From contig CM060731.1 in the NCBI GenBank assembly GCA_030704615.1, positions 3,100,001-3,164,000 on the forward strand: 64,000 bases of DNA, written 5' to 3'. How positions within the stretch are numbered: the first letter of the stretch is position 1; the number at the start of each line of letters is the position of its first letter. This DNA is from Takakia lepidozioides (lineage: Eukaryota; Plantae; Bryophyta). Of the stretch, positions 1 through 64,000 are shown piece by piece. The notes below the pieces were generated by a model that ran no database searches, was not told where the DNA came from, and worked only from the letters and a program-made list of their open reading frames with translations. A program made the position numbers and the translations under genes.

Positions 1-938
1 CCGTCTATAATAGTTTGCCAACCCCATGAAAGCTCGAACTTGGCTCACATCCGTGGGGCGTGGAATTTGTGCAATGGCCTCTACCTTAGTCTGCTGTACC
101 CCCAATCCTCCAGGATATATCATGTGACCCAGATACTCAATCTGGTGTGGAAAACTTGCACTTCCCGGATGCAACTTCAATCCGTGCGCTCTCAAGCGCT
201 CCAATACCACTTGAAGGTGTCTCTCATGCTCCTCCATTGTAACACTAAAGATGATGATGTCATCTATGTAGCACCAAGCAAAGTCCACCCCTGCTAGAAT
301 CCTATCCATGACTCTCTGAAACTCTGCCGCCACTAATATATGCAATCCTTGCCGTGCTCATTGATCCCCCAGAATGCCGTCTTCTGCTTGTCCGCCTCCT
401 TGATTGGCAACTGGTGATATCCGGATCGTAAATCCAAAGTGCTAAAGGCCTTAGCATGCCCGATGGCATCAAAGATCTCCTCTGGTGTTGGCATGGCATA
501 CTTATCGGACTTGGTCTGACGATTTACAGGCCGGTAATCACCGCACATACGTCTCTCCGTCCAATTGCCATAGACATCCTTCTTGGCTGGCATCACTGTG
601 GCTGAAGCATACTCTCCACCAGAGAGCTCCACCAAACCTGCCTCCCAGAGATCTTGAGTCCTCATCTGAATCAAAGACCTCTCCATGTCACTGTATCTAT
701 AGGGTCTCCGAAAGATTGGCGTGTCAGTGGCCAACTCAATACAGATCTCTTGACCCTTCAGTGCTCCCAAGTCCTTCAAACTGAAGGCAAAGCAATTCTT
801 GTAAGCCCTCAGGAACCGCCATATACGTCGTCTCTCTCCTCCGGTGACAATGGGTCCAATGTCAGGCTCCCAATTGTCCTCCGTAACTGCAACCTTAAGT
901 CCAGTGGGCTTAGAGGTAGAGGACGCGTCCAGTGGTTG
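1..938 (-). pseudogene. Gypsy reverse transcriptase, disrupted
   Basis: ORF 333..779 reads PIFRRPYRYS...RRMCGDYRPVNRQTKSDKYAMP...FSTLDLRSGYHQL...KTAFWG. Stop at 333-335. The expected PFGLxNAP segment is missing. A different frame then gives AEFQRVMDRIL...CYIDDIIIFS...HLQVVLERLRAHGLKLHP. Confidence 0.93.
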
Positions 939-1254
939 CTATGTTGCAACCTCTTGAGCAGTACTCCCTGCCTGCTCAATCAATGACAAAGCCTCATCCT
1001 GCCCTATCATCTCATCCTTGAGGACCTCCTCAACCCGAGAAGAATCCCCAACCTCATCCATCACAGCCGCCTTGGCGGCCAACTCCCTCTGAACCTCGAG
1101 CACCTCCCACGTGTGCCATGGATGCATGCACCCCGTGGTCCTCACATGCTCGCCCCCACTCACTGCCTGTACCGTCTTGGTAGGCAGAGAGACCATCGAG
1201 GGAAGTGTACTCCGCACTCTGCGTTGCTTAGCCAGAGCCAAGCTGATAATCCAG

Positions 1255-2190
1255 GTCAAGCAATTGAGATCCATTGCTTGCCCCAACACTTGACGACGTG
1301 ATGCCTCAGAAAGAGACGACACCGCCGTGGTACCAGTGGCAAAACCCATTGCCTGCTCACGCTCGTCAGCATTAGGCTCCACTAACTGCTGCAACTGAGC
1401 ATCCCACAGGAGGCCAGGTCCACTATCCCGGAAAGCATGCGATCCTGGGAAGCTGAGCAGTGTAGGTAATGCTGCTCGTGGTTCACCCACCTTGTTGACC
1501 ACTGCCAAAGGCGAATGGTCATCGTGTCTCACACATTGAGACTGCCTCCCTGTGTCCAGAATGCTATCCACTGTGAGATGTGCTGGCCGCTGCACCCCAC
1601 CAAATGCACGCTTGAGCAGTGTGGGTGGCATCAAGTTAGTCCACCATAGCCGTGGACAATGAGCCCGTGACCCCACTGTAGCGGCATCTAGCAACACTGC
1701 TGACCCAAGCTACGACCGGACTTGATGCACACTGGCCATCACCCTGGCCCGAGAATCGCCCATCAGTGGCACATTCTCCAAGATGTATGCTGGAGATACA
1801 GCTTGATGAAGCTGCAAGTGGCGCAAAACCCGCACCATCTCCCAAAACAGACCCAACCTCGAGTCTCGCAATCCATTGCCATGCCCGGCTGATGAATGCC
1901 CTTGGCAGGGCCAACCTGCCACTACCAGATCAATGGAGCCAACCCGCGCCAAATCCTGCGCCCCCAGCAACGAAATGTCTGCTGGCAAGGCCTGCTGATA
2001 TCCACGAATTGCAGACACCGACAACAACTCAGGATACTGTTGCACCAACTGAGCAACATGGCGAAGTGAAACGCGTCGTGCAGTCTCATCCCTCTCCACA
2101 TACAGGTAACGCCGAACTCGTACACCTGCCTGTAACACAGCAGCCAATCCGGTGCTGATCCGCCAAACAAGTCCAGAAGACAAACGCCTT
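1255..2190 (-). pseudogene. C5 cytosine DNA methyltransferase domain inside the retrotransposon pol region (1 frameshift, 1 stop)
   Basis: Motif I LLDLFGG/ISTG (frameshift ~2160); motif II YVERD; motif IV IDLVVAGWPCQGHS (PCQ 1902-1910); motif VI YILENVP (1770-1778); motif VIII LDAATVGSRAHCPRLWWTN; motif IX EREQAMGF; motif X RRQVLGQAMD. Confidence 0.92.
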
Positions 2191-2559
2191 CATCCAGATA
2201 CTGCCACACAATAGGTGTGGTGTCCAATGGAGACAACCGAGGTGGTCCTGGTGCAATCCCCGCACTCTCCTCCTCTCCTGACGGTACAAAAGCCTCCACC
2301 CAGGCTTGTTGCACCCGTCGATCAGCATCCCGCTGCAAATCCTTGCTCGTGCCCCACAATGGAGTCTGAGCAACCATGGTAGGCAACTCCGCCATTCCAT
2401 ACATGTCATCCTGCTCTCCCGGAGGTGGCACATCCTCTGAATGAGCGTTGCCCTCAAGCAACTCTCTAGGCCAACTCACTGCCGCTATGAATGCTGCTAG
2501 TATCGGCATCTTGCCTCGCTGGGCAACCGCAACTCCTCCTATGAACGTCACAGGGAGCT

Positions 2560-2990
2560 GCACACGCCGGCCCTCCCCTGACTGCCATGCAGGCCTATAG
2601 GAAGCTGACTCCTCCCAAAAATCCAGGGTGAAGCCCATGGGGTACAACATTGCCCCACCAACCAGGACATCGTATGAGACCGCGTCTGTCACAATGCCTT
2701 GGCTCGCATCATTGAGCCATCTGTAGGGTGATCCGGCCGTAGTCTGATAGCCAACTCACGCCGTATCATGCCCCGAGCCTACTCCGATCCTCCCAGAGAC
2801 GTTTGTATCTGGAAAGGACAAGGCTCCATATCTGTCTCCGTGAGGCCCAAGCTTGCAATAGCAGCTCTGCCCAGCATCAATGGCTAAGCTCTTGAGTCCA
2901 ACAAGACCCGCAGTGGCCGGTACCTCTTGCCTGCCAGTCCACTCAAATAGAAAATGCCATCCTGGTTGTCTAACATGACAACTCCAGGTG
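2560..2990 (-). pseudogene. Retroviral-type aspartic protease, disrupted
   Basis: RVLLDSRA* (likely from LLDSGAQ; stop 2884-2886), continuing PLMLG...PFQIQTSLGG, then YDVLVGG...FTLDF in ORF 1922..2692. Confidence 0.8.
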
Positions 2991-5118
2991 TCACCATGGC
3001 GCGCTCAATGGCTGGCCTGGCTGGCAGCTCCAGCAACCTGGCAGCTGCAGCTTGCCATGGCGCCGCCGTGGCAGTCTTGACCCTCAAATCCGAGGATCCC
3101 TCCGGCACTACACCTCCCACTATCTCCGCAGAAGATGAAGTAACCTCCCCACTCTCACAGAGTGTAGCTGCCAGCCTGAACACCTCAGCTGGTTTTACCC
3201 CCGGCGTCGCAATCATGGTAGCCGAGAACAATGGATCCTGGCACACAGATGTGGCCGCTCCTAGCAGCACACTAGCTGCCATAGCCTTGGCAACACTAGG
3301 TAGTGGTGCTACCCGTGTAGCTCTCCCCAATGGCATAGTATCCTCCGCCTCGGTAACCGTCGGGCGAGAACTTGGTGCCATAGATGGCGTCGACACTGTC
3401 TCTGCCAATGTGAATGACTGAGGAAGCCTAGCCTGACGGCTTGCCTCCCCACGCTGTGGATCCAACTCCACCTCTGCACCTCGTGGCTCAGGAACTCGTG
3501 CTGCTCCTCGAGTCACGGTTGCAGCAGACTCCACCTGCACTAGTGGTAGTGCTGCTCCACACATGAATCCCATGCCTCCCATATCTCCTCCCTCAAGAGT
3601 AGGAGGTGGACCATCCGGCCTTAGAGCCGGTACCACCTGAGCTGTAGCCATGGCAGCGAGCCTCTGCTCTAGCTGCTGAAGCCGGTTGGCCATGCCTTGG
3701 TCAACACCCTGACCTCCGCGTCCTTGGCCACGTTGAGCTTGCCCTTGGCCTGCACCTCGTGGCTGGCCACCTCGTCCTCTCTGGGCTGCTCCACCTCGCC
3801 CCCGGCCACCATTGTTCCCTTGGAACTGGCCTGGGCGCAACTCAGGATGCAAACCATAACACTGGGCCTCTCCATGCCCGTGCTTGCCACAATGCCCACA
3901 CTGCAACTGTGCAGGCTGTGCATGTGCCGACCCTTTGCCTCCCTCTGGGCAATCCTTCTTGACATGGGGTCCTCCACATGTCCAGCACACCACATCCGCC
4001 CGTTGTTGGCCAGCAAATGAAGGGAGAGACCCCTGCATCTGAGGTCCTCTCTGCCCTTCCCTGAGCTTCACCTGAGCCCCCTTGTTGCCTTGAGCACGTT
4101 GAGGTAGTGGTTGGCTAGGAGCACCACTACCCCGTGGCGTCTCCTTAGCAAATCCCACCATGACCACTTGTTCCTCCACCATGTTGAGCTCTATCCGCTC
4201 TGCCAGCAAAAACACATTTGCTAAGGTGGGTTGGGCCGCTTGTAGGAGAGTTGCACCCCGCACCCTTCTCCTCAGCTCCTTGTCCAATATCCCATACCAA
4301 AATTGGACTGCCTGAGCTTCCGTAACCCCTTGGGTTACATTTATCAAGCGCCTCATGCGAGTGAAAGCCTCCCTCAAGCTCTCGGTCGGCTTCCGTTGGA
4401 ACTCTTGCAAGCTCCGCAACTTCTCTGTCCTCACCCCTTGGTAGTTCCCTCTCAACTCTTCGAAGAACTCCACAACAGGGTTGAAGACAGGCACGGGTGC
4501 TAGTGCTGGTGCGGTAGTGGCTTGGGTGGACGTCGTAGCTACTGTACCACCAGTCCCACTAGTCCCACTGCTACTTGCTGAAGCTGCCGGTGCAGCGGCA
4601 GGTGTAGCCACTGCCCTCGTGGCTCTAGTGCCCCTAGTGATGGAGACATAGTCGGGTGACCAGTACATCCTCCACTCCTCGATCTCAACCTCATGCCCCC
4701 GCCTGAACTCATGGTAATCATCCATAGGCGGCCCCTCAAGGTGCTGAAACAGCCCCTTCCATGCCATGAAAGGCGTAAATAGTTGTGGATTGCGCATTTG
4801 CTGCAAATCACACCAACTATCAAACTCTTGGATAAAATCATCCAACTCGATGGTGCCCACCGCCCCAGAGTACCTTCGTGGCCCCTTGGTAGCTCCATAC
4901 ATCTCCTCCATTGTGTCCCACAACAATGGCAAAGAAACAACTTGCACCGCCGGTATGAGTCCTCCTGATTCACAATCCGAATCAGAACCTTCCGTAGAAG
5001 ACACAGGAGGTGAAGGTGGCCTAAACCGCACACCTCGTCTCGTGTACCCACTAGTATCGCTAGTGCTCGAACCGGCACTGTCCCCAGCAACTAGTGGCAT
5101 CTCCGTGTTGACACTCAA
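2884..5118 (-). CDS. Retrotransposon Gag ORF with two zinc knuckles, running into the protease
   Basis: 744 uninterrupted codons. Capsid-like segment (LQEFQRKPTESLREAFTRMRRL...FWYGILDKELRRRV), CWTCGGPHVKKDC and CGHCGKHGHGEAQC knuckles, RGG-rich tract. True start codon uncertain. Confidence 0.85.
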   Translation of the reverse strand: MSVNTEMPLVAGDSAGSSTSDTSGYTRRGVRFRPPSPPVSSTEGSDSDCESGGLIPAVQVVSLPLLWDTMEEMYGATKGPRRYSGAVGTIELDDFIQEFDSWCDLQQMRNPQLFTPFMAWKGLFQHLEGPPMDDYHEFRRGHEVEIEEWRMYWSPDYVSITRGTRATRAVATPAAAPAASASSSGTSGTGGTVATTSTQATTAPALAPVPVFNPVVEFFEELRGNYQGVRTEKLRSLQEFQRKPTESLREAFTRMRRLINVTQGVTEAQAVQFWYGILDKELRRRVRGATLLQAAQPTLANVFLLAERIELNMVEEQVVMVGFAKETPRGSGAPSQPLPQRAQGNKGAQVKLREGQRGPQMQGSLPSFAGQQRADVVCWTCGGPHVKKDCPEGGKGSAHAQPAQLQCGHCGKHGHGEAQCYGLHPELRPGQFQGNNGGRGRGGAAQRGRGGQPRGAGQGQAQRGQGRGGQGVDQGMANRLQQLEQRLAAMATAQVVPALRPDGPPPTLEGGDMGGMGFMCGAALPLVQVESAATVTRGAARVPEPRGAEVELDPQRGEASRQARLPQSFTLAETVSTPSMAPSSRPTVTEAEDTMPLGRATRVAPLPSVAKAMAASVLLGAATSVCQDPLFSATMIATPGVKPAEVFRLAATLCESGEVTSSSAEIVGGVVPEGSSDLRVKTATAAPWQAAAARLLELPARPAIERAMVTPGVVMLDNQDGIFYLSGLAGKRYRPLRVLLDSRA

Positions 5119-5849
5119 CCGGTCATGAACATGTCCCTAACCCCCTCTCCACAAGGTAACCGGGTAGAGAACCTGTTGCGGCTTATGGTTTGGAATACTA
5201 AGTTCCTAACATAGCCTACACATGTACCTGCATCCACCGCAAACACTCCTATGGTTGGCTGGTCATCACCTCCAACCTCACCACAGGAGAAACAATGATG
5301 GTCTGGCTAGTCATCACCCCAGCCTCACCATCGACAGCATACTCTAGGACTGGCCGGTGATCAAATCCGGACCAATCACCTATAAAAACAAGCGCCCACA
5401 CAAAACTAGCATGGCGCACAGTCAAGCATGCAGGTATGGAGGGGATCCAAACACAAGAAATCAGAACGACAACTCCCCCACACCAAAAACAACTCCACAG
5501 TGTTGCTCCTGCAATGACACCCCAGCCCAAACCCGGACTGACTCTTGCCTCCACCTACGGAAAGGTCTTGGCCTAATGAGAGGGTGGAAACTACGAGGAA
5601 GAGAAGCTAAAGCAATGCCTAACCCCAGCATGCCCTCATCCCAACACTCTTCCTCTTCTCTCTTCCCTCACTTGCATGACCATGGGAATATCATGAAGAT
5701 ACTCCTCAAACCGCCCTCCACGAGCTTCAAAATTCGGCCTTCAAGACCACATGCCAGTCCTTAGGCAGTCCACCAGTGCCTCCATGAGTCAGCACAGGCC
5801 GTCCACAGGTCAACACGGGCCACCACAGACTAGCATAGGCCCACACAGC

Positions 5850-6525
5850 TCACTGGTCACAGCCGTCACAGTCCCACAGGCCACTGGGCACAGCCTGTCA
5901 CAGCCCGTCACAGCCCCACAGGCCACAGGGCACAGCCCGCCACAGCTTGTCACAGCCCCGCACAGCCCGTCACAGCTTGCCACAGCCTGTCACAGCCCGT
6001 CACAGCCCCACAGGCCACTGGGCACAGCTTGTCACAGCCCCTCAGAGCCCGTCACAGCTCGCCACAGCCTATCACAGCCCCAAAGGCCTCAGGCACGGCC
6101 TGTCACAGCCCCTCACAGCCCCAAAGGCCACGGGCACAGCCTGTCACAGCCCGTCACAGCCCCACAGGCCACTGGGCACAGCCTGTCACAGCCCCGCACA
6201 GCCCGTCACAGCCCCACAGGCCACTGGGCATAGCCTGTCACAGCCCCTCACAGCTCGTCACAGCTCGCCACAGCCCCTCACAGCCCCAAAGGCCTCAGGC
6301 ACGGCATGACACAGCCCCTCACAGCCCCTCACAGCCCCAAAGGCCTCAGGCACGGCCTGTCACAGCCCCTCACAGCCCCAAAGGCCACGGGCACAGCCTG
6401 TCACAGCCCCAAAAGGCCACCGGCACAGCCCCTCACAGCCCGTCACAGCCCCAAAGGCCACTGGTGCAGCCCGTGACAGCCCCTCACAGCCCTGAAGGCC
6501 ACCGGCACAGCCCGGCACAGCCCCA
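5850..6525. repeat. Tandem array of ~10-nt unit (gt/ct)cacagccc with 40-50-nt higher-order blocks, upstream of gag
   Basis: Dozens of cacagccc(g/c)t units interleaved with cacaggccactggg / caaaggcc spacers. Confidence 0.92.
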
Positions 6526-7024
6526 TCCATGGCCGCTCTGGCAGTTTAGCCATTTCTCCAAGGGGTTTAGCCACGCCAAGCTAGGGTTTGTGTCTCTTGG
6601 ACTCTAGGCTTCTTTCCACCGAGCTATGGCGGCTATGAGGAAATCAGCAAGGTATTCTTGCTCTTTCGGCTCCCACACACCACCATAGTAGCCCTAAGCC
6701 ATGAGGTGGTTGCCACAAACCAAGCCTTCTTTCTCACTTAGCCTCCCCAACCACGCCACTAAACTCAATGGTAAACAACCAAGCCCTGCTGGTTCCCAGC
6801 CCTTGTGAGCACTCATTCAAGCACTCTCCTTGGCCATAACATCTGTCTTAGAGCCTATTCCAGCCCCCTACACCTGCTGCTTCAAGAGTTGCGCTCCCTT
6901 CAAGCTTGAAGTTGAAACCCCAACTCACATAGGCCCTACAAGTGCTTTTCTTTCACTCCAAGTGGAAACCAGCCCTAGACCTTCCGTTCTAGCTCTCTAA
7001 AGCTTGAAAACAAGAGCCTCAATG

Positions 7025-7250
7025 GGCTGAAGGCATGCTCCACACATGCCCCACTCTCACCATAAGAGAATCAGCTCCTTTGCTTCATTTCTTGCACCCA
7101 CAAACCTGAAAATACAAGCTTCAGCAGGCTGAAAGCATGCTCCACATGCCCTACAGGGAAACCAGCCCCTTCCTTCCTTTCTTGCACTCCCACCCCTGAA
7201 AGTGCAAAACTTCACCAGGCTGATAGCATGCTCCACACATGCATTGCCCT
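7025..7250. repeat. Three dispersed copies of a ~28-bp motif ggctga(a/t)(g/a)gcatgctccaca(ca)tgc
   Basis: Copies near 7025, 7127 and 7218, spaced ~90-100 bp apart. Confidence 0.7.
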
Positions 7251-7891
7251 CGCATTCCCAAGTCCAGTTCTCAGCTTTGCCACCAAAGCCACTATAACCT
7301 GCTCTTGACTGGTCCTCTTCCCAATCGAGCTTGCTCATGCATGTACACAGTCTGAAACCATCAAGGTGCTCTGAAATTACCTGCAGCATGGTGCTTTCAT
7401 CTCTGAAGCTGAAGATCGAATGCCAAGGTCTACCACCTCGTAACCCACATCGCCTCCGCTTCTAACAACCAAGAGCTCCACGGTGCTCCTTGCATAATAA
7501 CTTGGTTTCTCTCATTCTCAAGCAAAAACCACAAGTGCTACAACTAACTCGTATCTGGCACTCACAGATACGAGCTCATCTTTCTCGAGTGATAAAGAAG
7601 AAGAATACAAGCACAAGCTCACAAAGCTCACAAAGCTGAAGCATAAACTCATGCATATATAACCTCATCACTCAAATACAAGTCAAGCCAAGTGCACCCC
7701 ACGCCATGGGGAATCCACACTACGGCGCCATAGCTAGGCGCGGTGAGGCTCAACTCGAGAAAGATGAGCCTCCCGCGCTTGCCGTGAAGATAACCACTCC
7801 AGGGCCTGAATCTGCCTTGACCCCTGGGTTGACACTTGGGCCAATCCCAAATATCAATATGTAAAAGCTAGCTATTTCCTAGCTAGTTTCA

Positions 7892-8566
7892 CACTAGTGG
7901 TAAAATAACTTGACATTTTCTATTTTGAATGTCTTGTGGTTGCTAGTATGCAAGAGGGGTCCATTCTGTTTTTATATCAGAATTTCACCATATAATGAAG
8001 AATTTAAATCATTTAATCTATTTTTATTTTATATAACATTATTAAATTAAACATTAATATACCATTTAATAAAAAATTCCAAGCTGCTATCCCCTGTTTT
8101 CAAAAATAAAATATAAATTTAAGAATTTAAAATTACAAATATAACTATTAAATTATTTTCAGAGACATTCTTGATGACACATGACATAAACCCTGCCATA
8201 TATGCTAGTCATATATTATGTCTAAGTACCACATGTCACATCTGAAGTGCAACATGTGTCGTGACGTGTCGCTTGCGCAGTGGTGCACGTGTTCCTCTAA
8301 AGCCTCTCCATGTAGGCAACGCTCATCAGACAATATAGTCATATAGTTAGTCGTATGTAAGTCATAGAATTGTAACTACATCACTCTCTTATGCATGACT
8401 CCATGTGCCACGCACGCAGTCACGGCTATGACTTGCAAAATGCAGTCCTAAAGACTAGTCGCTATGACAGGGCTTTTTTCACTACAGAGTGATGTAGTCA
8501 TGAACGCATATAGGACTGAAAAAATAGTCATATGTGCAGTCATAAAAACGCTCATCTGTTGTAGTG
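7892..8566. mobile_element. CACTA (En/Spm)-like non-autonomous element or element end
   Basis: Right end ...TTGTAGTG (CACTACAA on minus) is preceded by ~10 subterminal AGTCATA/TATGACT-type repeats (8207-8545). CACTAGTGGTAAAA lies at 7892. The 3-bp flanks do not match (TCA vs TTG). Confidence 0.55.
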
Positions 8567-9361
8567 TTGGGATCATCCCGAGGCTGATGGCCTGAGAGAG
8601 AGGGTTGTACAAACAGTCAAGCGAGGCTTGCGCAAGTATGGCTTGCAGAAAGGACACTTAGGAGATTGGGACCTTCAGCTACCTTGGTTGGCCATGGGCT
8701 ACAGGTTTAGCAAACAAGCATCACTTGCCTCGTTCTTGCCTTATTTCCTTCTCTCTGGCCGAGAGCCAGATTTGCATGCATCTATTTGCAGGGAAACTGC
8801 AGTAGTTCTCAACCTTGATGATCCGGATGTGTGGACACAAGTATGTGCCTAGCGGGCAGAGTTGTTCAAAGAGAGTCATGCCTATGGCTTTTGAGAACCT
8901 TGCTATTGCCCAACACCGAGACACATTGAGGTACGCCACTATACGTGGAGGGGGATATCGGCCAGGTGTTCGGCGTTTCCACCCTGGGGACTATGTGTAT
9001 CTGCAGCAGACAGCGCCTACGATTTTGGATGTCACAGCAGGGCGTGTGATTCTAAGGGTCCGGGAGGTGTTGCCTTCAGGAGTGTTGATTCTGGAGGGTC
9101 GAGATGGCATGGTATGGAAGGACCATGTGCGCAATTATGCGCCATGTCACCTTTCACATGTGGATGGGAGGATAGATCCCAACTTTGCAGTGGTACCTGC
9201 AGGGTTGCGTTGCATGCTATGTAGGCATACTGGTGGGCGCCGCGACCATGTTGGTGTGTGACAAATGCTCAAGGGGGTGGCACATGGGATGCTTGACACC
9301 GCCACTTGAGGAGGTTCCTAGTGGAAAATGGTTGTGTCCACGGTGCCTTGGACATAGATAG
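8567..9361 (+). pseudogene. Gypsy integrase C-terminal half followed by a PHD finger
   Basis: DHPEADGLRERVVQTVKRGLRK...WDLQLPWLAMGYRFS...PYFLLSGREP...FHPGDYVYL. Then CMLC...MLVCDKCSRGWHMGCLTPPLEEVPSGKWLCPRC* (9211-9361). One stop at 8850 and small frameshifts. Confidence 0.9.
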
Positions 9362-9607
9362 TGGGCATGACAATGGTGGAATTGACAAGTGATCCAAGGT
9401 CTAGCTGATGGGAGCTCAACGCCATGGATACTTAATTGAAGATCATGGATTGCAGGAAGGCGAGTAACGATGGGGCTACTTTTGCACCCGGCCTCTTGAT
9501 CTATTGACTTTAGATACTGGGACATGTGCGATTGAAGACCAAGTGATGATTTTATTGAGATGGATACTTGTCAGCTATCCGGTGTTAGAGGGACCTAATC
9601 ACCAGCT

Positions 9608-9617
9608 AAGGGGGCGA
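9608..9617 (+). other. Candidate polypurine tract, followed by TG at 9619 as possible 3' LTR start
   Basis: aagggggcga-t-TGTGGC about 250 bp after the integrase-PHD stop. LTR end not identified. Confidence 0.45.
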
Positions 9618-12584
9618 TTGTGGCATAGCTTTCTAGGATTGTGTGCTTAGAATGTATGGTGGACAACGATGTATGTTGTGGCACGATGCTTAGGTGCACG
9701 ACAACACTAATGGCATGGCATACATTCTAGCGATGAAGACTAGTTTAAGTTGTAGTGCATTGTCAACCACATCATCAACGTATATATTTTTGGAGGTTGC
9801 CTGAACTTTTGGAATTTTTTTTTTTTTGTTTTTTTTTTTCAGAAAACCGAAAGTGTTGCATCTTTTGGCAACAGGCTAGGCTCTGACTAATATATATTTG
9901 TGCAATTGCAATATCGATACAAGCATAAGCTTGGATCCCTTCCCTACAAGATTTGAAATCCATTACAGTCCCGCATTCCTCCTATAAATGACGACCATGT
10001 ATTGGAAGAAGCAAATGCGACCCTTCTATATTCTAGGTCTTGTTACGAAGTATGAAATGAGAAGAACAATACCTCTCCACTCACTTTTCCCTTAATTCCT
10101 TCTTGTCTTCTTGTTGTTTGAACATCATGTGGCTTGTTTTTGTCAAGCGGGGTTTTCAGACCCTCGAGTCACCTTCAGATCCGTCGTCGAACCAGTCGGG
10201 AATGTACGTGACGTTCGAGGTATGCAATTTCTTTGCCTTATGTGGCTTTGCCTTATGACTATACTAAGGGAAAAGTTTGACCAAATAGGAAGTAGTCTAG
10301 TATAAATAGAGTTTATCATTTATACTCTTTTCTTTTGATTCTCAGATTACAACGTCAACTTTGGTGACCTTCACAGCTTCAAGGATAGTGAAACTCGATA
10401 AATTATAAATTGCTAATGTTGCTTATTTTTCAAAGGCATAAAGACAGATACAATTTGAACTGCAATCAACAAACACCTCAATCACAATTATGATTATTGA
10501 ATAACATCATTATCTCTGTATATGAAAGAGATGGATAGAAGCATTTCTAAAATAAAAGGCTAACAATGTACATATTTAGTCCGACCCTACCATAATGAAT
10601 CACACCTTCGTTCCAGATTAGTGGAATCAACTAAATTGACATCCATACTATTCGTCTCAACAATCTCATGGCGAACATTGTGATCTCAAAAGATAAAAGA
10701 AGCTTATTTTGTGAGATACTTTCATGCCTACAAAACATGGATTAATTCTGGCAAGAAGCCCATCTATCCCCAAACTATTAGTCAAATGAAATGTAAGGCA
10801 ACCAAGCCATTGCTAACCGGCACCAGGCAGCTACACAAGCCCAAAGACTTCTACATTGTTGATTGTTGTCATGAGCCATTCTCTAAATTGCATCAAGTAA
10901 AACATTTGACCTCAACTTCATGGTGAACTCAAGGAGTGTCTTTTACAGCTTGACATAAGTCTAAATTTTGACTTTAAAAAATACATGTTTATTGAGCTCA
11001 TTTCAAGACCTACAATTGTACTACATCATTGCTTTCATGTTGCTTAGAAATGTGGTGAAATGCAATGCATGTGTTGTTGCAAAGTAGTCAATTTGAAGGC
11101 ATTTGTTTAGACTATGACATGAGCCAAATAGTGAAAAGTTGAGGCTAAACTGAGAATCAGTCAAACCATTTGCATCACACGCTTCAACTACGCAATTGTG
11201 AAAGTGAATTCATGGAGGTTTCAATCTCCAAGCCCGGTCACAATTTATGCTTATGTGAAAACATACAAGATTACAACAGTGCTCATTTAATGAGAATGAA
11301 GCAATCCTCGATTATATATATATAAAAATAAAATAAAATATAAGAAAGATGTTGCCGACTCTATCCGAAAAAAAATGTGAGCCTTCATAAATAGCTACCA
11401 TGTTGATTACCTTGATTAACAAGAGCAAATGAGGATGTTCATATTTGAGGTGTCACTCATTTAGCTGGACTGAAAATGACTCCTCAAAATCTAAACATGT
11501 GAGTGTTATTGCAAGACCTAGTCTCTACTTCGAAAGTCGAATGATTCTTTGGGGATCGTTCCTGAGTATGTAGATGTTTTTAGCGTTGTTCCCTGAAGTT
11601 GTCGTTAACAGTGCGGAGCAACACAAAGCTCTAGGACTAATAGATAGTGAGACAACCAATTTGTAGCCAAGTGGTGGACAATGCTCTTTGTGAGCCCCAA
11701 GAGGTACCATGTAAGGTATTATCAGTATTCTTGTCCACTCGGCAAATCCTTTCTTGTCTCTCCAGTAGTATGAGGATAATAATTGGATGAGGATAACTAT
11801 ATCTGGAGACCTTAATAGTTGTACGCACATTCATTCACATGGCTTTGAGGCCTGTGTCAGTTGAAATAATCTCAACGTCAACATATGCAAATGGCTTGAC
11901 ATACCCGTGGCGATAGGATAATCCTCATACACCTACATAGTTTCCTATATTGAATTGTAACTAATTGTGGATGAGTGCCACATCTATTTTGGGTTATCTC
12001 ATCTCTTTCTTTCGCCTTCCCTCTCCCGCCCCTTCTATCCATGTGTGTGGGTGTGTCCCCGGAAGGCTGAAGACAAGTTCAATGATACAAAAGTGAAAAG
12101 AATAGATTAAGAAAAAGTGTGGACTCCTGCCAAAGCAAGCACTAAATTATGGTATTATGGTATTCTAATTAGGGTAGAAGCACTCTTCATGGCGCAGGAA
12201 GTTGGATAAATATGATAACTTTTTGTGCTTTTAACTAATGAGATCATGTAATACCTTAACGGAAAGCTCTTAAGACAAGACAACTTTTCTTAGTTGAGAG
12301 TTAATGAGATTCTGATTCTATCTGCTATTAAAAGTGGATAGAAGTAGAGGATGTCAATGTCAGCCTCTGGCGCACCTTGTTCCTATCATGACTCATTCAT
12401 ATCTTTTCTACCTGAGATGGTAACAAAGAAAAAAACCAAAAATACCATTGGAAAGCGCTTAATGTGGCCCATCTTTTTGTAGTTGGAGCAATTTTCATTA
12501 GAGGACATCTACCTATAGTAATTTAAGGGTAAAACAAGTGGGCCATTATCACGCACAAGATATATTGCTCCTTTGGTACCTTGG

Positions 12585-12748
12585 CACTTGAGCAGGTAGC
12601 CCAGTGGTTGGGTGTTTGTGCCTTGCCTGTGCATAACTTAGGCTCAATCCTTCAACATGTGCCTTCAGACTGTCCATTCGATGGCCTGTGTGTTGAGCAG
12701 TAGGCTCTGTAAATTCACTGGAGGTTAAAGAAACTTTATCTTTATCTT
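12585..12748 (+). mobile_element. tRNA-derived SINE (family A) with 8-bp target-site duplication
   Basis: A-box-like TAGCCCAGTGG, B-box-like GGCTCAATCC, (TTTATC)n tail, TSD taccttgg at 12577-12584 and 12749-12756. Homologous pieces at 57270-57370 and 57843-57905. Confidence 0.75.
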
Positions 12749-13751
12749 TACCTTGGACATTAACCATTTTAAGAAATAAAGATACTATTGGAAAGCTCTT
12801 GATGAGCCCCAACATTTTGTAGTTGGAACAATTTTCAGTAAAGTTCATCTACCTAGGACAATTTGAGTGTAAAGTGATGGATTAAGTGGCGTATTGTAAT
12901 CAGAGAATTGTGATCTGAGCTTGAAAAGCAGGAGGGTTGGTGGGCAGGTGCGCAGATGTAGAAACTGCTGCACTGGCTGACGTGGCATGTGAAGTGGAGA
13001 TATCTTAGTAACTGCTATACTATCGTAGGATCATTTCCTCAGGACAGCAAGCATGATCATGCCACATGGACAGTCAAAATGTGGTTGGGTATCTGCCACC
13101 TATTACTACGGAAGGAAGCTTAATGAATATGGTTTATGCAGGTGTGAACCCTTACCAGATGGACGCTTCTATTTGGAGGTCAGTTCCTCTGACCTAGAAT
13201 TATCTCCACTGAGTTTTTCCAGCTGTTGTGCCCAGGATTACCCGTGTGCTGGCTGAGCATGACGATGGAATAAGTCATAGGCACTGAATGGGAGTGCGAA
13301 GTAGGACCATGCTTAGATCACATGGGTTCCCATAAATGAATCTTTGGGCACGATGACTCTGTCATTGTATCAGTCTTTGGTGGAGATTCGCCCAAGGAGA
13401 TAGATCCCCTCGAGAGAAACAACTATTTTTTGGTACACAGTAGGAAGGATACTGTCAATGTCAAGAATAATTAGAAGTGCTCCAGCTCGAAAAGTGTGTC
13501 AATGGGTCCTCAATTACAGTTTTGCACAATTTTCTGTAGTTGGGAATCAGGATGTCAACAGTTCACGGATTACTGTGACTTTTGAGGATTGTGCATGTGT
13601 GGAATGCAAAATGCAGTTTTGTCTTGTACTAGACTCTAAAGTGAAACGCATGCTTTGGAGAGTGACACACCCCTTTACACACTTCAAAGCTGTTTCCTAC
13701 CTTTACAACTTCAAAGAGGTACTCCAACTGCCACCACAGTCCCTACCGACA

Positions 13752-16700
13752 TCAAACAGCTCCTGGCCCAGCTGATTCTGGCATTGGTCCATCTGCACGG
13801 AAACCTCTACCTCTTCCCCGACCCCTTCCTCTGCCTCTGCCACGGCCTGACCCGTTACCAACCCAAGCCACCAACATGAGAGCAAAATCATACAGGAGGA
13901 CAAAAAGCACTGTGTTGACAGCATTTTAAAACTTTAGACACGCTACCTCTCACAGCACAAGTACATACTTCTCAACATAAAGTATGCGACTGTTAGAAAA
14001 CATGACAGGCATGCATTCTAGATTTAAAGAAGTGATAAGCTCATATATAAAATTTTGTCAGCCCAACCAGGATTCCTCAATACAAGTTCTCCCAACCCTA
14101 TGTAATGTGCAGATCAAATGTGTGCATAACTAGGGCAACTGGGATACCTTCTAAGATCTACCACCTACGGAAAACTAAGGAAAAACCTGCATTTGCCAGT
14201 GAACAGTTTAGAGTCCATAGGACAGAGAGAACCCTAGAAATGCAGTCCCAATCACTTAGGAGATCACACATTTGAGCAATATAATCTTTGGACAGAAGAC
14301 GTTCCAAGAGTTTTAAAAACTCAACATCCATTCCCAAGAGGGGCTATTCATTGACACAGAATATCTTGACCGGAAGGACAATCAAGCCTACGGTACTTGG
14401 AACTCGGCAATCTCAGAAACAGAGTGACGAGAATGAGAAACAGGGGCCGATGCCATACTTCTAAATTGACTTGCACACCTAATCACAAGGATTTCCTATT
14501 CCTGCATCTGAATGATGTATCTTCTGACAAGTGCCCCAAGGAATTGTCACAGCTTTGCACAAATTCAACAAAGGCACCTGGAGGAAACACAATACCTCGC
14601 CCTCGAGGAGCCAGATCACTAGCAAGGTCATCAAAGCCACCCACATCTTGCTCACTACCGTGACCACCCAAGCCACGGCCTCGTCCACCTCTTCCTCGTC
14701 CTCGGCCACGGCCACGGCCTCGCGCCCAGCCACCATCAAGCCCAGTGTACTCAGCACCTGGCATGCCATAGCCTGTAATCACAATAGCACAGATGGTAAG
14801 ATGAAACTGCTTTCTTGAATAGCTACGCTTCCAGAATAAAAGCAAATTAGCTCCCAAGTCTTAAGGAACCATAATGGATCAGCACCTCCTCTTCCTCCGC
14901 CCCTGCCACGACCCCGGTCTCGGCCCCTTCCACCACGTGGTGAACCCTCTGAAACAAAGCAACAAAAATGCCTCAATAAGCTCCAGTTTGTGCAGCACAC
15001 ATCACCCATAACTATAGCCTCTCCCAGCCTTCAGCCTCTGGTAACTACCAAAACCTGGTACACACAGCAGTCCCAAAACAACCACTCCCTACAGTCTTCA
15101 TACTGCGGGATAAAGAGTTGAACGAGAGGAGCAATACCTCCATCATACTCAAATTCAGCCAACGGTTTGATCTGGTCTGCAGGCAAAGGAGGTTGATACC
15201 TGCATTTCAAATGTGTAGACGCACCTACCAGCGTCAGAAATATTCCTCATATGTGAGCTGAATGCATTCCTGGAATTCTCTGTTACAACACTACAATTGG
15301 TGTTACCAGGACCTGGTTACGCCCAGAAGGCTTCACATTCTCTAGATATTTGAAGTGGAACAAACCTGCACAGGTACTGTCAAGTAACATAAACAGGTAT
15401 GGCATCATGCTGCATTTGGTCATAGTAATGAACGTGGAGTAGAACATACCCAGTGGATGTCTTCTCCAACTCCTTGGTTGATAGCACGATGGTAATCATA
15501 GACACATGTCGTGTTGTTTCCAAGCTGCCAAAGCATCCAGTTTCCACAACAGTTAAACTTTGAAACAACGGGACAAACAAACATACCCCACGAATAGCAC
15601 ACACCTAACACACAGGCATAAACCATTTGGTGTTAAGAGCACAATTGCCAAGCAAGGAACATGAATACAACATTAAGGCTCGAATCAAGTATGCTTACGG
15701 AAGAAGGCCCTCTTCAAGTGGTTCCCAGAGGTCAGTAATGTCAGTAGATCCAATAGCTGTATTTTGGTGAAGGCCAGCAATCCTTCTCTACACAAAACCG
15801 AAATTTTCTTGATTACTTCAAAATCACTTCAGAAAATTTTAAAACTGTTAAATACTGTGACTATACAATGACATCAATCCTAATATACTAGAACTTTTGG
15901 CTTCATGCATTTCATTGGTGTCCAATCTACAGTCTCCTTACGTGCGACATAAAAGCCTTCCAGGAGTATGCGAGCTAAACTGTGTGCAAAAATCAGCCTT
16001 GAACAGAATCTCCTGCATCACACAGGTACTTCAACCGAGTGGATGCTCCCAATAAACTTGTCACTTATCAAATTGGGCGGGCATGACCTTAATAATCTCG
16101 GCGATTGTGACTGTCTTGTTGATGGCACGCCCCATGGCCTTCAGCACAATTTCAGATGCTCCCTTATCCTGCATATCCCCACATCGCCGAAAGCCACAGC
16201 AAACAATGTACAAAACATTTTCAGATTTTATGAATCAACAAGGACAGTTTCACAACAAGTCACTGTCACAAACCATAAACAGTCTTCTCAGATTTCTCTA
16301 CGCCTGGCTGGAGTAATAAGGACTGATGATTGCAAAATGGAAGGGGTTCATGATTTCACGAATATTAAGCAACAAGCAGGTCTTGACCAAGAAAGAGCCC
16401 TAACAATACCTAGTTGAATCACAAAATATATAAAGACTACTCGCTTTCATACTGAGTGTAAAAGTAGAAGGCAATTCAGGAAAAAAGGTGGAGATGATTT
16501 CTAAGACACAAATAGATTCTATTCAAACCTAGAGGGAAAAGATACCAAACTTTGCCATGAGATCCTACAACTCCAAGAAACCACCGACACAAAGTACAGG
16601 AGGCAACAAAACCCCTAAAGTGACCAAAGACAAACCCTGTGCCCTACATTGAAAAAGAAATAAAGACATCCAACAATCAAATGGAGGAAACTGATATCAG

Positions 16701-16957
16701 ACAAACCTGATATGACTAGAGAGTCGTGGGAGACAACCAAGAACCAAGAACCAAGAACCAAGAACCACAGGGACACTATGTAAATGTCACATGGTCTGAC
16801 GAACCACAGAACTTGGAAGGAAGATTAGACTGACCTGTAGAAGTGTGGTGGCATAGGTGATGTAGTTGCGCATCTTCCCTTGCGTAGTAATGCGGATTTC
16901 ATTCTCACTGATTGGAGTCTCAGGCCGTGGCTTCTCCACCCTTTGATACCGATCCAT
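13752..16957 (-). CDS. ALBA: Alba (Rpp25-like) DNA/RNA-binding protein with RGG tail, 8 coding exons
   Basis: Exons 16957-16835 (MDRYQRVEKPRPETPISENEIRITTQGKMRNYITYATTLLQ), 16168-16088 (IVLKAMGRAINKTV), 15787-15699 (WEPLEEGLLP), 15524-15450 (LETTRHVSMITI), 15199-15138, 14948-14886, 14772-14596, 13846-13752. GT-AG introns. The last three boundaries are less certain. Confidence 0.92.
16736..16767. repeat. (AGAACCA)n heptamer microsatellite in an Alba intron
   Basis: aaccaagaaccaagaaccaagaaccaagaacca. Confidence 0.85.
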
Positions 16958-18203
16958 GGTTGTCCCACCGGTTCGCTCAGGTATTTCAGCTTTTGGATTC
17001 TTGAATGAGTACCGCACAGTAAGTTCCACACAGTTCTACAATTTCATGTCGATGATGCAAGATGAAGTCTCCAATTCTCATACGGGCGAAAATGAAACAA
17101 ATGAGGTACAAAAACCTACAGACCTTTTTGCCTTTTAGAACTACTTAAGGTCAAACAAAGAACCGCTGTTAGCTTGATTAAATGGCACAATGACTGCAAA
17201 TCGCCAAACTCGGGCAATAGCCACCAACACACCGAGAGGGACGATGTGATTCTGATGATCCACACGCGGACGCTGCAGAAATGCGATCTTAAAAAAAAAG
17301 GACAATCGATGAAAGGCACCAGGAAGATAAAACGTGAAGGAACAGGTGCAAAGCAAGGACAGCGTAAATATCACGCACTACTTCAAAAAACAGGCATACA
17401 ATCGACGAGGCAGAAAAACTACAGGGCCAGAATCAAAGGAACACGCGCACTATCTCAAGTGCCAGCAAAACCGCAGGAATTATCACTTCACTCCAAATCA
17501 CACAGATGCAGAGACCACCGGATAAGAAGTGCGAAAAATTTGCAGAAACCGATATATTTTTTGTAAAGCAGACAGGGAAGATTGTTTTTGGTTACAAGCA
17601 CTCAACAGCTTGCTGCCTCTCAATTGTTGTATGACGTCGCTGCTCACTCTCCCCCGCCCGCCTTCCCTCTCTCTTCATCCCGCTCTGCCCTAGCCAACTA
17701 CCTCCATGCCCCCCATCCCCATCCCATCCCATCCCCATATATGGGGGATGGGATCGAATATATGACGCTGGCCCGTCTCTTTGCCTTTTCTTTTTTCTTT
17801 TAAACGAAAAGGAATCTCCTCGAAAGCCCACTTTTCCGCTTCATTCATCTCACACGTTGCATCTTTCATCCACATCAACTACTTCCTCAGAATGTTCTCA
17901 TTCATTTGTGTTTTATTCATTCGTTCGATATATATATATAGGATTCCAAATATAGGTAATAAAAAGCAATGTGATACTAATAAGTTACGAACTCTCACAA
18001 TGGATGAAAAATATTCTCATTTACTGGCGCAAATAAGGTTCAACATTTTCAATTACACAATGATAATAATTTTATAATACATCCCTGTTCAGATTAAATA
18101 TTAATATATCTCATTTATAGAATTAGTAAAAAAAAAACGTTTTTCCCCCCTTCTCAGGCCTGAAATTTGGGCTGTCGCTCCCAGGTTTCCTTTTATATAT
18201 AAA

Positions 18204-18207
<4 letters not shown>

Positions 18208-18241
<34 letters not shown>
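18208..18241. repeat. (AT)n microsatellite
   Basis: About 17 AT units in the intergenic region between divergent Alba and ATI genes. Confidence 0.95.
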
Positions 18242-18247
<6 letters not shown>

Positions 18248-18983
18248 GAATTGATAATGTACCTTGTGAGGTCAACATAAATGGCGGTAAGCTGCAAGAA
18301 GGAGGGCATGTGGGGGGGAAATGACAAGGCAGCGCACAAGAGGGGAAGGAAGGGGAGGGAAGGGAAGGGATGGGATGGACGGAGTCGTGGAGAATGCGAG
18401 GGCCCACTAACGTGTTTCCCCCGGAAGGGAAGCGCAGCAAGGTTCCTTGGGGGCTTGATGAGAGCATGGCTCCCAGTATCTAGGGCATTGAATTGGAAGC
18501 GGTGCAGCAGAAGGGGATTGCATTTGAGGGTTCTCGCATTCATGGTGTCAAATCCTTGCAGTAGCTTGGAGTCCGTTACCTGTAGGTAGTTGGGAGAGGA
18601 AAGGGAACCATTAAGGGATTGTGGGAGCTGTTTGGTTGTGCAATCGCGGCATTGGGTGAGGGGATTATGTGTTACCTGTATATCTCGTCGATCTGACGTT
18701 AGCCGCTTGGAGTTTTGGGACGGGCTCAACAATCAACCAGCTGTGGTTGGGTTGAGGGTAGGGGTTTTTGGTGGTTCTGTTTTATCTGATCTCACCCCTT
18801 CATTCCCATGCTTTCAGGCTATTGCCAGGCTCGCGCAAATATCAACCACTGGTGGTTCGTTAAGAAGAGAGGTAATTTGAGGGCTTGAGAGGGGTACAGT
18901 TGCGGAGCAGGTTTTGTTGTGTGGTTTTTGATTCGGACGTGATTGAGGTGAAGAAAGAGGGTGAGAGGCGACACATCATAGCG

Positions 18984-20736
18984 ATGACTGATGCTAGCAG
19001 TGACAGTGACGACAGCAACGGTCGGTCACATGAGTGGGAGGTTGTATCACTTTCTCTCTCCTCGCATTCCCTGTCTGCATCCACCTCCCTCGATGCATCC
19101 ACTGCACTGGGAAGTGGGCATGGCTCTGTGGACGTGTCTGATGCTGCGCTCCGCTCCGATCACTTTGTTCTCCCATCTGCTGCCTCCCCTCATCCTAGGC
19201 CTGACTCGCCTAGCAGTGAGGATGAGCCCTTCATAAGCGAATCAAGTGTTGGAGACCCTACTCTGGTCCCAAGCCAGGGCCAGGAAGCAGTTCTAAGGGA
19301 GCCTTCCGTGGAAGATTCACAACATGCGGGGCGTAAGAGTGCCGAGCAGGCTCGTGGGATGAGCACTTGTGCATCTCAGATGCAAGAGTTGCCAGAGATG
19401 GACTGGATGGAGCCCATGCCTCCAGGTATGTGTTTCGTAGTTGGTTGAATTATGGGGTAGAGAAGTGAGTTGACCAAAAAATGCGAGGGTTGGGTAGTGA
19501 ATACCTCTGGCAGGGAACTTGGTGATATTTTGATCTATTGCTGGGTTTTGAAGGAATTGGCTTCCATGTTGTGCTCTCTGCTGAGCTTCTCTGAAAGTGG
19601 TTTATGTTTCAGGGATTGGCCACACAGTGGATTATGTACAGGAAGAGATTGGAGGTGCAAGTCTCATATATGCGCTGGCCTCTGAATCTAAAGGTGGTGT
19701 AGAACCATATTTTGGGCAGACGGGGCCACTGCTAGGCTCCTGTCAGTCTTCTCCTTCTGCACCTGCGATTGTAAGTTCTGTAGCAGCGTTCACCAGTCAT
19801 ACCAGCTCTACCTTGCTTGGTCTGGAAGGGGAGCTTCTTCGAGGCCAAGTTGTTGGAAGCAATGAAAGTGGCGGTTCATCTTGCTTAGCTGAAGAAGAGG
19901 AAGAATCTTTGGCAGGGCTAGAAAGGGAGATTCTAGGTGAGGACTCAGGGTTTGAATTCCCAGACTCAGGTGCAGCTGTGGATAGGAGGAAGTTGGAATT
20001 GGAAGACAGACAGAGTCCAGCACCACTACTTCGGGATGTGAGCAATGAGCAGTCGTGTGATGCGTGGTGGAAACGCAGTGCAGCGTTGTGGTATGAGCAA
20101 GCGCGGCAGGCCAACACTCTCTGGTCAATTGCTTTGGCTGCTGCTGTTATGGGACTTGTAATCATCGGGCAGCGATGGCAGCATGAGCGTTGCCAGAATC
20201 AGCAGCTGCGTCTGCAGCTCTGTTCAAAGGATGAGGTGAGTTAAATTTGTGTTGCAGTGTGATTGCTGAGCCTGGTGAATCGTCGTGGAGTGTCTTTTTG
20301 CACATGATTGATGTCAGAAATAGCAGGCAATCTTGTGACCCCCATGTCTGACCCTGGTGTGGATCGTCCCAAATGTGGGTGACACCCTTGGTTCTCGCAA
20401 ATATTTCGAAAGATTCACAAATTGACAAGTGTGGGGGAAGGAAGAAGATGGAAAGAAAGACCATAGCAAAAGTTCATCTCCTGTGCATAGGTGAAAAGCA
20501 TTTGTGGTGGTGTCACAAAACTGGAAGTCTGTAAATCTAAGATATAAATGGTTAGGGCCTGAACAGTCATTATTGATATTGATAACCCATCTGTCAAGGA
20601 ATGTGATTGGATGTTGCAGAAAATCAGCCACCTAATTTGCCAAGTGGTAAAACTGAAGGAGGCCTTGTCCGGCCGCCGGCGCGTGCCTGTCCTGCAGTCC
20701 AGCTCAGCTTACAGTAGTTTCCGCCATCAATTCTGA
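18984..20736 (+). CDS. ATI: ATG8-interacting protein ATI1/ATI2-like, 3 coding exons
   Basis: N-terminal EWEVVSLS (AIM-type motif), CDAWWKR, TM segment LWSIALAAAVMGLVIIGQRWQHER, coiled-coil end. Exons 18984-19425, 19613-20235, 20620-20736. Confidence 0.85.
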
Positions 20737-23081
20737 GCTCAGGCCCTGTGCCATCTCCAACCTGTATAGTCTGAGATCACAAATATATAAAGGACTCCTT
20801 TACACCTTTTCACGTTTGGTGTGCAAGAACCTACAAAATTAGCAAGCGCAACACCTTGCTTATGCAAGTTAGACGGTAAGTAGCAAGGATGGAAGAGTTG
20901 GGATCCTGTTGATGAAATGGATAATGATGACGAAGGCGCGGGCAAGGGGTAGCATTGACTGCTCCCATTGGATGGTGATGGAATACAATCAGCGGGCAGG
21001 TATTGGCGCAAGTACCAACCCTTCTGGAGCTGAGGGGGTTTTTGGGCCCACTGACTTGATTGCTTGATTGTGCTGGCTGAGACATCACACTCGGGTTAAC
21101 TCTAATGATTTAGAAAGAGAGAGGGTGAGGAGGAAGGGCTGGGGAAGAAGGGAGGGGGGTGCTGGTATTTACTCTTCTAATAGATGTGCCTTTTGTGAAT
21201 TATATAAATGGGTGGTTGTGTGAAGGAGTGGATTGTGTAGTATAGCTTTGTCAAGATGTAATATCAAGTTAAAACAACCCAAATGAGGATGGGTTTCTCA
21301 TTTATACTAGGTCTCCCTTGATTCTCATTTTGTGGTGCCATTCTGATGATTGATAAGTATTTCTCCAGCCATTAAAACCTTCACACATTCATGTAAGAGA
21401 ATGGCGAAGGATTGATCATCACTGCATTGGATTACAGGTCTAGGGGCTCAGAGCTGACTGCCAAGAACAAGCTGGCCACAGCTTCTACTCTCCCACCAGC
21501 CCAGGAACCATGGGGATGTTTTAGTCAACTGAGCTGCATATTGACCTAAGGTTATGCCCAGCAGCCAATGGTAGAACTCTGCTAAAGGCTGGGCCTACCC
21601 ATGGCTTAGCCATCTATCATTCAGAGGGGATGATCCTCCTTTCAACTTGGCCAGCTTATTCAGGCTGATACATCAATCAACAAATTGACTTAGGTTTGCA
21701 GATTTCATGGAAGACAATAACATGTATTTATGAACTACATAGTCTCTCTATTTTGCAATGCCTTTTAGCACTTGACAATCAAGTTCATCGTTGCACAATG
21801 CAATGCTGTGGTGCCAGACCTGTTTTATGACAACAAAATCAACACAACGTGGAGTTAGCTGTGCTCATATGGCAGTCAAGTAGAACTAGAGCTAGGCATA
21901 TTCTACCTCTACTTGATCTTTCTGAACTTTGCAGGTCCAGTATCGAACAGTGTGTGAAGTTACATCTCACTTAGTGAGATACCAAGAGCTTCTTGGGCAG
22001 CAGAGCTCTCTACACCTCTGTTGGGCAATGCCATCCCAACAGAATTAAAACAATGGACCAACTTCTGCATGAGACAAAGACAAACCTGGCACTTGTTGGT
22101 GTACTTGGCGGTGTAGCCAGTGAACGATTCTCTAACAAGGTTTTATGAGCCATGAGCCACCCTGCTACCAACAAATACATTGCTCACCAACATGCCTCCC
22201 TGCCATATGCATTGCTACTTGACACTATAAATGGGACGGTGATTGGCAATCCAACTGATGGTGAGGTCCTTTCAGCACAAGACCCGAAAAGCAGCGGAAA
22301 CAATGAGACAGAGAGACACTTTGTAAACCCCTCTAACCAAGAAAGAGGAACTGTTATTTTTCTAACTCAAGATCATTATGGTGACTGGCATGAGCAATTT
22401 GAGCTGACTTCAAAAGTATACCAGACCAAGTGCAAGTTTGCCATGCAGAATATTAAGAAACCAAGTGACATTTACCTCTTCGAATCAAAACTACAAGAAT
22501 CCTCTCTCTCATCCAGATGTCACAGTGTAAAGCTTGGTCATGGCTTGCTTTTCCAGTGCCTCCCTTATACACCCCAGTTTTCTTTGGATCATGAGACAAT
22601 GAAGGTCCAGAAACCATTGCAAATCCACCAAACTTCTCCCGGGTCTACAGACCTTTGGAATCCATAATCAAGGTCTACAAGACCTCTCTTGTGTTGATGT
22701 TGCTGGTACCTCTCAACACATTGGAGTCTACAGAAGTATCAAAATCCACAACCCACAGTCAGGTCGAAGAGAACACAAACCAAATCCACAGCAGAATACA
22801 GAACCTGGTTCATGAAACCACTTCAGCAGAGATTGACCAACGAAAGTCTGCTGTTAGAATGGATGAAAGTGCGTTATTCGGGAATGGAATCTGGATATAC
22901 ACTACACTTGGCTGCTTCTTCATTTCAGGGCTCTTGTTGTTGTGGCTCTGTAGCGAAAGAAGAAGAGGGTAACTTGTTTGTGCTGCTTGTGCAGTAGTAC
23001 AAGGAGAAGACATACCTGAGTCTTAACGGTTTGTGGGTAGAACACACACAATCTGGCGAGTCAAGTCAAATTGGGAGTGTA

Positions 23082-26000
23082 ATGGCGGGATCGTCGCCTC
23101 CACGGGAAGGGTCGCTGCGAGGTTACGAGTCTCTCTATCGTCTGCTCTCCACTGAGCTGCCCCCTCATCTCTTCCAGGTATCCTTTATCCTCTAGGACAT
23201 CTTCGCCATACCCCAAATATCAGCCTCCTTCCGTTTGGGATGATCTCAAACATCCCAATTCGCAGAGTGGAAGTAAGAATCAAGGTAAATCGTGAGTTGG
23301 GTAATGGGCATTCCCAATTTTTGGTGGGTTTCACTGGCGTTTCAAGCAAGGTGGTATATTCACTGCTGAAGTTTTAATTGGTGAAATTCAGTGTTTGTTC
23401 ATCCGTAAGCAAGGTTAAAAATGCACTGAAGTTATTTCCTTCTCTTCTCTGGTCTTAAAAACCAGAAACGATAAATTTACCGGCCTGAATTTGGAGTGGG
23501 AGGGGTAAGTTGTGTGGGCAAGGGTATGGCTGCAAGGCCTTGTTATCTATGTTATTGCAAAATATTACAATTATGACTAGAATGTTCTTTAATAGTGAGA
23601 AGAGGAAGACAAGTTTACACTGTTGTACGCCTTGTTTCCTCTTGTGCCTTGACATCACCAGCTTTGGATTTGATCGAGCCTTCACTGTATCACGAGTTGA
23701 GATTGCTCTGAGCAGCTAAGTATGCACAGTTTTGCTCCTCTGAAACTGCGAACTGATCACTTTCGGACGCGGTAATCTTGCGGTAATTTTGATTTGATGG
23801 TCCAGTTGGTAGCTGAAGACTGTCATTATACAAATCTTGATGAAACCTAGTGGCATGGTTAATTTTGGGCTCATTTTTCACACAATTGAGTTCTTGCCTT
23901 TTCACCAGGGGGTCGCTATGATCTCTCTTCCAGCTGCAGGCCTTGCTTTGTTTGCTTGACAATACTTTATGAATGTCACTTATTCCAGGAGGTGAGTCGG
24001 GTGTTATGGGGCTGCAACCGCGGAAAAGTTGTATCCTCCCTTCCTTTGCCAGAGTCTGTGGCATCCTTGGCAACTTCGTCTGACTTCGATCTACAAGTGA
24101 GCTCTGCTTCTGATTTTCATTCTTCTCAACGTTGCCAGTTTCTTTTGAAGGGAGCTATGAGTCATTTTGTGTGAGCTCTTGTTTGTCAGAGTAGTGGGAT
24201 GTCTAATGTTTGTGGTGAGCTGTTGAGGGTATTATCAGTAACATAGGTTTGCTTCATAATGTGCACACATGGGTTTCTTTGAATAGCAACCGGCATTGAA
24301 CCTCAGACGACATAAAGGCATAAAATATATTTCACGTGGCTTGGCAAGGTAATTTCGAAGCATGTGTAGTTGAGCCCTTACATGTAAGGCCCATTGCTCA
24401 TGGGATTTGGGTCAACCAGCTGTAGAAGCTTTTACTCCAGGCAGAGATTCAGGTCCAGTTATCATACCTACCAAAGCTCCAAGAATCTTTCAAACAACAT
24501 GGAACAAGCTTGAGCAGCCTACTTGCATACTGTGTTAGAAAAGGTGGTACTGATGCATTCCTGTGTTGCTGCATGGGAAGGCATTCCAATTCACAGCAGA
24601 TGAGGAGCAGTTACGTGCTCCGCATGTTGTACGTGTGGGTCTGGTTCAGAATGCCATAGTGCTACCTACCACAAAGCCTTTTGCAGAGCAAAAGCAGGCA
24701 ATTATGGACAGAGTTTCCAGTCTCATTGCTGCTGCTGGTAGTGCTGGTGTGAATGTCCTCTGCTTGCAGGTACCACAATCCCTTTCCTCTTCCCCCTCCC
24801 CTAAACACTGGGGTAGTGCCACAATGGGTGATTTGTTCTGTTTAGTACCTACATTTACCTCTCAATACGTCAAATACCAATTTGAGGTGATCTTAATCTT
24901 GCAAGTGGAAGATTGATGGCTTAGCTATGGCAGTACTATATTATCCAAAATGTCATCCCTTTGGAAACAGTTTATAGCAAAAAGCTCAAAGGCAGCAATG
25001 TCTCTGTGGTGGTTTTAAGCAGTACACTCCCCCCCCCACTAAAATGTTCCTCTAGGCAAGAAGGTGGGAAACAGAGTGAAATATGTTATTTTCATCCAAG
25101 CATGAAGTTTCATAAAAAATGGGCGAGCAGGAAGCGTGGACAATGCCCTTTGCATTTTGTACACGGGAGCGCAGCTGGTGTGAATTCGCTGAGTGTGCAG
25201 AGACGGGGAAAACAACACAACTGATGCAGGAGCTTGCAAGGAAATATGGCATGGTAATTGTGAGCCCCATCTTGGAGCGAGATGGAGCCCATGGGGGCAC
25301 CCTTTGGAACACTGCAGTTGTCATTGGGAATCATGGAAACATTATTGGCAAGCACCGCAAGGTGGGCCTGACTGCCTTGGTCAGAGTCATTCATGATCCT
25401 TGTCCTTTCCTCTCTTTCTCCCAGACAATGTCATTTCATTCTCGGGCAAAATGAATCATTGGCTGTGGGAGGCTATGGCAGTTCCCAAGGTAGATTGTTG
25501 CCAAACTTCTTGTACGCATCATATGTGAGAGGAAGGAAAGGGAAAACAAGGGGGACACAGAAGTATAAGCTAACCAGAATGATGAGAAGTCGTTCCTGTT
25601 GGAAATCCTTGAAATGAAGAAGAAAAGGTAATGTGGATGTTGACAGCATGAAGGAATAATGCAACTGGCAAGGGGAGATGGTCCTGAAAAGAGTTGAAAA
25701 GCTGTGGTTGGACAGGCTCAAATATGAAAAGCTTGGCTCGATGCATGAAAGCATGACAAAGTGCTGGGTTGGAGCTTGGTTGGTTGGATGACAGAATCAT
25801 ATACCACGGGTAGGAGACTTCAATGAAAGCACCTATTACATGGAAGGTAACACAGGGCACCCGGTGTTCGAGACAGCATTTGGTAAGATAGCTGTGAACA
25901 TCTGCTATGGCAGGCACCACCCAATGAACTGGCAGGCCTTTGGTATGAATGGAGCAGAAATTGTGTTCAACCCTTCCGCGACTGTAGGAGACCTCAGCGA

Positions 26001-28365
26001 ACCTATGTGGCCCATTGAGGTGTGTAAGAATAGTATTTTAGGTCTAAGTCGGGAAGGAATCCCCTCATTTGCTGCTTACCTAGAGCTGTATTACAGTTCT
26101 TTGCAACTTCAAGGTTCTCCTTCCCTTCTCTTCTAGGCCTATCTTTCTCTCTTAATACTTTATATTACTGAATACCTGAGGAACAAGGGTGCACCCAAAT
26201 TATACTCAACAGACCAAAAACTTCGATGACACCCTTTTCAAGCCAAGAAATGCCTATGCTGGTTGGGCCATGGGGCAAGCAAACACAGCTCTCTCTCTCT
26301 CGTCCAGGAATGTTCGTGGGAACGAGGGATCAACTCTGAAGTAAAAAATCCATGGTTTGCTGCGTTAGTAGGTCTACCTTGGAGTAGGCATCTGCAGTGT
26401 GGGTTGATAACTACAACCAGGCTAACTCTCTAGAATCCATTCAAGTGGGGGTGCTCAAGGAGTGCAGGGTGAGTTTGGCATTACTCCCTTAAGCTCCCGA
26501 CAAGATGAATTCAAGGTCACATGGTGGGGAGCTGCAACATATGACTAATATCAGATATCCTAAGTTAATCGACTCTATATCTTGGAAGCAGGCCCTGTCA
26601 AACAGGCTAAGTCCTGGTGGAAGAGATTAGAAGAGATTTTCAAGGATCTGAATCTAAGTCCGCAAGTCTTGGCCCTGCTGGAGAAATCTGACTTAGAGGC
26701 TGTAGTGTCCAAAGCCATGTCTGTTGTCAGGAAATTGTCTGATGAAAATGAAGTTAGGCAGAAAACTTCCCTGAACTTGTTGCCAGTCTGTGACATGGCT
26801 GAGGCCATCATGGATGACCTCAAGGGTTTACCCACTCTTGGCACTAGACTGAAATTTAAACTCGGGCGGGAAGCCTACCTTTGAAGAGCAAACAGACGCA
26901 GAGAGGAAATGGGTATTGCAAATGCCCGTTGTGTGGGCAACCTGAAGACAAAATCCACTTTCTGATCAATTGTCCTGGGTACTCTCACCAGAGAGACACC
27001 CTCTTCAAATCCATCAAGGGAATTGTTACTGTACCTCTGTTTACCAACTTTGTAAATCTTGAGACTGAGCCAAAAGCCCAGGCCCTTTTGGGGTCTAGTT
27101 ATTGGGCAAATTACACATAGCAGATTGATGTTTTTGTGAAGGAATTTCTAGAGGATATCTGGAAAACTCGGATCACTTGTCTGTTTCAAGTTAAGTCATA
27201 CTACCGGCGTCAGCCCCTGACAAAGGTAGAATCTGTCCCTTTGTGTTCCGCTCAAACTGGGCGCGGGGTCAATGCCACAAGGCTACGGCAACAATGTCTT
27301 ATGAGTACATTCTTTGTTCCGCCCAAACTGGGTGTGTGCTAGCCACCAGGCTACGGCAACCAACGTCTCTTGAGTACATTCTCTCTCTCTTTTCCTTATG
27401 AGTACACTCACCTGTCTACCAATTCTCAAAATCTTGAGGCTCAGCCTAAATCCCTGGCCCTGTTGGGCTCTAATTGCTGGGCAGCTCACACACGGCAGAT
27501 TGATGCTTGTGAAGGGCTTTCTAGGCCGGGGAATCTGGAAAGCCCAAACTAATTGTTTGTATCATGGACGTAAGTCCCAGTACTGGAGTGAGCCCCTCAC
27601 AAGGTAGTGTCTGTTCCCTCTTGTTCCAGCACGGGGTCTATGGCCACAAGGCTATGGCAAATGTCTTATGAGTAGATTCTTTTGTAGTGTGATATCTGGA
27701 ATGCCAGCATCAGATATTACCAAGATAACTCTCACTTCTTTTCCCATGCGAGCTATGGTTGGGGAACCTGCTGGAAGAAGCCATCTTGATGGTGATATTC
27801 TCACTCTCATTAACCCCATACCCCCAATCCTTGTCTGCTGCATCCAAAACAGGTATGGGGTCAATGTCAATGATGCTACAGCAGGCGAACTGTGAGTACT
27901 TGTCTCATGATGTAATGGTGTCCATCCAGTGGTGTAATCGAAGTGACATTTCATTTATGTACTGTCCAGGCTCGCAATGCTGCTATCGCCAATAGCTACT
28001 TCGTGGGCGCAATTAACCGAGTGGGGACAGAGATCTTTCCGAGAGAATTCACTTCAGGTGATGAAAAACCTGCACACAATGATTTTGGTCATTTTTATGG
28101 GTCCAGCTTTATTGCTGCCCCCGATGCATCGTGCACCCCAAGCCTATCTCGCTTCCGTGACGGTCTTTTGGTATCGGATGTTGACTTGAATCTCTGTCAG
28201 CAGTTGAAAGACAAGTGGGGTTTCCGGTTGACTGCTCGCTATGAGCTCTATGCCAAGTCCTTCAGTGAGTATATTAAACCCGACTTCAAGCCACAAATCA
28301 TTAAAGATCCGTTTCTCGAGGGATGTTCTTATAGCTGCAATGGGCTCAAGTCACCAAAACATTAA
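23082..28365 (+). CDS. PYD3: Beta-ureidopropionase (beta-alanine synthase, nitrilase family), 6 exons
   Basis: Exons 23082-23177, 23989-24096, 24581-24769, 25131-25361, 25795-26019, 27970-28365. Motifs [53 protein letters not shown]; catalytic E-K-C present. Confidence 0.96.
26330..27683 (+). mobile_element. Degenerate non-LTR (LINE) 3' ends, three stacked copies in PYD3 intron 5
   Basis: [20 protein letters not shown] zinc motif and IWKTR. Shared terminus ggcta(c/t)ggca...t(a/t)tgagta near 27310, 27380 and 27675. 27410-27560 is a diverged copy of 27040-27185. Confidence 0.75.
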
Positions 28366-29249
28366 ACAATTTTGGTTCATGAAAAGGACTTGAACTACAT
28401 TTGAGAGAGATCAAGACAGAGTGGGGCAGAGAGTCCATACTTGCTGACTATTTCCCTGGGCTTTGCCTAGTGACCATAAACGCCGCGCAAGTTACAACAT
28501 AGCAGAAGGTTTAACTTGATAGAAAAGAGGAAAACCTTGTAGTGGGCACTGAGCGTTTCCCCTTCAGTTGGGACTGTACTTGTATGGGTTATTTGGGATG
28601 CTTGAATTTATCGTATAAGTCTAACTCTCCTTGGAGTTGTTTCTCCTGTATTGTCACAGTAGGTGAATCTCAGTGTCTCACAAAAATGTTCGTGGTATAT
28701 GCATGCTGAACATTCAATGCTTAAAAACTTATTGGCCCCTATCGGGGAACAACAATCATGTATGTGAGTATTTTGACCGCTTGCAACGTTTGTTGGGGAG
28801 GAGACTATATGAGAAACGAAGGTTTCCTCCGACTTTATATCTCTGTCTTCTCCTTCATACAGGACCACTTTGAAGGGGTAGTTAACAATTGGCATAGGTC
28901 TGTGGGAGAAAATGCTGCTAGTATGTAGTAGCAGTGGCCATTGCCTGGTGAGACCTGTGTCATAAAGTTCGGGGGATCTTTGGAAAATGTGAGAGACTAT
29001 ACCAGCTATTACCATCATCATCCAACTCAGAGCCCTCGGTGTCTGTTTCATTTGGAAATTTTATCAGACTCGAGGGTTGCCTTTTTACACTCAATTTCTG
29101 GACAAGTGCCCAAGCTATACATATCGACTCTGGTTTTTTTCTAGCACACGCATTTAAAGCCCTAGAGCTGGGTTATTTTTATCTTAAAGTTGGGGTTTCT
29201 ATTTTTTTTCTCTCATGGTGAAGAGCTATCACAGATGATCCCTGCCTGT

Positions 29250-29750
29250 CCCCAAATGTCTTGAAACCTTCCTGCATGGAGCGCACCCTTGTTGTCCGAT
29301 TTTTATCAATGTTTGGACAGAGAGCGTTCCAAGCCTTCTTAACCTCTTGTCAGATCAATGAATATTTTGGTAAGAAGTGCAGTGATGGAGGTGGTTTGTC
29401 TTTCGGAAGTCCAATTGCATATGCTTTTCCAAAACTGCCAAAGAGTGATGGCTCTCAGTGTTTCGAGTAGAGGACAAGCTATTGTCTTGCTCTTTGATCA
29501 CTGAGAGTAATTGAGCAGAATGGTGACCAGAGTGATGGTGACAGTGTTCCATACTACATGTAAGTGTTTGATGAAGGGCCAAATGGTCATGGGGGCATTA
29601 CAATATAGGAGGTAGTGTTCTAATGACTCATTGGGGTCTGTGGGGCAGCATTTACAAAAGAGCATCTCTTGGAAATGCAGCCAGTCTCCTACCTTCAGCA
29701 CTCTGTTAGCTATTTGCCACAAAAAGGTACTGGTTTTAGAAGCTTGGGGT
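29250..29750 (-). mobile_element. Degenerate LINE (L1-like) ORF2 C-terminal fragment
   Basis: CKCCPTDPNESLEHYLLYCNAPMTIW resembles the zf-RVT motif; surrounding frames broken; extent approximate. Confidence 0.5.
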
Positions 29751-31632
29751 TTTTCCCATATCTATGCCCATATTGCTTCGACAAGATGTCATCCCTACAA
29801 GATGTGATACCCGGAGAGGTAAATGAGGTCATTTCAGCCAGCAGATGTCGCTCTAGAAAAAAAAAAGATGATGAATCCCGGAGGAAGCGTAAATTACGGT
29901 TTCATTTGCCGTCCATTGGAAGGTGGACACTTTGATGTAGGTCTATACTTATATATCAAAGCCATGTGGCAGGAAGGTGTGTATAGTTTTGTAAGAAAAG
30001 AGTACCTTCTAGAGGAAGAGTCATGCCAAAGCAAAGTAACTTATGATTTTACTTCACCCCCGAGTTAGGTAGCATATGCCCAGGCTCGTGCCTCACGCGA
30101 GCATAAGAGGATATACCAAAAAATCCAAGAATATTCTTAGAAGATGCTTAGGCGAAACTAAAATGTGCTCACGTCAAAATGTTCCAAATGTTTGCTAACG
30201 TGAGCACAAGCACAAGCTGGGGCTTAAGGAAGACTCAAGACCCTTGAGCCTTTGTGGGAGGCCCAGTTGACCTTGACAGTTACTACAGCAGTAATAAGTT
30301 ATGAAGAGACCATGTAATTTACTAGTCAACCCTCTTTTTTAGCAAATGTATTAACACTTGTCATGTGATTGTTGATAATCACTCGTATAATTGAGCTCTG
30401 TTTCTAAACAGCGGCCCCTCTCCCGAAAAAAAGAAGGAAAAGAGAAAGTCCTCAAAGCAAAACAAACATGTGAAGTTGAATTGCATGCCAGAGGCTTGAT
30501 TTCACAGTCAGCGAGAATGTGAATCTTACCGACAAAGCGATGATGGAATTGGGGAGGGTGCTGATGGAGTGCAGATAGCTTTGTGTGGAGTGTGAAGAGA
30601 GTGTGGTGTGGTTGGTGGTGTGGGTTTGTGCTGTTGACCCGGGTTGCGTGCTGCTGTCGTTTCGTCCATGACAGCGTCGGGGGCATGGGTCCCTGAAGGC
30701 CACCAGAAGTTGCAGAGAACAGAGTGCAGGTGCGTAGCAACTCACGCGGCAATGGGCTTTGAGGACAGACAAAACTTGGGTTTGAAGACGGGGAAGCAGG
30801 CTGGAGTTGGGTCTGGAAAACGTAATTTTGAGATTGCGTAATTTTGCTGATGGAGGGCCGGGAGTGAAACATTGATATCGGAGCTAGCGGAGTGAGCAGG
30901 CCCGTGTGTTCCTTGATGTGATTTGCTTGGGGGCACTGGGAAACGGGGGACGGTACAGAGGCGCAATCGAGCAAGCTTGTTGTCAGGTATGTACTTGCAT
31001 GATTGTTGATATGTGTCATTCTGGAGAGAGGAGACGCGTTCACCCAATAACATCGAGAGAAGCATGTGCTGGCATTGGGACTGGCGAACATGTTAGCGCA
31101 ATTATAATGCATGGTCGGAGGGGGAGAGAGAGAGAGATTCACATAGCATGTCAAAGCTAGACAAGGAAACACTAAGCACAATGTGCCGTGTTTGCCTCTT
31201 TTTAACGACATCATACAGCCTAATCTAGGCACCATCAAACTAGAATCAGAGTAGAGCTTAATCAAGTAAGCATGACAACAAGCACCTATTCCCAAAAGGA
31301 AGACCAAGTACTCAAGCAAGGACCAATATAGAAGCCCTTGCTTTTGCACAAGTATTCCTAGATTCAGAGTAGAGCTTAGTCAAGTCCATGTAAGTTCCTC
31401 ATAGTGTCAACTCTCTTTGTGTTGCCATACTAACCAGCCCATCACACTGTTGAAGGAGTCTGAATGAATACCTTGCTCGTAGCCATAGTGCAGTCAGAGA
31501 ATGCTGGGGGACCAAGGGGCTTAGGGACTGTAGACAAGAAATCCTGGAATGAATTTAAGATCTTAATGAGTTGGACAGGTAATCAAAGTTCTAAAGGGAT
31601 TGAATTTGGCAGGGTTCGTGCAGGAAGAGGCC

Positions 31633-34600
31633 ATGGCCAAGTATTTGTTGCACGGGACGCTGCATGTTACCATTTATGAAGCAGCGGACCTGGTCAACCG
31701 GGATAGGAAAACAGGTGCTGCTCCAAAGATCTTGAGAAAGGTCAGATCTCTGAACCTGGAATCCGGTGTAGTGTACTTTTCACTGTTGCTTTCAAGCTGC
31801 AGACCAGATCCTGCAGAACCCTGCATGAGAGTGCAACACATGTGGACTTTATAGCAGGTGCTGGTCTCTTTTGGTTGAAGTCCATGGGGAGCAACGCACA
31901 CAAGTGTGCTACCCCTCCACATAGCAATAAGCTGTGAACTGCAATGTGTCTGACATCTGTAGCAAACTGGTCCTGCAATAATCTGATGCACCTAGTGCTG
32001 AACTCTTATTATTTGAGCACTAAGAAAGGAGGTGTTGGGTGTGGGGCAGTTTATCGAGAGTGCCGAAGACGCAGTTGGCCTAGGAAAGGGGTACAGCAGA
32101 TACTATGCAACTGTTGATTTGGAGACATCAAGAGTTGGGCGCTCACGCATCCTACCTGGTCATGAACCCAGAGATCCTGTGTGGAACGAGTCTTTTCGCA
32201 TTTACTGTGCACACTGTGTGTCAGAGGTGCGAATTTCCATCAAGGATGCCGCCGTTGTGGGCACTGCTGTGGTAGGCCGAGCAAGGGTCCTTGCCGCCGA
32301 GCTGCTGTCTGGGAAAGTGGTTGACAGCTGGTATCATCTGTACAAAGATAATGGTGGACAGTTGAAAGATGCACGCATACGGTTTCGCTTGCAGTTCTTT
32401 GAGGCCTCCCATGAACACAACTGGGGAATGGGTGTTGGAGATGCATGGTACCCAGGTGTACCCTACTGTTTCTTCCCACAGCGGAAGGGGTGCAGGCTCA
32501 CTTTATACCAGGATGCACACATGCCTGACAACTTTCTCCCCCCTATATATCTGGCAGGTAACAGTTCTCGGCAGCCCACCCGTTGTTGGGAAGATGTGTT
32601 TGAGGCCATTAGCAATGCACGGCATCTAATTTATATATCAGGATGGTCTATCTACACTGAGATCACCTTGGTTCGGGATCCACGCCGACAAATTCCAGGC
32701 AGCGATGGGGTAACCTTGGGAGAACTGCTGAAGCGCAAGGCTGATGAGGGAGTAAGAGTGAACCTGCTGGTTTGGGATGACCGGACGTCTGTGGGCTTCA
32801 TGAAAGGGATTATGTCTACGCATGACGAAGAGACTATGATCTACTTTCAAAACACCAATGTGAATTGTTGTCGTTGCCCTCGCAATCCTGACCAGAGTCT
32901 AAGTGTTGTACAGGGAATGACTATTGGCACCATGTTTACCCACCATCAGAAAATCATTATTGTTGATGCTCCTGTCCCGGTTCACTACTCTGACAATCGG
33001 AGACTAGTAAGTTTTGTAGGAGGTATTGACCTGTGTGATGGTCGGTATGATACCCAATACCATTCCCTCTTTCATACACTCAACAATGTGCACAGCAAGG
33101 ACTTCCACCAGACAAATTTCACAGGGGCCTCTCTAGAATGTGGTGGACCTCGGGAGCCGTGGCATGACATCCACTGCAAGCTGGAAGGTCCAGCCGCTTG
33201 GGATGTGCTCTACAACTTTGAGCAGCGCTGGCGAAAGCAGGCTGGTCAAAATAAGGAGTCATTGCTGCTTCCCATCCAGGACATGTATGATATTGACCCC
33301 CCAACTGGTGTCACCACAGAGAATGACCCGGACACCTGGCATGTGCAGGTCTTTCGATCCATTGATGCAGGTAGGTTCTAAGACATTTGAGCTGGTTGGT
33401 GTTTCACTCTCAAACTGTCCAGGTGGGTGCATTCTTGATACTGGTGCACTGGAGTGGGGGCATCTAGCTAGACTAGCCACAACATGTGTGCACAGTAACA
33501 ATGTCAACTTCATGCACTTGAACCATGTTTAAAGGTAATCACTCTATTGCAATTGTTGGAGCATAATAGTATGTAACGATTCGCTAACCATTCAGGTGCC
33601 GCATCTGGTTTCCCATCGGATCCGGAGGATGCAGCAAAGGCCGGGTTGGTAAGTGGGAAAGACAACACGATTGATCGCAGCATCCAGGATGCATATATTA
33701 ATGCAATCAGACGTGCAAAGAATTTCATCTACATAGAAAACCAATACTTTCTGGGGAGCTGTTTTGCATGGGATACCAAGAAGGAATGTGGTGCCGAGCA
33801 TCTTATCCCCATAGAGCTGGCGCTGAAGATTGTAAGCAAGATTGAGAGAGGCGAACGGTTTGCGGTCTATGTTGTGCTACCCATGTGGCCGGAAGGTGTG
33901 CCTGAGAGTGGATCGGTTCAGGCCATATTGGATTGGCAGAAGAGGACAATGGAAATGATGTACAAAGAGATAGCAAACGCATTGCATGCGCGGCAGATTT
34001 ATGATCAGAGTCCCAAGGATTACCTCACCTTCTTCTGTTTAGGAAACCGGGAAACAAGGCTCGAGGGGGACTTTGTACCAACCAGGAACCCAGAAAATTC
34101 TAACTACAAAAGTGCCCAAGAGAACCGACGGTTCATGATCTATGTGCACGCTAAGATGATGATTGGTAAGCTCACTTATACATCCCCCTTGCCTTACACC
34201 TTCTATCTAGTTTCATTGATACAACCAGGATATCTATATGTTTTTCTTCAAAATAGGTTTATTGTGATATTTGTAGGAAATCTTGGCAGGGTTTTTCCAC
34301 ATGGATTTGGAGTTAGATGTTAAAGCTTTCTGGTTGGAGGCAAGAAGAATCTCATTTCCGGGTTACCAGGTACACATTGAGACTCAGCTTCTCAAGGTGT
34401 GGCAGTCATGTGAGTTGTTTTCATGGTTACTTGAAATGACGCTGCTGCAGTATCTCACTGCCAGCATTGAGAAAGTCACATGGACACCCAATGCAATTGG
34501 GTGTGTGGAGGATTGTTCACAAATGTCATGTGTAGGGATGTAATCCAGTTTCAGGAGGAATGTGATGATACTCTAGCCATTATGGTGACACAATGGTTGT

Positions 34601-35044
34601 TTGTGCTGTGTAGTGGATGATGAGTACATAATTGTTGGTTCAGCCAATATCAACCAGCGGTCCATGGATGGAGCGAGAGACTCTGAGATTGCAATGGGTG
34701 CCTACCAGCCTTACCATCTCGTGGCCCACCAGCCTCCTGTCGGACAGGTTCATGGGTTCCGGATGAGTTTGTGGTATGAACATATGGGCAGACTGGACAA
34801 TGCATTTTTACAGCCCTGGAGCCTGGACTGTATACGGCAAGTAAACCACATAGGTGAGGAGTTGTGGGACATGTTTGTGGGGGAAGCTGTGGTGGACTTA
34901 CCTGGCCATTTACTGACCTACCCTGTTGCTGTAGCAAATGATGGTTCTGTGTCCGAGCTACCAGGAAGGACATATTTTCCAGACACCAAAGCCCGTGTTC
35001 TGGGCACCCTATCTGAATTTTTACCTGAGATCCTTACCACTTGA
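31633..35044 (+). CDS. PLDalpha: Phospholipase D alpha (C2-PLD), 4 coding exons
   Basis: Exons 31633-31740, 32050-33370, 33596-34165, 34614-35044. C2 domain [13 protein letters not shown]; HKD1 HHQKIIIVD; [10 protein letters not shown]; HKD2 YVHAKMMI|VDD; [11 protein letters not shown]; C-terminus LPEILTT. Confidence 0.97.
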
Positions 35045-35599
35045 TCATTTTGCGAGAGGAAAGTGGCTATGCTACCTGATGCACTTGGAGTGTTTACATA
35101 TAAAGAGAAGCTGGTGCCTATTCCTTGATTAACAAGTGGAACGTGTTCACATGTCAATAGTATTGTTCAGTTTCACTCCTGCAAAAGCTTTTTACTACAG
35201 TGGATTTTCTGTATGTATTGGGAATACTGGCCTTTCTGCTGACCCTTTACAGGCCATAAAGGCTAGTAAGGTGCCCATTCCAGAGTACATATCACCAATT
35301 CCTTTTCTCTTCTTGGTTCTGTCTGTTGGACTGGAAAATGATGAAGAGAAGTCGGTGTTCAAAAGATGCATTCCCAGTCAGCTATGGCAAGGTGTCCCAA
35401 GGCCTCTTTCTCTTCCACTAATCACTTCCCAGCTATACCAAGAGATACAAGCAAAGCAATTGATTTCTTGTTCAATCTAAGGGGACAACGTCAGTTTACC
35501 TGAAATTCACTGCTACTGCTCGATAACCACGGAGAAAGTGCCTTCAATGACACACCATGTTTTCAACTGCACATTTCATGCTGCCCTCTCTTTGATGCA

Positions 35600-37500
35600 T
35601 GTTGCTTGCTTCACCAGTACTCCCCACACAAACAACTGGAGGTTCTTGATGACACGGTGCTCCATTCGGTGTGACAATCAGCCCATAAGCAAACGCCAGC
35701 TTCTCACTGTGCTGACATTTTGCTCCTCTTCCAAATCATCCAACATAAAGCATGTTCTAGGTACATAGTACATACCCTGACTTCTTCATCTGCCCCGACA
35801 ATCTATCTAACTCAGCATGGATGTCCTCAATTTGTGGATGGAATTTGTCTTTCAGAGCAAATGTATGCACCTGGTTCCCAACCTCGATACAGCTGCTCCC
35901 CAGCTCCTTTCTGATTCCTCTGTCCTCCATCCTTTTCCTCACCTTTGCTTTATCTTCCCCACTCCCAGCAGCACCATAGATGTTTGATAGCAGCAAATAA
36001 GCTCCAGCATATTGTGGATCACTCTTGAGAATGCTCTTTGCTGCACCTTCTGCTCACTCCATGTCACCATGGATTCTGCAGGCACTGAGCGAGCCCCCCA
36101 CATCAGAGCACCCGGTTCAATCGGCAGTCTATTAATGAATTTCTCTGCATCGTCCAATTTCCCAATTTCCCTGCCCCGCCAAGAAGGTCCACAATGCAGC
36201 CAAAATGCTCCAAGGTTGGTGCGAGGTCATGATCTCGACACATGGAATCAAACTACTGACGCCCTTCATCCACCAGGCCCACATGGCTACATGCAGAGAG
36301 GAGAGATATAAAGGTGATACTGTTGGGCTTCAAGCCTTCTTTTTGCATTTGTTCAAATAATTGCAGGGCTTCCCTACCACACCCATGCTGAGCATATCCT
36401 GCAATCATGGCACTCCATGAGACCACATTCCGCTTACTCATGTTGTCAAACACTTGGCGTGCATCCTTCATGTTGCCGCATCTGGCATACATACCAGCAA
36501 GGGCAGTCTCCAGGATGATATCTGAAGCAATTCCAGCTTCAATGATGTCAGCATGGATCTCTTTCCCCTTTCCTACGGTTCCTAGGCTGGCACACACATT
36601 GAGAATGTGAATGTAGCCCTGTCAGCTGTCAGCTGTTCCTGTTGAACTCGCTCATAGATTTCAAAAGCCTCCCTGCCACAACCATGGTGAACGTATCCTG
36701 TGATCATCATGTTCCATGAAACCACATTTCGTTGAGCCATATTGTCAAACACACGCCTTGCATCCTTGATGCTCCCGCATTTTGCATACAGCCAACAAGA
36801 GCATTATTCAAAGTAATATATGACACGTTTCCAGCTTTGACGATGTTGGGATGTACCTCTTTTCCTATTTCGAGGCCTCCTAGGCTGGAGCATGCATAGA
36901 GAACACAAATGAACGTGATCCTGTCAGGCATCACCCATTTGCGTTGCATTTGCTTATACAGCTCCAAAGCCACCCTACCACACCCACGCTGAGCATATCC
37001 TGTAATCACGGCATTCCATGATACCACACCTTGTTGAGCCATGTCGTAAAACACTTGACGGGCATCCTGCGTGCTCCCGCATTTGCAAGACATGTCGAAA
37101 AGGGTATTCTCCAAAATGATATAAGATCCTAGTCCAGCCTTGATCCTGTGGGCATGGACTCCTTTGCCGGGCGCCTCCTTTCTCCACGTCTCCGAGGGTG
37201 GTGTGACGACTAGTGTTGTGCTTGCTGGAGATACGGCGCTCATCAACAGTTGGCACGATAGGTGAGAGAGGGGAAAGTGCACAAGCATAAATGAAAATAA
37301 ACTTGACCCTTCCTGGCAGTGCACCTGTTCATACAAGTCAAAAGTTTCCCCAACACACCCCTGCTGAGTATAAGTAACAAGCGATCATCGCACTCCATGA
37401 GACCACATTTTGTAGAGCCATATTGTTGAACACTTGATGTGCATCCACATCCTCCTGCATTTGGCATACATGATGGGGATATTCTCCAAATCAATAGAAG
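35600..37500 (-). pseudogene. PLS-class PPR-E-DYW pseudogene
   Basis: PPR fragments in several frames (MYARCGNMKDARQVFDNMSKRNVVSWSAMIAGYAQHG; LLSACSHVGLVDEG), E domain, GSSCIEVGNQVHTF, HSEKLAFAYGL (~35710), multiple frameshifts and a lost DYW terminus. Strongly similar to 53253-55475. Confidence 0.88.
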
Positions 37501-38472
37501 ACTACGGTAAAGTCCAAGTTTCATAACGTCAGGATGGCCCTCGACAGTCCACACACCCTCCCAGTGTCGAGAGAGTCCTGGTCGGCTTCCCCACTTGGTG
37601 CTCTTTCCAAATTACTACGGTAGTAACTCTAAACAGTTCATTACAAATGTTTACCCTCAAACTCGTGTAAGCGTATCTCTAGACACTTCCAAGAAAGAAA
37701 AATTCTTTAGCACAAACTTTTGCCACATTGTTATGTTGACAAGGTTATCAGAGTACTGCAGTCATCTGAGTTATAATATAACATTCACATTCACCTTCCT
37801 CCATAGCCCATGCGTGACATGTCTCTGTCCTTCCATGATAATCTGCCATTACCCATCATTTCAACTCCTGTCTTGAAACTGCAATGGTGCTCCAACGTAT
37901 TGTGCACACCGGGAGTAGGTAGAGCCAAACTCACATGTCTGCCCGTCTCTCTGCCTCTGTCTCTCAAAGAAAAGAAAAGAAATACAGTGAACTTGAACTT
38001 GACAATTTGTTTTGTTTTGTTTGTGATGGAAAGTCGAGATCCATAGTGGTATGTATTAAGGCATCCATACTACATTGGATCTACGCCTGTTATACTTGTC
38101 AACCAATGTAAACCGTGACCCAAGAAAACCATCACAACCGTGACATGACCTCCAGATGCAAACTTTGTAAGTTTAGGGTTGCTCTTTGGGATTGCATCTT
38201 TGCATCTGTGCATTGTGCCAGACTTTGCTTGGAGGATAATATGTTGAGGAGTTGCAATCCATTTTGTTATTTTGTTGCCGATGACAGGCGTCTATACATA
38301 GTGGTCATGCAAATCAAAGCCGTCTATGGCCTTACTTTGCCCATATTATGCCTACACTCAGACAGACAAAGTTGGGTAAAGCACATGTGAAGGTGGCTTT
38401 CAAAGTAGGCATGTGAAAGAGAACATGCTTTGCTTTGGATATATTTTAAAAATGAAGCGATAGGCCCATGTA

Positions 38473-38545
38473 GGGGATGTAGCTCAAATGGTAGAGCGAT
38501 CGCTTTGCATGCGATAGGTAAGGGGATCGATGCCCCTCATCTCCA
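38473..38545 (+). tRNA. tRNA-Ala(UGC): tRNA-Ala (anticodon TGC)
   Basis: GGGGATGTAGCTCAAATGGTAGAGCGATCGCTTTGCATGCGATAGGTAAGGGGATCGATGCCCCTCATCTCCA. 73 nt; all stems pair; G3:U70 Ala identity pair. Confidence 0.93.
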
Positions 38546-39271
38546 GAGGACTTGCCCTCCATGAGGCCTTCCAGGCAAAAGAGATAGCTGCCCGTGTGTC
38601 AGAGACACGTGAGCGTTCTTTTGGTTGTTGATCACTTTGACTATTTGCTTCGTACTTTCCATGAACCTTCCTGCAGGTAATCTCACTGCACTGTTGGACT
38701 TTGTGGCTGACCGGGGGCCAGGACTTGGTCACTGTGCTCCTAAAGTAAACATTTTGCCCAGTTTCGGGTCCTCTATCCATTCATGCAGTCCTGGTCGATT
38801 GGAGGCGAGGAAAAGTTTTGGTTCACTGGGATTGAATTGAAGTGAGAAGATCTGTCGTTTGTATAGGTGCTGCGCAGGATTGCAAGTAGTGTCGCTTGAG
38901 AAGAATTTGGGGTAAGAGAGGGTTGCAGGATCTTCTCAATCTTTCGTCTTGTCGGCATTCTGAACTTGCCTCTCCTGTCGTCTCAGAAGCATGGAGAGAC
39001 AGACAGGGCTACAGAAATAGAACTCGACACTACATGCTTGTCTTCTCGGCTGCTGTTCGCCAGTTGGTTTTCGCTGATTCACCAGGTGGGTTTTTTGAGG
39101 TCCAACTTCATTTTAAGATTGCCATTCAAATTCATTTAGAATCCCGACTTAGGGCTGAACGCCATCAATCTCAGTGGGTCCATCGAGCGAATGGTCTTCA
39201 ATTGAGGACTCAGCAGCTCTATCTGCATTAGGGGTGTCTAGGAAAGGGGTTGTGAGTGCAAGGCCAGTGCT

Positions 39272-40654
39272 ATGGCGGGGCCAAGCGATTTGAGGTTGAG
39301 TAAACGGTTGCGCATCAATGTTGGGGGAAGAGTGTTTGAAACCACGCTAGGGACGCTACAATATGCGGGCCAAGTCTCCAAGTTGATGCAAACTGTGTCA
39401 AATGAGGGCGAGGAGGCGTTTTTTGATAGAGATCCTGATCTCTTCGGGGTGCTTCTAAACATCCTCAGAACTGGAAAGCTCCCCAGTAAAGTTGACAGCT
39501 CTAGCTTAGACAAGCTGATCGAGGAAGCCACATACTATGGGCTTGTAGACGTCCTCAAGTTGGCCATGGCACCCCCGCCGCTGAATGGTCTGGACTTACA
39601 GAAGGCGAATGCAGTGATACCCAGTGGGATAGACATCCCATCAGCGCTCGCGCCGGGTTCCGATGGATCCCTGTGGCTGGGTCATGGGAGCAAAATCACA
39701 GTCTTCGACTGGGCACTTCGCAAACGGAGAACCACTCTGACAGAATTCAACACCATCGAAAAGCTGCATCAAATTTCAGATAACCTTGTGGCAGCGGGCG
39801 CCTCGGACCTGCCAGGCCTTCATATATATGACGGAGTGAAAGGGATCCATGCCAAGAGTCTCATATGGACCGACGAAGACGACCCCCGAGTATTCAACCC
39901 ACATGTGCGTGCAATCTCCTCAAATGAAACCTCCGTGTTTGCGAGCTTTGAGAGCGGACAGGAAACGGAGAACACAGTGCTTACCGTAGACAAAAGCACT
40001 CTAGAAATAACCCGAGAGCTGGGCAGGCAAAATGGGGGAACAGGACACGCAAAAGCTGCCACCAAGCTGCAATGGCTTCCCTCTAAGAATCTGCTGCTGG
40101 TTGCGTCTGTTCATGGGGGAGCTTTTGGGTACAATGGGTACATGCGGCTCTGGGACGTCCGAACGGACAAGGTTGTCTGGGATTGGAAGGAGCCCAATTT
40201 CCGCAATGCCCGTGTTTTAGAGCGGGAATCGTTTGCAGATGTGGTGGCAAATGAAGAGCTTGGGGTTCTTTTCAAGGTGAGCATTCTGTCAGGCTCTGTA
40301 TCCTTGGCAGATTTGCGGCATCTGGATTCTCCAGAACCCTGGTTGAGATTGGCAGATTCCAACCCCTCCCTGGAGACCGCAGCAGGTGGTGCTAACAACC
40401 AGGTGTTTACATACAATAAGCAGCTGTATGTTAGCCGAGGTGCAGACCTGGAGGTCTGGTCAGAGGTACCCCTGGCAGATAGCTTCAAGGAGCTTGGAGA
40501 GAAGGAGTACTGGGAAACATCATTCCGAAGAAATCACATAGAGCAGCGCCGGCATGTTGGACAGGAGGTGACACATGTGGCAGCCGGAGGTAATCGATTG
40601 TTTGTTACTCGCAAAGACTTGCAAGGAGTGGAGGTTTGGGAAACTAAAGTGTGA
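39272..40654 (+). CDS. BTB/POZ (KCTD/T1-type) domain protein with C-terminal WD-like beta-propeller, single exon
   Basis: LRINVGGRVFETTLGTL...FFDRDPDLFGVLLNILRTG...EEATYYGL; MRLWDVRT; ends GGNRLFVTRKDLQGVEVWET. Confidence 0.93.
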   Translation: MAGPSDLRLSKRLRINVGGRVFETTLGTLQYAGQVSKLMQTVSNEGEEAFFDRDPDLFGVLLNILRTGKLPSKVDSSSLDKLIEEATYYGLVDVLKLAMAPPPLNGLDLQKANAVIPSGIDIPSALAPGSDGSLWLGHGSKITVFDWALRKRRTTLTEFNTIEKLHQISDNLVAAGASDLPGLHIYDGVKGIHAKSLIWTDEDDPRVFNPHVRAISSNETSVFASFESGQETENTVLTVDKSTLEITRELGRQNGGTGHAKAATKLQWLPSKNLLLVASVHGGAFGYNGYMRLWDVRTDKVVWDWKEPNFRNARVLERESFADVVANEELGVLFKVSILSGSVSLADLRHLDSPEPWLRLADSNPSLETAAGGANNQVFTYNKQLYVSRGADLEVWSEVPLADSFKELGEKEYWETSFRRNHIEQRRHVGQEVTHVAAGGNRLFVTRKDLQGVEVWETKV

Positions 40655-41052
40655 CCTTGTAGCTCATATCCACTTCCTTTTCTTTGTCCTTAGTATACAC
40701 TTTTGTTCAAGGGCAGCTGTTCCATCTTGGCAAGCAACAGGGTCGCTTCCATAAACGTGAGAGCCCGTGGTAGGGTCATTGAGATTAATCCTGCAATGTT
40801 GTCTCTGTTATACTGTCAATAGAACTTCATTTTAGCAGCAGCCTTCATACTCTTTGCTCCAAACTTTATATCTCTCTCACGGGAAACCCGAGTATTGATC
40901 AAGGCCCATCAGGCCTTGGTTTCCTTCAATTTTTTAGTGGCATAAATCTGTAAGCCAGAGCTGGGTGTTTGTGTCAGCTTGATTGCGTAGTCAATTTCCA
41001 GACATAATCACCGAGGCTACTCTTTGTATCATTTTCTCCATGATTAAATTTT

Positions 41053-42651
41053 TGTTATGGCCTATGAGAGTCTCAAGGCTTTTGCGGAAGCCAAGGGATG
41101 GACTGCTTCTATCCTTGCAGGTTACTTTTCAGGAGCACTATAGTAGAGAGTGAAGCTTCATTATTCCCAACTGACATGTACATCACGCCCAAGGAAGACA
41201 TGAGCGTTGATGGTATGGTCTCTGCATTGCAATGGAGGCCTCTCTTCCAGTGCAGGGTAGATTTCTAAGTCGCTTTCAAAGAGCAAGCTCAGTCTGCCAG
41301 CAGTGCAATCAATATTCATTTGGAATTCACTCTTCAATAATAAATCAAGGAGTGTGAGATTGTTGTGCAAACCTTTCCTGACCAGCTGTCCCATATCTGA
41401 GCCCTGATGGTCTTCTGATCCACACCAATGGTACGTCTCAGAGATTCAACACCACGGGTTGCTTTGGACTCCAGGCTGATTTCATTCAGTGAAAACCTCG
41501 TCAGCAGCTGCGACTTTCCCACTGCTGAATCGCCAATGAGCACCACCTTGAACACATAGTCTATCTTGTGGTCTTACTCGGTATATGTTATGGCCTATGA
41601 GAGTCTCAAGGCTTTTGCGGAAGCCAAGGGATGGACTGCTTCTATCCTTGCAGGTTACTTTTCAGGAGCACTATAGTAGAGAGTGAAGCTTCATTATTCC
41701 CAACTGACATGTACATCACGCCCAAGGAAGACATGAGCGTTGATGGTATGGTCTCTGCATTGCAATGGAGGCCTCTCTTCCAGTGCAGGGTAGATTTCTA
41801 AGTCGCTTTCAAAGAGCAAGCTCAGTCTGCCAGCAGTGCAATCAATATTCATTTGGAATTCACTCTTCAATAATAAATCAAGGAGTGTGAGATTGTTGTG
41901 CAAACCTTTCCTGACCAGCTGTCCCATATCTGAGCCCTGATGGTCTTCTGATCCACACCAATGGTACGTCTCAGAGATTCAACACCACGGGTTGCTTTGG
42001 ACTCCAGGCTGATTTCATTCAGTGAAAACCTCGTCAGCAGCTGCGACTTTCCCACTGCTGAATCGCCAATGAGCACCACCTTGAACACATAGTCTATCTT
42101 GTGGTCTTACTCGGTATATGTTATGGCCTATGAGAGTCTCAAGGCTTTTGCGGAAGCCAAGGGATGGACTGCTTCTATCCTTGCAGGTTACTTTTCAGGA
42201 GCACTATAGTAGAGAGTGAAGCTTCATTATTCCCAACTGACATGTACATCACGCCCAAGGAAGACATGAGCGTTGATGGTATGGTCTCTGCATTGCAATG
42301 GAGGCCTCTCTTCCAGTGCAGGGTAGATTTCTAAGTCGCTTTCAAAGAGCAAGCTCAGTCTGCCAGCAGTGCAATCAATATTCATTTGGAATTCACTCTT
42401 CAATAATAAATCAAGGAGTGTGAGATTGTTGTGCAAACCTTTCCTGACCAGCTGTCCCATATCTGAGCCCTGATGGTCTTCTGATCCACACCAATGGTAC
42501 GTCTCAGAGATTCAACACCACGGGTTGCTTTGGACTCCAGGCTGATTTCATTCAGTGAAAACCTCGTCAGCAGCTGCGACTTTCCCACTGCTGAATCGCC
42601 AATGAGCACCACCTTGAACACATAGTCTATCTTGTGGTCTTACTCGGTATA
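41053..42651. repeat. Three apparently identical tandem 533-bp units, each containing most of RabA exon 1 plus intron start
   Basis: Units start at 41053, 41586 and 42119. The ORF track repeats identically with period 533. Confidence 0.97.
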
Positions 42652-43260
42652 CCCATTCGACATCGTTCCCAGTGCGTTTGTTTATAGACAAATTCCACAT
42701 GTAAGACTAAAAGGGGAACCACAGCAGATGCCAATCTACACTCCGTATTACACATCTTCAGGCAACTTCCCCTCCAATGACTTGCAAAGCTTGACTGATA
42801 TACCAACCAGTTAAGAACTCCTTGCCTCTGAGATCTGACGAGAGAATTCCGTGTACCCTCAGATGATGATAAGCGAGTGAGCTGACATGATCCACAGTGA
42901 AGAACTTAGATTTTAATCTCTGCAATTCCGCTGCAGCGTTGCAGTGCTGAAGCCCTTTGGAACGAAGTCAAATCCCTGGAAAAACTCAGCTCTATCTGAA
43001 AAACAGATACAAATTAGAGTGCAAAATCACCAGCCTGAATCCGGAGGCAACTCGAGGACCCGGCTTAAGTTCCCGTCCGTTTCTTGCAATGCTCTCCCCA
43101 CAGCCGCTTGCAAAGACACTAGGATCGATTAGCCTGGCCAACCAAAGAATGCACTCGCGAAAACATGATTATGCTCATCTCTCTCGTTCTCCGACGACAC
43201 TTCAATAAATGGCGTATCGAAGGGGGAGGACAGAAAAATTACCTATATGGTGGTAGTTTG
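41190..43260 (-). pseudogene. Partial RabA pseudogene (5' flank, exon 1 and intron start duplicated from ~48845-49895)
   Basis: [17 protein letters not shown] present. TAC>TAA stop (Y8) near 42640. A 2-nt deletion destroys WDTAGQE. No exon 2. 42652-43260 aligns with 49241-49895. Confidence 0.92.
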
Positions 43261-43834
43261 GCCACTGTAATCGACGGCATGCATGAAGAGAAACAAAAAT
43301 GGAAAAAGGGAGAGGAGTGCAGAGGAGCTAGACCGGAGGGGTGATCGCCGGAGGACATTCAGGCTCGTAATCCCTCCACTGCCCGGAGCGAGAGGTGAAC
43401 GCTGCTCGGTTACCCGCCTCACGCGGTGTCCTCTGCTCCAACGCCACGGCAACCCCGCCCTCCGACGGGGAACCCGAAGCGACTCCGGGCTTGGAGTGGG
43501 CGTACCCTCTACACGCCGCCGGCGGCCCTTTCCGACCGCTCCCTGTTCAACTCTCCTGGCCCCGCTAGGGTCACAGGTGGCCGCTACACCACCCACCTGA
43601 GAAAAATGTTCCTGTTTGCATATATATATCAAGCTTAGAGAACTTTGCAAACGATATGGGATAAAGATTTCGATGGTCGGGATTTTGGGGCTCGATACGG
43701 CTAATGGGTGTGCAGAGACTGCAGGGACAATCGTAGTTTTCCCCGCACACCTTTGTGCTCTGCTCCACAGTGTAGTGGAGCGAGGGAGACGCGCGAGGCA
43801 GACGCGCGAGGCAGACTGCAGGAGCGCTGAGGAG

Positions 43835-46276
43835 ATGGGAGTGCCGGAGCTATGGAGGATGCTTGGCCCTGGGCTGGCAGGGGCTGTTTTTGGAGGTGGT
43901 TGGTGGTTCTGGGTGGATGCAGTTGTGTGTAGCAGCATCACTGTGAAGTTCCTGCACTATCTACCAGGTGGGTTCTGCCTCTCCCGGACTCTGGGTTGGA
44001 GAAATTCACGGTGGCAGAACATTGTATGTGTGCTTGGTTGACCCAATCAGTTTGTAGCTCCATCTCTGTGCTTGTGCCTGCACCGTCTGCCAAGTGGATT
44101 CTGTACCTGCTCTCTCGCCTATCAACCCTTACCATGATACGTGATTTTGTGGTAAGAGAAGATGACTGTAGATGTCCTCGGTGCCCATGAAGAGGTTGCA
44201 AACACCATCTCTGTTTCCTCCCCCATCAAATCAAACCATGATGAATCGTCAGGTGAGAACGAGAAGACTCTGTGTCCCAGGCTTTGACAGCTTGCATTCA
44301 TAATATGATCACGCGCTGCACAGTAATAACAGATCGTCTGCCGCCAGTCGCTAGATGTGATTCTGATGGCCCTTTGAATTGACTCCCGAACTTCTCCATT
44401 TATTTCCGGAAGTGCCGATGCAGTTGAGACCCAGAACAGGCATGAGAGAAAGGAAAGAGACCGAACCTACCCGCATTGTTTATCTCTTGTTTGCGCTCTA
44501 GTGCACTGATTTTTTCGCTGCTGTTGGTTGCAATAATGATGAAGGGGGATCTCTTTGTATGATTTGGGAAGCTGTGGTTCATTTGCAATTTGGAGCTTGC
44601 TTCCTGCTTAGGTGAACCTTTTCACGTCAGCTTATAGCAAGTACCTGCTTGAGGACTGACATAAAGATGGGAGGGAGGGGCAGGTATATTTGCATCACTA
44701 GCAGCTTTGATGTTCAATTGTGTGAGGAGGGACGAACTGCAGGATTATTCTCCTTTTGATGACGGGGAGGGCTGCCGGTATGTCTTTGCTTATTTCAAAC
44801 TGTTTGTTGTGACCTAGAGAGATGCTTAGAGAAGGGAAATTGGGCTTGTGGTCAGCCTCTTAACAGGGCTTGCCACCGCATAGGTTACACTAAAGCCAGT
44901 TGCTTCAGAGGACCACAGATCAACAGAGGTTATGAGGTTCTATTCAATTTTGTGAATTGTTGTCACGCAGGAGCAGGGATCCAATTTTTATCACAAGCCT
45001 GCAACCGTGGAAAAGCCATCATACCAATTGCTGTTCTTAACAATACTAAGATTTATTGCAATGTATGTCAGGGCTGCCACCTCAACAGTCTGTGGGCAGC
45101 AGAAGCTGAAAGATATTCCAGTTCACATTCCCTGTAACATTACGATTTCTAATGGAACCTGCGACAAGGAACTGGCAAGTATAATGAAGCTCCAGTGTAT
45201 GGATGATTGCTCATGTCATCAGCTTGGAGTATCCTCACCCCAGGTTGAAATGTTGGCAGGGTAAAGTGGACACATGTAGCCAATCATCAAATTTTGTAAT
45301 CTTTATCCTCATAATGTTTTCCGAGTGTCTGTCTAAACAAAGGAGGGTTGGATATGTGTTCAATTCTGTGTGCAGGTCAAGGACTTGGCTATTTCTTGCC
45401 TACGTAATTTCCTTTGTGTCATTGGCGGGCTCTGTGGGCATGTTGGTTCAGGATGCCTTGCTGCCCAGCACTCCTTCCTCATGGACTGGGGTAGCAGGGG
45501 TTCTGCAATGTACCCTTGTACTTGCCAGGTATACTGCTCTCTCTCTTTCTCACTCTGGCTGGAATGCAGTTTGATTTACGGTGTCTAGACACAGCAAAGG
45601 TCTCTAAATGCTGTTAAACTTGGAAAGAACTGTTCTAGGGCACTTTATGCTTGGGAGCTCAGTGCTGGTCTTCATAGGTAGGTTTCCCTATATGGCATGA
45701 AAATTCTCCAATTCAGACATGGGAATTTGGGAGACCTCTCTCTAGTGCTGTAACTCTCAAGATGGCAACTCTCAATTTGTGCAGTACAAACCATCATGAC
45801 CCATGAGCTTTGGGGGTAGTGCTATGTGGGATTCTGTGTTCCAGTTTATGATGAAGACAGGTATCATTCAGTTCCTATTTAATAGTACACTGGATCAGAG
45901 CATTTGGAATCTAGTCGTATGATCAATCACAAAAGCAAGTGAGTTCTTCAATGGGATTTTCGAGCCACTCGACCCAATGCTCTACAGGGCATCATGTCGC
46001 TTTTGATCAATGGCTGTGGATACAATCTATGTAGCTCCTTTACCTGGGCTGGCATGGCCAGTTTGCTGTGATGTCCTCAAATCTGCACACCAAAATCAGT
46101 TTGCCCCCACTGGTGTAGAGGTGTAAGCATCTGGAATATAACTCCACTTTTTAAGTAGCTATCCTCACCAGGGCCAATTAGATTTACATGTTACAAACAA
46201 ATAATCTGTGTACTGTATGTTTGTGTGTGGCAGTGGGTTGATGTATTGGACATCACGAACGGCATCTGAGTATTGA
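43835..46276 (+). CDS. TMEM50/UPF0220 (Vps68-like) membrane protein, 4 exons
   Basis: Exons 43835-43967 (LGPGLAGAVFGGGWWFWVDAVVCS), 44684-44777 (GIFASLAALMFNCV), 45376-45528 (WLFLAYVISFVSLAGSVGML), 46234-46276 (SGLMYWTSR). Confidence 0.92.
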
Positions 46277-47454
46277 CCCATAGCAACCTAAACAAGGAGT
46301 TGATGGACTTGTCATCATGCATAAATTGTGATATAAACGCTTAGGGGCCAATTTGGCCGCAGCAACATACTTTGGCTCAAGCCGAATCTCTGCACTTAAG
46401 TCACCAGAGTGGGTCATGCCTGCGAGTTTGACTGGGTGCTCCAGATCTTGAATCTTCTACGGAAATCAGTTCGCAACTGTAGAGCCCATTTGGTAGTCTC
46501 AATTGAGCTTTTAGTCTTTCCCTTGTTCACACTAGGAGTCCAAAGGAAGGTGGACTTTGGGAGAGTTAGTGATGAGTATTGCATCTCTTAATTTTCTGCA
46601 CAAGGATGTACTCTTGATGTGCCCCTTCGGCCAGTACTCCAGTGGTACGTCAATACAAATTTTAGAAACCATGTGCAATGCTATTTTGGGTTCAGGGGTC
46701 CAGTTTTTGGCTCCTGGGGTCCTTTTGGGTCACTCTTATTTTCCCCATACATAGTCTAGTCTAGTGAGAGCAAACCTAGTTAGAAGGGTCTGACAGTTTC
46801 GGAGTACTTGGTGAATACAAAGGTTGCAAAGATAACCCACTCAAGCTTCAGTAAAATAACACCATCAGTTTCCAAAGTGCAAATTATGTTGGACAAACTG
46901 AGGTGCACCTCTTACAAAGTACTCAAGTTCTCCAACAACAAGCCTTCTGCCGAACTGTTATAATGCATTGTGCTCTTGACAAATAGTAGCTACTCCTGTG
47001 GAACCTCCAGACATAGAGAGAATGTATTCCTGAGACTCCTGAAGGTCGTGTGTAGTTGACATTTCACTTGTAATAAGCACAAGCAGATACTTCAAATCCA
47101 AGTGCAATATCATACTAACAGAAACATTTGCTGCCATAAAAGTCCTCTTGCCAAGGACCTGGCCCCATAGGACAAAGCAGGAAAAAAGGTATAAACTGGG
47201 CAGCAAAATCTATGACTACAAATACCACTACTTAGTCAGTATATGAAAAATAGTCCTCCCCATCATATTCCTCCAATCATAGAGGTGCCACCCATAACTT
47301 AGATCCAATGAAGGTCAGAGTTTTCAGCATTCTCTCAACCATTGAGAATTAGGCACCCTCACAGTATTTCCATCTCTACAGAGAAACTTTTTGTGTCCCA
47401 GGGTGTGAGAAAACAAAACCAAGTTTGACAGGAAAACAGAATGGAAGTTTAATG

Positions 47455-47610
47455 TCCACAGAGTGTACTCATAGGTTGCTGTGCCATAGACTCTGCGGGC
47501 GGAACAGCGAGGGACAGACACTACCTTTGTGAGCTCACTCCAGTAGTGGGATAACGGGGCTGGAGCTTTAGGCGCAGCCTCGAGATCTTGAAAGTTAACG
47601 TCCAGAGAGG
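47455..47610 (-). mobile_element. Dispersed copy of the LINE 3' end seen in PYD3 intron 5
   Basis: Minus strand reads ...actggagtgagctcacaaaggtagtgtctgtccctcgctgttcc...gtctatggc...tatgagtac, matching 27580-27675. Confidence 0.7.
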
Positions 47611-48126
47611 GAGAGAGTGAGAGATTGGATGTTCAAACAGCAAGACTAAGACCTCCCCACTGTCAGACAGAAAACTTCCCAACATGAAGAAAGAAACTCA
47701 TCATCCAAGATATTTATGAGAGATGTAGAAATGCCAGCTGAACACCAAGGTTGTATTGATGAACACCTTTCTCACTTCTCTAAGAGACCTGCATTTTAGC
47801 TACATCACTCCACACAACTCTTAAAATGTCTCAAAAGGACAGGGCTCAGAAATGCATTGCATTGTTCTCTAATGGTACCATACACATGCATGATGTGCAC
47901 CACCAACTCTCCCTCTAATTCCAAAGTATGTACCCTACATTGCTGAGCAAGTTTGTAATTCAGGTTTGAAACAACTGCTGTAGCCTGTTAACACCTCCAT
48001 CCAGTTGAAAAAAGAACTGGGTTGTTTCCTCAATGAAGACGCTCATGACTGTGGGTTCCTTGCATTGATGATCGCGCCCTCTTATTGGATTAGATTGTAC
48101 AGCACTAAGTGAACATAGCACACTAA

Positions 48127-49253
48127 TCAATTTGTACAACATCCTCGTTTCTTAACTCCAACAACATCATCTTTCGGGTCAGTAAGATTGATTTTTGTGC
48201 CAAGTAATAGTGGAGAGGTTCCATTTCCTTGGCTTTCATCCGCAATTAGGGCCTTTTTGCTGACTACCCTGTAGATTTCTGACAACACCGTGTAAAATGC
48301 AGCCTCAACGTTAATGGACTCCATAGCAGAAGTCTCCAGGAAGAACAGCTGTTCTTTCTCTGCATACTCTTTGGCATCATCTGTTGGAACGGCCCGTAGA
48401 TTGCCGAGGTCAGACTTGTTACCAATAAGCATGATAACTATATTGGAGTCAGCATGAGCCCTCAGCTCCTCCAGCCACCTTTGCACATGATCATATGATT
48501 GCCTCTTTGTTATATCATATACCAACATGGCACCTACAGCGCCTCTGTAGTAGGCACTTGTGACAGCCCTGTATCTGTGCATCCACAATACACAAAGACA
48601 TACATCAATACAAATACTGCTTCACTTGAGCAGCTGCACCCGGAAGCCATAAATGGTCCATGCAATCGGCCTTCAGCCGATCACTAAAGTACCCCACACA
48701 ACATGCAACATAAAAGACCATGCCAGAAGCTCCATTGAGTGTCCATTGCAGAAGCTCATATGAGGTTAAACCCTAGCTGCTCCTTACAGTCTCAAACTCT
48801 TATGTGAACCTTGTACTTCGAAAATGAGAAGGAAGGGTTTACCCTGCTCAAGAAAAGATGCGCGTTGACGTTATGGTCTCTGCATGCAGTGGCCGCTCTC
48901 TTTCAGTGGCAGGGTAGATCTCTAAATCGCTTTGAAAGAGCAGGCTCAGGCCAGCAGTGCAATCAATATTCATTTGTAATTCACTCTTCAATAATAAATC
49001 AAAGAGTGTGAGAGAGTTGTGCAAACCTTTCCTGACCAGCTGTGTCCCATATCTGAGCCTTGATGGTCTTCTGATCCACAACAATGGTACGCGTTTGAAA
49101 TTCAACACCAATGGTTGCTTTGGACTCCAGGCTGAATTCATTCCGTGAAAACCTCGCCAGCAGCTGCGACTTTCCCACTGCTGAATCGCCAATGAGCACC
49201 ACCTTGAACACATAGTCTATCTTGTGGTCGTACTCGTTATACCCATTCGACAT
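48127..49253 (-). CDS. RABA4: Rab11/RabA small GTPase (RabA4-like), 2 exons
   Basis: Exons 49253-49027 and 48574-48127. [15 protein letters not shown]|[26 protein letters not shown]-terminal CCTN prenylation motif. Confidence 0.95.
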
Positions 49254-50936
49254 CGTTCCAGTGCGGTTGTGTATGGACAAATAACCCTTGATATATCACC
49301 AACACTGATTCCACATGTAAGACTAAAAGGGGAACCACAGCAGATACCAACCTATTTTGCACGTCTTCAGGCAACTTCCCCTTCAGTGACTTGAAAAACC
49401 TCTTCACTGTGACTGATACCAACCAGTTAAGAGTTCCTTGCCTCTGAGACCTGATGAGAGAATTCCGTGTGCCCTCAGAAGATGAAAAGCGAGTGAGCTG
49501 ATATGATCCACAGAGAACTTAGACTTAAATCTATTCAATTCCTCTGCACCGATGCAGTCAGTGCTGAAGCCCTGTGGAACAAATTCAAATCAACTCTATC
49601 TGAAAAACAGATACAACTCGGGACCCAGCTGAGTTTCCCTTCCGTTTCTTGCAAAGCTCTTCCCACAGCCGCTTGACACTAGGATCGATTAGCCTGGCCG
49701 ACCCAATAATGCGATCGCGAAAACAGGATTATACTGGGGCAGCCGTAAGAGTGACAGCAGTGTGACGAAGCCCTCCTCGGTGTGCACAGAGCTCCACGTT
49801 CCCGGTCATCTCTCTCGTTCTCCGCCAGTTCTCTACCAATGAATGAATGGCATATCAGGGGAAGGAGAGCAACATTACCTATATGGTGGTAATGTATGAT
49901 CTTGCTTATGGTATCCTTTACGATTCCAGGCTCCACACCCAAATTGGTTCGGAAGCTTCGCTAGGAGTATAGTCTCGGATATGGTGGAGCCCAAGATTGA
50001 TTATCCGCACGGGACATCGAGCCTGATGTGCGCTGGTTCGATTGTGGGTGTTGGGGCTGTTGCAGTGTTTGAACTTTGAACGTGGAAAAATGTTAATGCT
50101 GCATTCAGGTGTTCACAACCCGTAAAGCATGAGTACCAGTGCTCTGGAGGCTCTTCCAAGAGACTCTGTCAAAGGGTTGTGTGGCATGGAGTTTGCCTTC
50201 ATTCTTTTCCTGGATCCAACATGGCAGCTTTATTTGAAATTCACATGCTGCATACACCACAAGGAATAAATTACCAACGCAATCTGAATTGACCTGCTTG
50301 ACGTGCAAATTCTTTCTTCCTGCAACTATTACTTGAGAGAGAGAGAGGTGGGTTGCCATCTGTGTGCAGTGGGCCTGAGGGAATGCTGAGTCTAAACATC
50401 TCTTTTCTCAACTTTTGCTGCATCTGGTCTCACACACAGTGAACTGAAGGCATTCCAGTCACCAACGACGCACCTTTTCTCCCTCCAAAGAGGGGACGCT
50501 GCAACAAAGTCCCTGGAACCAATTTGACTCACACAGACCCCGCACTACATTTCCTGATAAAAAGTTTGCAGATCCTAAAACCTAAATTGCAAGATCTAAA
50601 ACTCCACAGAACACATCAAACCTGCACGCTTTTCACAACGACTGTAACCAAAGAAATCCATTGCACACCTCAGGTCTTTAATCTCCGATCCAGCTATCGA
50701 GTAGTTGAATCCTCCCAAAGTTCCATAACCTTATACACCTCTTACAAAAATTATCTACAGCTTTCAATCAATACGTGAGACCATCTACAGAAACAATTTA
50801 TCTACATCACTGAATGATAGATCAACAATATGGACCTGAACCAGACTCCACCTCATCTGCCCACACCTCAAGTGCGTAGCAGATGATCATAATTTCACCT
50901 TCAATGTGCAAGCGAAAGTAGAACTCCTGAGAGCTT

Positions 50937-51455
50937 CTACTGGTCCAAAAGTGATGATGAGTTGAGGAGCTTTGACGCCTCACACACAGGAGCCTCGTCA
51001 AAATTCGTCACAGGATACTTCGCACTGAGGATTCCGACATCAAACTCCAAGGTATTGTTATTAACAGAAATGGCAGTGATGCTCCACCAGACGAAGTACG
51101 CCTTCACTGTAATACCGGACAGCTTAGATAACTTCCCATACGACAAATTGCCAGTAATCACCTTGGCATATTGCAACGGGTACTTGTTTTGAATAGTGAC
51201 CTTGCATTTGGCTTCGAGGTAGAGGGTGAACTGCCCATTTGCATAAAAAATGTAACCTGTTACGGTGTGCGGCAACAGGCCTTGAGGAAAACCGTAACCT
51301 TCCAGCCGCTCGTACGCGTCTGAGTCTGCCAGGACCTGCTTCGCGCTGGACAAAGTGATCAACACAAAGGCTGCTGCGAGGACGCACAGTGAGGCTGGCC
51401 CTTGCAGAATTCTTCGATCCCGCTGAAGGACAGATGAAGCCTCTACCCTCTCCAT
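50937..51455 (-). CDS. DUF538 family protein with N-terminal hydrophobic/signal segment
   Basis: AYERLEGYGFPQGLLPHTVTGY...FTLYL..C...YAKVITGNLSYGKLSKLSGITVKAYFVWWSI...FDVGILS...F.E.P.C. Start codon uncertain. Confidence 0.9.
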   Translation of the reverse strand: MERVEASSVLQRDRRILQGPASLCVLAAAFVLITLSSAKQVLADSDAYERLEGYGFPQGLLPHTVTGYIFYANGQFTLYLEAKCKVTIQNKYPLQYAKVITGNLSYGKLSKLSGITVKAYFVWWSITAISVNNNTLEFDVGILSAKYPVTNFDEAPVCEASKLLNSSSLLDQ

Positions 51456-51524
51456 CAAAAAATAATTATCACGATACTGCCCACTGTCACAAACACAAGG
51501 AGGATTAGACAACTGCAGAATTTG

Positions 51525-51556
51525 TCAGAGTCAGAGTCAGAGTCAGAGTCAGAGTC
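51525..51556. repeat. (CAGAGT)n hexamer microsatellite
   Basis: About 5 units of cagagt. Confidence 0.9.
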
Positions 51557-53252
51557 TTCCTATGAGAAGAAGCCGCTTGGCTCGTTAGATTGCTGTGGAG
51601 ATTCACTCTAGGCTGTGAAAACATCCCACAATACGCAAATCTAGCGGATCACAAACTGATGGAAAGCATGCTGAAACTATCGAAAAATAAGGAACTCTGG
51701 TCTGTGAGGTTCAACAACAGGCAGTTCTAGCTTGTGATAATCTGGACAATCAAACACCTGCGAAATGACGACAGCAAATTGAACATCAAGCAACTGTAAC
51801 ATGTGAGTATCCCGAAGAATGAGCAACCGACTTGTAAACTTCCCGAAACTCCCTTACAAGCACCCCCCGAAGAGAACGAGACTCTAGAATGTGAGACCGA
51901 GGACTCCAATCGACTCATTTATATACAGATCCCCTGAAGCCAGCCCAGGTAGGCAAACTTCAGAAAAAACAACTTTCCCGTATCCAACACCCAAAAAGAC
52001 TCTCACTTACAAGGATCCCCGAGTGCCAGATCAGAATCTGCGGTGTGCAGGGAGCGATCGAGCGCAGACTGGACGCGTGCCGACGAGGAAGGTGAGCTGC
52101 CTCTGCCTCGCTCGCTCACATTCGCCCTGCCCACCGTCAGGAAAACAGACCTCCATTTTCTTACTCGATTGAAAAAACCCGTACACCAACATGTTTAGTC
52201 TGTAAAATTCGAGAGCAACAAGACATTCGATCCTTTGCTTAGATGGTTTCCTATCTTCCTTGTACCTTCCAGTAACGAAGACGCCTCCGTGAAGACTAGC
52301 ATTGCCTTTGAAGGAAGGGAATGTTTATATCAATATTCTGTGAACTTAGCTTAGGAGTTTGAACTGCAGATTGTTCGGACGTCTCCAACCGAGTAGTAAT
52401 GACACTGGATATACCGAGGAACAAACCCCTGGATTGACTGAAAGGTTTTATACTGTTGTGGGCACTGTGTAGGCAGATTCCTGCATCAGACTGACAGGGA
52501 GGAGCCTGTTCGATGGTCAGGTAAGTAGTTCGAACTGCACAGTGTCACTGGCTGTGTCGAGCCTTTCCTACCTCTCTTGGGTCATCGGAATGGATCGGTA
52601 TGTCCAACATCTGGTCCTCATAATTGCACGTAGGCCTCACTGTACCAGAAACAGGCTGAGCAACATGGCTGACAATGAAATCTGAACGGTCTCTGTTGAG
52701 TGCACAGTGCTTAATCTGAGGAGTGTTTAATGAAGTACCCACAACAAAAAGCAGTTCTTTGGACGTCAGTGTTATTCTTATCTTATTTCATTCTTTGGAT
52801 TAATTGTGACTGCAAGGCTGGAAGCTCAACTCTCTTGTTTGTAACTAAAAAATCCAGGCTAGTGAACTTCGAAATCTCTTGGAGGATTTGACCAATAGAA
52901 GGAATAGGTGTCAACTTGTCTCAGGATACTGGAAGCTCCCCAATCATACCAAACAAGATCACCCACATACCCAATCTTCTTGAAACTGGGGATTCCATTG
53001 TAAAAGTGGAAAACTTTGAACCCCCATAGCCTTTTTGGAGGGTTTTCTTCATACCTCCTGTACACTGCCATCTGCACAGAAGTATTATGTGACTTCATTA
53101 CAGATGTTAGATAAAGTGACATGAATCACTCTTGTCACCATAAGCAGTTCACAGAATGTGCGATACTGACACTTGCATTGAAAGACAAGTGAACTATTAC
53201 TCCGCCCTCAAGTTTCCAGCAGTGCACATTTTTTCATGCGTGTCATTTGTCT

Positions 53253-55476
53253 TCACCAGTAATCCCCACAAGAACAAATTCCATCATGGAAGTAGTGAAA
53301 GCGGTTGGCATCCCGCACAATAACTGCTCGCCCAACAATCTTGGAGATGAACTTGGTCGCTGTGTGGCAGTCACCACATACCCACAGGTTCTTGATGACA
53401 CGGATGGGTGTCCCAGTGGGTGTGCTGATCAGCCCAAAAGCAATTGCCAGCTTCTCACTGTGGTAGCAGAGAGAGAATTCCTTTTGCTCCTCCTCAATAT
53501 CGTGCAATACAAAGCGTGTGTCAGGCACATACCCAGCCTCCTTCATCTGCCCAGAGAGTCTCTCAAGCTCAGCATGGATTTCCGTAATTTGTGGATGCAA
53601 TTTGTCATCTACAACGAAGGTATGCACCCAATTTTCCATCTCAATGCAGCTGCACCCTGCCTCTTTTCTGACACCTCTGTCTTCCATCATTTTCCTCACC
53701 ATTGCTTGATCATCCCACCTGCCAGCTGCTGCATAGATATTGGATAGCAACACATAAGTTGTGGCATCCAGTGGATGCCACTTGAGAAGGCACTTCGCTG
53801 TACGTTCTGCTCGCTCCACATCGCCGTGAATTCTGCAGGCACCAAGCAATGCTCCCCACACAGCGGCACCTGGTTCTATAGGCATTTTCTCAATGAAATC
53901 CTTTGCATCATCCAATCGCCCTCCACGGCCAAGTAGGTCCACCATGCAGCCAAAATGCTCTGCTGTAGGAGTGAGGCCATGATCTCGACTCATGGAATGA
54001 AAGTAGTGATGGCCTTCATCTACCAGGCCCACATGGCTACATGCAGAGAGAAGACATACAAAGGTGATTCCATCTGGCTTAAAGCCTTCCTGCTGCATTT
54101 GTTCAAATACTTGGACAGCCTCCCTGCCACACCCTTGCTGTCCATATCCTGCTATCATCGGACTCCATGAGACCACATCTCGTTTAGACATATTGGCAAA
54201 CACCTGATGCGCATCCTTCATGCTCCCACATTTGGCGTACATGTAAACAAGGGAATTCTCCAAATTAATATATGATGCAACACCAGCTGTGATGATGTCA
54301 GCATGGACCTCTTTGCCCTTTTCCAGAGCAGCTAGGCTGGCACATGCATTGAGAGCACAAATGAATGTAACCTTGTCGGGCATCACCCCTTCCAGTGTCA
54401 TCTGCTCATACATCTCCAAAGCCTCCCTACCAGACCCATGCTGTACATATCCTGCGATCATGGCACTCCATGAGACCACATTCCGTTTGGCCATATTGTC
54501 GAAAATTTGACGCGCATCCTTCATGCTCCCACATTTGGCATACATATCAGCAAGGGCAGTTTCTAAAATGGTATCGGGTGCAATTCCAGCTTTCATGATG
54601 TCAGTATGGACTTGTTTGCCTTTCTCCAGGGCTGCTAGGCCGGCACACGCGTTGAGAATGCAAATGTACGTCACCTTGTTGGGCATCACTCCTTCCTGTC
54701 TCATTCGCTCATATGTCTCGAAAGCCTCCCTACCACACCCATGCTGAGCATATCCAGTGATCATAGAGCTCCATGCAAACACATTTCGTTCAGCCATATT
54801 GTCGAACACTCGACGAGCATCATTCATGCTACCGCATTTGGCATACATGTCAGCCAGGGCAGTCTCAAGAATGATATCTGGCGCAATTCCAGCTTTGATG
54901 ATGTCAGCATGGACCTTTTTGCCCTTTTCCAGGGCGCCTAGGCTCGCACATGCATTGAGAACACAGGTGAATGTGACCTTGTCGGGTGTCAAACCTTCCC
55001 TTATCATTTGCTCATACATCTGGAAAGCCTCCCTACCACACCCATGCTTCGCATATGCTGATATCAATATCGTCCAAGTAGAGACAGTGCGTTCAAGCAT
55101 CTTGCCAAACAGCCGATGTGCATCTACCACACTCCCGCACTTGGAGTACATGCTTACAAGGGTGTTAAGGAGAAAAACGTTTGGCTTGAATCCACTTTTG
55201 ATGATGTGGTTGTGCACCTGCTTTCCCTCTGCTAGGCCTTTAACTTTGATGCACTCCTGCAAGAGACAGAGATAGGTCTCAGAATCTGTCGAAATCCCTT
55301 GTTGGTTCAATATGTGCAGCGCCTCTGTCAGTTGTCCTGTCTTACATAGTGTCCGCACATCCCCACTAGCACAAGAAGACTTCTTGTTGATTCCTTGTTT
55401 TGCTCCTCTTTCAAAAGAGGTTGTGATAGTGAAGGTGCCTGGTTCAAACAACTGTGCATGATTCAACCCTGCCATC
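53253..55476 (-). CDS. PLS-class PPR-E-DYW organellar C-to-U RNA editing factor (large terminal exon)
   Basis: 740 open codons; repeated P-L-S triplets; E domain; PG-box variant EAGCSCIE; HSEKLA...CGDCH deaminase signature; terminal CSCGDYW. Confidence 0.96.
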
Positions 55477-55685
55477 CTGCATAATTCAAAACTCTTACAA
55501 GTCTTTTGTACTATACTACATAATACATGTCAAAGCTGCTGTACACTTCAAAAAGTATCTGTTCATGAGAAGGACTCATTGTTACATAATAACAGGTTTA
55601 CAAAATATTACTCAAATCATTTTACATTCAGTGTAAACTGCACCAGCCTGTGTTTCAGTTGAAATCCATATCATCAAAATAATAC

Positions 55686-56183
55686 CTGTCGTATGCTTGG
55701 CCTGAAGCATCATGGTGCATATCAACATTAGAACCACTCCAAGACTGTGCTTGACCTTGAAGGATGGCAAATATCTTTGCTTTCACCCAAGGAGGGTTTG
55801 ACCAACCATCAAGCCAAAGGACCTCCTTTGTGTGCTTATGTCTCAAGTCTGGAAATCCTGGACTTCCCTGCAAAAACCACCAGTGGGCAGCTGAGGATAG
55901 CTCAACACACAGCCAGGCTGAAAACTAAGAGTCCGAGCATCATATAGCAGACAACAACCTTGACGAACCAACTCATAGCGATGGAAAGGAACACCTATAC
56001 TGGTTTTAGTGTCTATTAGCAAACTTGTCATTGCTGGAAGTAACCAGAGCTACTTCCAGTCCATTATTCAGCTCTTTTAAATCATGAAGGAAGATAGCCT
56101 CACCTTGTCAAACCTATTGTCCCACCACTGTGAAGGATCTGAGAAGAAATCTTGCCAGAGCTGTTCTCTGCTCCTTGCTTGAC
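55686..56183 (-). CDS. Two small exons encoding an OSB-type PDF motif, spliceable in frame to the PPR-DYW exon
   Basis: Exon 56183-56104 REQLWQDFFSDPSQWWDNRFDK and exon 55867-55686 GSPGFPDLRHKHTKEVLWLDGWSNPPWVKAK...AYD. Both introns are GT-AG with compatible phases. Confidence 0.8.
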
Positions 56184-57269
56184 CTGCGTGCAAGGAGTAC
56201 AAGAACATGAGAACCACATCTGTGTCTGATTGCCTCACCTGTAAAAAATTAGATCTTTTGGAGCTCCTATCCACCCTGATCGTATTTGGGACTGCTTGCG
56301 TTGGTTTTCCATAGAATAAAACACTCTCTCTGGCTGCGCCCCTGCCCTTCCTCAAGCATGGTGTGACTGTGCGTGGCCGCTGTAGCAACTAGGGCCCGAG
56401 TTCAATATCATGGTGGGTAGAAATCCCGCAACTAGCTGAAAGAGGTTTGATGTTTAGCTCATGGTCACATCAAAATCTGCCCTATATCCAACCCTCGGTG
56501 TGATCGGCGATTGCCGCTCTGCACTGCCCGTAGCAATGTGGCTCGCATCTGTGGCAAATGGCTCATCAAATTAAGGAGTAATCCTCTTGCGACTCTTGCT
56601 GAATTTCCACCAGGAGTTATGCCCGGAAGCAACTGAGGTGCTGTTGGAAGGAGGACAGGCTTGTCGATTATACTTCTCCTTGACCATAGGACAGGATGGG
56701 TGTAGTTTTTGCTGAGATGGGTTCTATACAATATCTGATCTGCTTTGTCCGCATGCAGTTTAGAGACCTGAATGCTCGTATGAAAAATTTGCAAGTCCAT
56801 ACCTCTCTTCATTATCCCTGGAGGCAGGGGAGCCGTCATAGCCATCATTCGCGATGTCCCGGGGCTGGAATTGCCAAGTTGGAAACCCAATTCACAGCCG
56901 GGCCCGTTACTCTGCGTGACATGAGGCTCCTCTGCCTTTCACCGGCCGGAGACCACAGGGCCTTAAGAATGGCCTCTCCTGTCCGCGCAGGAGAGCAGCG
57001 AAGCGCACTCCCATAAATAGCCCTGTGCGACAGCTCAGGCAAGAATCGCAAAGCACAAGTAGGCTCGTTGCAGCAACTGTGGACCCACTGAAAACGATCT
57101 CGACACCAAAGTGAATGTGTCAGAACTCAGAACCGGACACACTTGTGGCTTCCCTTTGCGGTGGAGGTTCTTTGTGACTACTCTCATGCAGGTTAAATCA
57201 GCCTATTTTTGCAACTATCTTCATGTAAGAAATCCTAAATCTACCTGTATGGAGGTAATTATAAATTTT

Positions 57270-57370
57270 ATAAAGATAAGATAAAGATTCTTTAACGTCC
57301 CCAGTGAATGTACAGAGCCCACTGCTCAACACACAAGCCATCGAGGGCCCAATGGACGGTCTGAAGGCAA
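57270..57370 (-). mobile_element. SINE family A 3' body and tail
   Basis: Minus strand gccttcagaccgtccatt...cgatggcttgtgtgttgagcagtgggctctgtacattcactgg...tttatcttatcttta matches 12661-12750. Confidence 0.75.
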
Positions 57371-57842
57371 AATAAAACAAGCCTCAAAAGCACAACATAA
57401 GAGGAAGGTAAGAGTAGGGAGCATGACTCAGCACAACACAACACACCAACCAACGCTTTGACAAGGTGTAAGGTCCTTTGACCACATTTTCTCCGTTGAC
57501 TTGCATGTCTCCACAAAGTCTCTCTCTACAAGAGAGCCAATAAAAGATGTGGACACGTGTCACTTGACCCTAGAGGGCTACTGCCTTCTAGTGGGAAGGT
57601 GGACACCGTAATGACAAGTGTTGGGCGATTATTTGAATTTCTCTCTAATACCTGACGGATACCCCCGGCGGTTACCTATCTGGTTACTGACGCAGGTGAA
57701 AAAATCAAGTAACCGGTCCAGTTAGAAACCGGCAGAGGTCACGCATTCAAATAACCGAGCAAAAAACCTCTTACCCAATATCCGCGATTTTTTGATGAAA
57801 ACCGCCGGTTATTTGAGGTTTTTGCAAGTAACCCTATCCAGC

Positions 57843-57905
57843 AAGTTATATCTAGTGCAAGGCACGAACACTCAACCAACCACTGGGCTACCTACTCAAG
57901 TGCAA
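57843..57905 (-). mobile_element. SINE family A 5' head
   Basis: Minus strand gcacttgagtaggtagcccagtggttggttgagtgttcgtgccttgc matches 12584-12627. Confidence 0.7.
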
Positions 57906-57968
57906 CAATTTCTAACTCCTCCACTTGTGGACTCAAGGAAGTATGTGTTGAGACGGTGGGCCCATCTA

Positions 57969-58195
57969 GGGAATTCCAAAAAGGCCTTGATGTGAAATGC
58001 ATGGCAATTCACTTGATCACCCCCCTAAAAGTGCGCAATTCAATTGAACTAACCCTAATTTGCAATTCAATTGAATTGTCGGCACACGATTCAATTGAAT
58101 TGCAAATTAGGGTTAGTTCAATTGAATTGCGCTCTTTTAAGGGGTGATCAAGTGAATTGCGATGCATTTCACATCAAGGCCTTTTTGGAATTCCC
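57969..58195. mobile_element. Fold-back MITE (227 bp, ~108-bp inverted arms, TA flanks)
   Basis: TA-GGGAATTCCAAAAAGGCCTTGATGTGAAATGCAT...ATGCATTTCACATCAAGGCCTTTTTGGAATTCCC-TA; near-perfect palindrome. Confidence 0.9.
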
Positions 58196-58251
58196 TACCC
58201 CATCACCCGAGCAGCCTCATTACGACGAGGCCACACAGAATTCTGAGCCCC

Positions 58252-61200
58252 ATGCTTCGTGATCGGCTGCTCTGGGTTGTGGCAAGGGCGTGCTTGCACA
58301 ACACCTCAATTTCTCCCCACCGATCGCCCTGCCCTCACCACAAGTTGCTAGGAGAGGGGCTTATAGGCAGCTATAGCTCACACAGCGCGGGGGCATCGCC
58401 ATCATCGTCGCAGCAGTGGTACCAGGGATGGCTGACCAGGGCTGTGTTGTTTGGAAGGCAGAAAATTAGCGGAAGATCCTGTGTTGTTGCAGTTGTTGCC
58501 ACTGGATTTCTGGGAGCTGGCCTGTATGTCGTGCTTGCGGATGCCGGTACAGATGGAAATTCCAAGGAGGTGGAGGCGCCCCAAAGTACGGCAGATCCGC
58601 CAAAGAAGAGAGTGGTGGTCCTTGGAAGTGGATGGGGAGGAATGAGTTTCGTCAAGAATCTGGACTGTAGAGAGCTGGATGTACGTGTTGTATCACCCCG
58701 GAACTACTTCGTATTCACTCCATTACTCCCTAGTGTGACCTCGGGCACCGTGGGGGCGGCCAGCATCATTGAGCCATTCCGCAAGATCATCGGTAAGAAG
58801 CACGATGTGCAGTTCTACGAGACAGAATGCGTGAAAATTGACGTGGAAAACAAGCAGGTTATCTGCGAGGATGTCACGGAGGTCAAACCGAAGGGGAAAG
58901 AGAAGTTTTCTCTCGAGTATGATTACTTGGTTATCGCTGTCGGGGCCCTGCCGAACACATTTGGCACTCCAGGTGTGGAGAAGTATTGCCGTTTTCTCAA
59001 GGACATCGAAGATGCCCAAAGAATTCACCAGAATGTCGTGGACTGCTTCGAGAGTGCAAGCCTTCCCAATTTATCGGATGACGACAGGTTACCCCTTGCT
59101 TGAGCTGATTGCTCCATGCGTATTTCAGTTTGTTGTATGTGTGCCAGAAACCTGCAGACTTGATGCCTTCAGGCGAACCTGGTTTGGGGGACACAGTTAG
59201 ATTGATAGTCTGTACATGTTGGGAAGGCTTTTAGTGTTGCCGAACATATCAATGCGCTTTATCAGCTAATTTGCTGATTTAGTTCACTTGTGACAAAGAT
59301 GTGATGGATTGTTGCCGAGGGCCTTTAGTCTTTTTGAACCAACTAGGGTCTCTCTCTCTGCAGTGCGACTAGCATTGCAGTCAGAACCAGATTAACAGAA
59401 GGCAGATGACATGTTTTCAAGTACGATCTTATTGCTAGCTTTCACATAAACGCCCAATACCCTGTAATTGGGCGGCAGAGGTCCTTTTCAAACGCCCTTG
59501 AAATGGTTTCTTAGTTTGATATGTTGGTGGGGCAGAGAATATGAAGGCCAGCGCTTCAAGGGTGAGTAATACTATGACCTGCCTTCAAATGGAATAGTCT
59601 CTTTGGGCGCTCTATGTTTCTTTCCACAATCCACCTCTACAATCAGGTCACTGATGTATTTGTTGAATTGCATAATGAAAGGCGCAAGTTGCTGAGCTTC
59701 GTGATAGTAGGTGGAGGCCCCACGGGCGTTGAGGTATCGGCAGAACTGCATGACCTGATCCATGAAGATCTCTTGAAGCTATACCCGCATCTGGATGATA
59801 AAGTCAGCATCATGCTCCTGCAATCAGGTGACCACATCCTCAACACTTTTGATGCACGGATCAGTGAGTACGCAGAGGAAAAGTTTGCAAGAGATGGGGT
59901 ATGTGTAAAGACAGGATGCCGGGTGCTTGAAGTTACGGATGATGAGATCTGCTTCAAGTCTAAATTGACAAAGGATTTCAAGAAAGTGCAATATGGAATG
60001 GTTGTGTGGTCTACAGGTAATGTGCTCAATCAGTGCTTTTCAACAGTTTTCACCTTCAGTCCACTAAGTTGGTCAGTCCAGATCTGAAGTCAACCCAAAC
60101 CACAGTGGAATGGATGCATACATGTTGGGGTAATGGATATGACACATCCTTGTCATCACTGCCAGGGTTGATTCTGATGCTCTTTTGAGGGTCAGTACTT
60201 AGCCATCAAATGGCTTAACAACTCAGTCCTGGCTAGTGAGTGAGCAAAAGTGTGGACTGGTCACAGTTACTGTAGTGATAATTGCAGTTGGTAGTGAAAA
60301 CAATCTTCAGTTAAGGTGTTGTTTAAATATCTGTGGCTGTCAAAGGTTTTGTTCTTGCCATGCGAAACATTTATTCCTACTAAAGCTGTAACTCCAGTTG
60401 AGATAGCATGGGATTGGAGGCTCCATAAATACATAGGCAGGCTTGTGAGAAAGAAGCACCCAAGTCAGAAGAAGGAAGACTCTTGCGAAGCAAGCGTAAC
60501 TTATGGTGTCCCTTCACCCCGAAGGGCTACCTTCTAATGGCCGTTATCGGGGCAACACGGTTACCCAACCTTCCCCCAAGGACTGTAAAGTCCCCAGGTA
60601 CCCACCAATAAGTAGCCGGTTGACCCAGGTACCCCCCTTTTATGGCTGGGTTGGCCATAATGGGTGACATCCAACGTACACCTATGTGGCTTTGAACCCA
60701 CGACCACTGGTAAGGCGGCCTTGTGCCCTAACCACTGGCCATCTGCTGTATGCTGCACCCAAGTCACTCTTTAAATCACAGTCATATCAGTTTTTGTCAT
60801 TGCATCAACTGGAGCGAGGTGCAGGAATTAATCATATCGTCTGTGCTGTGCCAGATACTGAGTTAAAATGTGGGGGAAGCCTTGTCTGTTCAAGTATTGA
60901 TGATGCACGTACTGTTGACAGGCATTGGGACACGCCCAGTGGTGGCAGACTTGATGAAACAAATAGGGCAGGTGGATCGGAGGGTTCTGGCAACGGATGA
61001 GTGGCTACGTGTTAAGAACTGTGATTGTGTTTACGCACTCGGAGACTGTGCCACGATTGAGCACCGGAAAATCATTGAAGACATCAACTACATTTTCAAG
61101 CTAGCCGACAAGGACAGCTCTGGCACCCTGTCTGCAGAGGAGTTTGTAGCAACTATTGAACTTCTGAGGCAGAGGTATCCTCAGATTGATTTATACATGG

Positions 61201-61953
61201 ACCACCAGCACTTGAAAGGTGTAATTGATCTTCTTGATGATGCCATGAAAGCTGGGCGTCAAGGGTCGGTGCAGCTGGACATTGAACATTTAACTCAATC
61301 GCTTTGCAAGGTCCAAGGTCAACCTACAGTCATTTTTTAATGAATTTTTGTTATCTTTTTCTCTGATGTGCTGTACTTCCTCCAAGGTTTGGTCCTCTTC
61401 CCTTCCTGTTTTCTGAGCACAAACAGATTTGGATTCAATGCTTACTTGCGTGACTCTCTTTTGTGCCATCATGGACATAATAATTTTTCCTCTTTCTCTT
61501 GTTGACTGGGTTGTGGCTGCACCCGCAGCATATATATGTTTCTCGATGCTATTTTTCAAACAAACGACTGATGTTATTGCTTTGACATGGCAGGTGGACA
61601 GCCAGATGAAATCAACACCAGCTACTGCCCAGGTGGCGGCTCAGCAAGGTGAATACTTAGCTAAGTGCTTCAATAACCTAGAATGTCAGCCTAAGGGACC
61701 GCTGCGTGTCAGAGGAGAAGGCCGTCACCAATTTCCACCTTTCAAATATCGGCATTTCGGCCAGTTTGCTCCATTAGGAGGCGAGAAGGCTGCTGCTGAG
61801 CTTCCTGGAGACTGGGTCTCAATTGGTCGCAGCACACAGTGGCTGTGGTACTCGGTGTATGCCAGCAAGCAGATGAGCTGGCGCACACGGGCGATGGTGA
61901 TGTTTGACTGGACCAAGCATTTTGTTTTTGGGCGGGATGTGTCGCGGATTTGA
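58252..61953 (+). CDS. NDB: External alternative (type II) NAD(P)H dehydrogenase, NDB-type with EF-hand, 4 exons
   Basis: Exons 58252-59087, 59682-60016, 60922-61310, 61594-61953. VVVLGSGWGG, SPRNYFVFTPLLPSVT, VIVGGGPTGVE, YALGDCAT, EF-hand DKDSSGTLSAEE, PATAQVAAQQG, WLWYSVYASKQ. Start codon inferred. Confidence 0.95.
60440..60752 (-). mobile_element. tRNA-derived SINE (family B) in NDB intron 2
   Basis: Minus-strand head cagaTGGCCAGTGGttagggc...gtcgtgGGTTCAAAGCC has A and B boxes at tRNA-like spacing, followed by a GC-richer body. 3' end approximate. Confidence 0.6.
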
Positions 61954-64000
61954 GATGACTAGGTAGGTGGTTGAGTGCTCTTCCCAAATTTTCTTTCTCT
62001 TTTAGCAAAAGGTAAATACATTTGTATGCATTTGACGTCTAGGACCTCCAGATTCCGATAGTGGAGATTTTTATTTAGCTGGTCACTATTTGAATTCTCA
62101 TTGTAAATCCTGACCCACATCATGTCAAGAACCACTCTAGTCCATAAGCAATCCACAAATTCGGCGGCCAAGTTGACATCTATCTCAGTCTTCTCAAGCC
62201 TGTGATCAGGTACACTAGTTTGTCATAGCACCCTGCTTGAAAGTCTGAGTTAGACATTGCCTAGATGCTTTGTTCCTAAGCACACATAGAGGTGACTAGG
62301 GGACATCCTCCTGTAGTCGGTGTGCCTAGTCCCTTTGTCTCATGCTCAATTGCACAAAGGAGTACGGTGACTTGAGACATACAGTGTGCTTTAAGTGCAT
62401 GGAGCAAGCAGAGGTATCTTGCAGCCTTTCATCAAAAACACGTCCTTTGCTTTGAGTAAAGTTTTACTGATGGAATCATCTATGGGTGCATAACAGGTTG
62501 TTTACTCAATAGATTAGCAGATAGGTATCATTTTATTTTTATTTTTTGAACATTTTATTAAGGAGGGAAAAAATGACGCCATGGAGGCAAATCCACACCC
62601 GAAGGCGACAAACATGGAGGGACAGGCAATACAGTGCCACTGTAGATGATTTATGGAGGGTTGATTTAATGGGCAAATAGTATGCATAGGCGTACCAACC
62701 CATGTCTTCATCCCACTTGTTCCCTAAATATTCTCGAATAGTTTCTTAGATCCCTTAAAATTATGCTTGGATGCTTTCATCTTTGATTTATTGGGCATTT
62801 GGTACACGAAGGAATGCCATATGACCACGTCCCTCAATAAATCAACCTACGTGTACACCAACTTTAGTGGCGCCTACCTTGTTGGCAACTACCTTGTTGG
62901 CGCCACCAACCCCTGGCTTCACCTTGGCATCTTCTTGTTGTTCATTTCTTGTTTGAGTCCCAAGTTTATTTTTTGCTTGTTCCTAAAAGGATTGTCTCCA
63001 AGTTCTAGGTTACCCTTTTTCAAAGAAGACTTCACCCCCTTCAATTTTTACAAGGATATTTGCTCTTTCTCCCATATGGGTGTTAGGGTGGTCTCTCATT
63101 CTTTCGTGGTGTCCTCCCCTCTCTGGAAGACTGATTTTTGTTGACCCCACAAGGTGGTCGTCAGCTGACAGGTGAAAATGAGGTTTGCAACTCCCTCTTG
63201 TGTCTAATACATGTTTTTCGGTTCATGTTGGAGGTGTTTGCTGTCTGTTTTTCATTTTTTCCCGTTAAGCCTTCAATGCCTCAAAACCTCCCAGGCACAT
63301 ATGCTTAGTGATGTCAGTGGTGTCCTGAAGTACAGGGGTGAGGGTTGTGTGTTGTAGTGATTGCAAGAATGTATGTTACTTCAGGATGAGTAGTGCAGGA
63401 AAAGAAGATTAGAGTGGCAGATTGCGACAGTGAAACCTCGAGCTTGAGATATGCAAAGGCCTGTGAGATATGGGCATTTCACGCCTACATACTTCAAGGA
63501 GTTTTGGGTCAGCCTTTAACCTCCACAATTAGGAGTATTTGAAGTTCTGGATATGCATGTAGGGAAGTACCATGATGCCCATATGTACTAAAGCTGCCAT
63601 GCTTTCACTAGTATGAGTTTGTCATTTTCCAGGCTCGTGGAAAGCGACATAAGGGCTCCAAAGAACCCTACCATTCCTGGAGCCCCAAAGTCTCCTGGGG
63701 GGCAAGGCTGGTTATATGGGACTGGCGGGCAGATGTACCCTTCATCTTCATCGACCTTCCACCAGCCATCAGGAGGAAATTACAACCAACAACCTCAATA
63801 CAGTCAGAATTCCCAAAAACCCCTTCCTAATTTCCAGCAATGTGGAGGTCACATAGATCTGATGATCGCAGTTTGGCAAACAGAAAACGAGTACAAACCG
63901 AAAATCCCCAAACCTGGGTCTACAAACTGGGAGAGTTTTGCAAGATATGTGCATATTTGATTGATGGAAGTTGGTGCAAGCTGCAAACCAACAATTAGGC

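Follow-up and report, generated by a model that had tools for sequence, protein, structure and literature searches.

The occurrence of a C5 cytosine methyltransferase between the protease and the reverse transcriptase (RT) of a retrotransposon in a land plant raises the question of whether the enzyme belongs to the element and what it could do there. Gypsy-encoded DNMT3 is so far reported from one alga, with its function left open (PMC5890265, as far as the accessible text goes), and the name Gypsy-DNMT3 is used in that paper and in a preprint (bioRxiv 10.64898/2026.05.21.726589), in the accessible parts of neither for land plants. No report of a land-plant Gypsy-DNMT3 was found in the open literature. 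The window, a stretch of 64,000 nucleotides from the early-branching moss Takakia lepidozioides (CM060731.1, positions 3,100,001 to 3,164,000), carries on its minus strand the Gag, protease, DNMT3-like domain and RT of a decayed Ty3/gypsy copy. We read it, with a probability of about 0.58, as a dead copy of a high-copy bryophyte Ty3/gypsy family in which ORF1 encodes Gag, protease and a DNMT3-like enzyme ahead of a conserved, likely leaky stop, and in which DNMT-rich particles would likely methylate the cDNA before insertion.

The order Gag (two knuckles), protease, DNMT and RT proposed in the initial annotation was found again in the sequence, and coordinates were assigned to each part, all on the minus strand. 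The Gag region (2989..5136; Retrotrans_gag E 0.0045) has zinc knuckles at 3987-3949 and 3900-3859 and is followed by an aspartic protease (2576..2988), which is broken in this copy and was located by tblastn with the Marchantia homologue, Asp_protease_2 being matched in the relative L033. The DNMT3-like domain (1215..2188) was delimited by Pfam, phmmer, alignment and the fold of a relative, and a variable linker (942..1214) forms the end of ORF1, as homologous proteins stop 47-181 residues past the DNMT. ORF2 starts within 1..938 with the RT (875-1; RVT_1 E 2.5e-12; YIDD at 270-259) and runs off the window. Upstream, the element reaches beyond the earlier limit of 5118 to 7915, through a 5' leader with a tandem-repeat array (5879..6523; repeat search, families D2 and D6) to an LTR-like 5' terminal repeat A of 326 bp (7590..7915, minus strand; TGTCA...TTTATCA), recognized from read depth and sequence. 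Depth falls between the 7601-8000 and 8001-8400 bins in all four runs, and a loose end behind 7915 reads as a B|A junction in 22 contigs of run X2. The 3' end of the element lies beyond the window, and host copies were judged from read tables. The window copy is dead: stops interrupt the protease (2884-2886, 2779-2781) and the DNMT (1710-1712), frameshifts occur near 2695 (protease), 2159 (DNMT) and 330-340 (RT), and small deletions lie near 146-163. The lesions at 163, 2159, 2695, 2781 and 1658 are private to the window, since many other contigs differ there.

The domain in the window matches Pfam DNA_methylase (E 1.9e-12) and, of the motifs listed earlier, shows motif I LLDLFGG (2179-2159), PCQ (1910-1902), ENV (1778-1770) and the region of motifs IX/X. 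The domain is intronless, unpermuted and DNMT3-like, with its catalytic residues kept; one private change turns the motif VIII arginine, nearly invariant among relatives, into cysteine (position 1658). The closest solved structures are DNMT3A/B (phmmer E 2.4e-6), and the domain of the open-framed relative L001 has a predicted fold (pLDDT 93.7) that matches DNMT3A in Foldseek (E 2.7e-19, TM 0.72). Across 29 aligned sequences, the columns that hold the catalytic Cys, Glu and Arg show little or no variation. When dN/dS of the DNMT was compared across copies, as had been proposed, unsaturated between-family pairs gave 0.10-0.18 (0.136 at dS 0.25 for the pair L033/L035), indicating purifying selection and not neutral evolution. 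Decayed peat-moss-type copies gave 0.44-0.58, resembling their RT (0.34-0.47). Among host DNMT differences, a selected subset of those listed, the ratio of synonymous to non-synonymous changes was 6:3 for polymorphic and 1:9 for window-private sites (p 0.02).

The enzyme is a family-wide component. In run X1, summed depth (which is not copy number) was 1.05-1.18 million over the DNMT bins, 0.83-0.98 million over the Gag and RT bins, and 59-130 over unique flank; the order GAG-PR-DNMT-RT-RH-INT-PHD was found in many of 80 loci, with the full order in L033. The view that the DNMT belongs to the element and is no nested insert thus holds, as its depth matches that of Gag and RT and the order recurs in dozens of loci. 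The host is a land plant and not a contaminant. That the domain was captured a single time, or that the stretch stems from an algal contaminant or a misjoin, is extremely improbable: although no contig spanning element and flank occurs among the contigs listed, the very high depth in several samples of one organism, the identity of the nearest named proteins (land plant 73%, Klebsormidium 39%) and the shared architecture of dozens of loci all speak against it.

The initial annotation placed the DNMT in one frame with RT across a single stop at 939-941 and took both for parts of one polyprotein. The shared frame stands, and the interpretation of the stop as a lesion within a polyprotein does not, as the stop is conserved and ends ORF1. 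Junction comparison places a readthrough context, TAG CAA CCA (UAG-CAR-YYA), at 933..941 (minus strand), unaltered in two fully listed contigs (X12 record 9, X7 record 18). TAG or TAA followed by CAR stands at the junction in 29 of 37 distinct contexts, and the context is UAG-CAR-YYA or one base away from it; the exact CARYYA, present in 5 contexts, is spelled in three ways (CAACCA, CAGTTA, CAATCA), and the families concerned are almost saturated at synonymous sites. UAG with CAR-YYA and an open frame beyond was found in the window, L001, L033, L035 and L051, and also in L031 and L068. As controls, none of 103 lesion stops is followed by CARYYA, and of the 1386 TAGs in the window 5 are. Outside the peat-moss-type family, which has CAA CCC and differs in the last base, the six bases past the stop vary solely inside CARYYA. 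In L033, a stretch of 1369 open codons leads to a single TAG CAG TTA, beyond which the frame stays open for 1047 codons. Marchantia Mp4g09160 and Calypogeia proteins terminate 74-76 residues past the DNMT, and the DNMT–RT frame is uninterrupted only in the deeper relatives P0252, P0279 and P0024 and in Closterium models. Because the stop is conserved, the DNMT ends ORF1, and most of it would come from Gag-PR-DNMT and not from Pol; it is likely that the methyltransferase is made at capsid level and RT–integrase–PHD by readthrough. No significant RNA fold was detected 3' of the stop in the four junctions tested (z -0.9 to -1.6), and in chlorophyte-type loci the readthrough motif upstream of RT was found in none of five with a stop, three more being open to the contig start.

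Expression of ORF2 through splicing, an internal promoter or reinitiation, with the DNMT still terminal in ORF1 and at Gag level, seems quite unlikely. Ogre elements remove such stops by splicing, which counts for this explanation, as do computed gene models that fuse DNMT with RT (e.g., MARPO_0091s0058) and an ATG at codon +3 to +5 past the stop in L026, L035 and the peat-moss type, where its position three codons past the stop makes reinitiation possible. In Candida Tca2, moreover, the junction alone gave no readthrough in yeast and contained a minor promoter (PMC2194720, accessible text). However, the first ATG is distant elsewhere (+85 in the window; +117 in L033 and L051, within RT), the reading frame is preserved across the stop, the bases that follow are constrained as described, and, as weak evidence, the stop is spanned gap-free by the single contig of a run that is presumed to be RNA but may be DNA. 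Predicted readthrough from the conserved stop has known counterparts: Type I (tobamovirus) readthrough also combines a single in-frame UAG with CAR-YYA between structural and replicative frames (PMC3542737), and SIRE1, Tca2 and MuLV have in-frame stops between such frames (PMC2194720, accessible text). In contrast to Type I readthrough, the moss stop follows protease and methyltransferase, which puts the enzyme on the high-expression side; it predicts a large enzyme dose per particle.

The terminal repeats bear on how the element is copied and inserted. An A–coding–B–A–B arrangement is complete in L047 and L029 and seen in its 3' part in L017, L070 and L004; in the window family the 5' A is present and the B|A junction was found in host reads. 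Target duplications of 4 bp are perfect in 4 of the 5 elements with both ends, the fifth having one mismatch. The B|A motif CGACA-NN-TGTCA is shared with L033, L076, 3/12 chlorophyte-type loci and host reads, and even in families very distant from one another its CA-NN-TG junction has a 2-base spacer flanked by near-palindromic arms. In chlorophyte-type loci, self-BLAST detected no terminal repeats; collapse of the contigs at this place is the probable reason. Directly after A lies a primer-binding site that is not tRNA-like (7574..7589, minus strand; no TGG); in the window this site and the inside of A (7753..7769, minus strand; predicted RNA 5' end and self-primer) form a 17-nt perfect complement. 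Complements of 15-17 nt with different letters, candidate self-priming sites, occur in three families, including the peat-moss type and L033; among 13 peat-moss-type copies the complement measures 17 nt in 3 and 10-11 nt in 5, and is absent from 5. The self-priming chromoviruses Tf1/Sushi and Tcn1 likewise lack a tRNA primer site and have a sequence after the 5' repeat that is complementary to the inside of the repeat (PMC6317226, accessible text), whereas the moss family has a PHD finger for the chromodomain, split repeats and a DNMT. In L033 ORF2 and P0258, Pfam profiles found a PHD finger and no chromodomain at the integrase C-terminus.

Together, the A–coding–B–A–B layout, the CA-NN-TG junction, the 4-bp duplications and the self-priming site suggest integration from a circle junction, and the element likely inserts from a DNA circle. 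Comparable in their A...B-A-B layout, with an internal end-to-end junction as the would-be insertion site, are the split-direct-repeat tyrosine-recombinase elements (PAT/Ngaro, SymbioDIRS-Dnmt3) and IS3-family circle junctions. These tyrosine-recombinase elements differ from the moss family, which has a DDE integrase (rve), TG...CA ends and 4-bp duplications; Pfam searches gave matches to rve and Integrase_H2C2 and none to Phage_integrase. The repeat anatomy thus predicts a DDE integrase working on a circle junction, for which no accepted natural case among LTR elements was found in the literature. In retroviruses the circle-junction model was overturned and linear DNA is the proven precursor (PMC11054761), and it is possible, though not favored, that linear cDNA with extra template switches produces A-coding-B-A-B, the internal CA-NN-TG being an end-rebuilding template that is never cut. 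The A2|B2 joint, precise in 4 loci, fits this explanation and suggests copying from RNA; the A-B-A-coding-B form, expected if a two-junction circle were cut at its other junction, was found in 0/23 loci with A or B hits. Conservation of the spacer and arms between very distant families weighs against uncut templates, foamy virus integrase cleaves palindromic circle junctions (PMC1180852, accessible text), and L020 and L023, which are of the A-coding-B form and have intact duplications, agree with one-junction circles, although B1-B2 recombination explains them too.

In the proposed life cycle, transcription would start within repeat A, and the RNA 5' end would pair after A and prime reverse transcription without tRNA. 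The protease would release the DNMT inside a particle holding many methyltransferase molecules, and the new cDNA would likely be methylated ahead of insertion. The cDNA would become a circle, or present abutted ends, bearing the B|A junction CA-NN-TG; integrase would cut after CA on both strands, leaving 2-base 5' overhangs as in processed retroviral ends, and insertion with a 4-bp duplication would yield A-coding-B-A-B, the PHD finger of the integrase likely directing insertion through recognition of the histone H3 tail. The inserted copy would already be methylated on arrival and either resemble old host DNA or damp itself. Self-methylation by the DNMT is plausible. That the DNMT was retained for another role, for instance to bind or shield the cDNA or RNA that the particle contains, or to methylate the host's DNA at or near the insertion site, is unlikely. 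A capsid-level dose would fit a coating role, and the element shows no CpG depletion beyond host genes (0.52 vs 0.42-0.63); the one Klebsormidium domain assayed in yeast gave no methylation, a result its authors call inconclusive (PMC5890265, accessible text). On the other hand, the near-invariance of the catalytic residues and the complete DNMT3 fold predicted for L001 speak against another role, as does the de novo CG methylation carried out by related DNMT3s from dinoflagellate retrotransposons (same source).

Relatives were found in Marchantia, Riccia, Calypogeia, Sphagnum, Closterium, Klebsormidium and chlorophytes. The suggestion of a streptophyte lineage persisting in a land plant is supported in part: the PR-DNMT order is common to Klebsormidium and Closterium elements, but in chlorophyte relatives the same DNMT lies behind RNase H and before integrase. 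DNMT identity to Klebsormidium is 39%, the deep nodes of the DNMT tree are weak, and in an RT tree built without the Klebsormidium RT the Closterium RTs fall outside the bryophyte clade (support 80). The closeness of Marchantia and Sphagnum may come from horizontal transfer, their RTs (Marchantia and peat-moss type) being 85% identical and grouped at 100%, with 76% between the two mosses. That the whole bryophyte spread reflects horizontal transfer among wet-habitat plants, and not persistence since an algal ancestor, is possible, though less likely than not: Physcomitrium, Ceratodon, hornworts and vascular plants are not named among the matches listed, most of which are nameless, while the families of the window, L001, L026 and L033 are deeply split inside one 100% RT clade, Closterium and Klebsormidium have the PR-DNMT order too, and old parallel lineages would produce an identical pattern. 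A broader view is rather doubtful, namely a green-plant-wide Ty3/gypsy clade with split repeats and circle-junction integration, whose bryophyte members would have shifted their DNMT3 to a place before a leaky stop, fill each particle with methyltransferase, land methylated and possibly add de novo methylation.

The nearest described element is KnitGypsy-Dnmt3 of Klebsormidium nitens (de Mendoza et al., 2018; PMC5890265, accessible text), which shares the Ty3/gypsy type, the intronless, unpermuted DNMT3-like domain with catalytic residues, the PR-RT-RH-IN order with a DDE integrase (seen to RT in the window, in full in L033 and many loci), purifying selection (Ka/Ks below 0.2) and DIRS-like A-coding-B-A-B repeats. 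The Klebsormidium protein GAQ93235 also has the knuckle-PR-DNMT order. In KnitGypsy-Dnmt3, however, the DNMT lies in the Pol ORF with RT and RNase H, whereas the moss family has a conserved readthrough-type stop between them, occurs in a land plant at very high copy number and, as noted, is distant in its DNMT. The stop, a PHD finger, self-priming, a CA-NN-TG junction and the length of the duplication go unmentioned in the accessible main text of PMC5890265. The EpiLTRs of Cymbomonas and Euglena, too, are LTR elements that combine a cytosine methyltransferase with a domain that reads chromatin, but their DNMTs are DNMT4-related and accompanied by DAM and a chromodomain, and the preprint sets them apart from streptophyte Gypsy-DNMT3 (bioRxiv 10.64898/2026.05.21.726589, accessible text).

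Since the family is present in Marchantia polymorpha, a model with methylation mutants, the reason for a transposon to have its own silencing enzyme becomes a testable question. In Marchantia, Sphagnum and Calypogeia, numerous gene models labelled "DNA methyltransferase" belong to these DNMT3-bearing elements, and, given the split repeats, an abundant bryophyte repeat family would escape standard LTR finders or be wrongly classified by them. If the broader view is true, the family, with thousands of copies, may also provide moss and liverwort genomes with de novo methylation from a second source.

Joints skipping the DNMT, which are low in depth and whose one side is 20-22 letters long, were taken as noise, and viral contigs were set aside, as their 17 loci matched the motif IV region alone, and that weakly and over a short length. 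An exact look-up did not contain the host's own BTB protein. The window also holds, on the plus strand, the 3' end of a second, related element (8571..9703), with about 70% DNA identity to the integrase of loci such as L047; it comprises an integrase C-terminus, a PHD finger (9176-9358; Pfam PHD E 2.6e-11), a polypurine tract (9604-9614) and a repeat B ending in GCACGACA.

On the minus strand, positions 1-5136 encode Gag with two zinc knuckles, an aspartic protease (PR), a C5 methyltransferase (DNMT) and reverse transcriptase (RT), in the order proposed in the initial annotation, and the DNMT and RT share one frame, as was also proposed, when two TAG codons are read as X. The DNMT is DNMT3-like, with 24 of 24 solved-structure matches being DNMT3A or DNMT3B, and the same domain of L001, an open-framed metagenome relative (68% identical), has a predicted fold (pLDDT 93.7) with a TM of 0.72 to DNMT3A. 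The window copy itself is a dead element: stops interrupt it internally at three places, its frame is shifted at least three times, and the motif VIII Arg is altered. Contigs from the same organism differ from it at 163, 1658, 2159, 2695 and 2781.

Summed read depth over the element, a depth sum and not a copy number, lay 3-4 orders above the unique flank in four runs from two samples and was level across Gag, DNMT and RT. A one-off capture, with the DNMT missing from other copies, is excluded because this depth is high and flat over all three domains. Named homologues were found in Marchantia polymorpha, M. paleacea, Riccia sorocarpa, Calypogeia fissa, four Sphagnum species and Monoraphidium, and also, among 20 representatives of which 9 had a species name, in Klebsormidium, Closterium, Scenedesmus and Cymbomonas. 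Among metagenome contigs, 80 of 88 related loci were retained, and most carry GAG-PR-DNMT-RT-RH-INT-PHD (RH, RNase H; INT, integrase) or part of that order; the majority, here termed the peat-moss type, form a fully supported group with named Sphagnum proteins. DNMT dN/dS was 0.10-0.18 between families where dS was estimable, some pairs being saturated, and 0.44-0.58, near the RT value, among decayed peat-moss-type copies. RT identity between the peat-moss type (L016/L018) and the Marchantia protein P0007 is 85%, nearer than the two moss families are to each other, which makes the pair a candidate for liverwort-moss horizontal transfer.

A second architecture, RT-RH-DNMT-INT-PHD, is present in or compatible with about 15 of the 80 loci (L048, L052-L058, L061-L063 and L066 carry it, as do proteins P0258, P0034 and P0364). 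It is the commonest among 50%-cluster representatives and is named in Scenedesmus and Monoraphidium, with its DNMT-INT portion in Cymbomonas. A third order occurs in the single protein P0381 (2531 aa), which has a weak Dam match (E 0.009), DNMT, protease, RT, RH and integrase and may be an EpiLTR-like element.

The DNMT had been regarded as part of a polyprotein continuing into RT across a lone stop at 939-941; the stop is instead a conserved feature at which ORF1 ends. Junctions with DNMT followed by an RT start were scored in the window and 45 loci, 46 rows in all, giving 37 distinct contexts. In 29 of these, RT is preceded by a final TAG or TAA with CAR after it, 17-23 codons upstream of the RT match. 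The remaining eight comprise L026 (TAG TAG CCA), L034, which lacks a stop there, and six frameshifted or heavily decayed contexts. Positions 933-941 are unchanged in both of the two host contigs whose differences from the window are listed in full. L033 displays the layout clearly: 1369 open codons (protease, DNMT) lead to a single TAG CAG TTA, and 1047 further open codons (RT, RH, integrase, PHD) come after it; past the TAG, an ATG is lacking for 117 codons. Proteins from Marchantia, Calypogeia and other sources terminate 47-181 residues past the DNMT. Since P0252, P0279, P0024 and four Closterium models continue from DNMT into RT, the stop looks derived in the clade holding the bryophyte elements (RT support 100).

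Tobamoviruses have UAG-CAR-YYA as their type I readthrough motif (available text of PMC3542737). Exact CAR-YYA follows the stop in 5/37 contexts, and CAA CCC or CCT in 24/37, all of one family and not independent; by comparison, CAR-YYA is absent after all 103 lesion stops and present after 5 of the window's 1386 TAGs. Because both the spelling of CAR-YYA (CAACCA, CAGTTA or CAATCA, by family) and the encoded residues (QP, QL, QS) vary, the constraint looks to act at the RNA level. Readthrough into ORF2 is opposed by an early ATG past the stop in three groups; no stimulating RNA structure was found 3' of the stop, and in the accessible text on Tca2 the junction alone was insufficient for readthrough (PMC2194720), which also counts against it.

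With the stop retained, ORF1 would be Gag-PR-DNMT, giving the methyltransferase at capsid level. From its location, dose and conserved catalytic columns, the DNMT most likely methylates cDNA inside the particle. CpG content, compared between the element and host genes, gave no added support for self-methylation. In the parts of the sources available, retrotransposon DNMT3s of dinoflagellates perform de novo CG methylation and the Klebsormidium domain gave no signal (PMC5890265), and the de novo activity of moss host DNMT3b covers both CG and CHH (PMC6453930), so the methylation context of the element enzyme is not predictable.

The terminal repeats A and B are arranged as A-coding-PPT-B-A-B, complete in L047 and L029 and with the 3' portion in L017, L070 and L004; the same DIRS-like A-coding-B-A-B layout is stated for KnitGypsy-Dnmt3 of Klebsormidium nitens (available text of PMC5890265). 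The outer ends are TG and CA, and 4-bp duplications are perfect in 4/5. The inner B|A joint consists of CA, two bases and TG inside near-palindromic arms. It is found again in L033 and L076 and in three chlorophyte-type loci, those of the second architecture that have the junction CGACA-GC-TGTCA in common (L055, L061, L062). In the window, repeat A lies at 7915-7590 (minus strand), and 22 contigs from the host read run X2 extend past 7915 into a B end and a GC spacer; the host family therefore has the same joint. No tRNA primer site was found after A. The 15-17 bases directly after A are complementary to a stretch within A in three families, with different letters in each, an arrangement resembling that of the self-priming elements Tcn1/Tf1 (available text of PMC6317226).

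The true LTR would consist of B plus A, and what is inserted would be a circle opened at B|A, where cleavage after CA on both strands would give 2-base overhangs resembling processed retroviral ends. Foamy virus integrase cleaves such junctions (PMC1180852, in part) and retroviruses integrate from linear DNA (PMC11054761, in part). A linear route to A-coding-B-A-B is kept alive by the precise A2|B2 joint and by the absence of any A-B-A-coding-B form among the 23 loci with A or B matches.

Mention of Gypsy-DNMT3 elements was found only in PMC5890265 and, in passing for 'streptophytes', in a 2026 preprint (bioRxiv 10.64898/2026.05.21.726589), in the text available for each; figures, supplements and subscription papers may hold more. 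The 'streptophytes' wording also occurs in the available text of PMC12344493, with no match in its supplement, and no mention was found in the available text of PMC11982613, PMC12513842 and PMC10952607. In KnitGypsy-Dnmt3 the DNMT lies in the same ORF as RT, whereas in the bryophyte elements the two are split by the conserved stop. Because of this difference, and since a common clade with the Klebsormidium elements is not established, the bryophyte elements are classed as a variant of KnitGypsy-Dnmt3 and not as a member.

An intronless BTB gene lies in the neighbourhood of the element; its protein shares 60-64% identity with those of liverworts and mosses and 53-56% with those of vascular plants, and is sister to every other moss-side row with support 99/98 in a 29-row tree. 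On this one gene, the host is probably a moss of an early-diverging lineage. Another family of this clade is represented at 8571-9703 (plus strand) by its 3' end, which comprises an integrase tail, PHD, polypurine tract and a single B repeat that is not followed by A-B. H3K4me3-reading PHD fingers carry Trp two places before the zinc-binding His. The element fingers (window 9176-9358; L033 ORF2 990-1034) have Gly there, which suggests a reader of unmethylated H3K4. Between the two retrotransposon pieces, a separate, moderately repeated element occupies 8059-8500 and contains an inverted repeat of 32 nt (8375-8498).

Farther along the window, a near 100% identical 533-bp tandem triplication at 41053-42669 and 48850-49735, which copies part of the Rab-like gene region at 48130-49700, may be either a recent duplication or an assembly artefact. 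Two genes 17.7 kb apart, which we take from translated motifs to be DYW-type PPR genes, lie at 35650-37450 (apparently broken) and 53256-55470 (open). Two nested near-perfect inverted repeats with 57-59 nt arms, MITE-like, are located at 57967-58197, immediately ahead of an NADH dehydrogenase-like gene.
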